From the IMG/VR virus record IMGVR_UViG_2700988815_000001, positions 1 through 64,000 of that record: a DNA stretch of 64,000 nt. One strand, 5' to 3'. This stretch comes from a virus (taxonomy: Duplodnaviria; Caudoviricetes). Positions within the stretch are counted from its first letter, which is position 1, and each line of letters starts with the position of its first letter. The position numbers and the translations under genes are program-made. Below, piece by piece: positions 1 through 64,000 of this stretch. Under the pieces are notes generated by a model. That model saw nothing but the letters and a program-made list of their open reading frames with translations. It was not told where the DNA came from and did no database searches.

Positions 1-185
1 AGCGAAGCGATCTCACTTTCAATAAATTGTCAAGCATTTTCTTAGAATGATTAGCTATGTCCTACGGACAAAAGAATATAACACCATACGGGCGAATCCC
101 TCAAGGTTGGCACGCACCATGCAAGGCAAACAGCATGCCAGATAATCCCCTTGACAATGGCCCTCCCCTTGTGGTGTGTCCTCTC

Positions 186-377
186 TATATAGTGCAACGG
201 TAATTCAAATGAGAGTAATTCGCATTCAGGGTAGCACACCCTGTGAGGGTAATCCTCCTGTATATAGTGCAACGGTAATTAATGCACACCGAAATGAAAT
301 GAGCACCCCTAAGAATGTATATCCTAACGTGCGTGCCATCCCTTGTGTGATGCTCTTCTATATAGTGCAACGGTAAT
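186..377. repeat. Three identical 19-bp direct repeats TATATAGTGCAACGGTAAT
   Basis: Exact copies at 186-204, 261-279 and 359-377 in a gene-free region. Confidence 0.95.
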
Positions 378-621
378 GCCAAAGGGTATGTTTCACGTGG
401 AACATTAACCCCCAAAGGGTACAACCAAAGGGCGAGCCATCCCTAATGAGAACAACTATTGAGTGAGAATGCCTCTCATTATTTTCATTTTACGGGCGGC
501 CAACCATCGGGCTGTTGTCATTGGTTAAACACCTCTCGCTCAAATCTGGGTTCTGGAAAAGGGGTAGGAACACCCTATAAGACACCCTATAAGTCAAGCA
601 TTATATTTTCCTACGGAAACA

Positions 622-650
622 AGAAAGCCCTCACAAGGAGGGCTCTTTCT
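622..650 (-). terminator. Intrinsic terminator ending the left arm (possibly bidirectional)
   Basis: AGAAAGCCCTC-acaag-GAGGGCTCTTTCT hairpin at the 3' end of the minus-strand gene array. Confidence 0.7.
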
Positions 651-1092
651 ACGGGGCGGCGGGGGAGGGAATGAGCTTGAAAAGGGATGTATCAAAATAG
701 GCCATTTGCTCTATGTCAAAGGCATCACCCCTGTCGGTTCTTCCGCCCGTTCCACTCGTCATTGGTGTATCCTCGTTGATAACGAGAAAGTGAAGCCCAT
801 CTGTCCACTGGACAAAGAAGATGTAAGGAACGCCTTCGGCCTTAGCTAGTGCAATCCCTCTATCAATTTTCTTCTTAGCCACCATGTATGTTGGGTATTG
901 ACGGCGAGGATTGGAACGCTTCTTGAACTCTGCCAAGGCAACGAGGGTATTATCCCGAGTAATTTCAAAGTCAAGGTAGTGTTGTGCTGGTGTCTTCTTG
1001 AGTGTACACTTTGCCCAAGCTTCAATTTGCTTTTGCACTACAAGTTCGTTATCCCTGTCTGCTTGTGTTTCATAACGTGGTCGATAGCTCAA
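649..1092 (-). CDS. PD-(D/E)XK nuclease-like protein
   Basis: LDF...AEFKKR motif; TTG start overlaps the upstream stop. Confidence 0.55.
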   Translation of the reverse strand: MSYRPRYETQADRDNELVVQKQIEAWAKCTLKKTPAQHYLDFEITRDNTLVALAEFKKRSNPRRQYPTYMVAKKKIDRGIALAKAEGVPYIFFVQWTDGLHFLVINEDTPMTSGTGGRTDRGDAFDIEQMAYFDTSLFKLIPSPAAP

Positions 1093-1337
1093 TCTGGAAG
1101 CCTCAACACCGTGCGGAAACACATACGTCCTCTGTACTCTCGCACTCTCAGGATGAGGCCATCCTCAATGAGCTTTCGCAATATTGGTGTGCGAGGAAGA
1201 GAAGGCATATGCCTACAGTTGACAGCCATACCGTGAGGCTGACGCCTCTTGAGTTCAGCCAGCCACCATTGTCTTTGCTCCTTTGGAGACAGCATCAAGA
1301 GTGAGCTATCCCATGTATCAGTCTTGGCTCTCATCAT
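1089..1337 (-). CDS. Hypothetical protein
   Basis: ORF with AAGGAG RBS in a tightly packed array. Confidence 0.7.
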   Translation of the reverse strand: MMRAKTDTWDSSLLMLSPKEQRQWWLAELKRRQPHGMAVNCRHMPSLPRTPILRKLIEDGLILRVREYRGRMCFRTVLRLPD

Positions 1338-1458
1338 TATTCTCCTTCATTTCATCTTCCCAAGATGGGATGCCATACCCTCTCAGATTCTCTATGTAAC
1401 GTTGGTGCTCTAATTGCTGAGCACAACGTCCACACCATCCGCAATCGCACTCTTCCAT
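1318..1458 (-). CDS. Small Cys-rich hypothetical protein (46 aa)
   Basis: Hand translation MEECDCGWCGRC...; fills the gap with coupled start/stop. Confidence 0.55.
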   Translation of the reverse strand: MEECDCGWCGRCAQQLEHQRYIENLRGYGIPSWEDEMKENNDESQD

Positions 1459-1655
1459 CAGTGTTTAGTCAGGTCGATTTGCAGAGAGTCATTGATTTGA
1501 ATATTCATTCGATCAACAACCAGTGCGAGAGCTTCACGGATGGCGTTCTCTACGCACATCAGGTGGCTAGACCGTGATGTGGTATTCTTGATGGTTTCTT
1601 CCGCACGTGCAGCAATACGGTTGATTTCTTGTGCGTTAGGGATAGGCAGTTTCAT
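1458..1655 (-). CDS. Hypothetical protein
   Basis: TAATG coupling with the upstream gene. Confidence 0.7.
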   Translation of the reverse strand: MKLPIPNAQEINRIAARAEETIKNTTSRSSHLMCVENAIREALALVVDRMNIQINDSLQIDLTKH

Positions 1656-2026
1656 TAGTAGTCTTCTCCGTTCAGGAATGCTTCGCACTCTTCTTTGATT
1701 TCATCATCCGCCAAGATAAACTCTGCCCACAGGGCAACATCCTTACGGTATTCATCTTCGCTCCAAGTGCCGTTTGCTTCTTCCCAAGCACTGTTGTATG
1801 GTTCGAATTTGAGTTGTTGGTCAGTGCAAGACAATACATGACCAGTGGACAGAACATAGCGGTCAGCTTTGATTTCCTCTACAATTGCATGGAAACCTTT
1901 GCTGTCCAAGAAGTCGTTCCACTCAGTGCCGTAGGAATAACGGTCAAAGAAGTAGTCGGTGAAGGATTCACCAGCGTCCATTTCCCAATCACGGATACGT
2001 TCTACGAGGGTTTCTACTGGGGTCAT
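1655..2026 (-). CDS. Hypothetical acidic protein
   Basis: ORF with RBS, coupled to neighbours. Confidence 0.8.
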   Translation of the reverse strand: MTPVETLVERIRDWEMDAGESFTDYFFDRYSYGTEWNDFLDSKGFHAIVEEIKADRYVLSTGHVLSCTDQQLKFEPYNSAWEEANGTWSEDEYRKDVALWAEFILADDEIKEECEAFLNGEDY

Positions 2027-2145
2027 ACTGGTTCTCCTTTGATGTATTGTTGTAGTAGTGCTTTGTAGTTTGGTTCCTCAAGGGGGAATTTCTCTCTCCA
2101 CTTGCGAATGTAGGCCATCCAGCCTGTTGGACTTTCCCCCTTCAT
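2023..2145 (-). CDS. Small hypothetical protein (40 aa)
   Basis: MKGESPTGWMAYIRKW...; TAATG and ATGA overlaps at the two ends. Confidence 0.6.
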   Translation of the reverse strand: MKGESPTGWMAYIRKWREKFPLEEPNYKALLQQYIKGEPV

Positions 2146-2537
2146 TACGTTCTCCCTAAGAGATAGAACACAGCCAAGTCTTCATCACCGTAGAGGTCAA
2201 TAGCTTCCTTGGCTTCTTTTAAGCCACATCCCACCTTCTCTCGCACGTTCTTGATCATCATCACCTTGTTGGGAATACTTGCAACACGCTGAAACTCTTC
2301 TTGTTCAGTATTGTATTGCTTTTCCGATTCGATTGCAAGCACTAAAGAGGTGAGCATTTGAAGAGCTTTCTCTTTGTTGGCATGTTGTGACCGTTCAGAG
2401 TCACAGGAGACACCCAGCCCAGTTGGGATATGATGCACGATAATCCCGCTTGTGGTGAGTCCTACAGTCATCCCGCCAGCACCATAGCCACTCTGTGGCA
2501 GGTAGGACGTTACACGTATATCTTGTGGATCAAGCAT
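2145..2537 (-). CDS. Class I release factor (RF-1) domain protein with GGM motif, fused to an L7/L12-CTD- or EF-Ts-N-like helical domain
   Basis: DIRV..SGYGAGGMTV...IIVHHIPTGLGVSCDSERSQHANKEKALQML matches RF domain 3; C-terminal KVMMIKNVREKVGCGLKEAKEAID. Confidence 0.8.
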   Translation of the reverse strand: MLDPQDIRVTSYLPQSGYGAGGMTVGLTTSGIIVHHIPTGLGVSCDSERSQHANKEKALQMLTSLVLAIESEKQYNTEQEEFQRVASIPNKVMMIKNVREKVGCGLKEAKEAIDLYGDEDLAVFYLLGRT

Positions 2538-2985
2538 CTTCTTCTCCGTAGTAGAGGATTTCTTCAAAGGTGTGTTCGAAGTTTTCAAGTACAGCCTCGT
2601 TGAACCAACGAGAAGCACCAGTAGGGCAGAGCTTCCCGCACTCTGCTAGTGCAGCATAGAAGTTATTATACTTCACTTTCTCTCGCATTGCAAGGTCGTG
2701 TTCCGTAGGAACATTTCTCCATCCGAAGTAGCAGGTTTCGATCTGAACGCCTGTGTCGTTAACCAGAACGAGCACACGATCACTCCCATAACCACTCTTC
2801 CAGTAGTGCGTGTAGGCGTCTATCTGATACCACTTCTCGCGTCCAGCCGTGGATTGGAGTTGCATGCAGTATGCACGATCCACTACCTCACTGTCAGGAA
2901 ACTTGTTGTAGAACGAGAAGTCACTTGAGGTGTAGCCCGTTTCCATGACGTAACATGGACGTTTGTCAATCAGAGTATCCACCAT
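2530..2985 (-). CDS. Hypothetical protein
   Basis: 151-aa ORF in the array. Confidence 0.8.
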   Translation of the reverse strand: MVDTLIDKRPCYVMETGYTSSDFSFYNKFPDSEVVDRAYCMQLQSTAGREKWYQIDAYTHYWKSGYGSDRVLVLVNDTGVQIETCYFGWRNVPTEHDLAMREKVKYNNFYAALAECGKLCPTGASRWFNEAVLENFEHTFEEILYYGEEDA

Positions 2986-3149
2986 ATTCCACTCTCCCTT
3001 CTTAGTCGTTTGTATTCCAGCTCAGTGATCATAGAGCCGTCAGCCATTTTGTACATCCATCCTCGGACTGGACTCAGGAAGCGCGTGGCGCCCCTTAGAC
3101 GCTCACGCACTGCCCTTCGTTGTTCTTCTAGTTCACGATACCTGTCCAT
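2970..3149 (-). CDS. Small hypothetical protein (59 aa)
   Basis: Hand translation MDRYRELEEQRR...; fills the gap. Confidence 0.5.
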   Translation of the reverse strand: MDRYRELEEQRRAVRERLRGATRFLSPVRGWMYKMADGSMITELEYKRLRRESGIWWIL

Positions 3150-3227
3150 CAGTGGTCAGTGCTCATGACGAGGACGAGAATGCAAATCCAGACACAGAAC
3201 AGGGCAAGGTCTAGTTCGTTGTTCATG

Positions 3228-3470
3228 TTAGTCTCCCCAGTAAGTGAGTTCTTCGTCCACTGCTTCTTTCGCACTGTACATCATTTCTCCACCTTCGTCT
3301 TTCGAGTGGTAGTGCAGATTATCCGCAAGCTCATAAGCCTGATCAACTTCTTCCTGTGCGTAGAGGCCAATGCTAATCATGTAAGCCACTGCATCAGCGA
3401 TCCACTCTTTACGTTCTGCTGCTTGACGGTCAGAACGAGTTACAAATGTCACTGCTTTAACTGCTGTCAT
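3228..3470 (-). CDS. Hypothetical protein
   Basis: ORF with AAGGAGG RBS. Confidence 0.8.
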   Translation of the reverse strand: MTAVKAVTFVTRSDRQAAERKEWIADAVAYMISIGLYAQEEVDQAYELADNLHYHSKDEGGEMMYSAKEAVDEELTYWGD

Positions 3471-3673
3471 TCTGGATAATCCTCCTTGTTAAAGTTTTGA
3501 CCCCAGTGGATGAGTGCATCTTCCAGTGTGAAGAAATACTCTACTGGAGGGAGGACATACGATCTTGCGTATGCCCTGATTTCCTCGTTCATGGGTTGTT
3601 CGCACCACGGTAGTGGCTCGACGTTCCCACAAATGTTACAGACTTTCGGAGTGTGTAACGGTTCCATTTTCAA
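3467..3673 (-). CDS. Hypothetical protein
   Basis: ORF with ATGA overlap; CxxC. Confidence 0.6.
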   Translation of the reverse strand: MKMEPLHTPKVCNICGNVEPLPWCEQPMNEEIRAYARSYVLPPVEYFFTLEDALIHWGQNFNKEDYPE

Positions 3674-4046
3674 TTACCACCGCTTGGTGAGAGTAGTAGC
3701 CATTGTGCTCGTTGTAAGCCACGAATTGCAGAACACCCTCAGATGTGTTGATGTTGATGAACATGATCCCGCCCTCGTACACGTCTTTGATTTCTACGTG
3801 CTCCAGAGCTTGCCCAACTGCCTCGATACCGTAGTATTCAGCACCGACATACTGTGCGAGGTTGTCTTCGGAGATAATGTAGCCCCAATTCTCGCAGCAG
3901 GACTGGCCGTTGTCAATACCCATTTTGATCTTTTGACCATTGTCGAGAGTGATTTCATAACCCTCATAGGAATACCAAGTGGAGTGTTCTTTGCCGAAGG
4001 TGACTTCTTCGATAGATGCGATTTTCATTTGTCTCTCCTTTTTCAA
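3636..4046 (-). CDS. Conserved phage hypothetical protein
   Basis: QSCCE and YNEHNGYY motifs typical of a common phage family. Confidence 0.8.
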   Translation of the reverse strand: MKKERQMKIASIEEVTFGKEHSTWYSYEGYEITLDNGQKIKMGIDNGQSCCENWGYIISEDNLAQYVGAEYYGIEAVGQALEHVEIKDVYEGGIMFININTSEGVLQFVAYNEHNGYYSHQAVVIENGTVTHSESL

Positions 4047-4088
4047 ATTTAGAAAGGGGCTACTGCCCCAATTTTTACACGCGGTCGC

Positions 4089-4433
4089 TTAGGCGATGAT
4101 ATCGTCCCATGGAACACTTGCCATTACGAAGTCTGCGTAAGGGATCATCACTTCTACAGCCCCGCCAGTCTCGTTGTAGATGGAGTAGCTTACCATTTCA
4201 CCCAAGAATGCAGTGTTAGGGAAGAAGTCGCTCCAAACGCGAGTGCGGACACCGTAGGGAAAACCCTTTGGCAGTGCCATGACCAGTGCATTCTGTTTGA
4301 TAGCTTCATCAAGGATCAGAGGCACGTCAGGGACGTAGAAATTGATGCTTTTGGCTTTGATTACAGTGTCAAGACGGTAGTCGCTGATCTGTCCACCCGG
4401 ACGACACACGTCGCCATCATACCCGTAGAACAT
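4089..4433 (-). CDS. Hypothetical protein
   Basis: ORF with AGGAG RBS. Confidence 0.8.
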   Translation of the reverse strand: MFYGYDGDVCRPGGQISDYRLDTVIKAKSINFYVPDVPLILDEAIKQNALVMALPKGFPYGVRTRVWSDFFPNTAFLGEMVSYSIYNETGGAVEVMIPYADFVMASVPWDDIIA

Positions 4434-4464
4434 TTTGTATCTCCTATGTTGAGTTCTAGTACCG

Positions 4465-4487
4465 AAAAACCCCGCCGAAGCGGGGTT
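4465..4487 (-). terminator. Intrinsic terminator after terD
   Basis: AACCCCGC-ttcg-GCGGGGTTTTT on the minus strand. Confidence 0.85.
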
Positions 4488-4492
4488 AGGTA

Positions 4493-5068
4493 TTACGCGA
4501 AAGCTTGCAGCACTTGGTTAGGGTTAGCTGCCGCCGATTCGCCCATTGGTTGGAAGCCCCAACCGTCTGCTGTACGTTGCAGAGTACCAACATGCAGAGC
4601 AGTATGGTTGACAAACTGTTGCAACTTGTATTCAGCCAGCAGTTTGTTGTCCTGATCGTACAGTTTGAAGCTACCACCGCTGATCATGCTCAGGTCTTGC
4701 TGGCGAGTTACCGCGTCGTGCAAGAAGACAAAGTGTTCAACCTTGTCGATGTGAGCAGGAATCTTGCCGATTTCAACGAAGATTTCTTCGTCATCTTGAC
4801 CAGCAGTATCAGCACCGTTACGGTTGTCACGTGGCAGAACAACAGCACCATTGTAGCAGTCTTTGTTGTTGAAGAAGCAGACGTTCTTCATATCGCCTTG
4901 GATGCTACCGTTGCTGGTCAGGAACATGAAAATGTCTAGGTCAAATTCATGGCCTTTCGAAGCCATCGGGTGCAGTTCCCAGTTCAGAGCGCCACGCAGG
5001 CGGGTCAGCGAAGGGGAAACTTTGGTCAGGTCCAACATCAGGGTATCTTTGCTCAAGTTAAGCTCCAT
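4493..5068 (-). CDS. terD: TerD-family stress/tellurite protein
   Basis: FDLDIF, FFNN, DNRNG..DDEEI and WGFQPMG motifs. Confidence 0.9.
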   Translation of the reverse strand: MELNLSKDTLMLDLTKVSPSLTRLRGALNWELHPMASKGHEFDLDIFMFLTSNGSIQGDMKNVCFFNNKDCYNGAVVLPRDNRNGADTAGQDDEEIFVEIGKIPAHIDKVEHFVFLHDAVTRQQDLSMISGGSFKLYDQDNKLLAEYKLQQFVNHTALHVGTLQRTADGWGFQPMGESAAANPNQVLQAFA

Positions 5069-5133
5069 TATCAAGTCCTCTTTAGTAGTTTGGTTGAGGG
5101 GCCATTGTGCCCCTCTTTCAGTTTGGTGTCAAG

Positions 5134-5805
5134 TTATTTGACGAAGTATTTGTGTGCAGCAGCTACAGCAACAACAGTCAGGCCACCTACAGCTTTAGCG
5201 ATCAAGTGGTTCACTTCGCCAACGTAGCTGATGAAGTGTGCGTCAGAGACGATCATTTCAGCACCCACCACACCCAGCATTGCAGCACCGATCCAAATAA
5301 TCACTTTGAAACGATCCATCAGGCCACTCAGGTACTTCGCACCGTAGATGATGATTGGAATGCTGATCACGATACCTGCAACAGCGTAGATAGTCGAGTG
5401 TTCACCAGCGGCAGAAGCAGCACCAGCTACAGCCATTACGTTGTCCAGCGAGAGCATGAAGTCAGCTACGATGATAGTCCAAACAGCGCCCCAGATCGTA
5501 GATTTCTGTGCAACCTCTGGGTCATCTTCGTGTCCAGTCAACAGCTTGTAGCCGATGAAGACAAGGTACAGACCAGCGATCAGCTTCAAGTACGGCACGC
5601 CCAGAAGGAACGTTGCAAACACCAGAAGGACAGCTCGCAGTGCAATCGCACCAGCAGTACCCAGAAGAATCGCCTTACCACGTACACTTACCGCCAACGA
5701 AGCACATGCCAGAGCAATTACGATTGCGTTGTCAAGCCCGAGAAGCAAGTCGATCATTACAATCTTGAAGACCGCTGCCCACTCGATGGTTGCCAAGAAT
5801 TCCAT
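5134..5805 (-). CDS. terC: TerC-family integral membrane protein
   Basis: IDLLLGLDNAIVIALA and ADFMLSLDNVMAVAGAA signatures; multiple TM segments. Confidence 0.92.
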   Translation of the reverse strand: MEFLATIEWAAVFKIVMIDLLLGLDNAIVIALACASLAVSVRGKAILLGTAGAIALRAVLLVFATFLLGVPYLKLIAGLYLVFIGYKLLTGHEDDPEVAQKSTIWGAVWTIIVADFMLSLDNVMAVAGAASAAGEHSTIYAVAGIVISIPIIIYGAKYLSGLMDRFKVIIWIGAAMLGVVGAEMIVSDAHFISYVGEVNHLIAKAVGGLTVVAVAAAHKYFVK

Positions 5806-5836
5806 TATTTTGTTCCCCTTTCAGTTTGTTTGTGTG

Positions 5837-5870
5837 GGGCCATCTTATAGTGGATGGCCCTTGGTGTCAA
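5837..5870 (-). promoter_or_regulatory. Sigma70-like promoter with an 8-bp inverted repeat over the -10 box
   Basis: TTGACA-17-TAAGAT; GGGCCATC/GATGGCCC arms. Confidence 0.75.
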
Positions 5871-6512
5871 TCACTTTGTTGCGAAAGCTTTGAATTCTTC
5901 GTTCAGCAACAGCTCATAGAACTTGTTCTGATCGACAGCCTTCGGATTCGGGATGTACAGCACTTCAACAGTGTCGTACTGGGCCGCAACGCGATCCAGA
6001 TAACGCTTGTCAACGCCGTTACCGATTGCAACGATTTGCACGAAGGTGTTTTCCAGCGAATCCAGTTGAGCTTCGAACTCGTACTGGTCGTTGTTCGCAC
6101 CGTCAGTGATCAGAGCCAGATACGTCGGGGTTTGCTTCTTGCCGAACGAGAAGAACCCACCTTTGTTGCTGCCTTTCAGCGACTTGATCGCATCTGCGAA
6201 GTTGGTGCCGCCACCAGCCGAGATACCGTGCTTACGGATGTAAGTGTGAGCATCTGCAACAGTCATGTCTGGAGTGCGTTTGAAGCTGGTGTTGAAGAAA
6301 CCAATCTCCATCTTACCGTCGTCATCGAACTTCATGGCAGCAGCCAAGAACAGGTCGAGAGTGTCTTGTACCCAACCGCAACGGAATTCATCGTCCATCG
6401 AGCCAGATTTATCAACCGCCAGCTTTACAGCCATAGTGATTGGTGTGAAAATCTGAGCCTTTTCAAGATTCAGTTCCAGTGCTTTGGTCAAGTCTAACAT
6501 TGGCATACCCAT
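5871..6512 (-). CDS. vWA-domain protein (Ter-associated type)
   Basis: MIDAS DKSGSM, GGTNF and ITDG motifs. Confidence 0.88.
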   Translation of the reverse strand: MGMPMLDLTKALELNLEKAQIFTPITMAVKLAVDKSGSMDDEFRCGWVQDTLDLFLAAAMKFDDDGKMEIGFFNTSFKRTPDMTVADAHTYIRKHGISAGGGTNFADAIKSLKGSNKGGFFSFGKKQTPTYLALITDGANNDQYEFEAQLDSLENTFVQIVAIGNGVDKRYLDRVAAQYDTVEVLYIPNPKAVDQNKFYELLLNEEFKAFATK

Positions 6513-6527
6513 ATATCCTCCTTTGGA

Positions 6528-6782
6528 TTAAATTTTGTTGGCCCAGTCTTTGTAGACTGCCAGCCGAGTGGTGAAATCGAAAGGCTGGGCCTTGTAGTCA
6601 AGGTAGCCCCCGAGCGAACCAAACCCTTTCAGGTAAGTGGTGATTTCGCCTTTTGCAGCAACAAACTCTTCTGCGGTGATGATGCCCTGTCGAGCAGCGG
6701 CTTTGAGAGAATGGCACATAAGGCCATCCTTCTCGTTGTACAAACCTGCTTCGATCACCTTGTTGAATGTCTCTTGTACCAT
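6528..6782 (-). CDS. Hypothetical protein
   Basis: ORF with AGGAGG RBS. Confidence 0.8.
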   Translation of the reverse strand: MVQETFNKVIEAGLYNEKDGLMCHSLKAAARQGIITAEEFVAAKGEITTYLKGFGSLGGYLDYKAQPFDFTTRLAVYKDWANKI

Positions 6783-6806
6783 TGTAGCCTCCTTTGTTTC
6801 GATGAG

Positions 6807-7955
6807 TTAGATTGTACCGGCTGCCTTCAACGCTGTCAACAACGATTTTTGCCCTTCTACAATCTGTACTGCTTCTTGCTCACGTTTCGCTTGGGCGTCT
6901 GTTTCCACACGCTTAACTTCGATCACGGTTTCCATGACACGATTACGCAAGATTTGCAGAGTGTCGCTAGTGATCACTGGAGTGTTCAAAGCTTTAGCAC
7001 TTGCAATGGCAGCCATCTTAGCGGAGTCCGCACCCTGAGTCAAGGTTTTAGTTGCCAATGTACGCACCTCGTTGGTCAGTTTAATGCTCTTCTGCGAGTC
7101 AACAGTCTGGATGTACAGTGCAAACTCCATCTTAACGATAGGAATAGTCTGACTGATGATATCCTTCAACGTGCTGATAGTCACGCGGGAAGTGTCCTGC
7201 TGTTGACGAATCTTCGGGCTGTTCAGCTCGGTCATCGCTTTCAAGCGTACAAGGTTGTCCAGCTTCATACGGAGACGGTTCAGCTTCGTTTCAGCGTCAC
7301 GGGTCTGTTGGATAGCCATAGCAGCGGTTGGGCTGTTCATGTCAATCTCAGGCCAGCTCTTGATCTGGTTGTCCACATAAGCGATCAGACGCTCAGTCTC
7401 GCCCATTTCAGCAACGATCTTCTGGTAGTGCTGGAAGTTCTCCATGTACAGAGACTCCAAGTCCTTCACCCACTCCTGTTGAGTGGTGATGTGCGTACCG
7501 ATCTTACCTTCAAGGTTGTCGAACACACCCTGAGCACTTTTCAGTCGCATGGTGAGGGTTGCCTTTACGTCAGTAAACTTGTTCTGCAACCAGCCGACTA
7601 CGCCACCCTTCTGCAAGGAGGCAGGGTCGAGCTTGTCCACTTCGCCAGTGATCTGAGTCAGGATTGCACCCAAATCGTCAAACTTACCCACAACCATCTT
7701 GTCAATGATCTTCTGAGTGGTTTGACCAATCTCGCGGGAAACATCCTCACCGATCTTGTCAATGTCCGAATCAGTTACGATCAGGTTTTGCATTGGCAAA
7801 GCCGCTGGTGTCTGTTGCATGGCCGCAGGGAACACATTACGTGCAGGCTCTGCGTAAGCTGTTGGGGCAACAGTGGTGTTGCCCATCTTTTGGAATACGT
7901 GGCTCATGTATTTATTCTCCTGCCTCAATTCGGCCAATTTCTGTAGGGGACTCAT
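6807..7955 (-). CDS. telA: TelA-like toxic anion resistance protein
   Basis: Long coiled coil with an IISQTIPIVK-type motif; Ter context; start may be 7907. Confidence 0.75.
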   Translation of the reverse strand: MSPLQKLAELRQENKYMSHVFQKMGNTTVAPTAYAEPARNVFPAAMQQTPAALPMQNLIVTDSDIDKIGEDVSREIGQTTQKIIDKMVVGKFDDLGAILTQITGEVDKLDPASLQKGGVVGWLQNKFTDVKATLTMRLKSAQGVFDNLEGKIGTHITTQQEWVKDLESLYMENFQHYQKIVAEMGETERLIAYVDNQIKSWPEIDMNSPTAAMAIQQTRDAETKLNRLRMKLDNLVRLKAMTELNSPKIRQQQDTSRVTISTLKDIISQTIPIVKMEFALYIQTVDSQKSIKLTNEVRTLATKTLTQGADSAKMAAIASAKALNTPVITSDTLQILRNRVMETVIEVKRVETDAQAKREQEAVQIVEGQKSLLTALKAAGTI

Positions 7956-8298
7956 CTAACTTACCGCTCCATTTCAGTGTTCTGCCGTTCAGGCCGTGGA
8001 AGAGAATATACCCGTCTTTGGAGTACAAGTCAACACCGTCTGTAACAGGCTCACTGTAGCGGGTTGGAACTTCATAGCCACGAACGTTGTAGAAGTACCA
8101 ACGCTCGCCGCAGCATTCACAGTAATTCCAAGCGTCAGCTTTGTCAATAAGCTCGTTCATGATTTCTTCCGCTTGCTCAGAGTTGAAAGCTTGAACAAAC
8201 ACTACGTCAGAAACGAAGTCGTCACGTTCAAAGTAACCACCAGAGTTGTTCTGGTCAAACTCATACCACAATGCACCTTCGATTTTAACTGGTAGCAT
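7912..8298 (-). CDS. Conserved phage hypothetical protein
   Basis: FDQNNSGG...CECCGERW motif. Confidence 0.8.
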   Translation of the reverse strand: MLPVKIEGALWYEFDQNNSGGYFERDDFVSDVVFVQAFNSEQAEEIMNELIDKADAWNYCECCGERWYFYNVRGYEVPTRYSEPVTDGVDLYSKDGYILFHGLNGRTLKWSGKLDESPTEIGRIEAGE

Positions 8299-8299
8299 G

Positions 8300-8803
8300 T
8301 CAATCCTCCTTTAAGTCTGTTTGTGGCACATGCTCTCTTGGGTAGATGAACACTGCCGGATATTTCATCAATCTTACGTTGTCATCACAGTAGTTGTCAA
8401 CCAATCTATCGTGTAAAATCACACACGCTTTCATGTAAACCTGAGCTTGACGTTCTCCAATGTTTAACAGGTGAGAGATTGTACTAGCATTTATCTCTTC
8501 AAGGCAAGCGAAACATTGCATAATATTCTTAGTGCTGAGAGGTCTTTGGTTTTCCCTGTTGCTATACCAATCTAATCGTGACACACCAGCAACCACGTCG
8601 TCAACCCACAAAGGCCAACTTTCTTCGTCCATATAGCGGATTTGCTGAATCTCTGGCTGAATTAAGTTACAAAAAGAGGCGGGCTTGCGGCCCGCCTTCG
8701 ATGGTGAGAAATTGAAGAGAGACTTCTCCCTCTTCGCAATCAACTTATCAGCATTGGCAGAGAGACGTGCGTCAAGAGCCGCAAGTTCCTCCACTGTCAT
8801 CAT
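8300..8803 (-). CDS. Hypothetical protein (possible HTH)
   Basis: INASTISHLLNIGERQAQVY resembles an HTH. Confidence 0.7.
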   Translation of the reverse strand: MMTVEELAALDARLSANADKLIAKREKSLFNFSPSKAGRKPASFCNLIQPEIQQIRYMDEESWPLWVDDVVAGVSRLDWYSNRENQRPLSTKNIMQCFACLEEINASTISHLLNIGERQAQVYMKACVILHDRLVDNYCDDNVRLMKYPAVFIYPREHVPQTDLKED

Positions 8804-9120
8804 GCAGGCATCAACTCTGGAGTTGGCACCAGTGGGTCAGGACGCAAGGATGGATTAGAAGGCCACAGAGCTTTCTCTTCCGCAAGGTAGTAGGACTCCT
8901 TGAACTTTGCATGCCCGCCGTCTGCGTAGTACACGTGGTACTGGACAACAGACGTTTTGGTGCCGTTGCCAGCTCCGTTACGAGCCGCTTTGATGGCTGC
9001 AATGTCAGCACTACCATTGACCGTGCAGTCAACCCACCAGTCATCAACGATAACTCCAGTGCCCTGCCCTGCCACCTCTACCAAACGGCAGATGATGTAT
9101 ACCATTACTCTTTGTGTCAT
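8800..9120 (-). CDS. Hypothetical protein
   Basis: Coupled ORF. Confidence 0.75.
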   Translation of the reverse strand: MTQRVMVYIICRLVEVAGQGTGVIVDDWWVDCTVNGSADIAAIKAARNGAGNGTKTSVVQYHVYYADGGHAKFKESYYLAEEKALWPSNPSLRPDPLVPTPELMPA

Positions 9121-9320
9121 TTCATTCTCCTGTTAGGGGAAGCGTAACTCGCCTCCACTGCTAATTGTACCATGTCAAACAGGATGTGTACACCCCGATT
9201 GTAGTACGGGCCACTCTTCCAGCGAGCTTCCTCGATCTTGTCGAGCATGTAGGCTTTGTCGCTCTCTTCAAGCATTTCCACTCCAAGCATAAACTTGTCT
9301 CGGATTTCTTCTGGTTTCAT
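9117..9320 (-). CDS. Hypothetical protein
   Basis: Coupled ORF with RBS. Confidence 0.75.
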   Translation of the reverse strand: MKPEEIRDKFMLGVEMLEESDKAYMLDKIEEARWKSGPYYNRGVHILFDMVQLAVEASYASPNRRMK

Positions 9321-9328
9321 AGCTACTC

Positions 9329-9544
9329 CTAGCAGTTGCAGTCTGCCCTTACAATACGTTGGTTTTCTTTGACTACGCGGATGCTTGAGATAGCCCAGCC
9401 GAACAGCAGGGACTCTTCAAACTCTCCATGAATGTCATACTTGTCAACGTCGTCAGCAACAATCAACGTCGATGTGGTACGTTGTGGCTTACCATTAGCC
9501 TCTTTGTTGATCATATGCACGAATTCAACTGACACAACTTTCAT
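9329..9544 (-). CDS. Hypothetical protein
   Basis: TAATG coupling. Confidence 0.7.
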   Translation of the reverse strand: MKVVSVEFVHMINKEANGKPQRTTSTLIVADDVDKYDIHGEFEESLLFGWAISSIRVVKENQRIVRADCNC

Positions 9545-10122
9545 TACATTCCTCCAATCCATTTGCTGATGCGATCATAGTCTGCCTGTTTGCTCAGGTT
9601 GAAGACGCTATCTGCACCAATGTGTTCAATTGCCAGATTGATTGCAGTGGCCGTTCCGCCTTTTGGGTTGCCATGTTTATCCAGTCGCGTCCATGCTATC
9701 AGCATTTTGGATGGCTGGTCAAGCGTTCTTCCCAATACTTGAAAGACGTTACGAGTGTGCATCTTCTTGGCACCTTGTTTGCATGCTGCCCAAGCTGGGT
9801 GGATAGCCTCAGCCATACACTCCGCAATGCGTTCGTCAGTGAGTTTAATATCACTCGGGAGAATATTCAAGCCTCCATGAGTATATTTGTGATGGTTTTC
9901 GTAGCCTGCCCACGGTAGGTAGATTTCAGCGGGTGTCCAGTCATAAGGCCCGTCCAACCCGGCGAATTCAAACATCCCATTCTCAAACGCTTGATCTGCT
10001 CCTAAAGCACCTCCAGATCGTAGTGTCCAACCTTGAGAGGCGAGGGCATAGCCCACGCGCTCCATCAGGTCTAGAATGTTAGCAGGCGTCTCTCTCGATC
10101 CAACGCCTGTATACCACTTCAT
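9544..10122 (-). CDS. SLOG/DprA-like nucleotide-binding protein
   Basis: YTGVGSRETP, LRSGGALGADQAFE, RN and GGTATA motifs. Confidence 0.85.
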   Translation of the reverse strand: MKWYTGVGSRETPANILDLMERVGYALASQGWTLRSGGALGADQAFENGMFEFAGLDGPYDWTPAEIYLPWAGYENHHKYTHGGLNILPSDIKLTDERIAECMAEAIHPAWAACKQGAKKMHTRNVFQVLGRTLDQPSKMLIAWTRLDKHGNPKGGTATAINLAIEHIGADSVFNLSKQADYDRISKWIGGM

Positions 10123-10430
10123 TACTTCACAGACCACGTTTCAACTTTGGACTCTTTTGGCGTCTCCTTCGGCAAGCCAACGTTTACCATCGCCAGAATG
10201 CTTACCTTCACAGAAGACAGGGCATCACCGATCATACGGCATGGCAGGATGAACGGGCCATACACCGCTTCACCACAAGCCTCAGAGAAGTCTCTGGAAG
10301 TCACACGACGCACTTCCTTGAACCGAATGCTGTACAGGTAGTAGAACACGTAGGTGAGGTACACAATGCCATAAGCGATTGCGATTTTCAGCCAGTGAGT
10401 GAATAGGAATTCCAGTGCAGAATCAATCAT
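10122..10430 (-). CDS. Membrane protein
   Basis: N-terminal TM helix. Confidence 0.7.
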   Translation of the reverse strand: MIDSALEFLFTHWLKIAIAYGIVYLTYVFYYLYSIRFKEVRRVTSRDFSEACGEAVYGPFILPCRMIGDALSSVKVSILAMVNVGLPKETPKESKVETWSVK

Positions 10431-10584
10431 TTTTATCTCTCCCTTCAAGTTTACGCCATGCGGCATCAGTTTGTTTCAAAAGAGCGTCTAGCTCCTTGAA
10501 TTTCTTTAGTTTGTAAAGCTCTAAGGCTTCACTGCCCGGTGCCAGCCAGTGGCCCGGTCTATACTCAACTGCGTCTCGGTACAT
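10423..10584 (-). CDS. Small hypothetical protein (53 aa)
   Basis: Hand translation MYRDAVEYRPGHWL...; fills the gap. Confidence 0.5.
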   Translation of the reverse strand: MYRDAVEYRPGHWLAPGSEALELYKLKKFKELDALLKQTDAAWRKLEGRDKND

Positions 10585-11071
10585 CTTCTTCCCTCAGCAC
10601 GTAGATAGTGACATTGAAGCGATCATCGAACACATCGTTGATGATTTCAGCTATTGTATCCCAATCCCCACCACCAAGTCCAGCACCAATTTTAGGGAAT
10701 CCAACATTCCACAAATCTCGGCCAGTCAGAAGGTCATCACGCATTGCAACCAATGCTTCCTCCAGTTTGAGGTAGTTTGTGTACGCTGCGGCGTCGTAGC
10801 CGTAGTTGTACTGGCCGTAGAGGTTGTACACAAGCCCTGTTGGCTCTCCAGCTTCGTTACGCAACTGACCTACAGAGATATCGCCAAACTTGTGGATATC
10901 GCCCTTGCCAGTGAGTTGATCCGCTTCCCAAGCACACGGCAGTCGAAGGCGAATAGCCTTGGCAACGCCAGAGTTCATCGTGTTGAAGCAGTTGGCTTGA
11001 TGGCCGATTGCTACCACTTCACCGCTGATAACGGCATCACAGATATCGCCTACTTTGTAGTTAAGAGTCAT
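10565..11071 (-). CDS. Macro domain (ADP-ribose binding/hydrolase)
   Basis: GDI, HQANC..MNSGVAKAI and FPKIGAGLGGGDW motifs. Confidence 0.92.
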   Translation of the reverse strand: MTLNYKVGDICDAVISGEVVAIGHQANCFNTMNSGVAKAIRLRLPCAWEADQLTGKGDIHKFGDISVGQLRNEAGEPTGLVYNLYGQYNYGYDAAAYTNYLKLEEALVAMRDDLLTGRDLWNVGFPKIGAGLGGGDWDTIAEIINDVFDDRFNVTIYVLREEDVPRRS

Positions 11072-11190
11072 GTGTAAAGAGTCTCCTTGAAGTGTTTTGG
11101 TTTAGCCATTTGGCGTTCGTGGTATTTCTCATGAATGTCAGCCAGCAGTGCGATGCCTGCCAAGCCAAGAATGAACAAAAAGATTTCCAT
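11068..11190 (-). CDS. Small membrane peptide (40 aa)
   Basis: MEIFLFILGLAGIALLA...; AGGAGG RBS. Confidence 0.6.
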   Translation of the reverse strand: MEIFLFILGLAGIALLADIHEKYHERQMAKPKHFKETLYT

Positions 11191-11203
11191 GTTTCCTCCT
11201 TTG

Positions 11204-11229
11204 AAAAAGAAGCCCCTCCGAAGAGGGGC
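11204..11229 (-). terminator. Intrinsic terminator
   Basis: GCCCCTC-ttcg-GAGGGGC-TTCTTTTT. Confidence 0.85.
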
Positions 11230-11235
11230 GATACA

Positions 11236-13011
11236 TCATACAGATCGAGAACGAATCTCATCCAGAGTGGAACGCCTCAAGAATACGCCATCACGGTAGA
11301 ACACAGTCAACAGTTGCTCACCGTCGTTTTCACGCTCAGCAGTTACGTTGTCTTCCAGATACAGCGGCCATCCGTCTTGCTCAACATCAGCACTCACGTG
11401 CAGACGACCTTTGGCACTTTTCTTCTTGCTGTCAGTCTTCGGGTCTTTGTAGATTGCAACATCCTTACCGTCGATAACGGAGTGGGTTGCTTTCACAGCG
11501 AAGCCGAAAACATCACGTGTCACACACTGGTAGGTGTAAGAACCAACACCAAACACAACGTTTGCAGCAGCGTAGCCATTCTCAGCCAAACGACGCAGGA
11601 TTTCTTCTGCACGCTTGGTGGTGATTGAGTCACCATAGATCAGACCGATGTGCGAGTCAAGCAGTTTGTGACCTGTTTCAGTGATAGTGCCACCGAAGGT
11701 TTTCCACAGAGTGCGAATTGCACCAGCTACTTCCTCGTAAGCGAAAGTGATATCAGTATCAATACCGCAGCCATCATCACTTGCTGAGAAGTCGTAGAAC
11801 ACGCCACCAATTTTAATACAGTCGTTGTGACTGTAGTCACGGAAGGTGCCATTCTGCTCCACGTAGTCATAAGCAGCATCTTCATTTTCGAAGTCGATTG
11901 CCTTGCCGTCAGCACCAGCTACTGGACGCATGCCGCAGATGACCTTCACAGGATCACCAGAGTCTGGACGTACAACAACTTTGCCCGGTTGCAGACCCAG
12001 TGGGTCACGACGCATGATCACAGCTTTCAGGTACGGATACCCGCGAGTGAGCATACCCCAGAAGTCGTATGTGTCGCTGACGTTCGATACAATGCCGTTA
12101 GGCACGATACGGGTAATCAGGTCGTACACGAACATCACTTCGGCAATCAGTCGCAGTTCTTCACCAGCAACCATCATGTTCACGAAGATTTGAGTCTGTT
12201 CTTCGCTAGCAAACTCGTAGGTGCCTTCTTCCAGCTCTGCCAGAATCGACAGGATGTTGTTGGAAGTTACAGCGTGCTCTGTTGCTGGAACAGAGATACC
12301 GATCAGACCAGTTGCATCGTAATACTTCTTGGCGTGACGGATAGCTGGCAGTGTATCTGTGCCAACAAACTGAGTCAAGTGACCAACACCGCTACGAGCA
12401 GCGTCTTCTACACCAGACATACCACGCATCGAGAAGTCGTGACACATAACCGAGACAGTGAAGGCATCGTAGCAGCCGGTCAGCTTGGTGTAGTGCTCAC
12501 AGATCAAACGATATTCACGTGCAACAGTTGCGTTGGTTGCAGTCTTCCAAGTGGTGCAAGACAGCGGAGTTTCGTGGTAGTTCACCAACCAGAAGAAGTC
12601 ATCCAGAGTGTTGGTGATGGTCAGGACAGGAATACCCATCGGAACCAGCGTACCTTCTGGCAGGGAGCGGAACTCCAGCGGCAGGTAGCCCAGATCGTGC
12701 AGGGCAGCCATTTGTGCCGAAGTTGGCAGATCACGACCGAGGTAGCCCATCAGGAACTCTTCGTATTCAGCGATCACAACATCTTTAGGTTGCTTGAAGA
12801 ACGATGCTTCCCAGTTTTCATGCAGCTCTTGTACAGCAGCTTGACCACCAACCCAAACCAGCTTGCCATCGTAGAACGAGGTGCAGCTACGGCGGTGAAT
12901 CTTGTCAGTACGTGGAGTCAGGTTAGAGCCAACTCGGGTAGTCTTACGGCGATACATTGGGCCGTGGCCGAGTTTGTAACCATCAGTAGCGAACATCATT
13001 TCAAAGAACAT
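11236..13011 (-). CDS. nadV: Nicotinamide phosphoribosyltransferase family (probable Namat of NARP1)
   Basis: TDGYKLGH, HDFSMRG, VPATEH, VSDTYD, VRPDSGDP, IYGDSIT and KDPKTD..KKSAKG motifs. Confidence 0.93.
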   Translation of the reverse strand: MFFEMMFATDGYKLGHGPMYRRKTTRVGSNLTPRTDKIHRRSCTSFYDGKLVWVGGQAAVQELHENWEASFFKQPKDVVIAEYEEFLMGYLGRDLPTSAQMAALHDLGYLPLEFRSLPEGTLVPMGIPVLTITNTLDDFFWLVNYHETPLSCTTWKTATNATVAREYRLICEHYTKLTGCYDAFTVSVMCHDFSMRGMSGVEDAARSGVGHLTQFVGTDTLPAIRHAKKYYDATGLIGISVPATEHAVTSNNILSILAELEEGTYEFASEEQTQIFVNMMVAGEELRLIAEVMFVYDLITRIVPNGIVSNVSDTYDFWGMLTRGYPYLKAVIMRRDPLGLQPGKVVVRPDSGDPVKVICGMRPVAGADGKAIDFENEDAAYDYVEQNGTFRDYSHNDCIKIGGVFYDFSASDDGCGIDTDITFAYEEVAGAIRTLWKTFGGTITETGHKLLDSHIGLIYGDSITTKRAEEILRRLAENGYAAANVVFGVGSYTYQCVTRDVFGFAVKATHSVIDGKDVAIYKDPKTDSKKKSAKGRLHVSADVEQDGWPLYLEDNVTAERENDGEQLLTVFYRDGVFLRRSTLDEIRSRSV

Positions 13012-13039
13012 TGTGTCTCTCCTTTGTGTTTGTCTATGT

Positions 13040-13073
13040 GGGCCATCTTACAGACTGGCCCGAGGTGTGTCAA
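13040..13073 (-). promoter_or_regulatory. Sigma70-like promoter with GGGCCA/TGGCCC inverted repeat
   Basis: TTGACA-17-TAAGAT upstream of the Nampt-like gene. Confidence 0.75.
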
Positions 13074-13076
13074 CAG

Positions 13077-13820
13077 TTATTTTGGCTGTTCGCAGTAGAA
13101 CTTAGGGTTCATCATCAGCGGTGCATCTTCTGGCAGGTAGCACTGTGGTTCCACTTGAGGCTTAGCCACTGGAGCCTGATTCATCATCAGCAGGGCATTG
13201 TTAGTTGCTTGCTGATTAGCAGTCAGGGCGTTAACTTGGGCTTGCAGAGCTTTTTCAGCACTGTTGTCGGTCAAGGCATCATAAATCATCATGCCAGCAA
13301 ACGCACCCATCAGCGAAGAGCCAAACCCGCTTCCACCAGAGTTATAGCCATAGCCATTACCATAGTACCGACCACCATAACCTCGATTATATCCATTGTA
13401 GCCTCCATAATTGTAGTAGTTGCGTTGGATCACAACCTGCTTCGGACGGTAGGAGGCTTTGTAGGCTGTAGGGCTTGCCACCTTACGAGCATACACTGGC
13501 TTTGGAGCCGGAGTGCTACTCACCTTCTTCTGTGTAAACCAGCCACCAGAAGTGGTTGTGGTCTTGGTCGGAGCACTCTTGTATACGTTAGACGATACGG
13601 GAACACTTCGATTGCTTACCGTCGGGATAGAAGCAGGCTTTGTAAAGCCCATATCCTTGAGTTTTTGATTGCTGGATGGCTTTGGCGCCGATACCTTCGA
13701 CGCTGACATCTTTGGGGCAGAGTAACTGCTCCGTGAACTCACACGACTCTTTGCGTCAACCACTCCAACAACAGTGGTCATCATCAGCAGTGCTACAGCT
13801 AAAGCTTTAAAAGTTTTCAA
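13077..13820 (-). CDS. Exported low-complexity (Ser/Lys/Gly-Tyr-rich) protein
   Basis: Signal peptide ending VDA; GY-rich tract; hydrophobic segment. Confidence 0.75.
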   Translation of the reverse strand: MKTFKALAVALLMMTTVVGVVDAKSRVSSRSSYSAPKMSASKVSAPKPSSNQKLKDMGFTKPASIPTVSNRSVPVSSNVYKSAPTKTTTTSGGWFTQKKVSSTPAPKPVYARKVASPTAYKASYRPKQVVIQRNYYNYGGYNGYNRGYGGRYYGNGYGYNSGGSGFGSSLMGAFAGMMIYDALTDNSAEKALQAQVNALTANQQATNNALLMMNQAPVAKPQVEPQCYLPEDAPLMMNPKFYCEQPK

Positions 13821-13833
13821 GTGTATCTCCTAA

Positions 13834-14238
13834 TTAGTCACAAGATGACGAAGAGCTGCTACTGGAACTGCTGTCACACGAAGAGCTGGAACTGCTTGAG
13901 CTGTCACCACCCCAACTGGAGTAGCTGCTGTAGCTGTCATCAGATCGACTTGAGTAGCTGCTTCCACCGCTAGAACTCCGCGAACTGGAGCTAGAATACG
14001 ACTTTGGCTTTGGCTTGTCAACTGGTTTTTCAACCGGCTTCACATAAGCCCTTGGGATGCCAGCATTCACACGTGCTGCTTGTTCAACTTCGAACTGACG
14101 CTCTAGTTTATCCAGAGTGCGTACACTCTCTTTGTAGTCTTCCAGACGTGCAACCCGAAGCTCAACAGGCTCCCGCACAATCAGCCAAATCAACAGCAGA
14201 ACAGCAGAACCAATTACAGCCATAATCAAAAGTTCCAT
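13834..14238 (-). CDS. Membrane-anchored protein with poly-Ser tail
   Basis: N-terminal TM helix; SSSSCD repeats at the C-terminus. Confidence 0.75.
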   Translation of the reverse strand: MELLIMAVIGSAVLLLIWLIVREPVELRVARLEDYKESVRTLDKLERQFEVEQAARVNAGIPRAYVKPVEKPVDKPKPKSYSSSSSRSSSGGSSYSSRSDDSYSSYSSWGGDSSSSSSSSCDSSSSSSSSSSCD

Positions 14239-14247
14239 AAAGCCTCC

Positions 14248-15135
14248 TTAGTATTTCATCACAGTGAGTTTTTCGTTGTTCAGCTCGTCCTGTGGCAGAG
14301 AGTCAGTGGTATAGATTCGATCATACACCCTTGTCAAGTCGTTCAAACCTTTCGAGAAGATACCGTGTGTGACAGCCAGCTCGATACGATCAATGTCATC
14401 TGCGTGTACAACTCCGAAGATTGTGTGAGCAACCTCAGTGAAGGTGCGACCACCATCGCAAATATCATCCAAGATCAGAAGTTGGACTTTACCAGAAAGA
14501 ATCTCTGGGTTCAACACCTCCATGCCCAGAATTTTGCCATCTGCAAGGTTACGCTTCTTGTTGCATTGCAACACGTTCTTCGCCCCAACACGTTTGGCAA
14601 AGTCTTCGGTCTTCTTCGCAGCGCCCATGTCAGGAGCAACGATGATCCAGTTATGCCAATCAGTTTTGATACGCCCAAAGGCGTCAAACTGGTCAGTGAC
14701 GAAGCAACGATCCAAACAACCCACTACAACGGCACTGTGAGGGTCTAGAACGGTCACTGTGGCGTAGTTCTGTGCGTTGATGAGTGTAGCTATCACCTTG
14801 ACGCTCAAAGCCTCTCCAGCGTTGCATACGCGGTCTTGGCGTGCATACGGGAAGTAGGGGATCAGAAGGTCAATCTGAGCCAGCGGGTAAACACGACGCA
14901 GAGCATCAGTTGCAAGGAACATCGCCATCAGTTGGTCGCTGTTCTGAATCTTTGCAATAAGGTCAATACGTGTGACGTTGCTGGTATAGCCTTGTTTCCA
15001 ATCTACAGAGCCAGTGTTGATGTTCACACCAACCTCACCACCCGGAAAGGTCATGGTGCTGACGGATACACGTTGGTTACGCGAGCCGTTCAAGGTGTAG
15101 AACAGATTTTCGTTAAAGCCAGTATTCCAAGCCAT
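14248..15135 (-). CDS. prs: Ribose-phosphate pyrophosphokinase family (probable Adps of NARP1)
   Basis: FPGGE, PYFPYARQDR, DPHS, APDMGA, LDDICDGGRTF and VTHGIFS motifs. Confidence 0.93.
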   Translation of the reverse strand: MAWNTGFNENLFYTLNGSRNQRVSVSTMTFPGGEVGVNINTGSVDWKQGYTSNVTRIDLIAKIQNSDQLMAMFLATDALRRVYPLAQIDLLIPYFPYARQDRVCNAGEALSVKVIATLINAQNYATVTVLDPHSAVVVGCLDRCFVTDQFDAFGRIKTDWHNWIIVAPDMGAAKKTEDFAKRVGAKNVLQCNKKRNLADGKILGMEVLNPEILSGKVQLLILDDICDGGRTFTEVAHTIFGVVHADDIDRIELAVTHGIFSKGLNDLTRVYDRIYTTDSLPQDELNNEKLTVMKY

Positions 15136-15159
15136 GTTAGTAGCCTCCTTTGTTTGTGT

Positions 15160-15194
15160 GAGGCCATTCTGTCAGGAGTGGCCTCCACTGTCAA
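15160..15194 (-). promoter_or_regulatory. Sigma70-like promoter with GAGGCCA/TGGCCTC inverted repeat
   Basis: TTGACA-17-CAGAAT upstream of the PRS-like gene. Confidence 0.7.
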
Positions 15195-15197
15195 GCG

Positions 15198-15593
15198 TTA
15201 AATTGCAACTTGAAAAGCACGTCGCATATCGTCCAAAGCTTCTTGGGGAACGTCATGGATGTTCTGTCCTCCACGGCGGTTCTCTACGACGATGTACGTC
15301 ACACGGTGCCCATACTTCTCAGCCAACTTCCTGTAGTTTTTGAGGCTCTTGCTAGTCGGGAAGACGTTAGACACCACAACTGGCTCGCCCTCAGCCATAG
15401 TGGACTCAGTATCACGCAAGCACTGACGATAAGCATAAGCCATACGCCCCGGAGTCCAAACATAGTCTCCTTCCTCCGTGTAGAGGTATTGGTCGTGCTC
15501 AAAGTGGTTGCAATCCAGTGCATTAGCCAGCTCCATCGCAAATGTTGACTTTCCCGATCCCGGCAGCCCGCGAATCAAATAGAGATTTGACAC
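15198..15593 (-). CDS. P-loop kinase (polynucleotide-kinase-like, AAA_33)
   Basis: LIRGLPGSGKST Walker A; NIHDVP motif. Confidence 0.85.
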   Translation of the reverse strand: MSNLYLIRGLPGSGKSTFAMELANALDCNHFEHDQYLYTEEGDYVWTPGRMAYAYRQCLRDTESTMAEGEPVVVSNVFPTSKSLKNYRKLAEKYGHRVTYIVVENRRGGQNIHDVPQEALDDMRRAFQVAI

Positions 15594-15729
15594 GTTCAAT
15601 TTCCTCCACATAGCGGTTCAACGGCAGCAATACAGCCACAATCAAACCATATTCAACATCACCAGAGAAAGCGGCACTCTGCCGCAATCTGTTCTGGAAG
15701 TCTTTCAGTTCTTCCAATGGAACTGTCAT
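15523..15729 (-). CDS. Hypothetical protein
   Basis: TAATG coupling; overlaps the kinase start. Confidence 0.5.
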   Translation of the reverse strand: MTVPLEELKDFQNRLRQSAAFSGDVEYGLIVAVLLPLNRYVEEIERVKSLFDSRAAGIGKVNICDGAG

Positions 15730-16145
15730 TAGATCAACTTCTCCATCAGGATAGCTTTGGCGTCAGCCGCAGTGAGGGATTCAAGGATCACCTCTTTAGC
15801 CACTTTCTTCACTTCCTGACGGACGCGAAGGTCGATAGCGTTGGTGGCAGACGATACAGCGTCTTCAACAGCCTGAGTCAGAGCCGCTTTCACTTCGGCA
15901 CGTACAGCGTTGTTGATAACCTCCAGAAGCTTGGCATCCTTGATGACTCGGGCAGTGCCGTAGTAGCTCTCACGTGGAGCCATCTTATCCAGACAGCCGT
16001 TCACACGGTCGATTACAGCCTGTTGGATGTTGTCGTTCTTGATGTTGTTGAGAACCGCTTGCTGGATTTCAACAGCAAAGGTTGGGTTCTCAGCGATCAG
16101 GGAACGAAGGCCAGCAGTATCAAGTCGCAGTGTCATGTTGCTCAT
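15729..16145 (-). CDS. Hypothetical helical protein
   Basis: Strong codon bias; RBS. Confidence 0.8.
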   Translation of the reverse strand: MSNMTLRLDTAGLRSLIAENPTFAVEIQQAVLNNIKNDNIQQAVIDRVNGCLDKMAPRESYYGTARVIKDAKLLEVINNAVRAEVKAALTQAVEDAVSSATNAIDLRVRQEVKKVAKEVILESLTAADAKAILMEKLI

Positions 16146-17050
16146 TAGTATTCTCCTTTCTTGGCGTCATAAACAATTTCGTGGAAGTACATTTCAATTA
16201 CAGCTCGACGCTCTGCGTCAGTGTAAGCAGTCCAACGTTCAACGCTGAACCAGCGAGTGATGTAATGTACTACATGGTAGAACTCTTCGTCAATGGTTTT
16301 CAGAAACTCTGACTTATCATTGAACATTTGATCAACTTTCTTCGCACCCATACGCATGAGGAATTTCTTCGTCAGGTAGTGTGGCGACTTGATCTTCATG
16401 ACTGTCTCGCCGTTAGGCAGACGAACCATATAACCTTCGTGCTTGCACTCTTGTGCCATTGTCCACAGCTCACCAAAGGTTCCGTAGAACACTTCTGGAC
16501 GTTTAGCTTTGAGAAACTTAGCCTCTACATCCAACCACTCTTCTGTCATCATTGTGCCAGTGTTCATAGAGCGAGCACCGATCAACCAAGCACCCGGAAC
16601 CTCTTCAACGATGTGTGGATCAGATGGGTCACAAATCTCAAAGAGATAGGTTAACTCAGCATCCATATCGTTATAGACTAGCTTCTCAATATGCTGGCGA
16701 GCCAACACAGCGAAGTCAGAATCCAGAGAACCAGTTGTCGAAACAATCAGCTCACCATTCCAGTAACGGCAAGCCGCCATGAAACCATTGACCTTACGTG
16801 GTGCAATGATCTGTGTGTCAGCCCGAAGCTCAGCTCCAGCACCGTTCTCGTTGTGGTTGAACACCTTGGTGAAGGGCCAAATCACTTTGTTACCCTCGTC
16901 GTCCAAGACAATCCCGCGTGCTTCCAGCAGCAGTGGATCAGTGTTCCAGAGCGCATCATAGAACACCTTCCGTGCGTACTTGAACACAGAGAGGCCGTTC
17001 TCATAACGCTTACGCTTTACCAAACCAGCCTCAATCAGTGCATCAAACAT
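16145..17050 (-). CDS. RNA ligase (T4 Rnl1-like)
   Basis: EARG, PFTKVFN, KVNG (motif I), YLFEI, EGYMV and KIKS motifs. Confidence 0.9.
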   Translation of the reverse strand: MFDALIEAGLVKRKRYENGLSVFKYARKVFYDALWNTDPLLLEARGIVLDDEGNKVIWPFTKVFNHNENGAGAELRADTQIIAPRKVNGFMAACRYWNGELIVSTTGSLDSDFAVLARQHIEKLVYNDMDAELTYLFEICDPSDPHIVEEVPGAWLIGARSMNTGTMMTEEWLDVEAKFLKAKRPEVFYGTFGELWTMAQECKHEGYMVRLPNGETVMKIKSPHYLTKKFLMRMGAKKVDQMFNDKSEFLKTIDEEFYHVVHYITRWFSVERWTAYTDAERRAVIEMYFHEIVYDAKKGEY

Positions 17051-17052
17051 AA

Positions 17053-17274
17053 TTATTGCTCCAGAGTCAGTGTGCCTTCGAAAATATTGTATTGATCAAT
17101 TACCCACTGATCACCATAACTGCCGTCACTCAGAGCGACGCCGGGGAATTCATCCCCAATCACAATCCCAGTAGCCATCACAATGTAAGCTGGTGGCTCT
17201 TTGTGGATCATGAGAGTGCCCGGTACAACATCAACCTGTTCTTTGAAATCAGTCACTACAGTAAGCTTAGCCAT
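17053..17274 (-). CDS. Hypothetical protein
   Basis: Coupled ORF. Confidence 0.75.
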   Translation of the reverse strand: MAKLTVVTDFKEQVDVVPGTLMIHKEPPAYIVMATGIVIGDEFPGVALSDGSYGDQWVIDQYNIFEGTLTLEQ

Positions 17275-17843
17275 TACTCGCGTCCTCCATCGTGATGGTC
17301 AACGACGACAAACTCTTGCTTAGCCATGTGAATCTTGATTTCAGCCAACGAGAATACCTGATGTTCAGGATGGTTGTCAATGCCTACGTCCAGACGCTTC
17401 CCACGTGGTGGGCAAGAGCCGTGGGAGTGACCATGCAGGTGCCATGCACCGTGATGAGCCTTGTTCCAAGTCTCCATTGGGAAGTGGAACAGACAAACCT
17501 TTGTACGGTCAATCGTGATTTCTTTGTAATCACAAACATCCACAATGTGAGCCAGATTGTGTTTTTCAATCTCATCCCACAGTGTCTTCTGGCAGTGGTT
17601 GCCTTTGATGAACGTGATCTGACCATTCAATTGCTTGATGATTTCGACAGTCTTGTTTGCACCTTTCTTGCCAGCGAATGTGAAGTCTCCCAGATGGTAA
17701 ACCTCATCCATCAGCCCGACACGGCTGTTCCAACGGTCGATCAGCTCTTGCTCTTGTTCTTCGAAAGTCCAAGGGCGGTTGCAATACTCGACAATGTTCT
17801 TGTGCCCGAAGTGCAGGTCACTTGTAAACCAAATTTCGCTCAT
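17274..17843 (-). CDS. Calcineurin-like metallophosphoesterase
   Basis: SDLHFGH, HLGD, GNH and HGHSH motifs. Confidence 0.92.
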   Translation of the reverse strand: MSEIWFTSDLHFGHKNIVEYCNRPWTFEEQEQELIDRWNSRVGLMDEVYHLGDFTFAGKKGANKTVEIIKQLNGQITFIKGNHCQKTLWDEIEKHNLAHIVDVCDYKEITIDRTKVCLFHFPMETWNKAHHGAWHLHGHSHGSCPPRGKRLDVGIDNHPEHQVFSLAEIKIHMAKQEFVVVDHHDGGRE

Positions 17844-18310
17844 TCTTCCTCCTTGTAAAACAGTAGTTCTTCTTTCCAGTGTCCAGCAACCAAGATTGCC
17901 AGTTGTTCTGGATACTTCTTCATGCCTTTTTCCCTGTTGTTCAGGAAGCTCTGTTGAAGATTGAACATAGTATCGCAGATTTTCACCTCACGTGCAAGGG
18001 CTGATTTGCAGCATTCCAACATGTAATCGTTGTAATCTTGCCCATCTTGTTTGCTCAAAGTCTTCACACCCAGTGCGATGCACAGGCCAAACTCACGCTC
18101 AATCATTTGCACAGTTACGTCTGTGTCCTCTACAACGTCATGCAGCCACGCAATAGCCACAAGAGTCTGTAGCATTGGGTTGTCCTTGTTACGCTCAACC
18201 ACGTTAACGACAACACCCTCAAGGTGGAATGAGTAATCACGCTCACCATACTTTTGACCTTTGTGTGCTTCGATTGCGAATGCTTTTGCTCGTTGTGCCA
18301 GTGTCAACAT
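17840..18310 (-). CDS. RelA/SpoT-type HD hydrolase (small alarmone hydrolase-like)
   Basis: AH.GQ, H, WLHDVVEDT and VKICD..NL motifs. Confidence 0.85.
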   Translation of the reverse strand: MLTLAQRAKAFAIEAHKGQKYGERDYSFHLEGVVVNVVERNKDNPMLQTLVAIAWLHDVVEDTDVTVQMIEREFGLCIALGVKTLSKQDGQDYNDYMLECCKSALAREVKICDTMFNLQQSFLNNREKGMKKYPEQLAILVAGHWKEELLFYKEEE

Positions 18311-18334
18311 ACGTCTCTCCTTTTATTGAGGCGA

Positions 18335-18359
18335 AAAGAAGCCCTCCTTGTGGGAGGGC
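18335..18359 (-). terminator. Intrinsic terminator
   Basis: GCCCTCC-cacaa-GGAGGGC-TTCTTTT. Confidence 0.8.
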
Positions 18360-18367
18360 ATTCAATC

Positions 18368-18847
18368 TTAGGCTGTCAGACCGAAGAGCGGGATGTACGC
18401 TCGGCTGACCGGCTTGACCATGTGATCAGTCACTTTGATGTGATGTGGAGTAGTGCGAGCCTTTTGCAGCTTCACTTTCTCTACCAGCTTACGAGCGAAC
18501 AGGATGTTCAGAGCGTAGGCACTGATTGCAATGTCCAGACCCGGCAGGTCGATACGATACCAACCCTCTTTCACCTTCACCCACTGTTTACGTGGTGCGT
18601 TGTGAATCTTGACAGCGTTTTCCAGACCGATGTTACGGTTGGCTTTCAGAGCTGGATTGTCAGTGACAAATCCACCAGTTGGCTTACGCTTATCGCCTTC
18701 GGCGCCAGCACGATCCAGACGGTAGCCAAGCGAATCCATTACGTATAGCAGGCTGTCGAGTTGGATGCTGCCAGTGTCCAGCATCTGGAAACCTTCGGGT
18801 TGTACCACGCCAGCCATCATTTGAGCCATTTGATCTTGTTCAGTCAT
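18368..18847 (-). CDS. Hypothetical protein
   Basis: AAGGAG RBS; codon bias. Confidence 0.8.
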   Translation of the reverse strand: MTEQDQMAQMMAGVVQPEGFQMLDTGSIQLDSLLYVMDSLGYRLDRAGAEGDKRKPTGGFVTDNPALKANRNIGLENAVKIHNAPRKQWVKVKEGWYRIDLPGLDIAISAYALNILFARKLVEKVKLQKARTTPHHIKVTDHMVKPVSRAYIPLFGLTA

Positions 18848-18857
18848 ATCTTTCTCC

Positions 18858-20021
18858 TTATTCATAGTCACGAATTACTACACCAGTTGGGAACTGAGGC
18901 AGTTTAGTCTTCTTGTAGCGAGACTGGTATCTTACCGTAATCATCTTACCGATGTAAAGGTGTTTGTTTGCCAGATACTCTGCTCGTTGAACCATTGAAC
19001 CCAGTGTAACAGTAAACGTCCTGTCGTTCAAGTTGTTTCGAACGAGGAAGCGAGAACCTTCATCACTGTCTGGTAGAACGTCGAGAATCTCAAACTCGGC
19101 ATCCACAAACTCTTTGTACTTCTGCAAGTCGCTGGAGCGTTTACCGCTCTCATACAGACCCTTGAAGTTACGCAACATCAAGCCTTCGTAGCCACGGTTG
19201 ACAGCATCGTCGTGCTTCACCTTCATATCAGCTTCATCAGCAACCCAAACGTATTGGGTAATCTGAATGCAAGGCGATACTACAGGAATACCACACAACT
19301 CTTCAAGGTCGCTCACACGGTCGTAGAACGTCTTGTCCGAGTATACGTCAAAGATGTGGAACTCAAGCTTAGGACGAATCTCATGGATCAGTCGAGCTTC
19401 AACCAGTTCAGCCTCAAGCAGAGCTTTCTTCTCTGCATCTTTGGCCTTGCCAATCTTACGCAGGATTTCTTCAATCTTGCCTTGAGTATCAGTGCGACCA
19501 ACAGCAGACGTAATGTCTTGCAGCACTTCACCATGCAGGTAGATTTCACCATCCCAGATATCGCCATCACGCATGTGGATCGACAGAGCAGCATGGATGT
19601 GCGGAATGTCGTAAGCCTGTGAGGTACGGGACTCAATCGTCACAACACCATCACGCTTCTTCGCCAGAGCACGAACACCGTCATACTTGTCAGAGCCGAA
19701 GCAAGGGAACACAACGCTCTTGCCACGTTTACGATAATCTGCTGCAAGCATAGCAAGAATGTCGAGTGATTGCAAGTCGATTTGGTTCTCTCGATAGTTC
19801 TTGTCTTCCTGCTTCTTGATGCGAGCACGTGCCTCAAGATCAGCCTGTTCACCAACTGTCCGGCCTTGCTTGCCTTCTGTGATGATTTCATTCTTGACGG
19901 TCATCTTACCGCCGAGCTTGCCGTGGCTGATAGTGATTTCACCTGCGGTCGATGTGGTGATAGTCCACACCTTCATTTCGCCTTTCTTGTCAAGGCCGTA
20001 AAGTGTCTTAATCAATGTCAA
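18858..20021 (-). CDS. ATP-dependent DNA ligase with N-terminal WGR-like domain
   Basis: KYDGVR, WDGEIY, FHIFD, YEGLMLR, KYK and PQFPT motifs. Confidence 0.93.
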   Translation of the reverse strand: MTLIKTLYGLDKKGEMKVWTITTSTAGEITISHGKLGGKMTVKNEIITEGKQGRTVGEQADLEARARIKKQEDKNYRENQIDLQSLDILAMLAADYRKRGKSVVFPCFGSDKYDGVRALAKKRDGVVTIESRTSQAYDIPHIHAALSIHMRDGDIWDGEIYLHGEVLQDITSAVGRTDTQGKIEEILRKIGKAKDAEKKALLEAELVEARLIHEIRPKLEFHIFDVYSDKTFYDRVSDLEELCGIPVVSPCIQITQYVWVADEADMKVKHDDAVNRGYEGLMLRNFKGLYESGKRSSDLQKYKEFVDAEFEILDVLPDSDEGSRFLVRNNLNDRTFTVTLGSMVQRAEYLANKHLYIGKMITVRYQSRYKKTKLPQFPTGVVIRDYE

Positions 20022-20247
20022 GTTCCTCTTGAAGTTGCAGGATACGCAGCAGAAGTGCGTTCTTAAAGTCGCCGCTACTGAAGTCGCTAGAGGTAGATCG
20101 TACCTCAACTCGGTAGACGTATGCAAGCTCTTCGTTCATATCAGTCTCAACCTGATGCACAAATCCAGAAGGACTTTCTACACCTTCATACAAATCAAGG
20201 TAATGATCCCCTGATTCAGTTGTCATTGCCACAGCCACAACACTCAT
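20008..20247 (-). CDS. Hypothetical protein
   Basis: TESGDHY motif; coupled. Confidence 0.75.
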   Translation of the reverse strand: MSVVAVAMTTESGDHYLDLYEGVESPSGFVHQVETDMNEELAYVYRVEVRSTSSDFSSGDFKNALLLRILQLQEELDID

Positions 20248-20609
20248 ACTTTCTCTCCTTTCCAATGCCAAGGGCAGTCGCTTACCCGGTAACGATCAGC
20301 AGTATGCCCGAAAAGTTCCATGTTGTCAAACAATGGACAGGTACAGCCTTTGATTTCCAACTGATAACGATGGAACCTTGGATCTTGAGGGAATTTCCAC
20401 AAGTGTTGTAGATCATACTCCAACTCTCGGACAACATCCTCTACACTGCCAAAAACCTCTGGATGTTCCAGAGCATAGTGCAACTGATCGTACACTTTGT
20501 CAAGGGCTTCGCGCTCTACGTCACTCAAACCCTGCTTGTCAGCTAGTGCTTCATTGTAGTGCATTAGTAGCCCTCCATATTCACTTTGAAATACTCGTTC
20601 TTCATCCAA
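20244..20609 (-). CDS. Hypothetical protein (possible Zn-binding)
   Basis: CTCP..DN...CPWH. Confidence 0.75.
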   Translation of the reverse strand: MDEERVFQSEYGGLLMHYNEALADKQGLSDVEREALDKVYDQLHYALEHPEVFGSVEDVVRELEYDLQHLWKFPQDPRFHRYQLEIKGCTCPLFDNMELFGHTADRYRVSDCPWHWKGEKV

Positions 20610-20797
20610 GCCTTGGTATACAACTGATAACCCATATTGCGTGCAATTTCGATAATCAAATTACCCTGCTTGCGACGTTCGCTAGGATTGGCACAGTTAC
20701 TGCAAGACTCACGCATTGTGCAGAGGCAGTAGCCACCTTGGGTGGACTCCCAAATCTTCTGCATAGCGTTGTCAGGCTCATATTCATTCTGGAACAT
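20564..20797 (-). CDS. Hypothetical Cys-rich protein
   Basis: CLC...CSNC. Confidence 0.6.
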   Translation of the reverse strand: MFQNEYEPDNAMQKIWESTQGGYCLCTMRESCSNCANPSERRKQGNLIIEIARNMGYQLYTKAWMKNEYFKVNMEGY

Positions 20798-21188
20798 AGT
20801 GTTGCACCTCCACGTTGTACTTACGCAAATAGTCAATGCCAGTTGTCAAACGGTACTCATCCCGATACACGACACGCTTCACTCCGGCACGTACCAAGAG
20901 TTTGGAGCATTCAAGGCACGGAGATAGGGTAACGTACATGGTAGCACCATACGTGGAGAGCCCTTGCTCCAGACATTTCCCCAAACTATTAAGTTCGGCA
21001 TGTACAACCTCGGGATTCCCGTCAGGTGAGAATTCCCATTGATTAGGGCCACCACTCGCCATCCCGTTGAAGCCACCCGACACGACTCCGCTTGCCAGTA
21101 CGAGAGCACAGCCCACATGCGTGCGGGGGCATTGAGATTCATTAGCGTAGGCTTCGGCTGTCGCCATGTGCATTTTGTCATACTTCAT
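20784..21188 (-). CDS. dCMP deaminase
   Basis: HAELN and SPCLEC motifs. Confidence 0.93.
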   Translation of the reverse strand: MKYDKMHMATAEAYANESQCPRTHVGCALVLASGVVSGGFNGMASGGPNQWEFSPDGNPEVVHAELNSLGKCLEQGLSTYGATMYVTLSPCLECSKLLVRAGVKRVVYRDEYRLTTGIDYLRKYNVEVQHYVPE

Positions 21189-21379
21189 CTTACCTCCTTA
21201 TGTCTATACCTCGCAACATATTCATAGATGCTCACCTCTCTCAAGGTTTGCCTCCAACTGATGGGGTCACTGTGGATGATCAAGACGGAGTAGATATCCC
21301 CGTCCCAACCGCCCATCTTCTCTCTGGGCTTCTCCTTATACGCACACCACGTGCCACAAGGATGTTTTGCAATCCACAT
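21185..21379 (-). CDS. Hypothetical protein
   Basis: Coupled ORF. Confidence 0.7.
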   Translation of the reverse strand: MWIAKHPCGTWCAYKEKPREKMGGWDGDIYSVLIIHSDPISWRQTLREVSIYEYVARYRHKEVR

Positions 21380-21585
21380 TACGGGAACAGCACAATAACT
21401 TCTTGTGCATCCTCACCAGCTTCCTCACGGCAGTCAACAGTGGAGCCATCCTCGTAGAAGGTACGTTCAGCACCACGGCAGATATCGTAGTCATTGCCTT
21501 CTGGGTCAGACTGCAAGATCACAGTAATGTCGCCGTGCTTCTGTTGCAGTTTGGTCAGATCGTAAATCAGTTGAGCCAATTTCAT
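21379..21585 (-). CDS. Hypothetical protein
   Basis: DPEGN motif; coupled. Confidence 0.75.
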   Translation of the reverse strand: MKLAQLIYDLTKLQQKHGDITVILQSDPEGNDYDICRGAERTFYEDGSTVDCREEAGEDAQEVIVLFP

Positions 21586-21926
21586 CGTTTTTGTCCTCTG
21601 CGAGTTGCTGTTCCGAAGGCAGGCTTGCTGTCTTCTCCGAGTGGTTTGCCCTTCTGCAAGCGGCTTGTATTCACTGAGTATCGTCCTTTTCCGTATTCCT
21701 TGTCAACCCATTCTTGTGCGACAGCTCGTTTTGCTGTGTGGATGAAAACGTAGTCGCCCATTGCATCTTTGATGAAGAACGTCGCTGGAGGGATGAACTC
21801 CCACTTGGCGAAATCCGTATACGATACAAGGGTAATCTTCTGTTTGTCAACGGTGTAGACAACATAAATGCTCTCCTTAGCCTGCATTTTCTCCAACACT
21901 TGTTCCATTAGGCTAATCTTGCTCAC
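21582..21926 (-). CDS. Hypothetical protein
   Basis: AGGAGG RBS. Confidence 0.75.
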   Translation of the reverse strand: MSKISLMEQVLEKMQAKESIYVVYTVDKQKITLVSYTDFAKWEFIPPATFFIKDAMGDYVFIHTAKRAVAQEWVDKEYGKGRYSVNTSRLQKGKPLGEDSKPAFGTATRRGQKR

Positions 21927-21994
21927 TACTACCTCCTTTCGACAGACATAAAAATGGCCGGCTGCTGTTGGGCAACCGGCTCATGGGGTGTATC

Positions 21995-22606
21995 TTACTC
22001 GTCGAACGGTGGACTGTCAACCACTTGTTCATCATGAGCGATAGCTTCACGCATTGCATCACGGTACTGAGCATAGGCTGTCAGACGCTCAGCCAGCTCT
22101 TCACCTTCAAAGTACATCTCACGCCCGTCAATTACACGCTCAATCTCTTCCTCAGTCAAGAACCCTGCGTAGGTGAGACGCACGTAGCGTTCGATCATCT
22201 TCGTGTTGTGACGCACGTTAGCTTCAACGTGTGGTGCCATGCCAACATAGCCATAGCTTCCTGTGTGTACCATGAAAGAGGACATGTCGTCAATCTCCCA
22301 CTCTTCACAGGCCAGAGCAATCGCTGTGCCAGCCGATGCACAGGTAGGCCCGATATAGGCAACTACGTGAGCAGCAGTACGCTGAATAGCGCGACATAGC
22401 ATATGAGCTGTATCCATACTCCCACCCGGTGTAACAATATCAACTTTGATAACATCACGTTCTCCCGCAGCAGCAAACAACTGGAACTCATCTTCGAAGT
22501 CATCAACTTCTGTAATAGGGCGAGCCAGTCTCAGGTGGTATTCATTCGCAACATGTTGTGTCATCAGGATGCGATTCGGTTTATTCATGATCATTTCCTC
22601 ACTCAT
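21995..22606 (-). CDS. ClpP-like serine protease
   Basis: TPGG, CASAGT and FMVH catalytic motifs. Confidence 0.88.
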   Translation of the reverse strand: MSEEMIMNKPNRILMTQHVANEYHLRLARPITEVDDFEDEFQLFAAAGERDVIKVDIVTPGGSMDTAHMLCRAIQRTAAHVVAYIGPTCASAGTAIALACEEWEIDDMSSFMVHTGSYGYVGMAPHVEANVRHNTKMIERYVRLTYAGFLTEEEIERVIDGREMYFEGEELAERLTAYAQYRDAMREAIAHDEQVVDSPPFDE

Positions 22607-23360
22607 ACTTGACTCCTTCTCGTTCGTCTTTCTCGAAAGCGATGATCCAGTCTTTACAGGCTTGACTACGCTCAATGTCGTTTACATGGTTGAAGTCGAT
22701 AAAGCCAATGTTCAAGTGAGTGTGCTTAGCTGCCATACGAGTCAGCATCTTCAATCCACTGTGAGACTTCAAAGCACTTTGGCTTACGTCACCAGAGATA
22801 ACCATTCGGCAGTCTTTACCTTGACGGGTAACGATGTTCTTGGCTTCCTCTTGGTTAATGTCCTCGCCTTCGTCCACAATGAAGAAGCAACGCTCAGCAG
22901 AGAAGCCTTTCAAAACTTCCAGAGGTACATATTGGATATTGCCATTCTCGATGGCTGTTTCCAATCCGCCCGGTGTCAGACGATCCTTCAAGATGTTGAT
23001 AACAGGCATCAGCCACATTTCCATCTTTTCCAACGCACTACCCTTAAACATACCAAGAGATTTACTGTTGGAAATATTAGGACGCACAAACACAATCTTG
23101 TCGATTTCACCTTTAAGGTAAGCATCGCAAGCCATGACTGTGGGGATGTAGGTTTTGGATGTTCCTGCGTAGCCTGTGGCAATCGTCAGGGGGTTTTCCA
23201 TGATGGACTGGATGTACGCACGTTGTTTCTCATTGCGAGGCACCAGCGGCTTTGTGTTGGCTGCACGTTGTTCAACAAACTTTGGATTGACTTCGCGGCC
23301 CTTTTGTTCTTTTTCTTCCCAGCGTTTACCAATAACTTTGGATTGGTTTCTCTTAGCCAT
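22599..23360 (-). CDS. phoH: PhoH-family ATPase
   Basis: NEKQ, GYAGTSKT, RP, IVDE and SGDVSQ motifs. Confidence 0.92.
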   Translation of the reverse strand: MAKRNQSKVIGKRWEEKEQKGREVNPKFVEQRAANTKPLVPRNEKQRAYIQSIMENPLTIATGYAGTSKTYIPTVMACDAYLKGEIDKIVFVRPNISNSKSLGMFKGSALEKMEMWLMPVINILKDRLTPGGLETAIENGNIQYVPLEVLKGFSAERCFFIVDEGEDINQEEAKNIVTRQGKDCRMVISGDVSQSALKSHSGLKMLTRMAAKHTHLNIGFIDFNHVNDIERSQACKDWIIAFEKDEREGVKYE

Positions 23361-23373
23361 TATGCACCTCCAT

Positions 23374-23395
23374 GAAAGAGGGCGCCGAAGCGCCC
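23374..23395 (-). terminator. Intrinsic terminator
   Basis: GGGCGC-ttcg-GCGCCC-TCTTT. Confidence 0.75.
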
Positions 23396-23401
23396 AACAT
23401 A

Positions 23402-23746
23402 TTACTCGTCTTTGTCAGCCTCTGGGATCATAGCCATCAGAATACGGATACGTTCGTCGTTGACTGCATCAGACACTTGGTGAGAAGCAACAATCACGTT
23501 GTTGAACTCGTCACTCTTCATGATCTTATCGACACGTTTGATTGTGGCGAAGTCAACACGCTCAAGGAAGGCCGATCCTACGATTTCTGTGTAGGTATTC
23601 AGGTCAACCATGTTCAACAGTTCCTCGGCCAGCTCAGAGGTCATCTGGATGCCTTGTGCATGGAGGATTGGGAACAGTGCGTTGCTCAGATCGTTCTTTG
23701 CGAAGTCATAGAAGAACTCGCGTTGTGCTTTGGTAAGTTTTGCCAT
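23402..23746 (-). CDS. Hypothetical protein
   Basis: TAATG coupling. Confidence 0.8.
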   Translation of the reverse strand: MAKLTKAQREFFYDFAKNDLSNALFPILHAQGIQMTSELAEELLNMVDLNTYTEIVGSAFLERVDFATIKRVDKIMKSDEFNNVIVASHQVSDAVNDERIRILMAMIPEADKDE

Positions 23747-24186
23747 TATTCATTTCCCTCCAGTTCATCTTTAGTCGGTTCAGCTTTCAAAGCTTTCTTT
23801 GCAGGAGCTTTCTTTGCTGGTTTTTCTTCTTGCTTGGCTTCCACTACATCTTCCTGTTTAGGAGCCATCTGGATGCTCTTCAAACCCTTCTCATCGAAGA
23901 AGTGGTTGCCACCCTCTACGAAGGTATAGCCAGCATGCACAAAGGTCTGTACAAGCAGCATGAAGGCCATTGCATCGTAATGCTCAACCTGACCTGTGTG
24001 GTCTTTGGCGATGACTACACCGCTTGGCTTGTCAGTCTTGAATAGGCGGATGGTGTTTCCGTATGCACTGAACTGAGGATAGCCGGGGATCGTGTTGGTC
24101 ACTTGGTAGCCTTCTGCGATTTTCTCACAAACTTCCTTGACGAACAGGATAGGGCTATGGCTTACTACATCAATAAAATCGGTCAT
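23746..24186 (-). CDS. Hypothetical protein with Lys/Ala-rich tail
   Basis: AAGGAG RBS before ATG 24186. Confidence 0.8.
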   Translation of the reverse strand: MTDFIDVVSHSPILFVKEVCEKIAEGYQVTNTIPGYPQFSAYGNTIRLFKTDKPSGVVIAKDHTGQVEHYDAMAFMLLVQTFVHAGYTFVEGGNHFFDEKGLKSIQMAPKQEDVVEAKQEEKPAKKAPAKKALKAEPTKDELEGNE

Positions 24187-24217
24187 AGGGTTCTCCTTGT
24201 TGATTTGATAATTCTCG

Positions 24218-24278
24218 ATAGTACCACACTTTTCCCAGTTGTCAAGACCTTGACGTGGGAGCAAACGTCTGGTAGTAT
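24218..24278. promoter_or_regulatory. Back-to-back divergent sigma70-like promoters
   Basis: Minus TTGACA-16-TACTAT; plus TTGACG-17-TAGTAT; joined by the GTCAAGACCTTGAC palindrome. Confidence 0.7.
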
Positions 24279-24290
24279 GGAAAAACTGAT

Positions 24291-24600
24291 GGAGAGATAT
24301 GTCTGCGAAAGCATCACTCACCGGCCATCAGGGAACACGACTATGAAGAGTTGCTACTTGGTCAAGCTGAAGTCTAATCTGTTTATAGCGTAGCGGTTAC
24401 GCCTTCGGGTGGAATGAACAGAGCCTGAGCGAAAGCTCTCCTGCCCATGCAGGCCAATCACGATCTCAAGCGTCATGAGAATGTGGAGAAGGTAGACTCA
24501 AGGTTACGTCTTAGGCAGATTCTTTCTGTATGGCGTTTCCTTGGGTTAAGTCTACCTTCCAATACGAAACTCAGCGTCATGAGCAGATCAAGAACAATAA
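24291..24600 (+). ncRNA. Candidate structured ncRNA, copy A (paralog of 59860-60130)
   Basis: Conserved blocks and compensatory stem changes relative to copy B. Confidence 0.7.
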
Positions 24601-24682
24601 CCAACACATACAACCACCTAAAACATTGATATATAAGGAGATTGTATGAAATAACCCCAAATAATATAAGGAATCCTTACCC

Positions 24683-24877
24683 ATGAGATGCAAGTGCTGC
24701 GATGTACCGCTGATCAATAATGATAGTCCCGCGTGGAATAAGCTCGCACAGAAAGAGGAAGACCTCTGTAGTGTGTGCAGAAATCTTGTATACAATTCAT
24801 ACACAGAACGAGAGTATTGCTGCGGACGGTATCCAGTTGACGGTGTTACTGGCCCTGTACCAATCAAAGAAAATTAA
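24683..24877 (+). CDS. Small Zn-finger-like protein
   Basis: CKCC...CSVC; AAGGA RBS. Confidence 0.65.
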   Translation: MRCKCCDVPLINNDSPAWNKLAQKEEDLCSVCRNLVYNSYTEREYCCGRYPVDGVTGPVPIKEN

Positions 24878-24891
24878 TTTCAATTGAGGGG

Positions 24892-24919
24892 TTGACAGAT
24901 CGTGCAATCGTGCTATACT
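24892..24919 (+). promoter_or_regulatory. Sigma70-like promoter
   Basis: TTGACA-16-TATACT with extended TG. Confidence 0.7.
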
Positions 24920-25032
24920 TACCACACTTAGACAGAGAACTGTCTTATAAGTTATGTGAGTGGAGCATTCCTGTTTCCTCCTCCTTTCGGGTTGTAAGCC
25001 TACCACTCACCCTATTTAGAATGGAGAATGCA

Positions 25033-25353
25033 ATGGAACAGAAAAACAAAGGTGGTCGTCCTACGAAAGCTGAAATGGCTGCACGTGGTATTACCAAGAC
25101 AGAACTAGAAGTGGCATTGAAGATTCTTAAAAAGATTTTCGGAAATGCTATTGACGTGATGGTGGAAATCAGCGATGATCCTTCTCTCACAATTAAAGAG
25201 AGATTCAGAATGAAACAAGAGCTTGTGAACATGTACCACGCTCTGTACAAATCTGATATCGCTATTAAAGCACAACTGGCTAAAGGAACTGATGAGGCTC
25301 CTGATGAAGCAGAAGATAAGCCTCTGGCTCCAGTCTTCAACTTCGCCAAGTAA
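25033..25353 (+). CDS. Putative terminase small subunit
   Basis: N-terminal GGRPTK, helical core, C-terminal beta-like PVFNF. Confidence 0.45.
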   Translation: MEQKNKGGRPTKAEMAARGITKTELEVALKILKKIFGNAIDVMVEISDDPSLTIKERFRMKQELVNMYHALYKSDIAIKAQLAKGTDEAPDEAEDKPLAPVFNFAK

Positions 25354-25357
25354 CAAT

Positions 25358-25434
25358 TGGACGTTGGCCGACCGGCGCGAGGCAACAGGCTTTTAACCTG
25401 TATTAACTGAGTTCGATTCTCAGGCGTTCAACCA
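25358..25434 (+). tRNA. tRNA-Lys(TTT)
   Basis: Cloverleaf; ACAGG-ctTTTaa-CCTGT; CCA. Confidence 0.9.
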
Positions 25435-25438
25435 ATAT

Positions 25439-25527
25439 AGAGAGTTACGCAGCTAGGTGGCTGCACTTGTTTGCTAAACAAAGTGATCGAGAAATCGGTT
25501 GGGGATCAAGACCTCAGCTCTCTGCCA
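25439..25527 (+). tRNA. tRNA-Ser(GCT)
   Basis: ttGCTaa loop; long variable arm; GCCA. Confidence 0.8.
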
Positions 25528-25641
25528 GAATGATCGTGTCGCTCACGATATGACAAACGACTACATCGTGAGGGTTCTGCGATGTTCTTGAGCCAGATGG
25601 CAATCGGGGTAAGAGTCCCCACAGGCAACCTCTAAATTTAT

Positions 25642-25731
25642 GGCGGGTAGTGATCATGGCGATCAAGCTGTTTAGAAAGCAGTACCATTGGCTAGTACCC
25701 GGTGAGAGTTCGATTCCCTTACCCGCCTCCA
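25642..25731 (+). tRNA. tRNA-Ser(AGA), atypical
   Basis: GCTGT-ttAGAaa-GCAGT; long variable region; TCCA. Confidence 0.65.
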
Positions 25732-25737
25732 ACACAA

Positions 25738-25814
25738 CGGCAGTTGAAGCAACTGGTAATCTTCGTCAGCTCAAACCTGATGTATTCTGAGTTCGAATCT
25801 CAGACTGCCGACCA
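25738..25814 (+). tRNA. tRNA-Leu(CAA), short variable loop
   Basis: GTCAG-ctCAAac-CTGAT; ACCA. Confidence 0.8.
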
Positions 25815-25820
25815 AGCAAA

Positions 25821-25894
25821 GCTTCTTTAGTTTAATGGTAGAACGCCATCCTTACACGGTGGCTGCGGTGGTTCGATTCCATCAAGAAGCACCA
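25821..25894 (+). tRNA. tRNA-Val(TAC)
   Basis: ctTACac loop; ACCA. Confidence 0.92.
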
Positions 25895-26040
25895 AACATC
25901 ATAAAGTAATCGCGTTAGGGTTCGATTCCCTCCCAAGCCTCGGTGGACACCTGAAAGGGTGTGGTTCACAAAACGGATGAAACGTGACTAGAGAGTTGAC
26001 AAAGGATGGCCATCTGGAGTAGACTCTCGGTACTAACAAT

Positions 26041-26117
26041 TGGGGATTAGAATAGATGGCCTAATTCATCGGTCTTTGACACCGACAGCACTGGTTCGAA
26101 TCCAGTATCCCCTGCCA
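26041..26117 (+). tRNA. tRNA-Gln(TTG)
   Basis: TCGGT-ctTTGac-ACCGA; GCCA. Confidence 0.92.
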
Positions 26118-26136
26118 AACACAATAGGAGTATCAA

Positions 26137-26697
26137 ATGATTTACCTACGCTTCCTAGCACTATTCACAGTTGACATTCTGCTGACGATCCTTACGGTTG
26201 TTCCAGCAGCAATCATTGTTCCACTCTTCACAAGAGCACAGCAATGGGGTCAGAAAGAGTACACATGGGGCTGGCTGTGGGGTACATACGACAATCCGCC
26301 ACAAGGTGATGAAGGGTACTGCCGCAAGCGTGCTCTCTTCCTGAACGAGCTTACGGGCTTCAAGGGCTATATCAACCGAGTGATGTGGATGTTGAGAAAC
26401 CCTCTGTATGGGCTTGCCAAACGAATGGCATTGCCTTATAGTGAGACAGCAACATTGGTGATCACAGGTAATCCTGATATCTCTGACAAGTATCGAATTC
26501 CCGGCAGCATGATGGCCCGTCTGTACGAAGGCAACAAGCTGGTCGGTTTTGAGTTCTACATGGTCAAGCCTTGGAGTGCGAATAGAAACATTCGTTGCCG
26601 ACTAGGCTGGAAGATGACCACAGAGAAATACAAAGAAAAGGGCTTTGCCCAATTCGTCGGTACGTGCAATCCATTCGATGGATACGGCGACGATTGA
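26137..26697 (+). CDS. Hypothetical membrane-associated protein inside the tRNA array
   Basis: AGGAG RBS; N-terminal TM helix; WMLRNPLYG motif. Confidence 0.85.
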   Translation: MIYLRFLALFTVDILLTILTVVPAAIIVPLFTRAQQWGQKEYTWGWLWGTYDNPPQGDEGYCRKRALFLNELTGFKGYINRVMWMLRNPLYGLAKRMALPYSETATLVITGNPDISDKYRIPGSMMARLYEGNKLVGFEFYMVKPWSANRNIRCRLGWKMTTEKYKEKGFAQFVGTCNPFDGYGDD

Positions 26698-26788
26698 CAG
26701 AACATACCGCGCCTTGGTATGATCACCAAACCAACTGGTGATGTGACGCTCAGGAGACAGCGTGTTATAAGTGTCTCCCACGAATTAT

Positions 26789-26865
26789 AGGGGTGAAGTG
26801 TAATGGCTATGCACGCGGGATTCCAAATCCTTGCAGACTGGGTTCGATTCCTAGCACGCCTGCCA
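26789..26865 (+). tRNA. tRNA-Trp(CCA)
   Basis: ttCCAaa loop; GCCA. Confidence 0.85.
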
Positions 26866-26870
26866 AATAT

Positions 26871-26951
26871 GGTGTTATTGGTGACAGTCTTCTAGAGGGC
26901 TGGTTGTTGTGATGATTCTAGAGCGGGCAACATTTGTGCTTGACACCGCCA
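26871..26951 (+). ncRNA. tRNA-like RNA (acceptor stem and CCA, non-canonical body)
   Basis: GGTGTTA/TGACACC-GCCA; no TTCG T-loop. Confidence 0.55.
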
Positions 26952-26958
26952 ATCAAAT

Positions 26959-27035
26959 GGCCTTATAGTGTAAGGGAATTAGCACATCATCCTTCTAAGT
27001 TGATAGATAAGGTTCGAATCCTTATAGGGCTACCA
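26959..27035 (+). tRNA. tRNA-Arg(TCT)
   Basis: ctTCTaa loop; ACCA. Confidence 0.9.
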
Positions 27036-27056
27036 GAAAATAAATTGAAATAGTTG

Positions 27057-27085
27057 TTGACAACTGACTAAAGTCATGGTTTAAT
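27057..27085 (+). promoter_or_regulatory. Internal promoter of the tRNA array
   Basis: TTGACA-17-TTTAAT. Confidence 0.6.
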
Positions 27086-27117
27086 ACTCATACAGTTTAA
27101 CAAAAGGAGAGAATGAA

Positions 27118-27246
27118 ATGGCACAGCGTCCATACGATGCAACAAAGGAACACGCTCCACTGGATCGTACTCCAAAGAATAAAGGTCGTCACCCTAACAA
27201 ACGGGTGAAGAATAGTAAGCACCCAGTGACTGGGAAAAGCTACTAA
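27118..27246 (+). CDS. Small basic protein (42 aa)
   Basis: AAGGAG RBS; MAQRPYDATKEHAPLDRTPKNKGRHPNKRVKNSKHPVTGKSY. Confidence 0.65.
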   Translation: MAQRPYDATKEHAPLDRTPKNKGRHPNKRVKNSKHPVTGKSY

Positions 27247-27254
27247 GAATTAAT

Positions 27255-27331
27255 GCTCTTGTCGTCTAAAGGTATAGGATGGCTGACTTTCAATCAGTTG
27301 ATGTTGGGTTCGAGTCCCACCAAGAGTACCA
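27255..27331 (+). tRNA. tRNA-Glu(TTC)
   Basis: ctTTCaa loop; ACCA. Confidence 0.9.
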
Positions 27332-27335
27332 ATAT

Positions 27336-27411
27336 GGCTTATGTTTCCTCTGGGAAGGAAGGCACACTGTCTATGTGTCAGTTGAGGGTTCGAATCCCTT
27401 ATAGGTCGCCA
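27336..27411 (+). tRNA. tRNA-Asp(GTC)
   Basis: ctGTCta loop; GCCA. Confidence 0.85.
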
Positions 27412-27471
27412 AGCGCAGTCGTCATCGCAGACTTAAAATGGGATCGTCTCGGGCACGTTATAGCTCCCAAT

Positions 27472-27546
27472 GCCCTTGTCATATAAAGGCTATTATGCCT
27501 GTTTTGTAATCAGGTTATTGCGGTTCGAATCCGTACTGGGGCACCA
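27472..27546 (+). tRNA. tRNA-Thr(TGT)
   Basis: ttTGTaa loop; ACCA. Confidence 0.88.
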
Positions 27547-27552
27547 AATTCT

Positions 27553-27627
27553 TGCCGGATAGTATAGTGGTCTGTACACTCGCCTGATAAGCGATAGGTG
27601 AAAGTTCGATTCTTTCTCTGGCAACCA
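27553..27627 (+). tRNA. tRNA-Ile(GAT)
   Basis: ctGATaa loop; ACCA. Confidence 0.9.
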
Positions 27628-27633
27628 AATGAT

Positions 27634-27711
27634 ATAGCTGTGGCCCGAACTGGACTAGGCACCATCCTACGAAGTTGGTAAATGCAGGTTCGAATCCTGT
27701 CAGCTATGCCA
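27634..27711 (+). tRNA. tRNA-Arg(ACG)
   Basis: ctACGaa loop; GCCA. Confidence 0.9.
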
Positions 27712-27717
27712 AACAAA

Positions 27718-27797
27718 TGCGAAGGCGTTAAGACGGCTGGAACTGTCACTCGGCTCATACCCGAATACAAGAGGTTCGATTCCTCCTTTCGCAACCA
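27718..27797 (+). tRNA. tRNA-Met(CAT)
   Basis: ctCATac loop; ACCA; Met versus Ile2 identity not resolved. Confidence 0.8.
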
Positions 27798-27866
27798 AAC
27801 GCTGGGTGCTCCCCACGTACAGCCAGATAGAGTGTGCTGTATAAATATAGTCTCTATCAGAACAAT

Positions 27867-27943
27867 TGGTAATAGTCTCCCACGGCGGGGGTCTGCGGCT
27901 GTTAACCGCAAGTTGCTTGGTTCGATTCCAAGATTACCAGCCA
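27867..27943 (+). tRNA. tRNA-Asn(GTT)
   Basis: TGCGG-ctGTTaa-CCGCA; GCCA. Confidence 0.85.
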
Positions 27944-27950
27944 ATTTAAT

Positions 27951-28036
27951 TCCGTGTGTAGGGGAACTGGTAGACCCACCTGACTGTTAATCAGGCGCTA
28001 ACGCAACTGTAGGTTCGAAGCCTACCACCGGAGCCA
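27951..28036 (+). tRNA. tRNA-Asn(GTT) second copy, long variable arm
   Basis: CCTGA-ctGTTaa-TCAGG; 13-nt variable region; GCCA. Confidence 0.8.
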
Positions 28037-28041
28037 AACAA

Positions 28042-28128
28042 GGTCGTTGTAGAGATAGATGGCTACTATCAGGGTGCTGTAACCACCCCGCTTCATGCTA
28101 GAGGTTCAATTCCATCCTTCGACCACCA
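28042..28128 (+). tRNA. tRNA-Tyr(GTA)
   Basis: GGGTG-ctGTAac-CACCC; ACCA. Confidence 0.8.
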
Positions 28129-28154
28129 ATTTACAAATGACCTAACAAGTCAAT

Positions 28155-28228
28155 CTCTCGGAAGCGTTACGGTAGCGTACTTTGTTTGGAACGAAGTGGC
28201 GGTGGTTCGACTCCACCCCGAGTGACCA
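28155..28228 (+). tRNA. tRNA-Pro(TGG)
   Basis: ttTGGaa loop; ACCA. Confidence 0.88.
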
Positions 28229-28371
28229 ATTTACTGAAAAGGATTGTGCAGATTTGGTAAGTCGCAATTCGTCCCAGCCACGAATATAACCTGATCGGTA
28301 TGCTAGTGGGAGAAAGACTACGTGCAGGAATGAAGTGATCGCACGGGTCAACTGGCAGTAGACGCGATTAT

Positions 28372-28445
28372 GGGCTGTAAGAATTATGATAGTTCGCTAC
28401 GCTTGCACCGTAGAAGCCGGGGTTTGACTCCCCGACGGTCCACCA
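28372..28445 (+). tRNA. tRNA-Ala(TGC)
   Basis: CTACG-ctTGCac-CGTAG; G3:U70; ACCA. Confidence 0.88.
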
Positions 28446-28461
28446 AATTATAGGAGACAAT

Positions 28462-28614
28462 ATGAAAGTCCGAGTTAAGCAACGTGCAAAACGATTCAGT
28501 AGTATGTCGTGCAGATGCTGTACCAGAATTCATTTCAAAGAGGAAGCTATTGACAAGCAAGCCCTCAAAGAAGCTCTTGAAGAAATCCACACTCAAGAAG
28601 AAGAGTGGGTTTAA
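28462..28614 (+). CDS. Small protein (50 aa) inside the tRNA array
   Basis: AGGAG RBS; MKVRVKQRAKRFSSMSCRCC...EEEWV. Confidence 0.65.
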   Translation: MKVRVKQRAKRFSSMSCRCCTRIHFKEEAIDKQALKEALEEIHTQEEEWV

Positions 28615-28623
28615 AGATTTAAT

Positions 28624-28698
28624 GGTGAGGCCGTTGTCACTGGCTGACACTTCCGGCTGTGACCCGGTTGTTGGAGTTCGAATCTCCACCTCACACCA
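28624..28698 (+). tRNA. tRNA-His(GTG)
   Basis: ctGTGac loop; ACCA. Confidence 0.8.
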
Positions 28699-28704
28699 AA
28701 CAAT

Positions 28705-28781
28705 GCTCCTGTAGGCCAACTGGTAGAGTCAGTGCGCTTAGAACGCATAAAGTCTCGGTTCGAATCCGAGTGGGAGTACCA
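28705..28781 (+). tRNA. tRNA-Leu(TAG), short variable loop
   Basis: GTGCG-ctTAGaa-CGCAT; ACCA. Confidence 0.9.
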
Positions 28782-28838
28782 AATGTAGCCGCAAGGCAAG
28801 TAGTCTGCTAGACCCGGACTTAATAATGGGTGACGAAT

Positions 28839-28913
28839 GTGTCTTTGTCCGAGCGGCTGAGGTAGCGGATTGCAAACCCGTTTAGGTTGGTTCAACTCCA
28901 ACAAGATACTCCA
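28839..28913 (+). tRNA. tRNA-Cys(GCA)
   Basis: ttGCAaa loop; U73; CCA. Confidence 0.88.
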
Positions 28914-28919
28914 AATTCT

Positions 28920-28995
28920 GCGTGATTCGTATAGAGGTCTAATACTCTCGGCTTCCACCCGAGGAACCACGGTTCGACTCCGTGATCCCGCACCA
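28920..28995 (+). tRNA. tRNA-Gly(TCC)
   Basis: CTCGG-ctTCCac-CCGAG; ACCA. Confidence 0.9.
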
Positions 28996-29000
28996 ATTAT

Positions 29001-29076
29001 GCACTCTAAGCTGACTCGGTAGTAGCGACGGCCTGAAAAGTCGTAGGACTTGGTTCGACTCCAAGAGATTGCACCA
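29001..29076 (+). tRNA. tRNA-Phe(GAA)
   Basis: ACGGC-ctGAAaa-GTCGT; ACCA. Confidence 0.9.
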
Positions 29077-29081
29077 AACAA

Positions 29082-29167
29082 TGAGTTCGATAGCTTAATG
29101 GCAGAGCCTCCACACCATTCACGGTGTCAATGGACGACAGAGGTTCGATTCCTCTTCTGACTCACCT
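29082..29167 (+). ncRNA. tRNA-like RNA or pseudo-tRNA with an extended anticodon arm
   Basis: Canonical D and T arms; TCCA-CACC-attcac-GGTG-tcaa-TGGA; ends CCT. Confidence 0.6.
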
Positions 29168-29233
29168 AACACAGACGACTTAACCAATCTTACATTGCTA
29201 CGTGCAATCATTGTAAGTCTGTCTTGTCTCGAC

Positions 29234-29261
29234 AACCCTCTTCTTGAGGGTTTTCTTGTTT
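29234..29261 (+). terminator. Terminator after the tRNA array
   Basis: AACCCTC-ttctt-GAGGGTT-TTCTTGTTT. Confidence 0.75.
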
Positions 29262-29285
29262 CTATAATTCTAAAAGGGAACAATC

Positions 29286-30563
29286 ATGAACCTTACTCCA
29301 AACGATATGCTGAAAGCTCTAGCCTCTATTGGCCTAGATGGTATTATCTCTGCTGGCCTTGTATCGAGTGCTGGCGTCAAGCCGCTGCGTCGTAACGTTG
29401 CCATCTATGGTGACAGTCGCACAGCAAACTGCTCTAGCGGCTCCCTCCCAAACAAGATCACAGAAAACTATGGCTACGCCTCTTGGCTCGGTCAATACTC
29501 TGAGGGTCGTATCTTCTTTGAACCAGCATTCAACTTTGGTGTAGGTGGAAACACTTCTGCTCAGTGGGCTGCTCGCGTTGGTGATGTAATCGCCTCTCCT
29601 TCTGATGTTGTTGTATGTCTTATCTCGACTAACGACCGCACTGCTGACTTCACACTTGCTCAAACTCAACAGAACATTGAAGGTGTTGTGATGAAGTTGA
29701 AACAGGCTGGTAAGATTGTTGTGTTCATCAACGAGACTCCACGCGGTGGTGCAAACGCCCTGACAGCTCCAAGACAAGCCATTCATGAACAAGTGAGAGC
29801 TTGGATCAACAGCTACCTTCCAAAGCTTGGTGTGCGTGTTGTGGACGTTTGGGACAAGATGACTGATACCGCTGCTGTCACTGTAGACGGTCTACACTTC
29901 AACCCAGTTGGTGCAAACATCGTCGGGCAAGCCCTTGCAAGAGAAATCCAAGACCTGTTCAACTCTCCAGTGCCCCTGCCTCGCGTTACAAGCGCGTATG
30001 ACTCTGCTACCAACCCGTTTGGTCAGATCAACACGAACGCCCTTCTAACAGGCACCACAGGGACTAAGGGAGGCTCTGCAAACACAACAGGTGACGTAGC
30101 CACTGGTTACACCGTAGCTGGAAGCTCTTGGACTGGTATGACTGTTGTTGCTTCTAAGGAAGCCGCGTCTGTAGGTGAAGCTCAAGTGTTCAAGTTCAGT
30201 GGTACACCAACTACATCTGGCGCTCTGTACACATTCGAACAGATCATCAGCTTGCCTAACGCAAAGCTTGCAGCAAACATTAAAGCTGTTGCTGATATTG
30301 AATTCGAAATGACTGGATGCCTCGGCGTTAGTCTCGACTTCCGCTTCCTTGACTCTGGCACTTTCAACTCTAAGTGCTGCGACCGTTACCAAGATGGATT
30401 CCCAATGTCTCCAATCAAAGTTGATGGTGTTCAAGAAACTCCAACTACAGCAATCACTGCTGGATGTACAGAAGTTAAAATTCGTGTTGCTGTTTACGGC
30501 AGCCAAAACGTTCCAATGACTGGGACGGTAAAGATTAAACAACTCGCAGCTATTGCTGCTTAA
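29286..30563 (+). CDS. SGNH/GDSL hydrolase with C-terminal beta-rich domain
   Basis: YGDSRT, GVGG, STND and DGLHFN blocks. Confidence 0.88.
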   Translation: MNLTPNDMLKALASIGLDGIISAGLVSSAGVKPLRRNVAIYGDSRTANCSSGSLPNKITENYGYASWLGQYSEGRIFFEPAFNFGVGGNTSAQWAARVGDVIASPSDVVVCLISTNDRTADFTLAQTQQNIEGVVMKLKQAGKIVVFINETPRGGANALTAPRQAIHEQVRAWINSYLPKLGVRVVDVWDKMTDTAAVTVDGLHFNPVGANIVGQALAREIQDLFNSPVPLPRVTSAYDSATNPFGQINTNALLTGTTGTKGGSANTTGDVATGYTVAGSSWTGMTVVASKEAASVGEAQVFKFSGTPTTSGALYTFEQIISLPNAKLAANIKAVADIEFEMTGCLGVSLDFRFLDSGTFNSKCCDRYQDGFPMSPIKVDGVQETPTTAITAGCTEVKIRVAVYGSQNVPMTGTVKIKQLAAIAA

Positions 30564-30578
30564 TCGAGGGAATGAAAG

Positions 30579-30842
30579 ATGGCTACTATTCCAGATGTTA
30601 TCCTAACAGGAACAGCCTACCAAAACTTGTATGCAGCTACGTCTATCGTAGCTGGTACAGCAGTCACAATTCAAAATAAATCTGGATACCCAGTATATAT
30701 CCAGAACATCGCGTCTCAACCAAGCTCTGGAAGTAAGAATGGATTCGTCCTAGAGCCTTATGCTGCTGTTGACGTTACAGGGGCAATCGCAGGTCTTTGG
30801 GCGAAGGGCTCTGGCCCTGTTATGGTTGAGGTAATCGGATAA
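30579..30842 (+). CDS. Small beta-rich putative virion protein
   Basis: ORF coupled to the fibre gene. Confidence 0.7.
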   Translation: MATIPDVILTGTAYQNLYAATSIVAGTAVTIQNKSGYPVYIQNIASQPSSGSKNGFVLEPYAAVDVTGAIAGLWAKGSGPVMVEVIG

Positions 30843-32653
30843 TGACATTCTCTGTTCACGGTAGTGCAACTGGCGGATACGCTGTTGGCCCAGTAGAGAA
30901 TGCTTTCGAAGGTGTTGACCTTGCTGCTGCACAGGCAGCACGTGACGCATACTTCGCATCCAATCCAACTAAACTGGCTGCTTACGACAGCAATCCATTC
31001 TATCTAATCCGTCTAACATATGGTGCTACAACAAACGCTGAGTACCGTATGGGAGGCCAGTGGATCGACTACACACCTTTCCTACAAGGATTGCCGGGAG
31101 AAGTTGCTTCTCTGGCTAACGTGCCTGTAGGTGAGCTTCCATACAAAACACTTGATGGTACATTCGCAGGTTCTCGTATGCGTGTGTTGGATGATGGTTC
31201 TCTCCTAGCTCCACCGGGCTTTGGTGTTGAATCTGGTTCTGTTAAGTTTGGTGACGTACTGTTGCTATCTGAGGCTGCTGGATTCCTATCTATCAGCAAT
31301 TTGATTAATGAACGTCCATACACAATCCTTGACTACTACACACCACGTGATGCCGCCTCTGCCGTTCCAACAGCATTTATGGCTTCTGCACCAGCATTCG
31401 GCTTTGTGGCACAGCCTGATGACAGTGTTAACATGACAGATGAACCACTGTTGTTTGACTACACAATCCAGAACACTTCCCGCACTTACTCCCTGTTTAT
31501 GCGTGCATTTGCAGCAATGTCTAACGTCCGAATCAAGATTACCCAAATCTCTAACGGCGTTGCACTGAAGTATCTGCCATCTAAAGAAGCTTGGGAAACT
31601 GAGGAAGGTGGGCTTGAGTGGATTATTGGAGACAATACATTCGACTTTGGTGATACACCGCTTATCTTCAACACAGGACAAAACATCAGATTTGAAATCC
31701 GTGCCACAACTATGTCGTTGAAAGGTAACGCATCTGGCATTCCATACTTCGGAGGCTCTGACCAACTAGGTGAGTTCCGTGACGTGCTTATGGCTGACCA
31801 GTACACAGCAACTGACGTTAGAGACAAGCTGGCAACACTCACCGGCACCAACAGACTACCAATGAGCGCCATTAAAGATGGTGTTGTAAGTGTCGCTGGG
31901 CGCCTCGGTGCGATTGTACTGACAGCATCTGACGTAGCTGGACTGTCCACTGTTGCAACAACTGGGGCTTACTCTAGCCTGTCTGGTCTGCCGTTCATTC
32001 CTACAAACACAAGCCAGCTAACCAACGGAGCCAACTTCATCACTGCTGCTCAAGCTCCAGTGCAAAGTGTCCAAGGTTACACTGGTGCTGTTGTTCTCGC
32101 AAGGTCGGATATTGGACTTGGAAACGTAGACAACACGTCTGACATTAACAAACCAACGTCTACAGCACAACAAACATCCATCGACGTGAAGATGTCTCAG
32201 CACAACGCTGCTGTTGATCCTCACCCACAATACACAACTGTTGCCGAAGCTTCTGCTGCGGCTCCAATCCAGAGTATTGTTAACGGTAGAGGTATTACCG
32301 CATCGACTCTTACTGGTGTAACAACCGTAGGATCGACTGAGTTCCCTCTTGTGTTCAATGGTTCTGGTGCTGCTTCTTCACCAAAGATTTGGTATGGAAC
32401 TGCAACGTCCGATGTAAACGGAGTGTTCATTGTTGATATCTCTTCCGCTGGATTTACGCTAGCTCCAACTGTCACTGTGTCTGCTACCCTTACAACAGTG
32501 ACTCTAACTGACAGAGCATGGGCAACACTCGCTTCTGTAACTGCAACAACCGCATCTGGTTACACCCTACGAGGCATCAACCTATCGGGTAACGGGGCAA
32601 CCGTAAGGCTAGCTCCAAACACAACAGTCAATATCATGGCTATCGGTATTTAA
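30842..32653 (+). CDS. Fibre-like virion protein outside the tail module
   Basis: VxSVxGxxGAVVL repeats, GLGNVDNTSD and DPHPQY fibre motifs. Confidence 0.75.
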   Translation: MTFSVHGSATGGYAVGPVENAFEGVDLAAAQAARDAYFASNPTKLAAYDSNPFYLIRLTYGATTNAEYRMGGQWIDYTPFLQGLPGEVASLANVPVGELPYKTLDGTFAGSRMRVLDDGSLLAPPGFGVESGSVKFGDVLLLSEAAGFLSISNLINERPYTILDYYTPRDAASAVPTAFMASAPAFGFVAQPDDSVNMTDEPLLFDYTIQNTSRTYSLFMRAFAAMSNVRIKITQISNGVALKYLPSKEAWETEEGGLEWIIGDNTFDFGDTPLIFNTGQNIRFEIRATTMSLKGNASGIPYFGGSDQLGEFRDVLMADQYTATDVRDKLATLTGTNRLPMSAIKDGVVSVAGRLGAIVLTASDVAGLSTVATTGAYSSLSGLPFIPTNTSQLTNGANFITAAQAPVQSVQGYTGAVVLARSDIGLGNVDNTSDINKPTSTAQQTSIDVKMSQHNAAVDPHPQYTTVAEASAAAPIQSIVNGRGITASTLTGVTTVGSTEFPLVFNGSGAASSPKIWYGTATSDVNGVFIVDISSAGFTLAPTVTVSATLTTVTLTDRAWATLASVTATTASGYTLRGINLSGNGATVRLAPNTTVNIMAIGI

Positions 32654-32668
32654 TATAAGGAAACTGAA

Positions 32669-32896
32669 ATGACTACAACAGTAGAAAAGCTTGAACTGGT
32701 ATCGCAACTTGGTCTGATCGAAGGAATCAAGGCAGGAGCATTTGATGTTGCTGCTGACGACGTTCCAACGAAAGCCGAGGTAACTGCTCTTACGGCAGTG
32801 GCTACGGCTGACGGTTCTGACCCAGAGACAACCCAAGCCTTGGCTAACGCCTTGAAGGTAAAAGTGAACGAAATTATTGCTGCATTGAAAGCTTGA
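32669..32896 (+). CDS. Small head-fibre-like protein
   Basis: ANALKVKVNEIIAALK C-terminal motif. Confidence 0.6.
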   Translation: MTTTVEKLELVSQLGLIEGIKAGAFDVAADDVPTKAEVTALTAVATADGSDPETTQALANALKVKVNEIIAALKA

Positions 32897-32928
32897 CAAC
32901 TATTTTCAATAAATGTTATGCTTAGGGG

Positions 32929-32956
32929 TTGACAACTGTCAATTCCGATGTACAAT
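32929..32956 (+). promoter_or_regulatory. Sigma70-like promoter upstream of terL
   Basis: TTGACA-16-TACAAT. Confidence 0.6.
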
Positions 32957-32993
32957 AATATACATAGAGAGGACAAACTCTCTAACACAAAAC

Positions 32994-33027
32994 AGGGATG
33001 TGGCTTCGGCCACGCCCTATTTTATTT
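32994..33027 (+). terminator. Terminator-like hairpin just upstream of terL
   Basis: AGGGATGTGGC-ttcg-GCCACGCCCT-ATTTTATTT. Confidence 0.7.
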
Positions 33028-33047
33028 CCTAAAGATGAGGACAGGCA

Positions 33048-34517
33048 ATGGCTGACGATATGGTCTTCGATCTTGACCCTAACGTTATCGGGCCAAAGTC
33101 GAAAAAGCAATATGACTTCATGCACTCCGAAGCTGACATCACCGTATTCGGTGGAGCGGCTGGAGCAGGCAAAAGTTATCTGGGAGTTATGGACTTCCTA
33201 AAGCATGTGCAATATCCAAAATTCAGAGGTTGTATGGTAAGACGTACAACTCCACAACTTAAAGGGCCGGGTGGACTCCAAGAGAAAGCCGAAGAACTCT
33301 TTAAGCTTATTGATCCAAAGGTAAGATGGCGTGACAAAGAACACCACTTCGCCTTCTCTAACGGAGCTAAGATTTACCTCCGTCACTTCGAAAACCCAAA
33401 AGACACTGAGAACTTCCAAGGTTGGGAAGTAAACCACTTCCTTGTTGACGAAGGTCAACAGTTTGAAGAAATGATGGTTGAATACCTCACCTCTCGTATG
33501 CGTAACCCGAAGTGTCCAGAAGTTAAACCACACATGAAGATCACCTGTAACCCTGACTATGGCTCGTTCCTACGTCATTGGTTGGACTGGTGGCTTGATC
33601 CTGAAACCGGAATCCCTCTTCCAGAACGTGACGGCGTTGTTCGTTACTTCCTCAAGTTGGACGGTAAGATGATGTGGGGCGATTCAAGAGAAGAGCTTAT
33701 TGAGAAGTATGGTAAGCCGCATCTACCCGCTGATCACAAAAACCAAGTTAAACCACTCAGCTTTAAATTCATTGCTGCCAACGTTTACGACAACCCAGTT
33801 CTTTGCAACGCTCAACCAGAATATGTTGGTTGGTTGGAAGGTCTTGGTCGTGTTGAGAAAGAACGTCTCCTATACGGAAGCTGGCTAGCACGTGCTGAGG
33901 GTACAGGCTACTTCAAAACCCAATGGTGCAACATGGTAACTCAACGTGACCTCGCTTCTATTAAGCGTGTTCGTGCATGGGATATCAGCGGTACTGTTGA
34001 ATCTGAAACCAATCGAAACCCTGACTGGACTGCTGGTGTTCTCATGAGCAGAAACAAACTGGGTATCTTTACTGTTGAAGATGTTGTTCGTGATCGTCGC
34101 CGTCATGGTGGTGTATTCGACATGATTCTGGAAACAGCAAAGCACGATGGTGATGATGTTCAAATTATCGTTCCATGCGACCCCGGTGCTGCCGGTAAAG
34201 CTTATGCTGCTCAGCTCATTCGTGACTTGGCAGATCATGGTTTCTACGCTCGCATGAAAACAACTAACAAATCCAAAGTCACTCGATTCGCTCCTTTTGC
34301 TGCAACAGCAGAAGCAGGTAGTGTTGAGATTGTTGAGGCGGATTGGACGAAGGACTACTTGATGGAACTAGAACGTTTCGATGGTAGCAAGAATATTAAA
34401 GACGACCAAGTGGACGCCACATCTGATGCCTTCCACGCACTATCGTCTGAACAATATCTTCCTGACTTCTCTGTCCCAGTTATGACTCAGGCAAATCCAT
34501 TTGCATTCTACAGATAA
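33048..34517 (+). CDS. terL: Terminase large subunit
   Basis: GGAAGAGKS Walker A, LVDE Walker B, TCNP, AWD and DDQVDA motifs. Confidence 0.97.
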   Translation: MADDMVFDLDPNVIGPKSKKQYDFMHSEADITVFGGAAGAGKSYLGVMDFLKHVQYPKFRGCMVRRTTPQLKGPGGLQEKAEELFKLIDPKVRWRDKEHHFAFSNGAKIYLRHFENPKDTENFQGWEVNHFLVDEGQQFEEMMVEYLTSRMRNPKCPEVKPHMKITCNPDYGSFLRHWLDWWLDPETGIPLPERDGVVRYFLKLDGKMMWGDSREELIEKYGKPHLPADHKNQVKPLSFKFIAANVYDNPVLCNAQPEYVGWLEGLGRVEKERLLYGSWLARAEGTGYFKTQWCNMVTQRDLASIKRVRAWDISGTVESETNRNPDWTAGVLMSRNKLGIFTVEDVVRDRRRHGGVFDMILETAKHDGDDVQIIVPCDPGAAGKAYAAQLIRDLADHGFYARMKTTNKSKVTRFAPFAATAEAGSVEIVEADWTKDYLMELERFDGSKNIKDDQVDATSDAFHALSSEQYLPDFSVPVMTQANPFAFYR

Positions 34518-34528
34518 GGTGAGGAACA

Positions 34529-35986
34529 ATGGCTAAGAGAAAAGTTGAAAAAGCAGTTGCTCCGATGCCCAGACTTCGCCTTGGTGAGATTGGTGCGATT
34601 GGACTAAAACAATATGGTGGACATGTAGCGGAAGAGAATCGTCGTGAACTTAGGTTCCCAGAGGCGTGCAAAACATTCCGTACAATGTCCCAAGACGCTA
34701 CAATCAAATCTGCCATCTCTCTTGTTGAGATGATGATTAGTCGAGTTGATTGGAGTGTTGATCTGGGTATTGAACCTAGTGCTGAAATGAAAGCTCGCGG
34801 AGAATTCCTTGAGTCTGTTATCAACGACATGGAGCACAGCTTTGCTGACTTCATTCGTGAAGTGACAAGCATGTACACATACGGCTTCTCTGTTCATGAG
34901 AAGGTTTACCGTCGTCGTACATTCGAATCTGGTAGCTCTTACAATGACAACAAGATTGGCATTCGTAAGCTCCCTGTTCGCTCTCAGGACACAATCTCTC
35001 GTTGGGTATACAGTGATGACGGTCGTGACCTTATCGGCCTTGAGCAGTCCCTAGCGGGCGTTCAGAACGGTGATCGTTACTTCAACCTCAGCTCTGATGG
35101 CATCATCCAGATTCCACGTAAGAAATTTATGCTGTTCCGTGTAGATTCTAAGCGTGACAACCCAGAAGGCAACAGCCCTCTACGTGGTTGCTACAACGCT
35201 TGGCTCTTCCGCAGACAGATTGAAGAACAGGAAGCTATCGGTATCACACGTGATATGAACGGTATGCCAACTCTGTATCTTCCACCACGCTACATGAGTG
35301 AAGACGCATCTGATAGTGAGAAGGCAATCTTCGAATACTACAAGAACGTTATCCGTAACATCCAAATGAACGAACAATCTGGTCTGATCTTGCCACAAGC
35401 ATTTGACCCAGAAAGCCGTCAACCTCTCTTCAAGTTCGAACTGACTTCTACCCAAGGTGGAAAGATGTACGACACAGACGTGATCATCAAACGTTGGGAT
35501 AACAAAATCCTGATGGTGTTGTTCGCTGACATGTTGAAGATGGGTCAAGACCAAGTTGGATCTTACTCTCTAGCTGGTGCAAAAACAAACATCATGGCGA
35601 TGGCTATTGAAGCCCGTCTGAAAGAGATTCAAGACACGCTCAACAACGACCTGATCCCACAACTCTTTGCACTGAATGGAGAAATCCTGACAGCAAAAGA
35701 ACTGCCTAAACTGTGCTACGGTGATCTTGACGAAGTTGACTTGGATGAATTCTCTAAAGCAATTCAACGTATGGGTAGTGTTGGTGCTCTTGAACTTGAC
35801 CGCGATATGGCGAACAAGATTCGTGAATCTATCAAAGTGACATTGAAGAAACCAGATGAACCAGTTGACAAAGAAGAAATCATGGGAGGCGAAAGCCAAG
35901 CTGGTGACGGACTTGCAGCAGGTGGTGGAAACGGTGCCTCTAAGAAAGCTTCTGGTAGAGACAATGCTGCTGCAAACAACGCATAG
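34529..35986 (+). CDS. Portal protein
   Basis: Position after terL; YGFSVHEKVY and NPEGNSPLR motifs. Confidence 0.92.
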   Translation: MAKRKVEKAVAPMPRLRLGEIGAIGLKQYGGHVAEENRRELRFPEACKTFRTMSQDATIKSAISLVEMMISRVDWSVDLGIEPSAEMKARGEFLESVINDMEHSFADFIREVTSMYTYGFSVHEKVYRRRTFESGSSYNDNKIGIRKLPVRSQDTISRWVYSDDGRDLIGLEQSLAGVQNGDRYFNLSSDGIIQIPRKKFMLFRVDSKRDNPEGNSPLRGCYNAWLFRRQIEEQEAIGITRDMNGMPTLYLPPRYMSEDASDSEKAIFEYYKNVIRNIQMNEQSGLILPQAFDPESRQPLFKFELTSTQGGKMYDTDVIIKRWDNKILMVLFADMLKMGQDQVGSYSLAGAKTNIMAMAIEARLKEIQDTLNNDLIPQLFALNGEILTAKELPKLCYGDLDEVDLDEFSKAIQRMGSVGALELDRDMANKIRESIKVTLKKPDEPVDKEEIMGGESQAGDGLAAGGGNGASKKASGRDNAAANNA

Positions 35987-35995
35987 GAGTGACAC

Positions 35996-36451
35996 ATGGA
36001 ATTCACTAAGCAAGCACTTCTTGACATGATCGAGAAATGTTTTGGAGGCTCGCAAGAGTCTCCAGAGCTAAAAGTTGAAGTTACCAAGTCTCTAGACGAA
36101 GAGGATCGTAAGGCTCTCTTCGTTGTTCTTGAACCAGATGTAGTTGACCTTCACGGTGATACTTACACAGCGGTTGAAGTTGAGAAGGCTTGTGACAACT
36201 ACAATGAACACTGCCGCGTTGCAAACCTATTCCATCAGATCGAAACAGAAGAAGCTACCGTAGTTCAATCGTTTATCGCTCCTGCTTCCTTCACACTAGA
36301 CAATGGTGTTGAAGTGCAGAAGGGTACTTGGTTGCAATGGTGGAAGTTCCCTGAAACTGAAACTGGTGAGGCTTTGTGGCAAGGTGTTAAATCTGGTGAC
36401 ATTAATGGCGTGTCCATTGGTGCTCTGGCCGTAGCTGAGGAACTAGAATGA
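35996..36451 (+). CDS. Putative prohead protease (XkdF-like)
   Basis: VLEPD..DLHGD, GTW and GVSIG motifs. Confidence 0.75.
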   Translation: MEFTKQALLDMIEKCFGGSQESPELKVEVTKSLDEEDRKALFVVLEPDVVDLHGDTYTAVEVEKACDNYNEHCRVANLFHQIETEEATVVQSFIAPASFTLDNGVEVQKGTWLQWWKFPETETGEALWQGVKSGDINGVSIGALAVAEELE

Positions 36452-37368
36452 CTGACCAAACAAAAGCAAAGCGTCGTCTAACAGACATTAGCTTTGAACA
36501 TGAAGGTGCTCACGTAGCCCTTGTTAGTAAGACACAAGGTGGCCCAGCTAACGGTGTGACAACCCTTATCACGAAAGCCACAAATCAAATCGACAAAGAC
36601 CTCATTGAGAAGGCTACAACAGTAACCGTCGAAATGCAGTTCCCCGAATTCCTCCGTAAGTTCTTTGGACTGTACTGGGAAGATGCAGAAGTTCTCTCTT
36701 CTGTAATGGGCTATGGACGTACAGAATATCCTGATACTTCTGAGAAGGATTATATCGACTCCCGAGTTGAATCCATCCATATCATGAAAGCTGTATACCG
36801 TGCCGAAAACTTGGAGAAGGCACTAGCTGACCTAACTCCAGATCAATCGCTGGCTCTTTTGAAAGATCAAGAGATGCTGGAAAAAGCTCTGGAGTCTCTG
36901 CCAGAACAAACCAAATCTAAACATGAGGACACTCCCTTGGAACAAATCCTGAAATCCGCTCACCTAGAAGCTCTGGCTGATGCCGTTGCTATCGAAAAAG
37001 CTGCCGGTGTTGCTGCTGTTGCAGAAGTTCAAAAAGCTCTTGACGCTCAAGCAGAAGTGCTAAAGTCTGTTCAAGCAGAAGTTGAAACTTTCAAAGCTGC
37101 CGCTGCTACCGCTAAAGTTGAAGCTCGCAAGTCTGCACTTGTTGACGCTAAAGTTCCTGCCGAAAAACTGGAAGCAGTTCTGAAATCGCTTACTGCTCTA
37201 GACGACGAAGCATTTACCGCTCAGGTAGACTTGCTGAAATCTATGGCATCTGCTGTTGATAATTCTGAAATGATGCAAGAGGCTGGCGTTGCTGGTGCTG
37301 GTGCAGAGTCTCAAGAAGAAGTTGATCGCACAACTGCAATCCTTAAAGCCCGTTACGGCGTTAAGTAA
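36448..37368 (+). CDS. Capsid scaffolding/assembly protein
   Basis: Ala/Glu/Lys coiled coil upstream of the capsid genes. Confidence 0.7.
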   Translation: MTDQTKAKRRLTDISFEHEGAHVALVSKTQGGPANGVTTLITKATNQIDKDLIEKATTVTVEMQFPEFLRKFFGLYWEDAEVLSSVMGYGRTEYPDTSEKDYIDSRVESIHIMKAVYRAENLEKALADLTPDQSLALLKDQEMLEKALESLPEQTKSKHEDTPLEQILKSAHLEALADAVAIEKAAGVAAVAEVQKALDAQAEVLKSVQAEVETFKAAAATAKVEARKSALVDAKVPAEKLEAVLKSLTALDDEAFTAQVDLLKSMASAVDNSEMMQEAGVAGAGAESQEEVDRTTAILKARYGVK

Positions 37369-37394
37369 TTTACTATCTATAGGAGATACACACA

Positions 37395-37781
37395 ATGGCA
37401 CAATACGCTGCTGATGTACAACGTCTAAGCAACTGGCTGGTATACGAAGAAGAAGCTGGAAGTGGTGTAACACGTGAAGTGTTGCTCAAGTCCGCAACTA
37501 ACGCAACCATCACTGGCTCTGTTCTGGACAGCACTGGACAACTGGTTGTTGCAGCTACCCTAGCTGACGCAACTTACATTCTGATTGACGACCTGACTCG
37601 TCCTTCTGCCGCTGAATACACTAAGGTGTTGGTACTTGCTCGCGGTCACGCGAAAGTAGGTAAAGCTGCTCTGATCTTTGGTTCTGACGTTACGACTGAC
37701 AACCAACGTAAAACAGCAACTGACAAACTGGCTCTGAAGAACATCTTCGCAGTTGACCAACTAACCTACAACAACGTTTAA
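37395..37781 (+). CDS. Head decoration protein
   Basis: Size and position immediately before the MCP. Confidence 0.75.
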   Translation: MAQYAADVQRLSNWLVYEEEAGSGVTREVLLKSATNATITGSVLDSTGQLVVAATLADATYILIDDLTRPSAAEYTKVLVLARGHAKVGKAALIFGSDVTTDNQRKTATDKLALKNIFAVDQLTYNNV

Positions 37782-37793
37782 TAGGAGGACTAA

Positions 37794-38855
37794 ATGTCTA
37801 CACAAGTTCAACTCGCTAAGCAGGCCGTTCGTAGCTACGCTAACAACAACTACGAATACACAGACCTGTCCCAGCCGCTGATGATTATCCCGAACGATTG
37901 GTTCCTTGGAACTCAACTGGGCATCTTCGGAAAAGACACAACAAACCAAGAGACGATTACTCTAGAAGAAATCACTGTTGGTTACGGCCTGATCAAAGAC
38001 GTTCACCGTGGTGCTCGTCACACTGTGATCAGTGACCCAACTCGTAAAATGCAAGCATTTGCGATCCCACACTTCACCCTCGACGCTTCTATCACTCCAC
38101 GTGATATCCAAGGTAAGCGTGCTTTCGGTGTTGACCAACTGGAAACTCTGGCAGCAGTTCGCGCTCGCAAGCTAGAAGTTATCCGTAAGTCTTGGGCTGC
38201 TACTCACGAAGCTGCTATCTGGCACACAATCGTAACTGGTACTGCATACGCTCCTAACGGAAACGTAAGCTACGACTGGTACGCTCAATTCGGTGCAACA
38301 CGTACAACTGTTGACTTCGAACTGAACACTGCTACAACTGACATCATCGCTAAAACTGAAGAAGTTTTCGCTTCCATCCAAGACAACGCTCTGGACGGAA
38401 CTGTACGTGGTGAAGTGTTTGCTGTTGCATCGCCAGAGTTCTTCGCTAAGCTGATCGGACACCCAACAATGAAGGCTCTGTGGCTAGCTTACGCTCAGTC
38501 TCCACAAATCCTGCGTGACCGTCTGCAAGCACGTGGCTACGACGCCCGTTACCGTGAGTTCACAATCGGTAACATCACTTACATCGAAAACCGTGGTATC
38601 AACCCAGATGGAACTCGTCAGATTCCAGTTGGCGATTGCTACTTCTTCCCAAGCGATGTGGGCGATGGCGACAACTTCGTGCAATACTTCGGCCCAGCCG
38701 ATCACTTCGACTTCGTAAACACTCAAGGGCAAGAGCTGTACGCCTTCGAATACGGAGACAACCGTGGTCAGATGATCGAAATCCAAACCGAATCCAACTT
38801 CCTGAACGTGCTTCGCCGTCCACAGTTGATCGTAAAAGGCATCGTTGGTGCCTAA
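37794..38855 (+). CDS. Major capsid protein
   Basis: Lambda gpE-like motifs (IPHF, FGPAD, ESNFL..RP); strong codon bias; terminator follows. Confidence 0.93.
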   Translation: MSTQVQLAKQAVRSYANNNYEYTDLSQPLMIIPNDWFLGTQLGIFGKDTTNQETITLEEITVGYGLIKDVHRGARHTVISDPTRKMQAFAIPHFTLDASITPRDIQGKRAFGVDQLETLAAVRARKLEVIRKSWAATHEAAIWHTIVTGTAYAPNGNVSYDWYAQFGATRTTVDFELNTATTDIIAKTEEVFASIQDNALDGTVRGEVFAVASPEFFAKLIGHPTMKALWLAYAQSPQILRDRLQARGYDARYREFTIGNITYIENRGINPDGTRQIPVGDCYFFPSDVGDGDNFVQYFGPADHFDFVNTQGQELYAFEYGDNRGQMIEIQTESNFLNVLRRPQLIVKGIVGA

Positions 38856-38861
38856 TTGAAA

Positions 38862-38894
38862 TGGGGAGAGCTTGTCTCTCCCCTTTCTTGTTTT
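38862..38894 (+). terminator. Terminator after the MCP gene
   Basis: GGGGAGAG-cttgt-CTCTCCCC-TTTCTTGTTTT. Confidence 0.85.
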
Positions 38895-38905
38895 AGGAGA
38901 ACCAT

Positions 38906-39385
38906 ATGCCATACAGCGGAAACCCAGCGACTAGTGCAACCGACAGAGTAAGACTCAACGTTGGTGATATCTGGCCTGACTTTGAACTGCTTCACGATGA
39001 AGACTATCAGTATTTCATCGACAAATACAACGGCAATGAGAACAGAGCGACACTAGATGCTGCTCGCACTCTGATGTTTGTCCTAGCACGCTTCACACGT
39101 GAACGTACAGGCGATATCGAAGTGTATGGTGGAGATATCTTCTCTAACTACTACAAAGCCTTGGAGCTTATCCTGAAAGACCCTAACGCAGCTATCAGCT
39201 TGGCTATGCCATATGCTGGTGGTATTAGTCGTGAGGATATGCACGCTAACAGAATGAACTGTGATAACAACGCTGTCCGTATTGCAACAGAACGTCCACT
39301 CCGTCTTGGTTGTGGCAACTGGCAATACAACTATGACATGCTGAACTGTCAAGGTGTTGGTGGTGGACATGGGTCTTACTATTAA
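38906..39385 (+). CDS. Head-tail adaptor
   Basis: DRVRLNVGD motif; position. Confidence 0.75.
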   Translation: MPYSGNPATSATDRVRLNVGDIWPDFELLHDEDYQYFIDKYNGNENRATLDAARTLMFVLARFTRERTGDIEVYGGDIFSNYYKALELILKDPNAAISLAMPYAGGISREDMHANRMNCDNNAVRIATERPLRLGCGNWQYNYDMLNCQGVGGGHGSYY

Positions 39386-39836
39386 GTTCGACAACAAAAT
39401 CCCAGCTCTCCTAAAGAGGCTGGACAAATTAAATGGTACGGAAGTCGAAGTTGGTTTCTTTGAAGAGGATCGTTATGGCCCTGAGAACCACAACTTGCCT
39501 GTAGCTACAGTAGCTGCTTACAACGAATTCGGTACTGTGCATAACCCACAAAGACCTTTCATGTCTGACACGTTCTCTAGCGATGCTAACCAAGCCATTA
39601 TGGCGAGGTTGATGAAGAACGTATTTGTCAGTGCCATGAGCGGCGGGACAGCCACACAAAGGCTGTTGAACATCCTTGGTCGAATCACTGGAGAGTTGAT
39701 GCAAGTTACCATTGCACAATACGCTGCTATGGGCGGTAACTCCAAAGAGACGATTAAGAAAAAAGGCGGTAGAGATACGCCACTGATTGACACAGGTAAG
39801 ATGCTTGAGTCTGTCAGATTCCACATCCACCGTTAA
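39369..39836 (+). CDS. Neck/tail completion protein (HK97 gp10-like)
   Basis: NEFGT..PQRPF and PLIDTG motifs. Confidence 0.8.
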   Translation: MGLTIKFDNKIPALLKRLDKLNGTEVEVGFFEEDRYGPENHNLPVATVAAYNEFGTVHNPQRPFMSDTFSSDANQAIMARLMKNVFVSAMSGGTATQRLLNILGRITGELMQVTIAQYAAMGGNSKETIKKKGGRDTPLIDTGKMLESVRFHIHR

Positions 39837-39847
39837 GGAGTATAACA

Positions 39848-40216
39848 ATGAGAAATCCCCCACTGCTCCTAACTGGACATACAACGCTCGATATTATCCG
39901 CCGTGAGGCAGAGACAATCATTCGCGGGCGTCCTAGCCCCGGAGCTGAGAGTACAGTCCAAGTTGTATGCAACGTACAGCCGGTGCTGAAATCCACAGAC
40001 ACCTACCTCTTGCCAGAAGCTGATCGTACACGTGCGACACTTAAAGTGTACACGAAAGGTGATCCATTGAGACAGCGTAAAGAAGGCCCAAACGGATATG
40101 CTGCTGACCGATTCTATTGGAAAGGTGAGCTGTACGAAGTGATGAAGGTTATTGATTATGACATGGGCGTTCTCAACCATTACAAAGCCTTGTGCATGAG
40201 GGTTGAGCTAACATGA
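39848..40216 (+). CDS. Head closure/stopper protein
   Basis: Position; beta-rich. Confidence 0.7.
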   Translation: MRNPPLLLTGHTTLDIIRREAETIIRGRPSPGAESTVQVVCNVQPVLKSTDTYLLPEADRTRATLKVYTKGDPLRQRKEGPNGYAADRFYWKGELYEVMKVIDYDMGVLNHYKALCMRVELT

Positions 40217-40782
40217 ATATCTATCAAGACTTAGAAGACTCTCTTTACAATATCGTCTCTACACTTCACCCAGACTGGAATATCCTCTTCGCATTTACTA
40301 ACGCTGCTGAGCCTCAGAATCCTTACCTCGTTATCGACGTAAAGAAGCTGACTCCGATTGGACGTGAGTACAACTCGACACCAACTATTGGTGCTGATGA
40401 TGTGAAGTTGATCCAGACAACAATTCAAGACCACGAAGCAACTGTGAGATTTGAATTTGTTGGTAAGTACGACGATCAAACTTCTGTGGCTGAAATGGCC
40501 CAACAGCTTCAAATTGAGTTGAGGACTCAGAATGGATACTTGCTACAAGCCGAGAATAGACTCTCGCTGTACAGACTGTCCACTCTACGCAGACTTCCAC
40601 TCCCACGGGACACAGACATGTACATGATCTATCAACTGGATTGTGTGTTCGCATACGCTGCTGTACTCACAACAGAACAGGATTACGCGACAGCCCTTGA
40701 AGGCAAAGGCGTATATCACGATGCAAACAGGCCACCAGACTACGTGCTGGAAACCGAATTTGAAATCACTCTACCTACTTAG
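40213..40782 (+). CDS. Tail terminator/neck protein
   Basis: Position before the sheath gene. Confidence 0.7.
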   Translation: MNIYQDLEDSLYNIVSTLHPDWNILFAFTNAAEPQNPYLVIDVKKLTPIGREYNSTPTIGADDVKLIQTTIQDHEATVRFEFVGKYDDQTSVAEMAQQLQIELRTQNGYLLQAENRLSLYRLSTLRRLPLPRDTDMYMIYQLDCVFAYAAVLTTEQDYATALEGKGVYHDANRPPDYVLETEFEITLPT

Positions 40783-40793
40783 GAGAATAACGT

Positions 40794-42077
40794 ATGACCG
40801 TTCTTACGGATATCATTGAAATCAACATCAGCCGAGAAACTGCTGCTGTTGCTCAAACAAACTTCAACGTGCCTATGTTCGTATCTGCTCACACCCGCTT
40901 TGCAGAACGTGCTCGCACATACTCCAGCCTGACTGCCGTAGCAGAAGACTTCAGCCCAAGTGACTCCGCTTACGTGGCCGCTCAGAAGCTCTTCGGACAG
41001 GTGCTCAAGCCTTCCCAGATCGTAATTGGTCGTCGTCTTGTTCCAAGCTCTACAATCAGCATCCAAGCTGCTGTAGCTGGCACATACACAATGACAATCA
41101 ACACAATCAACTTCAGCTACGTCGCTACTGGCGTTGACACAACTATCACTATCGGTGCTGGCCTGAAAGCTGCTTACGACGTAACTCCGGTTTCTGGCGT
41201 AACTGTTACAGACAACCTCGACGGTACACTGACTGTTTCTTCTTTGATTGGTTACTCTCTTGAAGTTACAAGCAACATGGGTCAAGCCAACCAGCCATCT
41301 ACTGAATCTTGGGTAACAACAATCAACGAAATCACCGTAGTGAACAACACTTGGTATGCCGTGATGATTGAATCCCACGCTGAAACTGATGTACTTGCTG
41401 TAGCTGGTCAGATCGAAGGCATGAAGAAAGTGTTCGCCACATCTTCTCAGTCTTCTGATATCAAGACAACTGCAACAACTGACACATTCTCTAAGCTGCA
41501 AGACCTTGGCTACCAACGTACTTTCGGTATGTACTCTGCCACTGCTGACGCTGAATTCCCAGAAGCTGCTTGGGTTGGATACCAACTGCAAGAGCAACCG
41601 GGTTCTAACACTTGGGCTTACAAAGCTCTGTCTGGTGTTACAGTGTCCACTCTGTCTGACACAGAATCTACAAACGTCCACACCAAGAACGGGACAACTT
41701 ACGAAACTGTAGGTGGCTTGAACAGCACTATCGGAGCTAAGATGTTCGGTGGTGAATGGATCGACGTAATGATCTTTGTTGACTGGCTAGAACAGCGTAT
41801 GAAAGAACGTCTGTGGAGCCGCTTGGCTAACAGCAAGAAAATCCCTTACACAGCCGCAGGTGCCGCTATTATCGAAGCTGAGATTCGTGCTCAGTTGAAC
41901 GATGGTATCCGTGTGGGTGGACTGGCTAACAGCCCAGCTCCAACTGTAGAAGTGCCTGATGTTCTTAGCGTGTCTGTCAACGCACGTGCTCAACGTATCT
42001 TCGAAGGCATCACATTCGAAGCCCGTCTTGCTGGTGCTATCCACTTCGTTAAAATCTCTGGAACAGTAACCGTTTAA
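40794..42077 (+). CDS. Tail sheath protein (DUF3383-like)
   Basis: TWAYKAL.GV, WIDV...DW, KIPYT and LAGAIH motifs. Confidence 0.92.
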   Translation: MTVLTDIIEINISRETAAVAQTNFNVPMFVSAHTRFAERARTYSSLTAVAEDFSPSDSAYVAAQKLFGQVLKPSQIVIGRRLVPSSTISIQAAVAGTYTMTINTINFSYVATGVDTTITIGAGLKAAYDVTPVSGVTVTDNLDGTLTVSSLIGYSLEVTSNMGQANQPSTESWVTTINEITVVNNTWYAVMIESHAETDVLAVAGQIEGMKKVFATSSQSSDIKTTATTDTFSKLQDLGYQRTFGMYSATADAEFPEAAWVGYQLQEQPGSNTWAYKALSGVTVSTLSDTESTNVHTKNGTTYETVGGLNSTIGAKMFGGEWIDVMIFVDWLEQRMKERLWSRLANSKKIPYTAAGAAIIEAEIRAQLNDGIRVGGLANSPAPTVEVPDVLSVSVNARAQRIFEGITFEARLAGAIHFVKISGTVTV

Positions 42078-42111
42078 TTACGGTTACATCCAGCCAAACT
42101 AGGAGACTAAC

Positions 42112-42636
42112 ATGGCTACACAACGTCTTGCTACATTCGCTCCAAATGATGTGAGTGTCATTATCACACAAACGAGCACAGGTATTGCCCACGTTATCAG
42201 CGGCTACTCTGAGGACTCCATCGTTAACATCGAATGGACAAGCCCACGATACGCTCTGTACACTGGTGCAGACAACACTGGTACACGTGTCTTCAACGCA
42301 AGTAACTCTGCGACACTGACACTGAGCCTGCAACAAACTTCTGCATCCAACGACGTATTGACTATGTTGTTTAACAACGATGGTCGTAACACCGATGGTC
42401 TTTTCTCTATCCAAGTTAAAGACTCTTCTGGTCGTTCTACATACTTCTCTGACGATGCTTACATTGGTGTACGTCCTAACGCTGGTTTCTCTAACAGCAT
42501 GATGACACGTGATTGGGCTATCCAAGCTTTCAACCTTGACGGGTATGCTGGTGGTAACGCAATCCTCACTCCAGAAGACCAAGCTACTATCGAAACTCTC
42601 GGTGGTACTATCGCTGCGAAGTGGCTACAACAGTAA
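42112..42636 (+). CDS. Tail tube protein
   Basis: Follows sheath; LQQTS.SND and VKDSSG motifs. Confidence 0.85.
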   Translation: MATQRLATFAPNDVSVIITQTSTGIAHVISGYSEDSIVNIEWTSPRYALYTGADNTGTRVFNASNSATLTLSLQQTSASNDVLTMLFNNDGRNTDGLFSIQVKDSSGRSTYFSDDAYIGVRPNAGFSNSMMTRDWAIQAFNLDGYAGGNAILTPEDQATIETLGGTIAAKWLQQ

Positions 42637-42646
42637 TACATTCGTT

Positions 42647-42681
42647 AAGGGGCTTCCATTCGTGGTGGCCCCTTTTCTTTT
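42647..42681 (+). terminator. Terminator after the tube gene
   Basis: AAGGGGC...GCCCCTT-TTCTTTT. Confidence 0.75.
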
Positions 42682-42700
42682 ATATGCACGGAGGTAAATT

Positions 42701-43204
42701 ATGGCAAGCCTACTTAACTACTCCCCAAATGATGTGACAATTACCGTAGCAGGGTTGTACTCCGTTACAGGCTATGCCGAAGGTACATTCGTTCGCATTA
42801 CAAAGGACACACAACAAATTTCTACAACACGCGCTATGGACGGTACAATGTCCCGCGTTAAATCCCCCGATACTGGTTGGAAGGTGGAGATTACTCTCGC
42901 ACAATCTTCTAGCGGTAACGACATCTTCTCTACCCTCTGGAACGTTGACAAAGTTACCGGAATGGGCAAATTCCCGCTGTTCATCAAAGACGGAAGTGGG
43001 AGCACAATGTTTATGGCTGCAACTGCTTGGATTGAAGAGATTCCTGACATCATCTTCTCCAACCAGATGGAAACCCGTACATGGCGTTTCGGAGCTACAG
43101 ACGTAATTGTTAACGTTGGTGGTAACGGTGATGGCGACCTGTCGTCTATCCTCGGCCTGAGTGCTTCTGTACTGCCAGTCCTTCAAAACTTCCAAATCAT
43201 TTAA
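42701..43204 (+). CDS. Tail tube-like paralog
   Basis: YSPNDV, LAQSS..ND and IKDGSG motifs shared with the tube protein. Confidence 0.8.
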   Translation: MASLLNYSPNDVTITVAGLYSVTGYAEGTFVRITKDTQQISTTRAMDGTMSRVKSPDTGWKVEITLAQSSSGNDIFSTLWNVDKVTGMGKFPLFIKDGSGSTMFMAATAWIEEIPDIIFSNQMETRTWRFGATDVIVNVGGNGDGDLSSILGLSASVLPVLQNFQII

Positions 43205-43213
43205 GGAGATTTT

Positions 43214-43750
43214 ATGTCTGGTAGTGTATTGACGTATGACCCGAAGAGTGTTACTATTAGTGTTTGCGGATGGATTGTTCCGGGCATTGTGAGCGTATCT
43301 CTCCAATGGAAATCGGAAGCCTTCTCTGTCCGTAAAGGGATTCGTGGTGTCCACACCCGTATCTACAACCCAGACAGACAAGCCACGCTGGTTATCGAAC
43401 TACTTCAAACCTCTATCGCAAACGATGTATTCACTTCCATCGTCTTGCAGGATGCTCAGCATCACGCAGGTTTGCTCGACCCAGTAATGCTTAAAGACAC
43501 TTCTGGTACATCTCGTTTCACAACGTCGCAAGCTTTCATCAAAACCTTCCCAGAAATGACCTTCAATGCCGAAGGAACAATTACACGTAAATGGGAAATC
43601 GAAATTCTATCGTTCGTAACAGCATCTGGTAACGTTGGTGGTTCTGCCTCTAACGGTATTGACGTTACGGATATTATCTCTGGAGCTATGTCGAGTGCTC
43701 AAGACCTTGTGTCTGACAGCTTCGGTGCAGTCTCTGGGTACTTTAGTTAA
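43214..43750 (+). CDS. Tail tube-like paralog
   Basis: YDPKSV, LLQTS.AND and LKDTSG motifs. Confidence 0.78.
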   Translation: MSGSVLTYDPKSVTISVCGWIVPGIVSVSLQWKSEAFSVRKGIRGVHTRIYNPDRQATLVIELLQTSIANDVFTSIVLQDAQHHAGLLDPVMLKDTSGTSRFTTSQAFIKTFPEMTFNAEGTITRKWEIEILSFVTASGNVGGSASNGIDVTDIISGAMSSAQDLVSDSFGAVSGYFS

Positions 43751-43769
43751 TAAGTAAGGAGAACACTAA

Positions 43770-44132
43770 ATGGCTATTCAACAAAAAGAAGTATTCATCA
43801 ACGGCGAAACATACCTGCTGACTCAACTGCCGGGTATGACTGGACTGAAGCTTGGTAAGCAATTGATCAAAACCCTTGGCCCATCCTTTGCACAACTGCA
43901 AGGTGAAGAAGCAAGCGTTGCTAAAGCTCTGAACATCCTGTTTGATAACCTAGACGACAATGCAGAAGCACTGATCATCGCCCTTGTTAGCTCTGCTTCG
44001 AAAGGAAGCGTAGCAATCAACTTCAACAACGAGTTCGCTGGAAACTACGACACTCTGTTCCTGTTGGTTAAAGAGATTGTGGAGTTTAACTACGGATCGG
44101 TTTTTCAGATGCTAGGTTCCGGCGTCCTGTAA
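43770..44132 (+). CDS. Tail assembly chaperone
   Basis: Position between tube and tape measure genes. Confidence 0.8.
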   Translation: MAIQQKEVFINGETYLLTQLPGMTGLKLGKQLIKTLGPSFAQLQGEEASVAKALNILFDNLDDNAEALIIALVSSASKGSVAINFNNEFAGNYDTLFLLVKEIVEFNYGSVFQMLGSGVL

Positions 44133-44377
44133 ACTCTAACGCGGAGCCACAGATGGTTCATCCTCGACTGAAAAAGGTTGAGGACGGCTATTCACAAGAC
44201 TGGGAAATCTTCCGTATCATGACAAGTGATATGAGAGGGCTTCCCAGCTACATTGAAATGCAAACCACCTGCAACGTAGAGGACATTTACAACATCCTTG
44301 AGATGCTTGATGCTAAGTTTGAGATGGATGAAGTAGCACGAATCCAGCAAGCACAACAGGCTGCTCAGAATAAATAA
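44099..44377 (+). CDS. Tail assembly chaperone C-terminal extension (-1 frameshift product)
   Basis: -1 frame open from 44090; slippery GGTTTTT at 44099-44105. Confidence 0.7.
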   Translation, partial: GFSDARFRRPVNSNAEPQMVHPRLKKVEDGYSQDWEIFRIMTSDMRGLPSYIEMQTTCNVEDIYNILEMLDAKFEMDEVARIQQAQQAAQNK

Positions 44378-44389
44378 TAGTGAGGCTAT

Positions 44390-46747
44390 ATGTTTCAAGA
44401 GGAAATTGCTCGCCTGACGGGTAAACTTGTATTCCAAGTTGACAACCGTCCATTGACTACGTTTCAAAAGAACCTTACTGGAGTGCTCAACGGCCTCAAG
44501 GAACTTTCGACACTAGCCAATAAGAAATTCACAGTGAAGGTTGCTCTTGATAGCAGGTCGCTTCGTGCTCAGATTGATAAGGCTACCAAGACCAAAATCA
44601 CTCTGAATAATGTCGATATCTCTAACGAAGCTCTTCACACTCAAGGTAAACGAATTCAGGACTACCTGAACAAAACAACAATCAACTTGAACAATGTAAA
44701 GGTTGATATCGGTAAGCTGGTTGAACAGAAGCGTTTCATCAAAACTCTACTTGGCCAGATGCAACTCACTCTGCCAGTTAAGCTTGGATTGAACCAACTA
44801 GAACGAGAACTTCGTACTGAGTTGCAAGCCGTTGGTAAGCGTCAGCACATCACTGTTGAAGCAAACATCAACACAACCCAATTCATCATCAAGCTACGTC
44901 GTGCATTGAAACATGCTCAGAACAGTATTGGTGCATTGAAGATTCGTATTGCTGATCCTCAAGTAAGGCTTAAAGTTGACAAGCAACATTTGATTGACGA
45001 AATCAAAGCTGCTATTGCTTCCCATGAATTCCGTATCCGCATCAATGCACGTGACCAAGACTTCGGTGGTGGCCGTCGTGGTAGTGGTGGAGGTGGTGGT
45101 CGTGGACAAGCTGAGCGTGGCCTTAGTGCTGCGGCAGGCTTCGCCAGAGGCGCTCTACCGGGTCTAGGAGCTGCGTTCGCTCTCAGTGAGATGAACCAGA
45201 TCAACCAACAAGTGCAAGCTGCTACAAATAGCCTACACGCGGTTTCTGGTGATGAGAAGACATTCGGTTCTAACAAAGTGTTCCTTGAAAACATGGCTAA
45301 GGAAATGGGTCTGAACTTCCGTGACATTGCTCCGCAGTTCTCTTCCATCTTCCAAGCTGCTGCACCATCTATTGGAGCAGGCGGTACTCAGGATATGTTC
45401 CGTGGCATCATGAAGTTTGGTACTGTACATGGACTTGATAAAGAGTCTATGAAGGGTAGCATGAGAGCCTTGAGCCAGATGTTCGGTAAGGACAAGATCC
45501 AATCCGAAGAAGCAAGACAACAATTCGCTGAACGTATGCCGGGTGGTATGAAACTCTTGGCAGAAGCTGCTAAGAACGCTGGTATCTCCAAGACTGGTAC
45601 AGTAAAAGAGTTCGAAGAGATTATGAAGTCTGGTAAGGGCGACCCTACTAAGATTCTTCCTGAACTTGCCAAGCTGATGGAAACACTGGCTGACAAGAAC
45701 GATGCTTACGCTAAGTCTTTGCTTACAACACGTGTTGCTCAAGGTCGAATGAATAAAGCCTTTGAAGATTCTGTAATGCTCTTCGCAGAAGGTGGTTTTG
45801 ACCGTGGTATGGCAAGCTTCTTCAACGCACTCACAGACGGAATGGAAAGAGCTAAACCTCTGACCGAAGCTCTTGGTGGTGCATTTGAAATCCTGATCAA
45901 ACCAATCAACGCCTTGATTCGTATCGTTGGTGCTATTGGCGAGAACTGGGGTAAGTTTGCTGAGGCTCTTGGTGTATCTAAGACAGCTCTGGCGACATTC
46001 GCTTCTGCTCTTGCAATCTTCATGCTTCCATTCGGTGCTTTCATTACTGCTATCGGTGTTGCTGCTCTAGCAATCGACGACCTGCTAACATACTTCGATG
46101 GTGGTGAATCTGTATTCGGTAATTGGGTCAAGAACACTGAGGGTGGTCAAGAAGCTATTGACGGATTGAATGAGTCTCTTGAAACTCTCAAGAAGACTTG
46201 GACTGAGTTGAAGAATTCTTTTGAAGGTGTTACCAACCCATTCAAAGATTGGTCGCTAGACGCTACGCTACTTTCTGCACTGGACTCTGTAAAGGCTTTG
46301 CTTGACAGCATCACAAGTGTCATGAAGGCAACTATCCAGATTAAAGAGGGCAACTACGCTGACGCTGGTAAGACCTTGTTCGAAGGTGCTAAGACTGCCT
46401 ACGAAGGCTTCCCACTTACAAAGATTTACAAAGCTGGTTCTGCTGCTGCCGGTGGTGCTGTTGATAGTGGACTTGGCTATCTGATGAATCCAAACGGCTC
46501 TATGAAAAACAACCTTCCAGAAACATACTCTGGTAAGATTGATAGAAGCGGTGGAGGAAACACGCCACTCCAACCAATCACAATTGCTCCGGGTGCTATT
46601 CCACTTACACTGACTGTTCAAGCTCCAGAAGGGACTGACCCTCACGTCTTCGGTGATAAACTGGGCGTACATGTTCAGACACTTCTTAACGACGGTATCA
46701 TGAATATGCTGGGTGCTGCTAGAGCACAACAAGCGGAGGGACAATAA
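44390..46747 (+). CDS. Tape measure protein
   Basis: ALSQMFGKDKIQSEE.RQQFAE tape-measure motif; 785 aa. Confidence 0.93.
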   Translation: MFQEEIARLTGKLVFQVDNRPLTTFQKNLTGVLNGLKELSTLANKKFTVKVALDSRSLRAQIDKATKTKITLNNVDISNEALHTQGKRIQDYLNKTTINLNNVKVDIGKLVEQKRFIKTLLGQMQLTLPVKLGLNQLERELRTELQAVGKRQHITVEANINTTQFIIKLRRALKHAQNSIGALKIRIADPQVRLKVDKQHLIDEIKAAIASHEFRIRINARDQDFGGGRRGSGGGGGRGQAERGLSAAAGFARGALPGLGAAFALSEMNQINQQVQAATNSLHAVSGDEKTFGSNKVFLENMAKEMGLNFRDIAPQFSSIFQAAAPSIGAGGTQDMFRGIMKFGTVHGLDKESMKGSMRALSQMFGKDKIQSEEARQQFAERMPGGMKLLAEAAKNAGISKTGTVKEFEEIMKSGKGDPTKILPELAKLMETLADKNDAYAKSLLTTRVAQGRMNKAFEDSVMLFAEGGFDRGMASFFNALTDGMERAKPLTEALGGAFEILIKPINALIRIVGAIGENWGKFAEALGVSKTALATFASALAIFMLPFGAFITAIGVAALAIDDLLTYFDGGESVFGNWVKNTEGGQEAIDGLNESLETLKKTWTELKNSFEGVTNPFKDWSLDATLLSALDSVKALLDSITSVMKATIQIKEGNYADAGKTLFEGAKTAYEGFPLTKIYKAGSAAAGGAVDSGLGYLMNPNGSMKNNLPETYSGKIDRSGGGNTPLQPITIAPGAIPLTLTVQAPEGTDPHVFGDKLGVHVQTLLNDGIMNMLGAARAQQAEGQ

Positions 46748-47550
46748 TGTCTATCGTTATCAGACGTAACAACGGCGACATTCTGTGGTTCGACGCAATC
46801 ACACAATACGACGTGAACTACACTGCGACAGTAACTAAACACCCCGTCGCCAGCGGCGGGTTTATCTCTGACCACACGACAACCGATAACGTTGTCTTGA
46901 ACATCAGCGGTATTCTTTCTGACGCAGACTTCAACATCAACAGGCCAGCGAATCTCGGTTCGCTGCCTACCTTCCAATTCGATACTGGTGCTCACGTACC
47001 AGTTGACGAGAATGGATTGTACAAACCAGTTAGCAAGCAGTACACAAACAACTCTGCTGTTGTGTATCCAGTAACCATCACTGACAAGAGTTCTATCAAC
47101 AAGATTCTCCCAGAGGTTATTGCTCAGTTCACAAAGGACACTATCCCTGATGCGTTTGTAACTCAACAGGATAAAGACAAGACAGCTAAGGCTGTACAGC
47201 GTGAGTTGATCAGAATGTGGAAAGAGCGTGAAGAGTTCCAAGTGCTTGATTTGTTGGAAGACTTCGTAATCGACTCCTTCGGGCCTTGTGTTCTCACAAA
47301 CCTAACATTCAGAGAAGATGAGTCATCTGGTGAGGCTTTGTTCCCAAGCATGACAATCGAACAAGTTGTGTTCACTGACTTGCAGGAAATTACTGTGCAG
47401 GTGAAGACTTCTAACAAAGGCCGCAAGACTGGTTCGATTACAACGAAAACTGGCGCTGCTGCTGAGACTGCACCAGATCACGCACCAAGAACTTACACCA
47501 AAGACTCTAAGAGTTCTGCTGTGAAACCAGTTGGCCCAACAACACAATAA
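46747..47550 (+). CDS. Baseplate/tail tube initiator
   Basis: TKHPV.SG..ISDH motif; follows TMP. Confidence 0.75.
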   Translation: MSIVIRRNNGDILWFDAITQYDVNYTATVTKHPVASGGFISDHTTTDNVVLNISGILSDADFNINRPANLGSLPTFQFDTGAHVPVDENGLYKPVSKQYTNNSAVVYPVTITDKSSINKILPEVIAQFTKDTIPDAFVTQQDKDKTAKAVQRELIRMWKEREEFQVLDLLEDFVIDSFGPCVLTNLTFREDESSGEALFPSMTIEQVVFTDLQEITVQVKTSNKGRKTGSITTKTGAAAETAPDHAPRTYTKDSKSSAVKPVGPTTQ

Positions 47551-47560
47551 GGGGTAGACA

Positions 47561-47902
47561 ATGACTACAACCGTTTATATTGAAATGCCCTTGTACGAAG
47601 ATTTGAAGTACCGTTATGGACTGTCCCTAGAAGGACAGTCTTTTCAGTTTACATTCTACTGGAATACAAGATGCTCTCAGTGGCATTTGGATTTGAGACG
47701 AGAAGACCAGACACCAATTATTCTTGGGTACGCTCTTGTCCCTCAATATCCAATGATGGTTGACTACAACTTGGAAGACTACGGCTTGTCCGGTTACTTC
47801 CTGTTGCTACCAGTCAACGCCACAATCTCAAACAAAATTACAGAAGAGCCAAGCATTATGCCTGAGTTCTTTTCTCTCTTTTACGTCTACAATACGGAGT
47901 GA
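47561..47902 (+). CDS. Baseplate protein
   Basis: WNTR...W motif; position. Confidence 0.7.
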   Translation: MTTTVYIEMPLYEDLKYRYGLSLEGQSFQFTFYWNTRCSQWHLDLRREDQTPIILGYALVPQYPMMVDYNLEDYGLSGYFLLLPVNATISNKITEEPSIMPEFFSLFYVYNTE

Positions 47903-47905
47903 TAT

Positions 47906-48826
47906 ATGCAGAAGGATAGAGTGTTCTCCCTAAAGATTGGAGACTATCAAACAGGCAACGGCCTATTGATTGAGCACCCTCGTAGAGACAGCGATGGTAA
48001 CTTGACCGATAACATCTGGCAGATTACCTTTGACATTTCCAAGAGTGCTGACAACAAACGCAACAACGGCAACTCGGCCACTATCGAGATTTACAATCTA
48101 TCCGACTCGCAGATTCAACTCCTTGAGAGCGACTACCTTGAGGTGGAGTTCTCTGTAGGTTATGAGTCTTCCGGTGCTCACACAATTGTTGTGGGCAACG
48201 TGACTGAATCTTCCACAGTGAAGAGTGGCAACGATTATGTTACTCAACTGAGGATTGGGGAAGGATACACAGACTTGAACCACCAAAGACTTGCCAAGAT
48301 GGTGAGTCCGGGTAAAACAGTGGGCGATGTGCTTGAAGAGATTCGTCAACAAATGCCGGGTGTTGCACGTGGTGCTTACACTGGAACAAACCTTAACAAC
48401 CCAATCGTATTCGGTTGGAGATTGAAAGGGACTCCACGTGAAATGCTGATGAAACTCTGTGAAGCACAGAACATGGAATACAATATCAATGCTGGTGTAT
48501 TGAACGTATCGCAAGAGAACGGATTGTTGTCTAAGGACACACAACTCGCTCCAGTGTTGAACGCAAACACAGGATTGATTGACCTTCCATTCCACACATC
48601 TGAAACAGGACGTAAGCCAAAGAAGGACGCCAAGCGTCGTCGTGGTGTCCAGTTCAAAGCGTTGCTCAACACTGACATTGTTCCCGGCAAGATTGTAAAG
48701 CTGGAAAGTAAGTGGATCACAGGATTCTATCGTGTGAACTCTGCTCGTTTCTCTGGAGACTTCCGAGGGAATGATTGGTATGTGGAGTGCTTCTGCTCTG
48801 AGATTCAAGCGGAGGACTTGGTATGA
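47906..48826 (+). CDS. Baseplate hub protein
   Basis: IEIYNL, VGY and TGLI.P motifs; precedes spike. Confidence 0.8.
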   Translation: MQKDRVFSLKIGDYQTGNGLLIEHPRRDSDGNLTDNIWQITFDISKSADNKRNNGNSATIEIYNLSDSQIQLLESDYLEVEFSVGYESSGAHTIVVGNVTESSTVKSGNDYVTQLRIGEGYTDLNHQRLAKMVSPGKTVGDVLEEIRQQMPGVARGAYTGTNLNNPIVFGWRLKGTPREMLMKLCEAQNMEYNINAGVLNVSQENGLLSKDTQLAPVLNANTGLIDLPFHTSETGRKPKKDAKRRRGVQFKALLNTDIVPGKIVKLESKWITGFYRVNSARFSGDFRGNDWYVECFCSEIQAEDLV

Positions 48827-49584
48827 TTGCACAAGATTTTATGGATATCATCCGAACACAGTTCAGGATTGACATGGCTGATATTCACACAGCCATTCCA
48901 TGTAAGGTGGTTCACGTACACCAGAACATGGAACAACAGAAGGTGGACGTTATCCCGTCCGTCAACACACTACTTAAAGATGGAACTGGCGAAGAGGGTA
49001 TGCAGATTCTTGGTGTACCAATTATCTTCCCCGGTTCTGCCAACACACTTATGAGCTTCCCAATCAATCCGGGTGACACTGTTTGGGTTATGTTCTCTGA
49101 ACGATCTATGGACAACTTCAAGATCGGTTCTGGCGAACCAACTACAGCTAACGACTACAGAAAGTTTTCTGACCAAGACGCTGTGGCTATCCCCGGTTTG
49201 TTCCCATTCGGTAAGAGTATCAACACACCACAAGTAAGAAAGTTTGCCCATGAGCCAAACAGAGACTTGTGCATTGCACACAACATTGCTTCTGGCACTG
49301 AGGTGAATATCCTGCTGAAACAGAATGGTGACTTGATTATCAACACTGAGTCGGCTGTAACTGTGAACTGTAAGACTGGTGTGATTAACGCCACGGAGTC
49401 TTACACTATCAACACTCCAACGATGAACATCAATGCCAACACCACAAACTGGACAGGCAATATCATCCACACTGGTAACTACACAATGACAGGACAAGCC
49501 ACATTCAATGGTGTGCTGTTCGACACTCACTTCCACTCTGGCGTTACGCCGGGTTCTGGAAACTCTGGCCCAGTTGCTGGCTAA
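48823..49584 (+). CDS. Baseplate central spike (gpV/gp138-like)
   Basis: OB fold plus beta-helix; C-terminal THFHSG (HxH). Confidence 0.9.
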   Translation: MIAQDFMDIIRTQFRIDMADIHTAIPCKVVHVHQNMEQQKVDVIPSVNTLLKDGTGEEGMQILGVPIIFPGSANTLMSFPINPGDTVWVMFSERSMDNFKIGSGEPTTANDYRKFSDQDAVAIPGLFPFGKSINTPQVRKFAHEPNRDLCIAHNIASGTEVNILLKQNGDLIINTESAVTVNCKTGVINATESYTINTPTMNINANTTNWTGNIIHTGNYTMTGQATFNGVLFDTHFHSGVTPGSGNSGPVAG

Positions 49585-49592
49585 GGAGATTT

Positions 49593-49958
49593 ATGGACTT
49601 GCTACTCAATTCGGATACGGGCGATCTGGTCTTTCAGAACGGTGCTTGCCCAGCCACACAACTACAGGCAGACGTTGTTGCTCAGCGTCTGCGTATCAAA
49701 CTCTACACATTCTATGGTGAATGGTTTCTGAACACTACAATCGGTGTTCCATACATCCAACAGGTTTTCACTAAGGTGAGAAAGAAGAGCACAATTGACC
49801 TTATCTTCCAAGGAATCATTTCTGCTGATCCGGGTGTAATTGAAATCCTGACCTTCACTTCTTCTATCAACGCCCAGCGTGGATACACAATGACATTCTC
49901 TGTAAGAGCTTTGGACAACACTGAATCTCTTCCACTTACAATTTCTATCGGAGGTTAA
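49593..49958 (+). CDS. Baseplate wedge/sheath initiator (gp25-like)
   Basis: GEWFLN..GVPY motif. Confidence 0.8.
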   Translation: MDLLLNSDTGDLVFQNGACPATQLQADVVAQRLRIKLYTFYGEWFLNTTIGVPYIQQVFTKVRKKSTIDLIFQGIISADPGVIEILTFTSSINAQRGYTMTFSVRALDNTESLPLTISIGG

Positions 49959-49960
49959 TA

Positions 49961-51418
49961 ATGGCCGGTCTTTCCCGCGAAGGTCTGGAAATCAAAACGC
50001 TTGATGACGTTTTGACAGACTATAAAACAACTGCTGCATCCATCTTCTCTGACCTTGTACCTGCTGGTGACGTTGTTGACGTTGGGGATAACTCTGCCAT
50101 CGGTCGTATGATCGGTGTTGTTGCCCCTGCTGAGGCTTCCGTCTGGGAGGCGCTACAACAGGTCTTTGACAGCTTTAACCCAACAACCGCTATCGGTATC
50201 GCCCTAGACAACATCATCGCCCTGAGCGGGATCACACGCCTTGCTGCACAACCAACAAGAGCACAGGTGATTCTGGAAGGCGACCTGAACATCATCGTAA
50301 GCTCTCCACTTGGTAAAGCGTACAGCTCTTCTACACAACGTGTATTTTCTATCCTGAATCCTGTGACTTTGAACCTACTTCAAGCGTCCGGTATTGGTAT
50401 CTACCCAACAACAATTGCAAACAACACAGTATACAGATTCAGTTACAGTGTTGACGGTGTTAACTTCCTTGACGCTGAGTACACTTCTCCTGTGTCTGGA
50501 ACCACAGCTCAGGTAATTTTGGACGGTGTGCAACAAAAAGTTGAAGATTTGTTCTCTGCGACCTTTACAACTTACCAAAGTGGTGGTAGACTATACATTA
50601 CTAGGACAGATCCTTTCCAAGTAGCTGACTTCGATGTGAGTGTAAACTTGCAGGTACAGAAGGTAAGAAAACTTGGCATCGTTGTTGACGATGTGGTTGG
50701 TGTCTTCCCACAAGAAGCCCTAGCAATCGACACAATCTCTGTACCCATCGCTGGATGGGATTCTGTCGTCAACCCAGTAGCTGCGACTACAGGACGTTTG
50801 ACTGAGACAGATGAAGAGCTTCGTGAACGTTTCCGCAACAGTAAATTCTTCCAATCTCAAAACATCCTTGAAGGCATCATCGACGCACTATTCAACGTGC
50901 AAGGTGTTGTTGACGTGGCTGTATACGAGAACGACACAGACGCCGTAGACATTAACGGTGTACCGGGTCACAGCTTCTTGCCAATCGTTCTGGGTGGCCT
51001 ACCATCCGACATTGCAGAAGCCATCTGGGAGAACAAGCCAACAGGTATTCCATCCGTTGGTGATACAACTGTGCAGATTGCTGACAGCCAAGGATTCCTT
51101 CACAATATTTCCTACAGACAACCAGATGAAGTTCCTATCTACATCACAATGACAATTGAAGACCTCGGCGGAATGCCGGGTGACGCTCCAGCACAGATCA
51201 AACAAAACTTGGTCAACTACTCTGACGCAACTCTCTTCATTGGAACTGACGTAGTTTACTCTCGTCTCTACACACCAATCAACAGTGTTGGTGGGTTCGC
51301 TGTAAACTCTTTGTTCATTGGAACATCTCCAAGCCCAGTCGGGACAGCCAACATCGTAATTGACTTCGATCAGGTTGCTACAATCTCTGCTGACAACATT
51401 ATCGTAACACCTGTTTAA
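49961..51418 (+). CDS. Baseplate J-like wedge protein
   Basis: A.GIALD and ETDEELRER motifs. Confidence 0.92.
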   Translation: MAGLSREGLEIKTLDDVLTDYKTTAASIFSDLVPAGDVVDVGDNSAIGRMIGVVAPAEASVWEALQQVFDSFNPTTAIGIALDNIIALSGITRLAAQPTRAQVILEGDLNIIVSSPLGKAYSSSTQRVFSILNPVTLNLLQASGIGIYPTTIANNTVYRFSYSVDGVNFLDAEYTSPVSGTTAQVILDGVQQKVEDLFSATFTTYQSGGRLYITRTDPFQVADFDVSVNLQVQKVRKLGIVVDDVVGVFPQEALAIDTISVPIAGWDSVVNPVAATTGRLTETDEELRERFRNSKFFQSQNILEGIIDALFNVQGVVDVAVYENDTDAVDINGVPGHSFLPIVLGGLPSDIAEAIWENKPTGIPSVGDTTVQIADSQGFLHNISYRQPDEVPIYITMTIEDLGGMPGDAPAQIKQNLVNYSDATLFIGTDVVYSRLYTPINSVGGFAVNSLFIGTSPSPVGTANIVIDFDQVATISADNIIVTPV

Positions 51419-51429
51419 TCGGAGGATTT

Positions 51430-52164
51430 GTGTCTGAACTCAATCCCTTTGTAGAAGAAGAGTTCCTGAATGTGGCACGTTCGCGTGTCACAGAACAGTT
51501 CAAGAACAAACGAATTTATGACAAGTATTTGCAACTCCTGCTTTCGGGTAAGGTTGAATTGCAGAAGGTCATTAAAGATACCATGCAACTCCGTTCTTTG
51601 GATACTGCTGTTGGTGCTCAGTTGGATGTTATCGGTGAGATTGTAGGACGCCCACGCGGTCTTGTAACCTCCGATATCTTCTACTACTTTGGTTTTGAAG
51701 GTGCCCCACAGGGTGAATCTTTCAGCTCCACAACTGACGCCACTGCCGGTGGACAATGGTACTCTCTTGACGCTCCAGTTGGTATCAGCCGTGAGCCAAG
51801 TGACGAAGAGTATCGTTTGATCCTCAAAGCGAAGATCATTAAAAACAGAACAATGGCAAGACCAGAAGACGTAATCGCCGCATACAAGTTTTTGTTCGGT
51901 GCGTCTCAAGTAACTATCACTGAGTTGGCTCCCGCTGAAGTGCGTATTGGTATTGGTAAAATCCTAACCAACGTGGAACGTGGCTTGCTGTTCGACTTGG
52001 GTGGTGCTGGTCAGTTGCTGCCTAAGCCTGCTGGTGTGAGCTATGCCTACACTGAATATCAAGCAGGAAGGGTGTTCGCCACAGACGGATTTCCCGGTGC
52101 TCAAGGTACTGGTGATCTGAATAATCCATCTGTAGGTGGATTCCTCTCTAACCTCATTACATAA
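51430..52164 (+). CDS. Baseplate wedge protein (DUF2612-like)
   Basis: LDTAVGAQLDVIGEIVG, DEEYR and LPKPAGV motifs. Confidence 0.85.
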   Translation: MSELNPFVEEEFLNVARSRVTEQFKNKRIYDKYLQLLLSGKVELQKVIKDTMQLRSLDTAVGAQLDVIGEIVGRPRGLVTSDIFYYFGFEGAPQGESFSSTTDATAGGQWYSLDAPVGISREPSDEEYRLILKAKIIKNRTMARPEDVIAAYKFLFGASQVTITELAPAEVRIGIGKILTNVERGLLFDLGGAGQLLPKPAGVSYAYTEYQAGRVFATDGFPGAQGTGDLNNPSVGGFLSNLIT

Positions 52165-52175
52165 AAGGAACTAAC

Positions 52176-54653
52176 ATGGATCTGATTAAATATGACATGG
52201 CGGATATCTGGGCCTCTGCGGGTGACGTAGTTGCACCAGACTCTGCTAAGATTGCACAAGGTTGGGGTGTCGAAGTTGTTCCACGTCAATGGTGGAACTG
52301 GTTTGAAAACCGTCAAGACAACAACCTTGCTTACATGCTTCAAAAGGGTTTCCCAGAATGGGACGCCACAACTGAATACATCATCAACAAGAGTTATGTT
52401 CAACGTAGTGGTATTGTCTACAAGGCAACTGCAACAAGCACAAACTCTGACCCAATTGCATTGCTCTCTTGGGTAAAGGCTTTCCCAGAATCGTCTAACA
52501 GCCTTGAAGCTATTCGTACACTGACTCCTGCCGCTGACCGTGTTCCATATTACACTGGTGCTGACACCGCTGCTCTGATGACTGTTACAGCCTTTGCTCG
52601 TACACTTCTGGACGACCCCAATGTAACAACAATGCGTTCCACTTTGGGCGCTCAAGCTACTCACCCTAACTTGACAACTCTGTCCACTGTGACGGCTGCT
52701 GCTAACGCCCTGCCATACTTCACAGGAACAAACTCTGCTGCTACGACAACACTTACATCGTTCGGTCGTTCTCTGATTGACGACGCTGACGCTGTTGCTG
52801 CACGTACAACACTTGGACTAACATCTGCTGCAATCACTCAGCTACAGGCTAACGCAACTGAGCGTGATATCGCCAAAATCATGCGTGTTGGTGCTTTCGG
52901 TCTGGGTAGTTTCCTTGACCTGCGTACACACATCTACGCAACTGGTGTTCCAAGTGATTGCTACTCTGCTGGTACAGTCTTCGGATTTGTAAACGGTGGT
53001 GTTGGTGGCTTGGCTATTCCGGGGCTATCTGGTACTCAATACGGTGTCCTGCAAGTTAACGGACAATACAGCGATGCTTCTGGCCTTACCGCTATGTCTC
53101 GCGTATTCATCGGGCCAAGTGGACGTACTTTCACTCAAACTGCTTCCTCTGCTTCGGCTTGGGGCACATGGGTTGAATCTTGGACTACAGGCAACCTAAC
53201 AAAGACAACAAGCAACCGTGACACAACAGCAGGCTCTATGCTGAAAGTTGGTGACTTCGGTCTTGGTGCTGGTGTTGGTTTGACAACAGACGACCTTAAC
53301 ACTGTAATTGACTCCGGCTTCTATCGCCTCTCCACTGCCACTACTAACTACCCGCATGCAAACGCTGGCTTCGGTCAGATGATTGTGTGTCGCGGACAAG
53401 ATACAATCTCTCAGATGGTATTCAGCTATACTGGCCCGCGTATTTGGACTCGCTCTGGCAACCCAACTAACGTTGGTGGTGTTGGTGTTTGGACTCCGTG
53501 GGTTGAACTGTACCACACTGGTAACACTTCTCAGATCGTTTCTGACGTAACTGCTGGTATCCAACCACAATTGGACGCCAAAGTTAACAAAGCTGGCGAT
53601 GTAATGACTGGTCAGTTGAGAGTTCCAAACATTGTTTACACTCCATTGTCTGGACAAGGCGGTACTGCCTACTTCCTAGCGAACGGCTCTACTGCTCCGG
53701 GTGGTACTGACGCAAACATCACAGTGGACACACCTACTGCCGGTAACAACGGTGGACGTATGGTGGTCAACGCTGGCAGGTTCTATATGAACTGCCCTAC
53801 CACTACAATTGGTGTCGCGTCCTTCCAGTCTGATATCAACACATCTGGTAACGTGTCGGCTGTTAACCTTAATGCCTCTGGCACAATTACTGGTGCGTAT
53901 ATTACCTCTACAGGTAACGTAAACGCAGCCGGCACTTTCACTGGTTCTCAAGTCAGCGTCTCTGGCGGTGTTACAGCAGCTAATGGATCTGGTGCTGTTA
54001 CAATTAGTGCTGGTGTTGTCTCTATCAAGTCTACCTCTGCTGGTGCTAACGCCCACGTTTGGTTCTACGACAACGTAGGTAACACGCGTGGTATCATCTA
54101 CGCTCAGCAGTCCAACACTATCACCCTTCAAGCTGGTGGTGCGGTTTGTGCGAACTTCAGTCCTAGTGGTGGTGCAAGTTTCAACCTGACAAGCACATCT
54201 GGTATTGAAAACAACGGACGTGTACGTTCTCTAAAGAACGGAGTCCCAGTTAACGGCAGCATGTACGCAAACTGCCACTACATGGCTGAAACCGCTGACG
54301 GTACACCACCTGCCTACTCTTGGCACCGTGGTGGTAGCTACGCCCTAGCGGTATGGCTGACTAACGGCAACGAATTGCAGATGATGGGTTCTGACGGTGT
54401 AAGTCGTGAGATTGTTAACAACTCCAACCTACCGGCTTGGAACAACTCTCTGTACGCCAACGGCAACCAAAACATTGGTAGCTACGCCTTCGCCCGTAAC
54501 GGCGGCGGTACAGTTGGATTCGGTGGTGCTCAGTCTGGTAGCGTATTGTCTCCGGGTTCCACAGGTGCAAACGCTGGTGCTCTTTCTGGTACTTGGATTT
54601 GCCTTGGATACGCTGGTGGCGGCAACCACACACTGTGGATCAGAACTTCCTGA
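52176..54653 (+). CDS. Tail fibre protein 1
   Basis: WNW..NRQD anchor, YFTG..LT.FGR repeats, knob-like VGxFGLG...W..W domains. Confidence 0.92.
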   Translation: MDLIKYDMADIWASAGDVVAPDSAKIAQGWGVEVVPRQWWNWFENRQDNNLAYMLQKGFPEWDATTEYIINKSYVQRSGIVYKATATSTNSDPIALLSWVKAFPESSNSLEAIRTLTPAADRVPYYTGADTAALMTVTAFARTLLDDPNVTTMRSTLGAQATHPNLTTLSTVTAAANALPYFTGTNSAATTTLTSFGRSLIDDADAVAARTTLGLTSAAITQLQANATERDIAKIMRVGAFGLGSFLDLRTHIYATGVPSDCYSAGTVFGFVNGGVGGLAIPGLSGTQYGVLQVNGQYSDASGLTAMSRVFIGPSGRTFTQTASSASAWGTWVESWTTGNLTKTTSNRDTTAGSMLKVGDFGLGAGVGLTTDDLNTVIDSGFYRLSTATTNYPHANAGFGQMIVCRGQDTISQMVFSYTGPRIWTRSGNPTNVGGVGVWTPWVELYHTGNTSQIVSDVTAGIQPQLDAKVNKAGDVMTGQLRVPNIVYTPLSGQGGTAYFLANGSTAPGGTDANITVDTPTAGNNGGRMVVNAGRFYMNCPTTTIGVASFQSDINTSGNVSAVNLNASGTITGAYITSTGNVNAAGTFTGSQVSVSGGVTAANGSGAVTISAGVVSIKSTSAGANAHVWFYDNVGNTRGIIYAQQSNTITLQAGGAVCANFSPSGGASFNLTSTSGIENNGRVRSLKNGVPVNGSMYANCHYMAETADGTPPAYSWHRGGSYALAVWLTNGNELQMMGSDGVSREIVNNSNLPAWNNSLYANGNQNIGSYAFARNGGGTVGFGGAQSGSVLSPGSTGANAGALSGTWICLGYAGGGNHTLWIRTS

Positions 54654-54660
54654 TATACTT

Positions 54661-54690
54661 GAGGCTCAGCTTGCTGGGCCTCCCTCTTTT
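54661..54690 (+). terminator. Terminator-like hairpin
   Basis: GAGGCTCAGC-tt-GCTGGGCCTC followed by a pyrimidine tract. Confidence 0.6.
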
Positions 54691-54702
54691 AAGGAGAATT
54701 AA

Positions 54703-55071
54703 ATGTTCCCATATGAAACTGAATTTGGTACTACAATCCTTGGCGTTAAAGATGCTTATGTTTCTTGCCCTGATGGTAGCCACATCACTTGCACTATTGT
54801 AACAACTGGTGGTCACTTCGGTGATAAGGAAGTTGAGCTTCCATTCACTGCAACCCCAAATGACCCAATGAAACACGGTGTTGAGATTTACAACTTCCTC
54901 AAGAAAAAGAAAACCACTAAGAAGTATGTGAAGCCAGCTCCAACTCTGCTTGAACTTAAAGATGAGTTTGACGAGTTGATGGTTGACATTACCCTTGGTC
55001 TTGCTTCTGACGAAGAGCTTGCACGTGCTAAAGAACTAAGAGTTCAGATTAAAGAACTTTCCGCTGTATAA
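54703..55071 (+). CDS. Tail fibre assembly chaperone
   Basis: PFTATPND..HG motif; position. Confidence 0.75.
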   Translation: MFPYETEFGTTILGVKDAYVSCPDGSHITCTIVTTGGHFGDKEVELPFTATPNDPMKHGVEIYNFLKKKKTTKKYVKPAPTLLELKDEFDELMVDITLGLASDEELARAKELRVQIKELSAV

Positions 55072-55089
55072 GCCTAGAGGAACTAACCA

Positions 55090-56565
55090 ATGGCAAACAT
55101 TACAAAACCAATTGGCCTGAGCAATGTTTGGGCTGATGGTGGTACGAAGATTGATCCGGGTGCCTCTAAGGTTAACATCGGGTGGGTTGTTCAGCTTCCA
55201 CCATACGAATATCAAAACTGGATTGACAACCGTCAAGATCGTGCCATTGCTCACTTTAGTCAGCATGGTGTTCCAGAGTGGGATGGTGTTACAGAGTACC
55301 AAGGACTTCTGAGCTACGCTCAAGGCTCCGACGGTATCATCTACAAGTGCATCCAAACCAACGTAAACAAAGACCCAGCCAACCCTTTGAACGATGCCTT
55401 CTGGGCACGTGCGTTTGAAGACTATGGCTCTGTTGCTGCTGTACAGGCACAGTTGAACGACCACATCACAAACTACCAGTCTCTGTCTGGAATTGGTAAC
55501 GTTGCTGGCGCCCGAGCTAACTTGTCTGTCTACTCTAAAGTTGAAAGCGATGTAAGATTCGCTGGCTTGAACGGTAACTCTGCTCAAGTGTTTGCTGTTG
55601 CTGTTGCAACACAACCAGAACATGCTGTACGTTTGGGGCAAGTTAATAGCTTGCTGACACAGGCTACAGAAGCAAACCTTGGTGTTGTTCGTCTTGCAAC
55701 CAGCGGTGTAACAGAAGCTGGCACAGACGACCTAAGAGCCATCACTCCATTGAAGGCAGCTACAGTCTACCTCAAGAAGAGCGGAAACCTAGCTGGACTT
55801 GGAAACACTGTTACAGCTCGAAACAACCTTGGACTTGGTGATATCGCAACTGAGAGTCAAGCGTCCTACGCTAAGACTGCAAACAACCTGAGCGACCTTG
55901 CAAGTGTTGTATCGGCTCGTAGTAACCTTGGACTAACATCCACTGCTACTCAGCCTGAAACATACTTCCTGAGAACTGCTCTAAACCTTGCCGACCTCAC
56001 AAACACTGTTACTGCAAGAGCAAACCTTGGACTAACATCTTTGGCTAACACTCCTGCTGCTGACGTTCTCCACAGAGCTGACAACTTGCAGGGGCTGCCT
56101 AACGTCGCTCTCGCACGTTCCAACCTTGGACTGTCTGACTCTGTTATCTACCCAAGCAACACTTGGCTGGTGAGAGTTAACAACCTGTCTGATCTGCCTA
56201 ACGCACAAGCTGCACGTAACAACTTGGGACTTGGTAACTTGTCCACACGTAACGTGTTCGGTGTACCGGGTGACTTGGACTTCACAATCTCCAAAACTTC
56301 TGGTGGATACACAAATCTACCTAACGGTTTGATTATGCAGTGGGGCCAAGGCCCAGCTCTGGGAGACGACCAAGGAACAACAGTTGGATTGTTTGTGGCG
56401 ATGAACGTTGTATCTGTGCAAGTTACAGGTATCGGTGCCGCAACTAACGGTATTGGGCCGGGGTTCTTGACTCAAGGCTGGACAACCACAAGCTTCCAAG
56501 TTTACAACAACTACAACAGTGGGCCTTCTCGTCCATTCAGTTGGCTAGCAATCGGGTACGTTTAA
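55090..56565 (+). CDS. Tail fibre protein 2
   Basis: Repeated NL.DL...AR.NLGL; C-terminal LPNGLIMQWG domain. Confidence 0.9.
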   Translation: MANITKPIGLSNVWADGGTKIDPGASKVNIGWVVQLPPYEYQNWIDNRQDRAIAHFSQHGVPEWDGVTEYQGLLSYAQGSDGIIYKCIQTNVNKDPANPLNDAFWARAFEDYGSVAAVQAQLNDHITNYQSLSGIGNVAGARANLSVYSKVESDVRFAGLNGNSAQVFAVAVATQPEHAVRLGQVNSLLTQATEANLGVVRLATSGVTEAGTDDLRAITPLKAATVYLKKSGNLAGLGNTVTARNNLGLGDIATESQASYAKTANNLSDLASVVSARSNLGLTSTATQPETYFLRTALNLADLTNTVTARANLGLTSLANTPAADVLHRADNLQGLPNVALARSNLGLSDSVIYPSNTWLVRVNNLSDLPNAQAARNNLGLGNLSTRNVFGVPGDLDFTISKTSGGYTNLPNGLIMQWGQGPALGDDQGTTVGLFVAMNVVSVQVTGIGAATNGIGPGFLTQGWTTTSFQVYNNYNSGPSRPFSWLAIGYV

Positions 56566-56566
56566 T

Positions 56567-57124
56567 ATGTTGACAGAAATTGACTACAAACAAGCCGCTG
56601 CACTTCTGGGTGTAGAGCCTGCATGTGTCAAAGCTGTCACTAAGGTGGAGAGCCGTGGAAGCGGCTTTCTTCCCTCTGGTGAACCTGTTATTCTCTTTGA
56701 ACGTCATTGGATGTACAAACTTCTGAAAGCTAAGACTGGCAAAGAACCAGAGCTTAACGAAGTGTGCAACCCAAAGGCTGGAGGATATCAAGGTGGTGCG
56801 GCTGAACATATCAGACTCAACACTGCTGTGATGATTGATCGTGAATGTGCATTGCAAAGTGCTTCTTGGGGGTTGTTCCAGATCATGGGATTCCACTGGA
56901 AGGCTCTTGGCTTTGAAAGCGTCCAACAGTTCATCAACGCACAATACAAGAGTGAAGCAACCCAGCTAGATACATTCGTGAGATTCTTGAAGATTAATCC
57001 GGGCATGTTGACAGCACTCAGAACGAAAGACTGGGCGAAGTTTGCTAAGCTGTATAATGGCCCTAACTATGCCATTAACAAATACGATACGAAACTGGCT
57101 GCTGCCTACGCAAGTTTCATTTAA
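56567..57124 (+). CDS. Endolysin, N-acetylmuramidase (DUF3380-like)
   Basis: VES.G.GF, ILFERH, SWGLFQIMG and FA..YNGP.Y motifs. Confidence 0.93.
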   Translation: MLTEIDYKQAAALLGVEPACVKAVTKVESRGSGFLPSGEPVILFERHWMYKLLKAKTGKEPELNEVCNPKAGGYQGGAAEHIRLNTAVMIDRECALQSASWGLFQIMGFHWKALGFESVQQFINAQYKSEATQLDTFVRFLKINPGMLTALRTKDWAKFAKLYNGPNYAINKYDTKLAAAYASFI

Positions 57125-57139
57125 TAGACGGAGGTTGAC

Positions 57140-57343
57140 ATGGCTAAAAAGAAACACATAACTCTCGGAGTTGTTGCTGCAATCTTTCTTGCAGCGGAAC
57201 CCTTGATGATGTTGTGGCAACCTCTTCTCCCACAAGGAAGTTACGCAGGGATTGCAACATTCGTTGCTGTTGTAAGAGCCGGTTTGGTTTACTACACGAC
57301 AGCGGAGAAGGAAGAAGGAGAAGAAGATGCTGACAACAATTAA
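57140..57343 (+). CDS. Putative holin
   Basis: Two TM segments, charged termini, follows endolysin. Confidence 0.6.
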   Translation: MAKKKHITLGVVAAIFLAAEPLMMLWQPLLPQGSYAGIATFVAVVRAGLVYYTTAEKEEGEEDADNN

Positions 57344-57749
57344 GACATACCTAGCAGTAGGTGTGATTGTGCTGACATTGATGTTAGCTGGATACTCGTA
57401 CAAGCTACATGGAGACGTTCAGAGACTGGAGCGGGAAGTGGCGATGTACGCTGCTGCGGCGGAAGCCAACAAGAAAGAAGCAGAAGATGCAAAATCCTCC
57501 TGCCTAATCACTGTTGACCTTCTTAACCAGCACTACCGCGATGAGATTGCACTCAGCAAGGCCCAGCAAGAGGCTGGAGACGCGATCAACTCTCTACCCA
57601 CCCTGACTATCAAGGAGAACGCTAATGCAGCTCCTACGAAGCCTAAAGGCTTTTCTGATGATGACCGTCTTAGTCCTGACCTTATGCAGTTGCTCGACAG
57701 AGCGTACTGTGACGGTGACAAAGACAGTTGTTCTCCACCCGCCAAGTGA
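57327..57749 (+). CDS. i-spanin (Rz-like)
   Basis: N-terminal TM helix plus coiled coil. Confidence 0.8.
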   Translation: MLTTIKTYLAVGVIVLTLMLAGYSYKLHGDVQRLEREVAMYAAAAEANKKEAEDAKSSCLITVDLLNQHYRDEIALSKAQQEAGDAINSLPTLTIKENANAAPTKPKGFSDDDRLSPDLMQLLDRAYCDGDKDSCSPPAK

Positions 57750-57915
57750 ATTCCTCACTCTGTGCAACCCAGAACGTGTACAGGAAGACACTGTTCGTGC
57801 ATTGGCTCACGCCTATGTGACCAACACTTATGAAGTATGGAAGTGCAACAATCGAATTCAGTCTTACACGGACTGGCTAAAACAGCAGGAGAAGATTTAT
57901 GGCAACAGCAACTAA
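57625..57915 (+). CDS. o-spanin (Rz1-like lipoprotein)
   Basis: Overlaps the i-spanin; lipobox LCSC; AAGGAG RBS. Confidence 0.8.
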   Translation: MQLLRSLKAFLMMTVLVLTLCSCSTERTVTVTKTVVLHPPSEFLTLCNPERVQEDTVRALAHAYVTNTYEVWKCNNRIQSYTDWLKQQEKIYGNSN

Positions 57916-58198
57916 CGATATGGTGAAGGCTGTACTCAATTATGTAGCAGGGGCATTGCTCATGGTATGTGTTGGTGTAGTTGGCTACCAACAATCTCAA
58001 ATTAATAAACTAGACGACCGACTGTACACGCTACAAGCGACAACAGTTACTGAGGATAAGCTTAATTCGGCTATCAACAGATTGTCTTCTGAAATGGATA
58101 CTAAGATCACAAGTCTACGTAGTGAGCAACAAATCACTAACAAGTATCTGGAACGTGTAATGGACAAGCTTGAGGATCGTAAATCTAAAGCTGATTAA
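57899..58198 (+). CDS. Single-TM coiled-coil protein (holin/antiholin candidate)
   Basis: TM helix plus coiled coil in the lysis cassette. Confidence 0.7.
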   Translation: MATATNDMVKAVLNYVAGALLMVCVGVVGYQQSQINKLDDRLYTLQATTVTEDKLNSAINRLSSEMDTKITSLRSEQQITNKYLERVMDKLEDRKSKAD

Positions 58199-58213
58199 GA
58201 GAAGGTATATGAC

Positions 58214-58540
58214 ATGACAAGGAAAACAGACTGGCCTCTAATTACTGCCGTTGGAAGTCTTCTGGCAGCTCTCCTTGTTTGCATTTGTCTACTGGCCTTC
58301 CCCGCATATAATAATAAAACAGGTCAACTAGAGTTAGAAGTAGCCAAACAAGACTACCAGAGACAACTCTCGGCTATTGACAGGAAGTACGAGTCAAAGA
58401 TTAACAACTTGCAGGAACAACTCAGTGCGTTGCAGTTTATCAGCAACAAGAAAACTGACCTGCTAGATGACGACGTAAAAAGGAATAGACGTGAAATTGA
58501 TGACCTTAGAGAAAGAGTAAAGCCCCGCTCACGTGGTTAG
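58214..58540 (+). CDS. Single-TM coiled-coil protein
   Basis: TM helix plus coiled coil. Confidence 0.7.
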   Translation: MTRKTDWPLITAVGSLLAALLVCICLLAFPAYNNKTGQLELEVAKQDYQRQLSAIDRKYESKINNLQEQLSALQFISNKKTDLLDDDVKRNRREIDDLRERVKPRSRG

Positions 58541-58557
58541 TGGCGGGGTTTTTGTTT
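58519..58557. terminator. Bidirectional terminator at the convergence point
   Basis: AAAGCCCCGC...GCGGGGTTTTT. Confidence 0.75.
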
Positions 58558-58566
58558 GCCTGCGAT

Positions 58567-58755
58567 TTAACGCCAGCGTTCTACAGTGGTCTTCACGTTG
58601 CAAACTGGACAATGGATACGATAGATTGTATCACCGCAACCAGTATAGTCACGCACATACTCTTCATCAATGTCAGCATAGTGATACTCAAGCACGCTAC
58701 CGCAGTTACGGCAAGTGCAACGCTTACCGGGCGCACGTTGGACAACCTCAACCAT
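58567..58755 (-). CDS. Zn-ribbon protein
   Basis: CRNC...CPVC. Confidence 0.75.
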   Translation of the reverse strand: MVEVVQRAPGKRCTCRNCGSVLEYHYADIDEEYVRDYTGCGDTIYRIHCPVCNVKTTVERWR

Positions 58756-58891
58756 TGGCGTGTACCAGACGATTGAAGACAGCTCGACAGTGGCTGCACT
58801 CCACACGTGCGGTATACGTCAGCGAGAGTTCAATCAGCTTACCAGACTTACAACGAGTGCAAGTGGTGTTCAACAGGTCTTTCAAAATCAT
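58748..58891 (-). CDS. Zn-ribbon protein (47 aa)
   Basis: Hand translation MILKDLLNTTCTRC...CSHC; GGAGG RBS. Confidence 0.65.
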   Translation of the reverse strand: MILKDLLNTTCTRCKSGKLIELSLTYTARVECSHCRAVFNRLVHANG

Positions 58892-58910
58892 AATGGATTT
58901 CCTCCAGTCG

Positions 58911-58937
58911 AAAAGAAGCCCCCGTTAACGGGGGCTT
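58911..58937 (-). terminator. Intrinsic terminator
   Basis: AAGCCCCCG-ttaa-CGGGGGCTT-CTTTT. Confidence 0.85.
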
Positions 58938-58944
58938 GTAATTG

Positions 58945-59298
58945 TTAACCGCGAGCGGACAGAGCAGCCATCAGCTTCATCAAGAGCATTTCCTCTGGGG
59001 TAGCGTTCTTCATGAATGCTTCTGTGATCTTCTCTTGGTCAGAAACCAGATTAGAAGTCACTTGACGGATGGCAGCTAGGCCACGATCAACTTCGAATGT
59101 GTCGCCCTTCTGAGATTGCTCTGCGGTGATGCTTACAGCTTTGTCAACCATTTCAGTGACAGCCATCACTTCGGCCAGCGATTTTGCCAGATCACCAACC
59201 AGAGTTGCCAGTTGTTCATCTTGAACATCCAGCTCGTTCAGACGGTCAGAAACAGCGAGGCCAGCGAGAACAGCAGTAGCGATAGTAACTTTAGACAT
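58945..59298 (-). CDS. Hypothetical helical protein
   Basis: AAGGAG RBS; upstream promoter-like TTGACA-16-TAGACT. Confidence 0.8.
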   Translation of the reverse strand: MSKVTIATAVLAGLAVSDRLNELDVQDEQLATLVGDLAKSLAEVMAVTEMVDKAVSITAEQSQKGDTFEVDRGLAAIRQVTSNLVSDQEKITEAFMKNATPEEMLLMKLMAALSARG

Positions 59299-59363
59299 TT
59301 TTGAATCTCCTTTGTTGTGTTTGATGTGGTGAAGTCTACAGCATTTCAGAACCTTGTCAACAA

Positions 59364-59756
59364 CTATTTTGTATTCATTCCGCCGTACACGATTGGGATG
59401 CCTCCGCTGATGCGTGTACGTTGCACATAAGACGTGAACCGCTCAGAACGACTCTGCCTTGCATTGATACCGCCAACTGTTGTGGGAGCAAGCCTGATCG
59501 GGTTCATGCCACGATCTTGCAGACAGCTACGTGTCACTTGACGGAATGGAAGCTCCAGTCCCTTGAACTGTTTGAGGCAGTTGGAACACTCAATCTTGCC
59601 AGTGTTCAGGCTGACGGTCTTTAGCGTGCATGCACATGTACGGCAGCCAAGCTTACCCTTGAAGTGGCGGATCGCAATACGTTCCTTCTTCTTGAGCTTG
59701 CACACAGCTCCAACGTCCAGTGTAGGCAGTGCATCTATATAGGCTTGATCGTACAT
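59364..59756 (-). CDS. Zn-binding basic hypothetical protein
   Basis: CRTC...CSNC. Confidence 0.75.
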   Translation of the reverse strand: MYDQAYIDALPTLDVGAVCKLKKKERIAIRHFKGKLGCRTCACTLKTVSLNTGKIECSNCLKQFKGLELPFRQVTRSCLQDRGMNPIRLAPTTVGGINARQSRSERFTSYVQRTRISGGIPIVYGGMNTK

Positions 59757-59786
59757 CGTGGTGTCCTCGTTTGTTTGTGTTGGCTC

Positions 59787-59846
59787 ATCTTATACGAAAA
59801 CTGAATCGAGTCAAGCCCTTGACAGCAGATTTATTCATGATACCAT
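59787..59846. promoter_or_regulatory. Back-to-back divergent sigma70-like promoters
   Basis: Minus TTGACT-16-TAAGAT; plus TTGACA-16-TACCAT; GTCAAGCCCTTGAC palindrome. Confidence 0.7.
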
Positions 59847-59859
59847 TCGTCACGTCGTA

Positions 59860-60130
59860 GGGGAGATATGTCGAACACACTCACCGACCTACGGGAACAC
59901 GCCCTATGAAGAGGAAGCCACAGGGGCAGGTGAACTTGAACTGGATTATACCGTGGCGGCGACCTCTTAGGAGGGAATGATCTGGGCCTGTGACTGATGA
60001 ACTCAGCAGCACATGAAAGGTAGAGTAGAGGTTGATCGAGGCAGGTAGTTCCTGTATGATCAGCCTTGGGACAACTTTACCTGATCTCTCCGAATCTAGC
60101 AGCACAGTGAAGATCAAAAGCATAACAGCA
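59860..60130 (+). ncRNA. Candidate structured ncRNA, copy B (paralog of 24291-24600)
   Basis: Conserved blocks and covarying stems relative to copy A. Confidence 0.7.
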
Positions 60131-60165
60131 ACAACATCTAGATCAAAAGCTTATAAGGAGGTGGT

Positions 60166-60474
60166 ATGTGTATTGTAGTGAACAAATACAAAGTGAATAT
60201 GGATGATCCTGATATTGTGTACATAGGTCGCGGGAGCAAATGGGGTAATCCGTACAGCCACAAAGACGGAACTCGGGCACAATACCGTGTGTCAACCGTT
60301 CATCAGGCGATTATGGAATATCGCAAGTACCTTTGGTCGCAAATCTCTGATGGGTTTATCACACTGGAAATGCTGAAAGAGCTTGACGGAAAACGCCTCG
60401 CCTGTTATTGTACTCCCAATCCCTGTCATGGGAACATTATCAAACAAGCAGTCCAATGGGCTAAGGGGCAATGA
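60166..60474 (+). CDS. DUF4326-family protein
   Basis: VYIGRGSKWGNPY and LACYC.P..CHG motifs. Confidence 0.88.
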   Translation: MCIVVNKYKVNMDDPDIVYIGRGSKWGNPYSHKDGTRAQYRVSTVHQAIMEYRKYLWSQISDGFITLEMLKELDGKRLACYCTPNPCHGNIIKQAVQWAKGQ

Positions 60475-61103
60475 TGAGTCGTGTAGTAATTCTTGGTGGC
60501 GGTACATTCAATCATGTGGCTTGCCATCTGGCGTTGGCCGCTCCAGCCTTTGGTGGGACAGCCAAGCAACTCAACAAGATGTTCGCTGATAACGGCACGC
60601 TTGAGCCTTACCTCGCCCTGACGAAGATGGCAGACCCTGCCAGTCATATGATCACTAACGATCACGTTGCTCATTTCATTGAGCTGGCCCTTGGGGACGA
60701 AGACGTTAAGGCCATCATCATGAACGCAGCCATCTGTGATTTTGAAATGGATAACCCCAGCGAGGCTTCTCGCCTGTCCAGTTCTCAGGACTATCAGGTG
60801 ACGCTGCGAGGGATCAACACTAAGATCATGGCTTCCATCAAACAGAAGCGTCCAGATATCATCGTGGCTGGCTTCAAGACCACACACGGTGCAAGCAAGG
60901 TCGAGCAGGTGGCTAAAGCCTTCTCATCTATGCACAACTCGGGGCTTGACATGGTGTTGGCAAATGATGTAGAGACACGAAACAATATCCTTGTTACAAA
61001 GGATTTGACAATACAGACTGGCAGCCGTGAGTTTCTGCTTGACCAGTTGATGTGTACTACTGTAATCTACTACAACATGAAGCAATGGAATCTTGAAGAA
61101 TGA
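60471..61103 (+). CDS. CoaB-like (phosphopantothenate-cysteine ligase/DFP domain) protein
   Basis: GGGT, IMNAAICDF, VAGFK and VLAND motifs. Confidence 0.75.
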   Translation: MMSRVVILGGGTFNHVACHLALAAPAFGGTAKQLNKMFADNGTLEPYLALTKMADPASHMITNDHVAHFIELALGDEDVKAIIMNAAICDFEMDNPSEASRLSSSQDYQVTLRGINTKIMASIKQKRPDIIVAGFKTTHGASKVEQVAKAFSSMHNSGLDMVLANDVETRNNILVTKDLTIQTGSREFLLDQLMCTTVIYYNMKQWNLEE

Positions 61104-61315
61104 CTCACTGGCTGATCAAGACCGAGCACGGATACATGCTTGAGGATGCAGACGGACGGTTGATTGAATGGTTTGACATGGCATGCAACTCTAAGGCATA
61201 CTGCATGGAAGCCGGGATTACCCCGGTATATTTGACACAGAAGTGCCGACTGGCAGATCGTCAGGCATACAATGCCTACACAGGCAAAACATTATGGTGG
61301 GAGAACGAACAATGA
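61100..61315 (+). CDS. Hypothetical protein
   Basis: ATGA coupling. Confidence 0.65.
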   Translation: MTHWLIKTEHGYMLEDADGRLIEWFDMACNSKAYCMEAGITPVYLTQKCRLADRQAYNAYTGKTLWWENEQ

Positions 61316-61545
61316 CGCATGAAATGCACGCTCTGTTTATGCAGTATCCAGAGGCAATGGAAGAGCTTCAATACCAGATCGCGCGTAATGGTTTGGAGTA
61401 CGCTGACAGTTTCCGAATGGCGTTCTTTGATGACGATGCACAGGTTGAAGCCTACGATGATGCTGTCACCTGCTGTGGGAGTTTCGACACCACCATGAAG
61501 ATCAACGGAAAGCGCGTTCTCATTGGCTGCAACTACGGACACTGA
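61312..61545 (+). CDS. Hypothetical protein
   Basis: CCGSFD...IGCNYGH motif. Confidence 0.7.
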   Translation: MTHEMHALFMQYPEAMEELQYQIARNGLEYADSFRMAFFDDDAQVEAYDDAVTCCGSFDTTMKINGKRVLIGCNYGH

Positions 61546-61546
61546 T

Positions 61547-61762
61547 ATGAAGTTTATTGTTGGGCTTGGGTTGTGTACTGTTGCTATGTTTGGTAGTATC
61601 TTTATGGTGCAGGCTAACCACTTCGATGATCAGAAAATGGCTTGCAAGAGAGCTGATGGTCGTGGTAGCCTAGTTGTCAGTCGAGCAACAGGAATTCCAA
61701 TTGGATATGAGTGTATGAGAATGCACTTGGTACTTAAATACAGAAATGGAGAATACAGATGA
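61547..61762 (+). CDS. Membrane-anchored hypothetical protein
   Basis: N-terminal TM helix. Confidence 0.6.
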   Translation: MKFIVGLGLCTVAMFGSIFMVQANHFDDQKMACKRADGRGSLVVSRATGIPIGYECMRMHLVLKYRNGEYR

Positions 61763-61953
61763 ACAGAGAATTGGCTCATGCTTTCTCGCAACTGCGGGTT
61801 AGCCAACGTACTACTGTGCTGCAAGATATCAATTTGAATCTCCATCAAGCGAAGGAAGAGAGCAACAACGACTTCATGAAACGTTGCTTGGAAAAGATTG
61901 CATGTGCAGGGTTGATTCGTGAGCTGGAAGCTGCTATGCTGAGGTTTCAGTGA
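61759..61953 (+). CDS. Hypothetical protein
   Basis: Coupled ORF. Confidence 0.65.
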   Translation: MNRELAHAFSQLRVSQRTTVLQDINLNLHQAKEESNNDFMKRCLEKIACAGLIRELEAAMLRFQ

Positions 61954-62270
61954 GCGGCTGGGAACGTCAAGAGTTTTATGGCCATGATCCAAAGATTGTG
62001 GCGTTTGACTTTGATGAGACAATCAGCGATAATGAGCCGCTGTGGCTTCAAGTGATGCTTGCTCTGGAGAAGGGTGGCTACCATGTGATTGTCTGTACGT
62101 GGAGGACACCAACAACTTATCCAGAAGATTTGAAATTTCTTGTTGACAGGGGATTTAAAGTGTACTACACTTCCGGTCAAGCAAAACAAGATTACATGGC
62201 TAAGCAAGGAATCAGGGTAAACATTTGGGTTGATGACAATCCATTTGCAATCCTAAATAATGCAAAATAA
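61950..62270 (+). CDS. Minimal HAD-family phosphatase
   Basis: AFDFDETI, T.R, K and WVDDNP motifs. Confidence 0.85.
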   Translation: MSGWERQEFYGHDPKIVAFDFDETISDNEPLWLQVMLALEKGGYHVIVCTWRTPTTYPEDLKFLVDRGFKVYYTSGQAKQDYMAKQGIRVNIWVDDNPFAILNNAK

Positions 62271-62273
62271 GAG

Positions 62274-62301
62274 TTGACAGACTTCAAAAGTCTGCTACAA
62301 T
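62274..62301 (+). promoter_or_regulatory. Sigma70-like promoter with a 7-bp inverted repeat in the spacer
   Basis: TTGACA-16-TACAAT with extended TG; CAGACTT-caa-AAGTCTG. Confidence 0.75.
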
Positions 62302-62330
62302 GACCAAATCAAATATCAAAGGAGAAAGAT

Positions 62331-62948
62331 ATGACACAGATTTCCGTAACTCGCGCTCTGGCAGAAGTTAAAGCACTGAACGACCGCATCGAGAAAGCAA
62401 CCCGACAGGCCACCTTCATCAGCGTCACTGTTGGTGGCAAGGTTCCTAACGGTTCTGATCTGCAAGCAACAACCAACACCATCCGAGCAAACCTGCAATC
62501 GGTTCAAGACCTGATCGCTCGTCGTCAGGCTGTGAAGGGCGCTGTTGTTCGTTCCAACGCTGTAACCGAGGTTGTCATCAACGGCGTCACCATGACCGTC
62601 GCTGAGGCTATTGAGCGTAAAGGCTCTATCGACAAAGAGCGTACCCTTCTGGCTGTCCTGCAACAACAGCTCAACCAGAACCGCGTAGCAGTTGAACGCA
62701 ACAACGTCACCATGAACCAGAAGCTGGACATGATGATTCAGACTGCTGTTGGTAAGGAGCGTAAAGCTACCGAGGAAGAACTGGAAGCCATCAGCAAGCC
62801 TTACACCGCATCGAACATCACTGCTCCACTTGACCCTAACGGGCTGGAAGCTGTGATCGCCAAGCTGGAAGCAGAAATCAACGGGTTTGTATTCGAAGTT
62901 GACTTCGTTCTGTCTGAGGCAAACGCTAAGACTCTGATCGAGGCGTAA
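62331..62948 (+). CDS. Alpha-helical hairpin protein (reminiscent of DIP1984/DUF6847-type families)
   Basis: SVTRAL..., IVxSNAxT-like VVRSNAVT, MTVAEAI.RK and VD..LSE.NA.T.IE motifs; strong codon bias; family name is from memory. Confidence 0.8.
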   Translation: MTQISVTRALAEVKALNDRIEKATRQATFISVTVGGKVPNGSDLQATTNTIRANLQSVQDLIARRQAVKGAVVRSNAVTEVVINGVTMTVAEAIERKGSIDKERTLLAVLQQQLNQNRVAVERNNVTMNQKLDMMIQTAVGKERKATEEELEAISKPYTASNITAPLDPNGLEAVIAKLEAEINGFVFEVDFVLSEANAKTLIEA

Positions 62949-62955
62949 TGTTTTA

Positions 62956-63246
62956 TTCATGCTGCGACGAATTGCCTAAATTCTCGTGACCCTTTCCTCT
63001 GGGGTATATCAGGGGAGCCTATTATAGAATGGTATTCTAACCAATCACGCCAACCAATTCTCTGGCGAGAACTAGCATTGACAACGCTTAAAGTTCAAAT
63101 AGGAAAGCTGAAAAGCTTAAAGGTCAACTACTAACCTTTTAAAATTTGAAACAATACAGCTAAAAGCTTCTCCAAACCTTGGGATTACGTTGAGACGTAT
63201 AACGAGACGGACGCTGGCAATGCACCCGAGCTGTCGTTAGCATGAA
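62956..63246 (+). ncRNA. Candidate ~290-nt structured RNA with an A-rich heptad-repeat core
   Basis: Three nested long-range helices, several local hairpins, about 13 AAAGYT-like units. Confidence 0.75.
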
Positions 63247-63254
63247 AACCAATT

Positions 63255-63283
63255 AAGCCCTGCCCTCACCGGCGGGGCTTTTT
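63255..63283 (+). terminator. Intrinsic terminator
   Basis: AAGCCCTGCC...GGCGGGGCTT-TTT. Confidence 0.85.
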
Positions 63284-63295
63284 CACATCTAGGGG

Positions 63296-63323
63296 TTGAC
63301 AAGGGGTTAGAATGGTGTAGAAT
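63296..63323 (+). promoter_or_regulatory. Sigma70-like promoter
   Basis: TTGACA-16-TAGAAT followed by GGCCCACAT, as at 13040. Confidence 0.75.
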
Positions 63324-63351
63324 GGCCCACATACCAGACAGGAGATACACA

Positions 63352-63564
63352 ATGATTACTGAAGGTCAGATACTAAACTTCGCGGATGAACTTGAGAAAC
63401 GTGTACAAGAACGAGACAGCAGCTACACTGTGCGTGTACAATCCGCACAAGGGATTCACGGCCCTATGTTCTTGATTCATGTAGAAAATGCTACCGACTC
63501 CCAACGATTCGTGGTAGACTCTGCGCTTCACACATTCCTGAGAGAGTATGACGTTGGACAATAA
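63352..63564 (+). CDS. Hypothetical protein
   Basis: AGGAG RBS. Confidence 0.75.
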   Translation: MITEGQILNFADELEKRVQERDSSYTVRVQSAQGIHGPMFLIHVENATDSQRFVVDSALHTFLREYDVGQ

Positions 63565-63676
63565 AATCAGAAATCCCTTGGCAGCAGCCAACCGACGTGT
63601 TAATGTACCCAAGGTTGAACGCGACCGTACCAAGTATCGTCGCAAACGTAAACACAAGAAAGGAGAACAAGAATGA
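63548..63676 (+). CDS. Small basic protein (42 aa), ArfA-like motif
   Basis: MTLDNKIRNPLAAANRRVNVPKVERDRTKYRRKRKHKKGEQE; coupled at both ends. Confidence 0.65.
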   Translation: MTLDNKIRNPLAAANRRVNVPKVERDRTKYRRKRKHKKGEQE

Positions 63677-63855
63677 ATGTAGGTGATCGTGTAAAGGTTG
63701 TTGCAATCGTTGGCTCGCCACATGACTTCATGGGTGACGAAGGCACCATCGTGAAGCTGACAGAAGTACGTGACGGTGTTGTGTATGAAATGGAGGTTGA
63801 CTTTGACGAGTGGTTTGCTGTACCATTCATGGCTTCTGAACTGGAGGTGATTTAA
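63673..63855 (+). CDS. SH3/KOW-like small protein
   Basis: VGDRVKV...G..GTI...ELEVI. Confidence 0.7.
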   Translation: MNVGDRVKVVAIVGSPHDFMGDEGTIVKLTEVRDGVVYEMEVDFDEWFAVPFMASELEVI

Positions 63856-64000
63856 TGGCTAGCATCCCAACCCTGAACGGCAACACAATTATGATTCCGT
63901 TCCCAACAATCAACGCTGCATGGGACTTCTGTGTATCCGCTGGGCTGACTCAATTTGCAGTGCGAGAGTTGCCTGATGGCTTTAGCCTAGCAACCCCAAT
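63855..64000 (+). CDS. Hypothetical protein, truncated by the window edge
   Basis: TAATG coupling; open to the end of the window. Confidence 0.55.
   Translation, partial: MASIPTLNGNTIMIPFPTINAAWDFCVSAGLTQFAVRELPDGFSLATP

What the first reader, a model, noticed from the sequence alone, without database searches (positions are those of the whole stretch)
24291..24600. Structured ncRNA copy A: ~300-nt element with a diverged paralog 35 kb away
Seen: shares ordered blocks with 59860-60130: GAGATATGTC, CACTCACCG, GGGAACACG, TATGAAGAG, TGAA, TTATA, GGAATGA, GCCTG, AAGGTAGA, AGGCAG, CTGTATG, CCTTGGG, TACCT, AGATCAA. The sequences between blocks differ but keep pairing. GCTAC 24353-57 / GTAGC 24390-94 becomes GCCAC/GTGGC in B. 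TCTGTT 24378-83 / AACAGA 24417-22 becomes CTGGAT/ATCTGG, and this helix crosses the previous one, i.e. a pseudoknot. GAAGGTAGAC 24488-97 / GTCTACCTTC 24550-59 becomes AGGTAGAGT/ACTTTACCT. GCAGA/TCTGT becomes GCAGG/CCTGT. It starts ~12 nt after a sigma70-like -10 box. Inference: conserved joining nucleotides plus a pseudoknot suggest a tertiary-folded RNA such as a ribozyme, protein-decoy RNA, replication primer RNA or antitermination leader.
Basis: partly seen in the sequence, partly recalled or inferred. Interest (0 to 1): 0.88.

Follow-up and report, generated by a model that had tools for sequence, protein, structure and literature searches.

The report
Uncatalogued twin-hairpin phage leader RNA
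Two diverged copies of a roughly 300-base, intricately folded RNA that no database lists sit at the very start of this Pseudomonas phage's two long rightward gene blocks, and their job is still unknown.

Summary
A (about 24286-24584) and B (about 59855-60106) are the only two copies in this 98-kb Otagovirus-like Pseudomonas phage. Each starts 7-9 nt after a sigma70-like -10 box, in a gap between divergent gene blocks.

Relatives from phage and metagenome contigs show strong compensatory change. Rfam 15 has no match, and the papers I searched do not describe it.

Two features stand out.
- A 9-16-nt sequence occurs twice in each RNA, flanking the long hairpin. It is identical within an RNA but differs between RNAs. 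I found no complementary partner.
- A 4-nt segment after P5 matches part of the hairpin's 3' strand and co-varies with it, so two helices exclude each other.

My best reading is a cis-acting two-state leader RNA that binds an unknown factor. That mechanism is inferred, and no transcript data exist for this phage. This scan has found the same family before on other phage genomes.

The parts
24250..24278 (+). Promoter-like site of copy A: -35 TTGACG 24250-55, 17-nt spacer, -10 TAGTAT 24273-78. It lies back to back with a leftward site (TTGACA...TACTAT, 24245 down to 24218).
   Evidence: consensus scan; 9 of 12 and 10 of 12 matches; sequence. 29 of 61 unique family members have such a site ending 13-18 nt before GAGAUAUGUC. 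Predicted, not mapped.
24286..24331 (+). P1 (CUGAUGG 24286-92 / CCAUCAG 24325-31). It encloses the near-invariant strands GAGAUAUGUC 24294-24303 and CACUCACCG 24315-23, and the small hairpin P2 (UGC-GAAA-GCA 24304-13).
   Evidence: P1 has 98.0% of cells paired, all 7 pairs show changes on both sides, with up to 5 pair types per position. The 19 motif bases were fixed by my search pattern. Copies found with the model instead show GAGAAAUGUC and CCCUCACCG.
24339..24422 (+). Pseudoknotted core. P3 is 24339-42 / 24360-63. P4 is 24353-57 / 24390-94 and crosses both P3 and P5. P5 is 24378-83 / 24417-22. P6 is the hairpin 24400-03 / 24408-11. Conserved joiners are UAUGAAGAG, CUGA and GGAAUGA.
   Evidence: cells paired are P3 86.3%, P4 75.1%, P5 92.0%, P6 78.3%. 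Pairs with changes on both sides are 3 of 4, 5 of 5, 6 of 6 and 3 of 4.
24423..24426 (+). Segment X (GCCU). It has the same sequence class as X' (ACCU 24554-57) and is complementary to AGGU 24490-93 in the 5' strand of P9, so it is a candidate competing helix.
   Evidence: 92.7% of 96 cells pair (shuffles 84.7 +/- 1.7, 0 of 500; slid partners 28-54%). Pair types are UA 14 / CG 8 at one position and UA 16 / CG 3 at another; 14 of 16 distant members share 4 nt or more between X and X'.
24428..24453 (+). Variable hairpins P7 (GAGC-GAAA-GCUC 24428-39) and P8 (CCUGC-CCA-GCAGG 24441-53). Both are absent from copy B.
   Evidence: Alignments (CCUGC/GCAGG becomes CCAGC/GCUGG or CCUGU/ACAGG in relatives). 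Not counted formally.
24465..24479 (+). Twin hairpin R1 (CUCA-AGCGUCA-UGAG). The repeat core AGCGUCAUGAG is 24469-79.
   Evidence: The stem counts are weak (67.8% paired) because loop lengths differ and the alignment slips.
24488..24559 (+). Long hairpin H. P9 is 24488-97 / 24550-59. P10 is 24499-503 / 24539-43. P10b is 24506-10 / 24532-36. P11 is 24515-19 / 24525-29. It has a conserved internal loop CUUAGG / UAUGG.
   Evidence: (25 sequences): P9 has 95.5% paired with 7 of 10 pairs changed on both sides. P11 has 98.4% with 3 of 5. P10 and P10b together have 76.7%.
24570..24583 (+). Twin hairpin R2 (CUCA-GCGUCA-UGAG). The repeat core AGCGUCAUGAG is 24573-83.
   Evidence: stem 71.7% paired.
24585..24654 (+). 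A+C-rich, G-poor linker (24585-24632), then the Shine-Dalgarno site AAGGAG 24635-40 and a two-codon mini-ORF AUG AAA UAA 24646-54. The first annotated gene is at 24683-24877.
   Evidence: 2 G, 12 C and 22 A in the 40 nt after R2, and 0-2 G in the A-type relatives. for the gene.
59819..59846 (+). Promoter-like site of copy B: TTGACA 59819-24, 16-nt spacer, TACCAT 59841-46. It lies back to back with a leftward site (59814 down to 59787).
   Evidence: 10 of 12 and 9 of 12 matches.
59855..60110 (+). Copy B. P1 is 59855-61 / 59888-94. GAGAUAUGUC is 59863-72 and CACUCACCG is 59878-86. X (GCCU) is 59986-89. R1 core AGCAGCACA is 60005-13. P9 is 60018-26 / 60074-82, with X' (ACCU) at 60079-82. R2 core is 60098-106. 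The Shine-Dalgarno site is 60155-61 and the ATG of a DUF4326 gene is at 60166.
   Evidence: model hit 59853-59990, 104.4 bits; DUF4326, E = 5e-21.

Best explanation
SHOWN OR WELL SUPPORTED (about 0.9). A and B are two paralogous copies of an uncatalogued structured RNA family of about 260-300 nt. Each copy sits 7-9 nt downstream of a sigma70-like -10 box, in the rightward arm of a back-to-back promoter pair. Helix P1 would therefore sequester the very 5' end of the transcript.

Copy A heads the block holding the tRNA array and the virion and packaging genes. Copy B heads the replication block.

The fold has two parts. The first is a pseudoknotted 5' domain (P1-P6, three mutually crossing helices, near-invariant joiners). 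The second is a 3' domain in which a long hairpin (P9-P11) is flanked by two hairpins carrying the same sequence.

INFERRED (about 0.45-0.5). The RNA acts in cis as a two-state leader.
- The 5' strand of P9 can pair either with its 3' strand (X') or with the identical-class segment X next to P5.
- Pairing with X would stack the 3' domain onto the 5' domain and free the downstream module.
- Which state forms is set by an unknown factor. This is probably a protein, possibly dimeric, that reads the twin hairpins, or a ligand of the 5' domain.
- That choice tunes what happens on the unstructured A/C-rich linker and ribosome site that follow: ribosome, Hfq or Rho access, or RNA stability.

The factor, the signal and the output are all unknown.
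For: POSITION
- Both copies lie in gaps of about 450 nt between divergent gene blocks.
- Promoter-like sites are at 24250-78 and 59819-46.
- 29 of 61 unique family members have a sigma70-like site at the same distance.

FOLD
- 5' domain: 85.6% of cells paired against 56.9% in shuffles, and 27 of 29 pairs changed on both sides.
- P9 is 95.5% paired and P11 98.4%.
- Fold z-scores are -2.24 and -2.53.

COPY NUMBER
- There are exactly two copies in this genome.
- Four of 5 complete relatives have two copies on one strand, 32-36 kb apart; the fifth has one.

TWIN REPEAT
- 40 of 61 unique elements carry an exact direct repeat of 9 nt or more, 68-120 nt apart (median 99). Shuffled controls reach this in 11 of 305 cases.
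- 19 of 61 reach 11 nt or more, against 0 of 305 shuffles. There are 39 distinct cores.
- Close relatives differ at the same position in both copies: AGCGUCA, AGUGUCA, AGCUUCA.

COMPETING HELIX
- X pairs with the P9 5' strand in 92.7% of 96 cells (0 of 500 shuffles reach it; slid partners 28-54%).
- 14 of 16 distant members keep X equal to X' over 4 nt or more, against 88 of 240 cross-pairs.
- Forcing X onto the P9 5' strand costs about 6 kcal/mol in A and 4 in B in the isolated 3' domain.

LEADER CHARACTER
- The fold is followed by an A-rich linker (44% A over 55 members). The linker is G-poor in A-type copies.
- A Shine-Dalgarno site and unrelated first genes follow.
Against: - No transcript data exist for this phage. 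The RNA-labelled runs found are short metagenome contigs that cannot show a start, an end or a strand.
- The competing helix is only 4 bp, so it could be a folding intermediate or a chance by-product of a purine-rich strand. The sequences are related, and the shuffle control does not correct for that.
- No classical expression platform was found. There is no terminator-like site between leader and first gene, and I did not test whether the ribosome site is sequestered.
- No ligand or protein partner is identified. The neighbouring genes have no known family, except DUF4326.
- Further strong promoter-like sites follow within 0.3-1 kb (24892; 60383, 61173). The leaders are therefore not the only drivers of the blocks they head.
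Confidence: 0.5

Rival explanations
1. A trans-acting stable non-coding RNA. The structured 5' part is cut from or outlives the mRNA and works as a decoy, sponge or scaffold. Its twin hairpins bind two copies of a host or phage protein, or a repeated target.
For: The 5' end is buried in P1, and the fold is compact, with GNRA loops and (by my recall) a receptor-like CUUAGG/UAUGG internal loop. The first genes downstream are unrelated between A and B and among relatives, so the RNA is not tied to one gene. In Pakpunavirus-like genomes all four hairpins of both copies share the core AUCUGCAU, as expected for one common partner.
Against: No terminator or obvious processing site follows R2. The element is always followed in the same orientation by a linker and a ribosome site. 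No RNA data show a discrete species of about 300 nt.
Confidence: 0.2
2. A put-like processive antiterminator. The nascent RNA binds the RNA polymerase that made it and carries it through pauses and terminators across the 35-38-kb blocks.
For: Two similar copies each lie directly behind an early-type promoter, as for HK022 putL and putR (PMC9378689, Introduction read). Each heads a very long one-directional gene block. Copy A is followed by a tRNA array full of stable hairpins.
Against: The put RNAs are about 70 nt with two stem-loops. This RNA is about 300 nt with at least 11 helices. HK022 early genes are preceded by terminators. Here the first plus-strand terminator-like sites lie at 25449 and 61981, terminator-like sites are not enriched downstream of B (5 found, 5.4 expected), and many further promoter-like sites follow. 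The idea explains neither the twin repeat nor the competing helix.
Confidence: 0.15
3. A passive 5' stabiliser. The base-paired 5' end and compact fold only protect the transcript from 5'-end-dependent decay, in a phage group reported to trigger mass mRNA degradation.
For: P1 starts 1-2 nt from the predicted start. Relatives PAK_P3 and PAK_P4 are reported to degrade about 90% of host non-ribosomal mRNA (PMC5563952, abstract passage).
Against: A simple 5' hairpin would be enough for this. It does not account for about 30 near-invariant unpaired nucleotides, three crossing helices, co-evolving twin repeats, or the presence of the leader on only two of many promoters.
Confidence: 0.1
4. A DNA-level element, for example an origin with iteron-like direct repeats or paired operator sites around an inverted repeat, with the RNA fold incidental.
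For: The direct repeats of 9-16 bp are identical within a locus and variable between loci, and they flank an inverted repeat. That layout resembles iterons or operators. The position is at divergent promoters.
Against: G-U pairs are kept on the plus strand only. Compensatory changes run through at least 9 helices, including crossing ones, which has no DNA-level reason. The repeat spacing of 68-120 bp keeps no helical phase.
Confidence: 0.03

Closest known systems
HK022 putL / putR RNAs (cis-acting antitermination; PMC9378689)
   Same: Two diverged copies per phage genome. Each is made from an early-type host-polymerase promoter at the head of a long transcription unit, and no dedicated protein gene is attached.
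   Different: The put RNAs are about 70 nt with two stem-loops and sit ahead of terminators. This RNA is about 300 nt, pseudoknotted, and has twin repeats and a competing helix. No terminator-like site follows it closely.
Riboswitch and attenuator leaders (two-state 5' leaders)
   Same: The position at the 5' end of an mRNA. A conserved pseudoknotted domain with near-invariant joining nucleotides. A segment that can pair with two alternative partners.
   Different: No Rfam riboswitch model matches, even at E up to 10. There is no terminator or demonstrated ribosome-site-masking helix. The downstream genes are unrelated and not metabolic. The twin co-evolving hairpins have no riboswitch counterpart that I know of.
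Orphan large structured RNAs of bacteria and phages (GOLLD, ROOL and similar; named from my own knowledge)
   Same: Large, ornate, covariation-supported RNAs of unknown function that often occur in phage genomes near tRNA genes. Copy A sits just upstream of a 15-gene tRNA array.
   Different: There is no match to any Rfam 15 model. This RNA is smaller (about 300 nt), is always promoter-proximal and in leader position, and occurs twice per genome.
5'UTR-derived ncRNA candidates of Pseudomonas phages from ONT-cappable-seq (10.1101/2023.10.13.562163)
   Same: Short structured RNA species starting at phage promoters in 5' leaders, conserved within a genus. One is in PAK_P3, a phage with a similar genome layout (passages read).
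   Different: The PAK_P3 candidate (31147-31308) lies over an annotated gene ahead of the primase gene. My model finds no copy of this family anywhere in PAK_P3. That paper's supplementary tables were not available to me.

Membership tests
Any Rfam 15 family | Covariance-model score at or above the family's gathering score | tested here: not met
   only 15 tRNA hits in the whole window; at E up to 10 only chance-level matches (best 15.4 bits against a gathering score of 72).
HK022 put RNA | About 70 nt, two stem-loops | tested here: not met
   The element is about 260-300 nt with at least 11 helices, three of them crossing. The put features come from PMC9378689, Introduction.
HK022 put RNA | Two similar copies, each downstream of an early promoter | tested here: met
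   Two copies, each 7-9 nt after a sigma70-like -10 box. The promoters are predicted, not mapped.
HK022 put RNA | Followed by terminators that must be read through | tested here: inconclusive
   There is no terminator-like site between leader and first genes. The first plus-strand sites are at 25449 and 61981, and there is no enrichment downstream of B (5 found, 5.4 expected). Rho-dependent sites cannot be scanned with these tools.
HK022 put RNA | Binds the beta' zinc-binding domain of RNA polymerase and suppresses pausing and termination | not testable with these tools
   Needs biochemistry.
Riboswitch / attenuator-type leader | Conserved structured sensor domain in a 5' leader | tested here: met
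   There are 31 invariant columns in alignment A3, of which 19 were fixed by my search pattern. Leader position.
Riboswitch / attenuator-type leader | Mutually exclusive helices | tested here: inconclusive
   X against X' for the P9 5' strand: 92.7% paired, 0 of 500 shuffles; 14 of 16. It is only 4 bp, and the relatedness of the sequences is not controlled.
Riboswitch / attenuator-type leader | Expression platform (terminator or ribosome-site-masking helix) | tested here: not met
   No terminator-like site follows either copy. Masking of the ribosome site was not examined.
Riboswitch / attenuator-type leader | Specific ligand | not testable with these tools
   Needs in-line probing or binding assays.

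The most novel reading that the evidence does not exclude
The twin sequences are a programmable recognition element. The conserved fold is a scaffold that presents the same 9-16-nt variable sequence twice, so as to pair with, or be read by, a nucleic acid or protein outside the phage genome (host or competing phage). Each phage lineage retunes both copies together. This would be a new class of phage RNA, with a guide-like specificity module coupled to a two-state switch.
Probability: 0.12. Interest if true: 0.9.

Novelty: new variant of a known kind. Interest (0 to 1): 0.72.

Why it matters
The family is widespread. The B query finds 171 cultured phage records (170 Pseudomonas, 1 Pectobacterium) and the A query 53. 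Relatives also occur in many freshwater, soil, marine and wastewater contigs. It is present in P. aeruginosa phages of the therapy-relevant Pakpunavirus type and in kiwifruit-canker biocontrol phages, yet it is unannotated, or overlaid by 'hypothetical protein' calls, in the records.

It sits at the two control points of the genome, at the head of the virion/tRNA block and the head of the replication block. It is therefore likely to matter for the timing or level of most phage gene expression.

The co-evolving twin sequence and the competing helix give concrete, cheap mutational tests. An RNA of about 300 nt with three crossing helices is also a good structural target. If the twin loops prove to be a specificity module, that would be a new principle of phage regulation.

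Tried and rejected
- Rfam. Gathering thresholds on the whole window and E up to 10 on both loci gave nothing.

- PAK_P3. The exact motif pattern and the covariance model both found nothing in the 88,097-base record. The published PAK_P3 5'UTR RNA and sRNA1/2 are therefore not this family.

- Literature. Searches found no description. I read matched passages only of PMC4933390, PMC5563952 and 10.1101/2023.10.13.562163. I read the outline and Introduction of PMC9378689. Supplementary tables, which may list start sites, were closed.

- RNA evidence. The look-up of sequencing runs gave 5 metagenome runs, with a best share of 0.39 of the sampled words. Laying 4 of them gave only contigs of 143-236 nt. 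One marine run on record as RNA covers 24290-24327 and 24438-24590. Contigs cannot show transcription, strand or ends, so I draw no conclusion from them.

- Partner of the twin repeat.
  - No reverse complement of the A or B core of 8 nt or more near the elements in the window.
  - No perfect 11-mer complement in the whole genome.
  - No 8-mer complement at a recurring offset in the fetched loci.
  - A third forward copy of an 8-mer in only 11 of 64 elements, and never at a recurring offset.
  - No excess pairing with the 250 nt downstream: 38 elements, mean z = 0.16, and 2 with 5 or fewer of 100 shuffles as good.
  - Host genomes could not be searched.

- Single-sequence duplex searches of R against its own RNA gave different places in each RNA.

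- RNAalifold on the distant subfamily's 3' domain predicted only P7 and parts of P9/P10, and nothing for R.

- Divergent neighbour genes as paralogous partners. The result was 19% identity over 59 residues, E = 0.004 for a single comparison, which is not convincing. They have no Pfam family, and only PHROGs families of unknown function.

- Coding. An open frame from the R1 ATG to the R2 ATG exists in one Pakpunavirus-like relative (seen by eye in the alignment). In copy A the frame stops after 6 codons and the repeat spacing is 104 nt. I rejected this.

- Archaeal and other MAG hits of the motif pattern. 21 of 24 genome-contig hits, and 64 of 151 hits in all, lack P1 pairing and the downstream GAAGA. 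They are chance matches. From a uniform-composition estimate of my own I would expect tens of such matches in 596 Gb.
Full report
OBSERVATION

The two helices it called a pseudoknot (24353-57 with 24390-94, and 24378-83 with 24417-22) do cross.

The similarity of A and B is not chance. The B query matches phage REC1 at 48955-49074 with E = 2e-11, inside the place where the A query matches REC1 (48865-49342). An nhmmer profile and a covariance model each find exactly these two places in the whole genome. Both copies were in the training sets, so the real information there is that no third copy exists.

CONTEXT

The window is the first 64 kb of a 98,287-base phage record with direct terminal repeats. 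It is 99-100% identical over these loci to Pseudomonas syringae pv. actinidiae phages phiPsa300 and phiPsa267, genus Otagovirus.

In the phiPsa300 annotation, genes at 0.6-24.2 kb run leftward. Copy A lies in the following gap of about 500 nt. It heads a rightward block with small genes, the tRNA array (15 Rfam tRNA hits at 25358-29073), tail fibre, terminase, capsid and tail genes, running up to about 59 kb.

Four small leftward genes follow. Copy B then lies in a gap of about 400 nt and heads a rightward block with primase/helicase, DNA polymerase, exonuclease and ribonucleotide reductase genes, running to the right end.

Each copy is preceded by a sigma70-like site. For A this is TTGACG-17-TAGTAT at 24250-78. 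For B it is TTGACA-16-TACCAT at 59819-46. Each site lies back to back with a leftward one. Helix P1 begins 7-9 nt after the -10 box, so the predicted 5' end is base-paired.

These are consensus matches, not mapped starts. Many further promoter-like sites follow, especially after B (22 found in 58-64 kb against 7.3 +/- 2.8 expected).

FAMILY

A two-block motif pattern returned:
- 38 loci from IMG/VR;
- 85 stretches from metagenomes;
- 24 from species-representative genomes.

Of 151 matches in all, including the window and phiPsa300, 87 also have a P1 helix of 5 bp or more and the downstream GAAGA. The remaining 64 are chance hits, and they include all archaeal MAG hits and 21 of 24 genome hits. 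After removing duplicates and truncated cases, 61-64 distinct elements remain.

Among cultured phages, the A query finds 53 records and the B query 171. All are Pseudomonas phages except one Pectobacterium phage, and the hosts include P. aeruginosa, P. syringae, P. fluorescens, P. putida and P. protegens.

The model finds two copies, on one strand and 32-36 kb apart, in 4 of 5 complete relatives, and one copy in the fifth and most divergent. It finds none in PAK_P3, genus Nankokuvirus.

STRUCTURE

On 51 sequences of the 5' domain (48 distinct), 85.6% of 1281 pair cells are standard pairs. Shuffles give 56.9 +/- 0.9 (0 of 500 reach the observed value) and slid partners give 31-46%. 27 of 29 pairs show changes on both sides.

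| Helix | Cells paired |
|---|---|
| P1 | 98.0% |
| P5 | 92.0% |
| P3 | 86.3% |
| P6 | 78.3% |
| P4 (pseudoknot helix) | 75.1% |

The P4 figure is lowered by misalignment of the distant subgroup. P4 crosses both P3 and P5.

On 25 Pseudomonas-type sequences of the 3' domain, P9 is 95.5% paired (7 of 10 pairs changed on both sides) and P11 is 98.4% paired. P10 and P10b together are 76.7% paired. Single-sequence folds give z = -2.24 for A and -2.53 for B.

The strands GAGAUAUGUC and CACUCACCG were fixed by my search pattern. Second copies found with the model instead show only GAGAAAUGUC and CCCUCACCG, so they are nearly invariant in their own right.

The conserved internal loop CUUAGG/UAUGG in the long hairpin resembles the classical 11-nt GAAA-tetraloop receptor, and P2 and P7 of copy A carry GAAA loops. 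That resemblance comes from memory and I did not test it.

TWIN REPEAT

In copy A, AGCGUCAUGAG occurs at 24469-79 and 24573-83. In copy B, AGCAGCACA occurs at 60005-13 and 60098-106. In both copies the two occurrences flank the long hairpin.

Across 61 unique elements:
- 40 have an exact direct repeat of 9 nt or more in the equivalent place, and 19 have 11 nt or more;
- the spacing is 68-120 nt, with a median of 99;
- mononucleotide shuffles of the same regions reach 9 nt in 11 of 305 cases and never reach 11 nt;
- there are 39 different cores.

Close relatives differ at the same position in both copies (AGCGUCA, AGUGUCA, AGCUUCA; and AAAGGUU against CAAGUU). The two copies therefore evolve together.

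In the Pseudomonas-type RNAs each copy can form a small hairpin (CUCA...UGAG). In the distant subgroup the repeat is longer, mostly unpaired, and preceded by GGCUCC in the first copy and UCACC in the second.

In two Pakpunavirus-like genomes the A-type and B-type RNAs share the core AUCUGCAU. One of them has a third copy made by a small tandem duplication.

I found no complementary partner, as set out under the tests below.

COMPETING HELIX

I believe this point has not been noted before. The four nucleotides after P5 (X; GCCU at 24423-26 in A and at 59986-89 in B) have the same sequence class as four nucleotides of the P9 3' strand (X'; ACCU at 24554-57 and 60079-82). They change with X' across relatives: GCCU/ACCU, GUCC/AUCC, AUCU/AUCU, GUCC/GUCC.

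X can therefore pair with AGGU of the P9 5' strand. 92.7% of 96 cells pair, against 84.7 +/- 1.7 in shuffles (0 of 500) and 28-54% with slid partners.

In the distant subgroup the segment after P7 equals the end of the P9 3' strand over 4 nt or more in 14 of 16 sequences. The same holds for 88 of 240 cross-comparisons.

In copy B, which lacks P7 and P8, X and X' are each followed after a spacer of about 15 nt by the repeat core. The 3' domain thus reads as two copies of a module of about 30 nt on either side of the hairpin's 5' strand.

Forcing X onto the P9 5' strand costs about 6 kcal/mol in A and 4 in B in the isolated 3' domain. Tertiary contacts or a bound factor could pay that cost.

The helix is short and the sequences are related, so this is a candidate switch and not a shown one.

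TESTS OF FUNCTION

- Rfam has no match.
- The put comparison meets the copy-number and position criteria but fails on size and architecture, and no terminator-like site follows closely.
- The partner searches for the repeat were all negative.
  - No 8-mer complement near the elements.
  - No perfect 11-mer complement in the whole genome.
  - No recurring offset in the loci.
  - A third forward 8-mer in only 11 of 64 elements, never at a recurring offset.
  - No excess pairing with the 250 nt downstream: mean z = 0.16, and 2 of 38 at 0.05 or below.
- Host genomes could not be searched.
- The neighbouring genes give no lead.
- No usable RNA data were found.

INTERPRETATION

I rate a real, conserved, pseudoknotted RNA at the 5' end of two transcription units at about 0.9.

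A cis-acting two-state leader is my best mechanism, at about 0.5. In it, a factor bound to the twin hairpins or to the 5' domain chooses between the two helices, and so affects the A/C-rich linker and ribosome site.

| Rival | Confidence |
|---|---|
| Trans-acting decoy or scaffold RNA | 0.2 |
| put-like antiterminator | 0.15 |
| Passive 5' stabiliser | 0.1 |
| DNA-level element | 0.03 |

COMPARISON AND NOVELTY

The closest known system by position and copy number is HK022 putL/putR. By logic the closest are riboswitch-type leaders. By kind of object the closest are the orphan large structured RNAs of phages. This RNA is a member of none of them.

The family is absent from Rfam 15 and from the papers my searches reached.

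This scan has met the same family several times before on other phage genomes. Those notes agree on the fold and on the unexplained twin sequence. I add the family-wide counts, the negative partner searches and the competing helix.

Noticed in passing
window 24218-24278 and 59787-59846: Both copies lie behind back-to-back promoter-like sites whose -35 boxes are 4 bp apart on opposite strands (GTCAAGACCTTGAC and GTCAAGCCCTTGAC). These are the only two divergent junctions in the window.
   Followed up: partly
window 24635-24654: A strong Shine-Dalgarno site (AAGGAG) is followed after 5 nt by a two-codon ORF, AUG AAA UAA, 28 nt ahead of the first annotated gene (24683). Copy B instead runs straight into a DUF4326 gene.
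   Followed up: no
window 24585-24632: The linker after the fold is A/C-rich and almost free of G (2 G in the 40 nt after R2; 0-2 G in A-type relatives). It contains AAGAACAAUAA, which fits the AAnAAnAA pattern I recall for Hfq/Crc sites in Pseudomonas. It would also suit Rho loading.
   Followed up: partly
window 24510-24515 and 24529-24533: The conserved internal loop CUUAGG / UAUGG in the long hairpin resembles the 11-nt GAAA-tetraloop receptor (by my recall). P2 and P7 of copy A have GAAA loops. Copy B has a degenerate version of the loop and no GAAA hairpins.
   Followed up: no
window 58000-64000: Sigma70-like promoter matches are strongly enriched after copy B (22 found, 7.3 +/- 2.8 expected). 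This suggests many early promoters in the first kilobases of the replication block.
   Followed up: no
L160 (G001:C1:24346-27479), B-type copy: A small tandem duplication gives three copies of the repeat core AUCUGCAU in one RNA. The A-type RNA of the same genome carries the same core.
   Followed up: partly
L005, L025 and relatives, just upstream of the element: In the distant (non-Pseudomonas-type) subgroup no sigma70-like site precedes the element. In L025 (seen) a terminator-like hairpin with a U-run lies about 10 nt upstream instead. Transcription there may start from another promoter type, or the RNA may be processed.
   Followed up: no
window 59863-59870 with 60085-60092: In copy B's minimum-energy fold, GGGGAGAU of the near-invariant 5' motif pairs with AUCUCUCC in the linker before R2. 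Copy A has AUCUC before R1. A long-range contact is possible but cannot be tested by covariation, because both sides are conserved.
   Followed up: no

What the first reader, a model, noticed from the sequence alone, without database searches (positions are those of the whole stretch)
59860..60130. Structured ncRNA copy B at the second strand-switch point
Seen: paralog of 24291-24600 with stems GCCAC 59917-21 / GTGGC 59953-57, CTGGAT 59941-46 / ATCTGG 59980-85, AGGTAGAGT 60018-26 / ACTTTACCT 60074-82, GAGGTTGATC 60028-37 / GATCAGCCTT 60058-67, and a possible closing helix GGGGAGAT 59860-67 / ATCTCTCC 60084-91. Each copy has its own short direct repeat flanking the long hairpin: CTCA(A)GCGTCATGAG twice in A and AGCAGCACA(G)TGAA twice in B. 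Inference: a conserved scaffold with copy-specific repeated segments could mean two specificities (guide-like or processing sites).
Basis: partly seen in the sequence, partly recalled or inferred. Interest (0 to 1): 0.82.

Follow-up and report, generated by a model that had tools for sequence, protein, structure and literature searches.

The report
Self-repeating structured phage leader RNA
This Pseudomonas phage starts each of its two long rightward gene blocks with a copy of an uncatalogued, knotted RNA of about 260-300 bases, in which a short stretch is written twice, always identically within a copy but differently between phages; what the RNA does is still unknown.

Summary
Copy B (about 59853-60111, + strand) and copy A (about 24285-24583) are the only two members in the 98,287-bp Otagovirus-like genome. 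Each begins 1-3 nt after the predicted start of a sigma70 promoter with an extended -10. No Rfam family matches. I collected 40 distinct homologues from phage and metagenome contigs.

Covariation supports a 5' domain with two pseudoknots: 27 of 30 pairs change on both sides. It also supports a long hairpin, P5: 14 of 20 pairs. The "closing helix" occurs in 2 of 39 elements.

The main result concerns the repeats. In 39 of 39 full-length elements an 8-13 nt stretch before P5 recurs exactly after it, in 17 versions, some differing by one letter changed in both copies. No complement exists in the element or the genome.

Best guess (about 0.3): the first repeat, as RNA, pairs with the template DNA of the second and anchors an R-loop at a replication origin, as in ColE1 RNA II or T4 oriF. 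Rivals are put-like antitermination and a protein scaffold. The scan had already noted copy A (e1-6203620).

The parts
59819..59846 (+). Sigma70-type promoter of copy B: TTGACA, 16 nt, TACCAT, with TG before the -10. The predicted start is about 59853-59854.
   Evidence: 10 of 12 matches, TG. In one search, 27 of 34 distinct upstream sequences of homologues have at least 9 of 12 matches with TG, and the -10 ends 13-17 nt before the invariant GAGA.
59787..59814 (-). Back-to-back divergent promoter-like site (TTGACT, 16 nt, TAAGAT). The two -35 boxes form GTCAAGCCCTTGAC.
   Evidence: GTCAA lies just upstream of the + strand -35 in 22 of 34 distinct upstream sequences.
59855..59894 (+). P1 hairpin (59855-61 pairs with 59888-94). 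It encloses the near-invariant internal loops GGAGATATGTC (59862-72) and CACTCACCG (59878-86).
   Evidence: helix 1: 7 pairs, 6 with changes on both sides, 99.6% paired. Invariant columns.
59901..59927 (+). Pseudoknot Pa: GCCC 59901-04 pairs with GGGC 59924-27, across the invariant TATGAAGAG (59905-13) and the 5' strand of P2.
   Evidence: helix 2: 4 of 4 pairs change on both sides, 88.6% paired. This helix was not part of the model that made the alignment.
59917..59957 (+). P2 (59917-21 / 59953-57) and P2b (59929-31 / 59950-52). The loop holds the 5' strand of P3.
   Evidence: helices 3 and 4: 5 of 5 and 3 of 3 pairs change on both sides.
59941..59985 (+). Pseudoknot P3: CTGGAT 59941-46 pairs with ATCTGG 59980-85. 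It spans hairpin P4 (CCTC 59963-66 / GAGG 59971-74).
   Evidence: helix 6 (6 of 6 pairs, 97.1% paired, not in the model) and helix 7 (P4, 3 of 4 pairs).
59996..60017 (+). Repeat unit R1: a constant half (GATGAACTC) followed by the variable word VAR1, AGCAGCACA, at 60005-60013.
   Evidence: In 16 of 17 repeat versions R1 folds as a local hairpin (dG -2.9 to -6.6 kcal/mol). The window's copy B is the exception (-0.7). There pairs VAR1 with GTGACTG at 59990-96 instead.
60018..60082 (+). P5 long hairpin, with a conserved internal loop (GAGGC ... GTATGA here; TTAGGC / GTATGG in most homologues) and the conserved CCTTGGGA.
   Evidence: 20 pairs, 14 with changes on both sides, covariation score 0.544 against 0.227 in shuffles.
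60090..60111 (+). Repeat unit R2: a constant half (CCGAATCT) followed by VAR2, AGCAGCACA, at 60098-60106, 93 nt after VAR1.
   Evidence: R2 is predicted to be essentially single-stranded in 13 of 17 versions (dG -1.7 or weaker).
60107..60165 (+). A-rich, G-poor tract. It is followed by a Shine-Dalgarno AAGGAGG (60155-61) and the ATG at 60166 of the first ORF (60166-60474, DUF4326).
   Evidence: 27 A in the 60 nt after VAR2, and 28 of 34 homologues have at least 24 A of 60. PF14216, E 5e-21.
24250..24583 (+). Paralogous copy A: promoter TTGACG, 17 nt, TAGTAT (24250-24278), then the element from about 24285 to 24583. VAR1 is at 24469-79 and VAR2 at 24573-83 (AGCGTCATGAG). Copy A carries two extra variable hairpins that copy B lacks.

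Best explanation
SHOWN. Copy B is one of two paralogous members of an uncatalogued family of 5'-terminal structured RNAs in Otagovirus, Flaumdravirus and related uncultured phages. The RNA starts at, or 1-3 nt before, its first helix, directly after a host-type sigma70 promoter at a point where transcription diverges.

Its order is: P1 with two near-invariant internal loops; a compact double-pseudoknot core (Pa, P2, P2b, P3, P4); optional variable hairpins; repeat unit R1; a long hairpin P5; repeat unit R2; an A-rich tract; then the first gene. The variable word in R1 is exactly the same as that in R2 in every element. It differs freely between elements, and nothing complementary to it exists in the element or in this phage genome.

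INFERRED (my best guess, about 0.3). The only strand that always co-varies with the word without a third mutation is the element's own DNA. R1 as RNA is complementary to the template strand of R2. I propose the following sequence of events. RNA polymerase transcribes R2. By then P5 has folded and brought R1 next to the upstream edge of the transcription bubble. R1 pairs with the template strand at R2, stops the DNA duplex from closing, and lets the nascent RNA stay hybridised through the A/T-rich tract as a persistent R-loop.

At two transcription-divergence nodes of a lytic phage, the likeliest use of such an R-loop is to open and prime a replication origin. ColE1 RNA II does this, and so do the T4 oriF and oriG transcripts. 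The conserved 5' core would then gate or assist this step, by binding polymerase or a replication factor, or by folding. The same RNA-DNA contact could instead serve pausing or termination.
For: (1) The family is a real RNA.
- 5' domain: 30 pairs in 7 helices, 93.1% of cells paired against 67.0% in shuffles. 27 pairs change on both sides. The covariation score is 0.622 against 0.178, with 0 of 500 shuffles as high, and sliding the partners gives at most 0.122.
- The two pseudoknots were not in the model that made the alignment.
- P5.
- G-U pairs occur in the + sense, and a promoter lies 13-17 nt before the invariant GAGA.

(2) The repeats obey a self-identity rule.
- 39 of 39 full-length distinct elements share an exact 8-13 nt word before and after P5. 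The script found it in 33. The other 6 were mis-anchored and were checked directly (11 nt each).
- There are 17 versions. Some are single-letter variants changed in both copies: AGCG/AGCT/AGTG-TCATGAG, ATTTT/ATTCT-GGATAG, A/G-TTTTGGATAG.
- When R1 of one element is compared with R2 of another version, the median shared word is 6 nt, and it reaches 8 nt in 7% of 1384 comparisons.

(3) No third partner was found.
- Neither word has an exact complement or extra copy in the 98,287-bp genome.
- No consistent complementary site lies in the elements.

(4) R1 is displayed in a hairpin in 16 of 17 versions, while R2 is open in 13 of 17.

(5) Position in the genome.
- There are exactly two copies per genome here. 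Five further records hold two each: L001; L011+L014; L012+L035; L025+L058; L072+L077.
- Of 48 + strand sigma70-like promoters scoring at least 10 of 12, one (59819, copy B) carries the element. Copy A's promoter scores 9 of 12 and is not among the 48. Both element-bearing promoters sit at strand-switch points.
- Cumulative GC skew bends at about 23 kb and has its minimum at about 55-59 kb.

(6) The first downstream gene differs between family members, so the element is tied to the node, not to a gene.

(7) 28 of 34 elements have at least 24 A in the 60 nt after R2.

(8) Precedent, from passages read.
- T4 oriF and oriG each consist of a promoter plus an A+T-rich unwinding element. Their transcripts form persistent R-loops, and the active origins lie where transcription switches strand (PMC3016281, sections 5-6).
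- ColE1 RNA II is a folded host-polymerase transcript whose structure decides whether a persistent hybrid forms (PMC5043065, section 10).

(9) The phage encodes a family A DNA polymerase at 67539-68357.
Against: - Nothing here shows an R-loop, a primer or an origin. The model was built after seeing the repeat rule, so that rule is not an independent test of it.
- GC skew and strand switching are confounded with gene orientation.
- The intricate, near-invariant 5' core is not needed by a simple R-loop origin. It fits an RNA that binds a conserved machine such as RNA polymerase better.
- The tract after R2 is A-rich RNA on a T-rich template, which makes a weak hybrid. In several B-type elements the first gene starts only about 40 nt after R2 and the tract is not A-rich (6 of 34).
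- No RNase H (PF00075) or flap-nuclease N-domain (PF02739) gene was found in the phage, so host enzymes would be needed.
- In this very copy B, R1 does not form the usual hairpin.
- The detail that an upstream G-rich loop of RNA II contacts a C-rich template stretch is recalled from memory. It was not found in the passages I read: 'G-rich' and 'C-rich' each had 0 occurrences.
- The leftward units leaving the same nodes carry no element.
Confidence: 0.3

Rival explanations
1. The RNA acts in cis on the transcribing polymerase, as HK022 putL and putR do. The nascent 5' core binds RNA polymerase and makes it resistant to pausing and termination across the long rightward units. Those units hold a tRNA array, other non-coding RNAs and internal terminators.
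For: - There are two diverged copies per genome, each right after an early host-type promoter, as with putL and putR behind PL and PR (PMC9378689, Introduction).
- The 5' core is near-invariant even in distant A/T-rich phages, as expected for a partner as conserved as RNA polymerase.
- Clear hairpin-plus-T-run terminators lie inside both units. By my own loose scan they are at 29251, 33018, 38884, 42673 and 58549, and at 63279, 66071, 71790 and 74787.
- Copy A heads an untranslated array of 20 tRNA genes.
- An earlier agent on copy A reached the same comparison (e1-6203620).
Against: - There is no sequence or structural homology to put. Put is about 70 nt with two stem-loops and a short triplex. 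This RNA is 260-330 nt with two pseudoknots.
- Dozens of further strong sigma70-like promoters lie inside the same units (48 on the + strand), so read-through from the node promoters is not obviously needed.
- The 24-kb leftward unit has no such element.
- The model gives no reason for VAR1 to equal VAR2 at single-letter resolution, or for its hypervariability.
- No -10-like hexamer with A at position 2 and T at position 6 lies in the invariant GAGATATGTC (read by eye), unlike putL.
Confidence: 0.2
2. The RNA is a scaffold or decoy. A dimeric or two-site protein (phage or host) binds the two identical words. Alternatively an endonuclease cuts at the same place in R1 and R2 and releases the roughly 100-nt P5 unit. 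The second version is the first reader's 'processing sites'; type III antitoxin repeats are cut in this way.
For: - Two identical sites flank a hairpin in 39 of 39 elements.
- Each site has a conserved half (CGA..CTC) next to the variable half.
- B-type words often contain GGA, reminiscent of Rsm/CsrA sites. That motif is recalled from memory.
- L004 and L077 carry a third, degenerate R-like unit.
Against: - A protein would have to re-adapt to each of 17 versions, including single-letter changes.
- Alternatively the changed positions are not contacted by the protein, and then they should drift independently in R1 and R2. They do not.
- A and B words assort independently between genomes, so two co-evolving proteins per phage would be needed.
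- No conserved neighbouring gene was found.
- The A-type words lack GGA.
Confidence: 0.15
3. The RNA is a riboswitch-like or attenuator leader. The double-pseudoknot core senses a metabolite or factor, and R1, P5 and R2 form the expression platform. The constant half of R1 could pair either with the 3' part of VAR1 (a local hairpin) or with the identical 3' part of VAR2 (a long-range helix). That choice would control Rho loading on the C/A-rich tract or translation of the first gene.
For: - It has a 5'-UTR position, pseudoknotted core and invariant unpaired nucleotides.
- In leaders with mutually exclusive pairings, the competing segments are direct repeats (general knowledge of attenuators).
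- The tract after R2 is G-poor and unstructured.
Against: - The first downstream genes are unrelated between copies and between phages, unlike riboswitches.
- There is no terminator-like hairpin with a T run after P5 (0 found).
- The alternative-pairing idea needs identity only in the 3' part of the word. Identity is strictest in the 5' (loop) part.
- The start-to-stop spacing of the only conserved ATG...TGA is in no fixed frame (15, 9 and 6 of 30), so there is no leader peptide.
Confidence: 0.08
4. The RNA is a guide with two specificities. The repeated words base-pair with targets elsewhere in the phage or in the host.
For: The words are copy-specific, hypervariable, 8-13 nt long and displayed on a constant scaffold.
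Against: - There is no exact complement in the phage genome.
- Near matches in the window are mostly near shuffle level. For the B repeat there were 3 hits against 2.54 expected. For the A repeat there were 14 against 6.72, reached by 1 of 100 shuffles, and the 12 outside the element carry 2 mismatches with no pattern of place.
- Single-letter variation between phages of the same host species argues against a conserved host target.
- No effector gene is conserved nearby.
- Two identical guides in one RNA are not explained.
Confidence: 0.05

Closest known systems
HK022 putL / putR RNAs (cis-acting antitermination; PMC9378689, passages read)
   Same: Two diverged copies per phage genome, each downstream of an early host-polymerase promoter. 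Both are nascent structured RNAs with no dedicated neighbouring protein gene.
   Different: Put is about 70 nt with two stem-loops and a minor-groove triplex. This RNA is 260-330 nt with two pseudoknots, a long hairpin and internal self-identical repeats. There is no sequence similarity. Both copies here point the same way. No binding to polymerase has been shown.
ColE1 RNA II (pre-primer forming a persistent RNA-DNA hybrid; PMC5043065, section 10, read)
   Same: A long folded host-polymerase transcript whose structure decides whether the nascent RNA stays on the template. No dedicated initiator protein is needed. The proposed contact of an upstream RNA segment with downstream template DNA is the same idea, although that detail for RNA II is recalled and was not seen in the text.
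   Different: No homology. No antisense RNA I-like partner was found. Here the upstream segment is an exact copy of the downstream one, 8-13 nt long and hypervariable. The transcript continues into genes. Origin function is untested.
T4 oriF / oriG origin transcripts (PMC3016281, sections 5-6, read)
   Same: A promoter plus a downstream A/T-rich stretch, located where transcription switches strand and nucleotide bias shifts. The transcript doubles as an mRNA leader. There are several such nodes per genome.
   Different: The T4 origins need only about 100 bp and no specific RNA structure, and the unwinding element can be swapped. Here about 260-300 nt of conserved structure lies between the promoter and the A-rich tract.
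Lambda nutL / nutR (boxA + boxB). Features recalled from memory; no paper read.
   Same: Two sites per phage behind early promoters. Each has a conserved half plus a phage-specific hairpin half. The constant half of R1 in L060 (CGCTCTCAA) resembles boxA CGCUCUUA, which is recalled.
   Different: The nut sites of one phage share the same boxB because one N protein reads both. Here the two copies in one phage carry different words, and the duplication is inside each element. No N-like gene was identified.
GOLLD / ROOL large ornate RNAs of phages (seen only in the listing and abstract)
   Same: Elaborate phage-borne non-coding RNAs of unknown function, often near tRNA genes.
   Different: No Rfam match to either. 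This RNA is much smaller and strictly promoter-proximal, and there is no evidence that it forms multimers.

Membership tests
Any Rfam 15 family | Covariance-model score at or above the family's gathering threshold | tested here: not met
   the 15 matches in the window are all tRNA. (permissive, 59700-60300): only PVT1_7 at 12.7 bits against a threshold of 80, E 5.5.
HK022 put RNA | About 70 nt, two stem-loops, triplex in stem I | tested here: not met
   The element is about 260 nt (copy B) to 330 nt, with 7 covarying helices in the 5' domain alone, two of them pseudoknots.
HK022 put RNA | Two copies behind the early promoters | tested here: met
HK022 put RNA | Binds the beta' zinc-binding domain and suppresses terminators far downstream | not testable with these tools
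   Needs transcription assays.
R-loop origin transcripts (ColE1 RNA II, T4 oriF/oriG) | Host-type promoter followed by an A/T-rich stretch at a transcription-divergence or skew-shift node | tested here: met
   The evidence is confounded by gene orientation, and 6 of 34 homologues are not A-rich after R2.
R-loop origin transcripts (ColE1 RNA II, T4 oriF/oriG) | Persistent RNA-DNA hybrid used as a primer; autonomous replication of the fragment | not testable with these tools
   No DNA or RNA run could be laid on the stretch (one search listed none).
R-loop origin transcripts (ColE1 RNA II, T4 oriF/oriG) | Phage or host RNase H to trim the hybrid; a polymerase able to extend an RNA primer | tested here: inconclusive
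   No PF00075 or PF02739 in the phage. A family A polymerase is present. Host enzymes were not examined.
   Host genomes were not searched.
Leader-peptide attenuator | Conserved short ORF in a fixed frame | tested here: not met
   the distance from the conserved ATG to the conserved TGA is 0, 1 or 2 mod 3 in 9, 6 and 15 of 30 distinct sequences.
Riboswitch | Association with a consistent set of downstream genes; a terminator or SD-sequestering platform | tested here: not met
   First genes differ. No terminator-like site was found next to either copy.
CRISPR-like or type III antitoxin repeat array | Whole repeat units identical and tandem; a nuclease gene nearby | tested here: not met
   Only the 8-13 nt half is identical, and the constant halves differ consistently (GATCTCA against GAAACTC). 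Neighbours have no known family apart from DUF4326 and a DFP-like domain.

The most novel reading that the evidence does not exclude
The hypervariable word is a private address. Each element's RNA displays a copy of a word from its own DNA and can open only that node, by pairing with the template strand of the second copy. Replication (or transcription) start would then be licensed by an RNA reading its own gene. The rapid, concerted drift of the word keeps co-infecting relatives, and the phage's other node, from cross-activating or competing. This would be an RNA-DNA analogue of iteron/initiator incompatibility, without any protein.
Probability: 0.15. Interest if true: 0.9.

Novelty: new variant of a known kind. 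Interest (0 to 1): 0.72.

Why it matters
If it is only what is shown, this is a well-supported new family of ornate phage RNAs: a double pseudoknot plus a long hairpin, 40 distinct members, and not in Rfam. It sits at the very start of the two main rightward gene blocks of phages that are being developed against kiwifruit canker.

The self-identity rule of the repeats is a clean, testable genetic signature, because one can change one copy, the other, or both. I know of no described bacterial or phage RNA with this rule.

If the R-loop reading is right, it would locate the unknown replication origins of this phage group. It would also give a second natural example, after ColE1, of an RNA fold that decides whether a transcript stays on its template. 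Here the contact would be sequence-addressed, and so could in principle be reprogrammed.

Tried and rejected
- Rfam at gathering and at permissive thresholds: nothing.
- Single-sequence folding: weak z-scores.
- Leader peptide from the conserved ATG to the conserved TGA: rejected because the frame is not kept.
- Complement or extra copy of the repeat words in the window and the genome: none exact, and near matches are mostly near shuffle level. The A-repeat count of 14 hits against 6.72 expected was reached by 1 of 100 shuffles.
- Complementary partner inside the elements: no consistent site.
- All-against-all column covariation for extra long-range helices. Only the known helices came out, plus one 3-pair stack (P2b loop with P5a) that conflicts with P5a. 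I discounted it as a lineage correlation.
- Local hairpins in both repeats: true for R1 and mostly not for R2, so 'twin hairpin' is only half right.
- Kissing of palindromic loops between R1 and R2: the loops are not generally self-complementary (by eye).
- tRNA anticodon-loop pairing and Shine-Dalgarno-like readings of the words: no consistent pattern (by eye).
- DnaA boxes near either node: none.
- A conserved neighbouring protein: the flanking proteins have no informative family, and the first genes differ in distant members.
- Exact-motif scan of 185,579 bacterial and archaeal species genomes: 0 hits. This is an exact pattern, so diverged copies would be missed.
- RNA evidence: no RNA holder was listed, and read laying was therefore not used.
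- Literature: searches listed no paper describing this RNA. The PhiPsa374 paper (PMC9796965) has 0 occurrences of 'promoter', 'non-coding', 'intergenic' and 'origin of replication' in its main text. Its supplementary gene table, and the put paper's supplementary alignment of ten put RNAs, could not be seen and might bear on annotation and on the comparison with put.
- Rows dropped: L003 and most of the 56 loci were chance pattern hits with no profile match. L071 (cut by the contig end) and L079 and L059 (truncated) were left out of the repeat counts. For alignment A5 I gave 30 of the 39 full-length elements and left out near-duplicates (L063, L066, L004, L072, L024, L067, L034, L069, L073). 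For A3 I gave 30 of 39.
- My terminator scan is loose: 62 hits on the + strand and 94 on the - strand, most of them false. Only the clear G+C-rich hairpins with a T run are cited.
Full report
WHAT THE WINDOW IS. The region matches Pseudomonas syringae phages of the genus Otagovirus. The copy-B stretch has 98% identity to phiPsa300 and psageK4 and 86-88% to PN09 and PE09, with weaker matches to Flaumdravirus (KIL) phages. The whole genome is 98,287 bp with direct terminal repeats.

OBSERVATION. The stretch 59860-60130 and the stretch 24291-24600 are homologous (73% mean column identity over 461 columns). They are the only two family members in the genome. No Rfam family matches either: one search returns only tRNAs, and one search returns only noise.

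Each copy lies directly behind a sigma70-type promoter with an extended -10:
- Copy B: TTGACA at 59819, 16 nt, TACCAT ending at 59846.
- Copy A: TTGACG at 24250, 17 nt, TAGTAT ending at 24278.

A second promoter-like site points the other way, so both copies sit at divergent promoter pairs. Across homologues, 27 of 34 distinct upstream sequences have a promoter with at least 9 of 12 matches and TG, whose -10 ends 13-17 nt before the invariant GAGA. The RNA therefore starts at, or 1-3 nt before, its first helix.

HOMOLOGUES. Two exact-pattern scans of IMG/VR gave 16 and 56 loci. Most of the second set were chance hits. One scan of metagenome contigs gave 21 loci. The same motif has 0 hits in one genome for each of 185,579 prokaryote species.

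A profile search over everything fetched gave 50 hits and 40 distinct elements. Among them are three A/T-rich, distantly related ones (L019, L023, L039, at 40-55 bits). Apart from a tRNA gene and one short weak match, these have no named relative in the phage collection.

Six records hold two copies each: the window; L001; L011+L014; L012+L035; L025+L058; L072+L077.

STRUCTURE. I built a covariance model of the 5' domain with only the nested helices P1, P2, P2b and P4. I re-aligned 47 hits, 37 of them distinct. I then counted a structure that adds the two pseudoknots read by eye.

The result was as follows:
- 30 pairs in 7 helices, with 93.1% of cells paired against 67.0% in shuffles.
- 27 pairs with changes on both sides.
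- Covariation score 0.622 against 0.178, with 0 of 500 shuffles as high.
- Slid controls scored at most 0.122.

The pseudoknots were not part of the model, yet Pa is 88.6% paired and P3 is 97.1% paired, and every one of their pairs changes on both sides.

The 3' hairpin P5 has 20 predicted pairs, 14 of them compensatory, and is 94.6% paired against 78.6% in shuffles.

The fifth, the closing helix, is 8 bp only in the window's copy B and its PN09 orthologue (2 of 39). It also overlaps P1.

Long invariant unpaired runs mark the core: GAGATATGTC, CTCACCG, TATGAAGAG and GGAA. The conserved ATG and TGA inside these runs do not define an ORF, because their spacing is 0, 1 or 2 mod 3 in 9, 6 and 15 of 30 distinct sequences.

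THE REPEATS. Each element has two units, R1 before P5 and R2 after it. Each unit has a constant half followed by a variable word. In most homologues the constant half is ACGATCTCA in R1 and ACGAAACTC in R2.

In 39 of 39 full-length distinct elements the word is identical in R1 and R2 over 8-13 nt. My script found this in 33. Six were mis-anchored and were checked directly, each with ATTTTGGATAG twice. The two copies lie 93-117 nt apart.

There are 17 versions. Close relatives differ by one letter changed in both copies: AGCGTCATGAG, AGCTTCATGAG and AGTGTCATGAG; ATTTTGGATAG and ATTCTGGATAG; ATTTTGGATAG and GTTTTGGATAG. When R1 of one element is compared with R2 of an element of another version, they share a median of 6 nt, and 8 or more in 7% of 1384 comparisons.

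The A and B words of one genome are unrelated and assort independently. AGCGTCATGAG in copy A goes with AGCAGCACA, ATTTTGGATAG or ATTTAGGATA in copy B, depending on the genome.

R1 folds into a local hairpin in 16 of 17 versions, with the 5' part of the word in the loop. The window's copy B is the exception. R2 is essentially open in 13 of 17. Identity is strictest in the loop part and decays in the 3' part.

Neither of the window's words has a complement or a third copy in the genome. No consistent complementary site exists in the elements.

WHAT THIS IMPLIES. A word that is free to be anything but must match its twin, letter for letter, behaves like the two sides of a base pair. A protein reader would need to re-adapt 17 times. 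A third nucleic-acid partner would need three coordinated changes and would be visible.

The one partner that follows automatically is the element's own DNA. R1 as RNA is complementary to the template strand under R2. That is the contact I recall being proposed for ColE1 RNA II, where an upstream loop holds the template so that the nascent RNA stays hybridised. I could verify only the general mechanism in the text I read, not that detail.

CONTEXT.
- Of 48 + strand sigma70-like promoters scoring at least 10 of 12, only the one at 59819 (copy B) carries the element. Copy A's promoter scores 9 of 12 and is not among the 48.
- Both element-bearing promoters lie where transcription switches strand.
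- Cumulative GC skew falls to about 23 kb, is flat to about 58 kb with its minimum near 55-59 kb, and then rises. This is confounded with gene orientation.
- The 60 nt after R2 hold at least 24 A in 28 of 34 elements.
- The first downstream gene varies. It is DUF4326 behind the window's copy B, a small Cys-rich protein behind copy A, a 'DNA/RNA-binding protein' in KIL1, and an HExxH protein and a 225-aa protein in the distant contigs.

T4 oriF and oriG are exactly a promoter plus an A/T-rich element, forming a persistent R-loop at nodes of divergent transcription. The phage has a family A DNA polymerase 7 kb downstream of copy B. It has no RNase H or flap nuclease recognisable by Pfam.

WEIGHING. 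The R-loop or origin reading explains the repeat rule, the node position and the indifference to the downstream gene. It was framed after seeing the rule, and it does not need the ornate, invariant 5' core.

A put-like action on RNA polymerase explains the core, the two copies and the many internal terminators. It does not explain the repeats, the absence of an element from the leftward units, or the dozens of internal promoters.

A protein scaffold or processing unit gets 0.15, a riboswitch or attenuator 0.08, and a trans guide 0.05. The rest stays unknown.

NOVELTY. The family is absent from Rfam 15. I found no description of it in five literature searches or in the main text of the PhiPsa374 genome paper. 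An earlier agent of this scan had already reported copy A as an uncatalogued leader RNA with put as the closest known (e1-6203620). What is added here:
- the double-pseudoknot model, with controls;
- the 39-of-39 self-identity rule with concerted single-letter changes;
- the asymmetry of R1 and R2;
- the rejection of the closing helix, the leader ORF and a genomic guide target;
- the RNA-to-own-template reading.

Noticed in passing
window 24630-24690; also A-type homologues L007, L012, L013, L004, L058, L050 and L001:1100-1160: Behind A-type elements a strong Shine-Dalgarno (AAGGAGATTGT) is followed by a mini-ORF of a start codon, one or two codons and TAA (ATGAAATAA in the window). Only then comes the SD and ATG of the 64-aa Cys-rich protein (24683-24877). 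I saw this in 8 of 8 A-type sequences visible.
   Followed up: partly
L004:8263-8464 and L077:7237-7437: Between R1 and P5 these two elements carry an insertion (GAAACTCATACGAGATAG) that looks like a third, degenerate repeat unit of another version (compare ATCTACGAGA). This hints that repeat units are exchanged or duplicated.
   Followed up: no
L079:332-416: A truncated relative that keeps only P1 with its conserved loops and CTATGAAGA, then breaks off (44.5 bits).
   Followed up: no
L058:1338-1491: An extra small hairpin (GTCCCTCGGGAT) is inserted in the linker between P1 and pseudoknot Pa, showing that this linker tolerates insertions.
   Followed up: no
L019:3018-3098: This unnamed A/T-rich contig has no named relative, yet it carries a tRNA-Gly gene 98.8% identical to that of the KIL phages, about 1 kb downstream of its copy of the element.
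   Followed up: no
window 25358-29076: ARAGORN tRNA genes where Rfam's tRNA model passes 15. A clear terminator-like hairpin follows the array at about 29230-29258.
   Followed up: no
G000:C1 about 78-299 and 97839-98060: The same hairpin-plus-T-run hits recur at both genome ends, in line with the direct terminal repeats that the record is classed with.
   Followed up: no
window 37037-37047 and 51764-51774: The same 11-mer CTCTTGACGCT (+ strand) occurs twice inside the structural-gene block. It is the one-mismatch complement of copy A's repeat word and contains a TTGACG -35-like box. I took it as promoter-like and as coincidence.
   Followed up: partly
window 60471-61103: The second gene behind copy B has a DFP-like C-terminal domain (PF04127, E 4.3e-11) and a weak sub-threshold HopBA1-like hit.
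   Followed up: no
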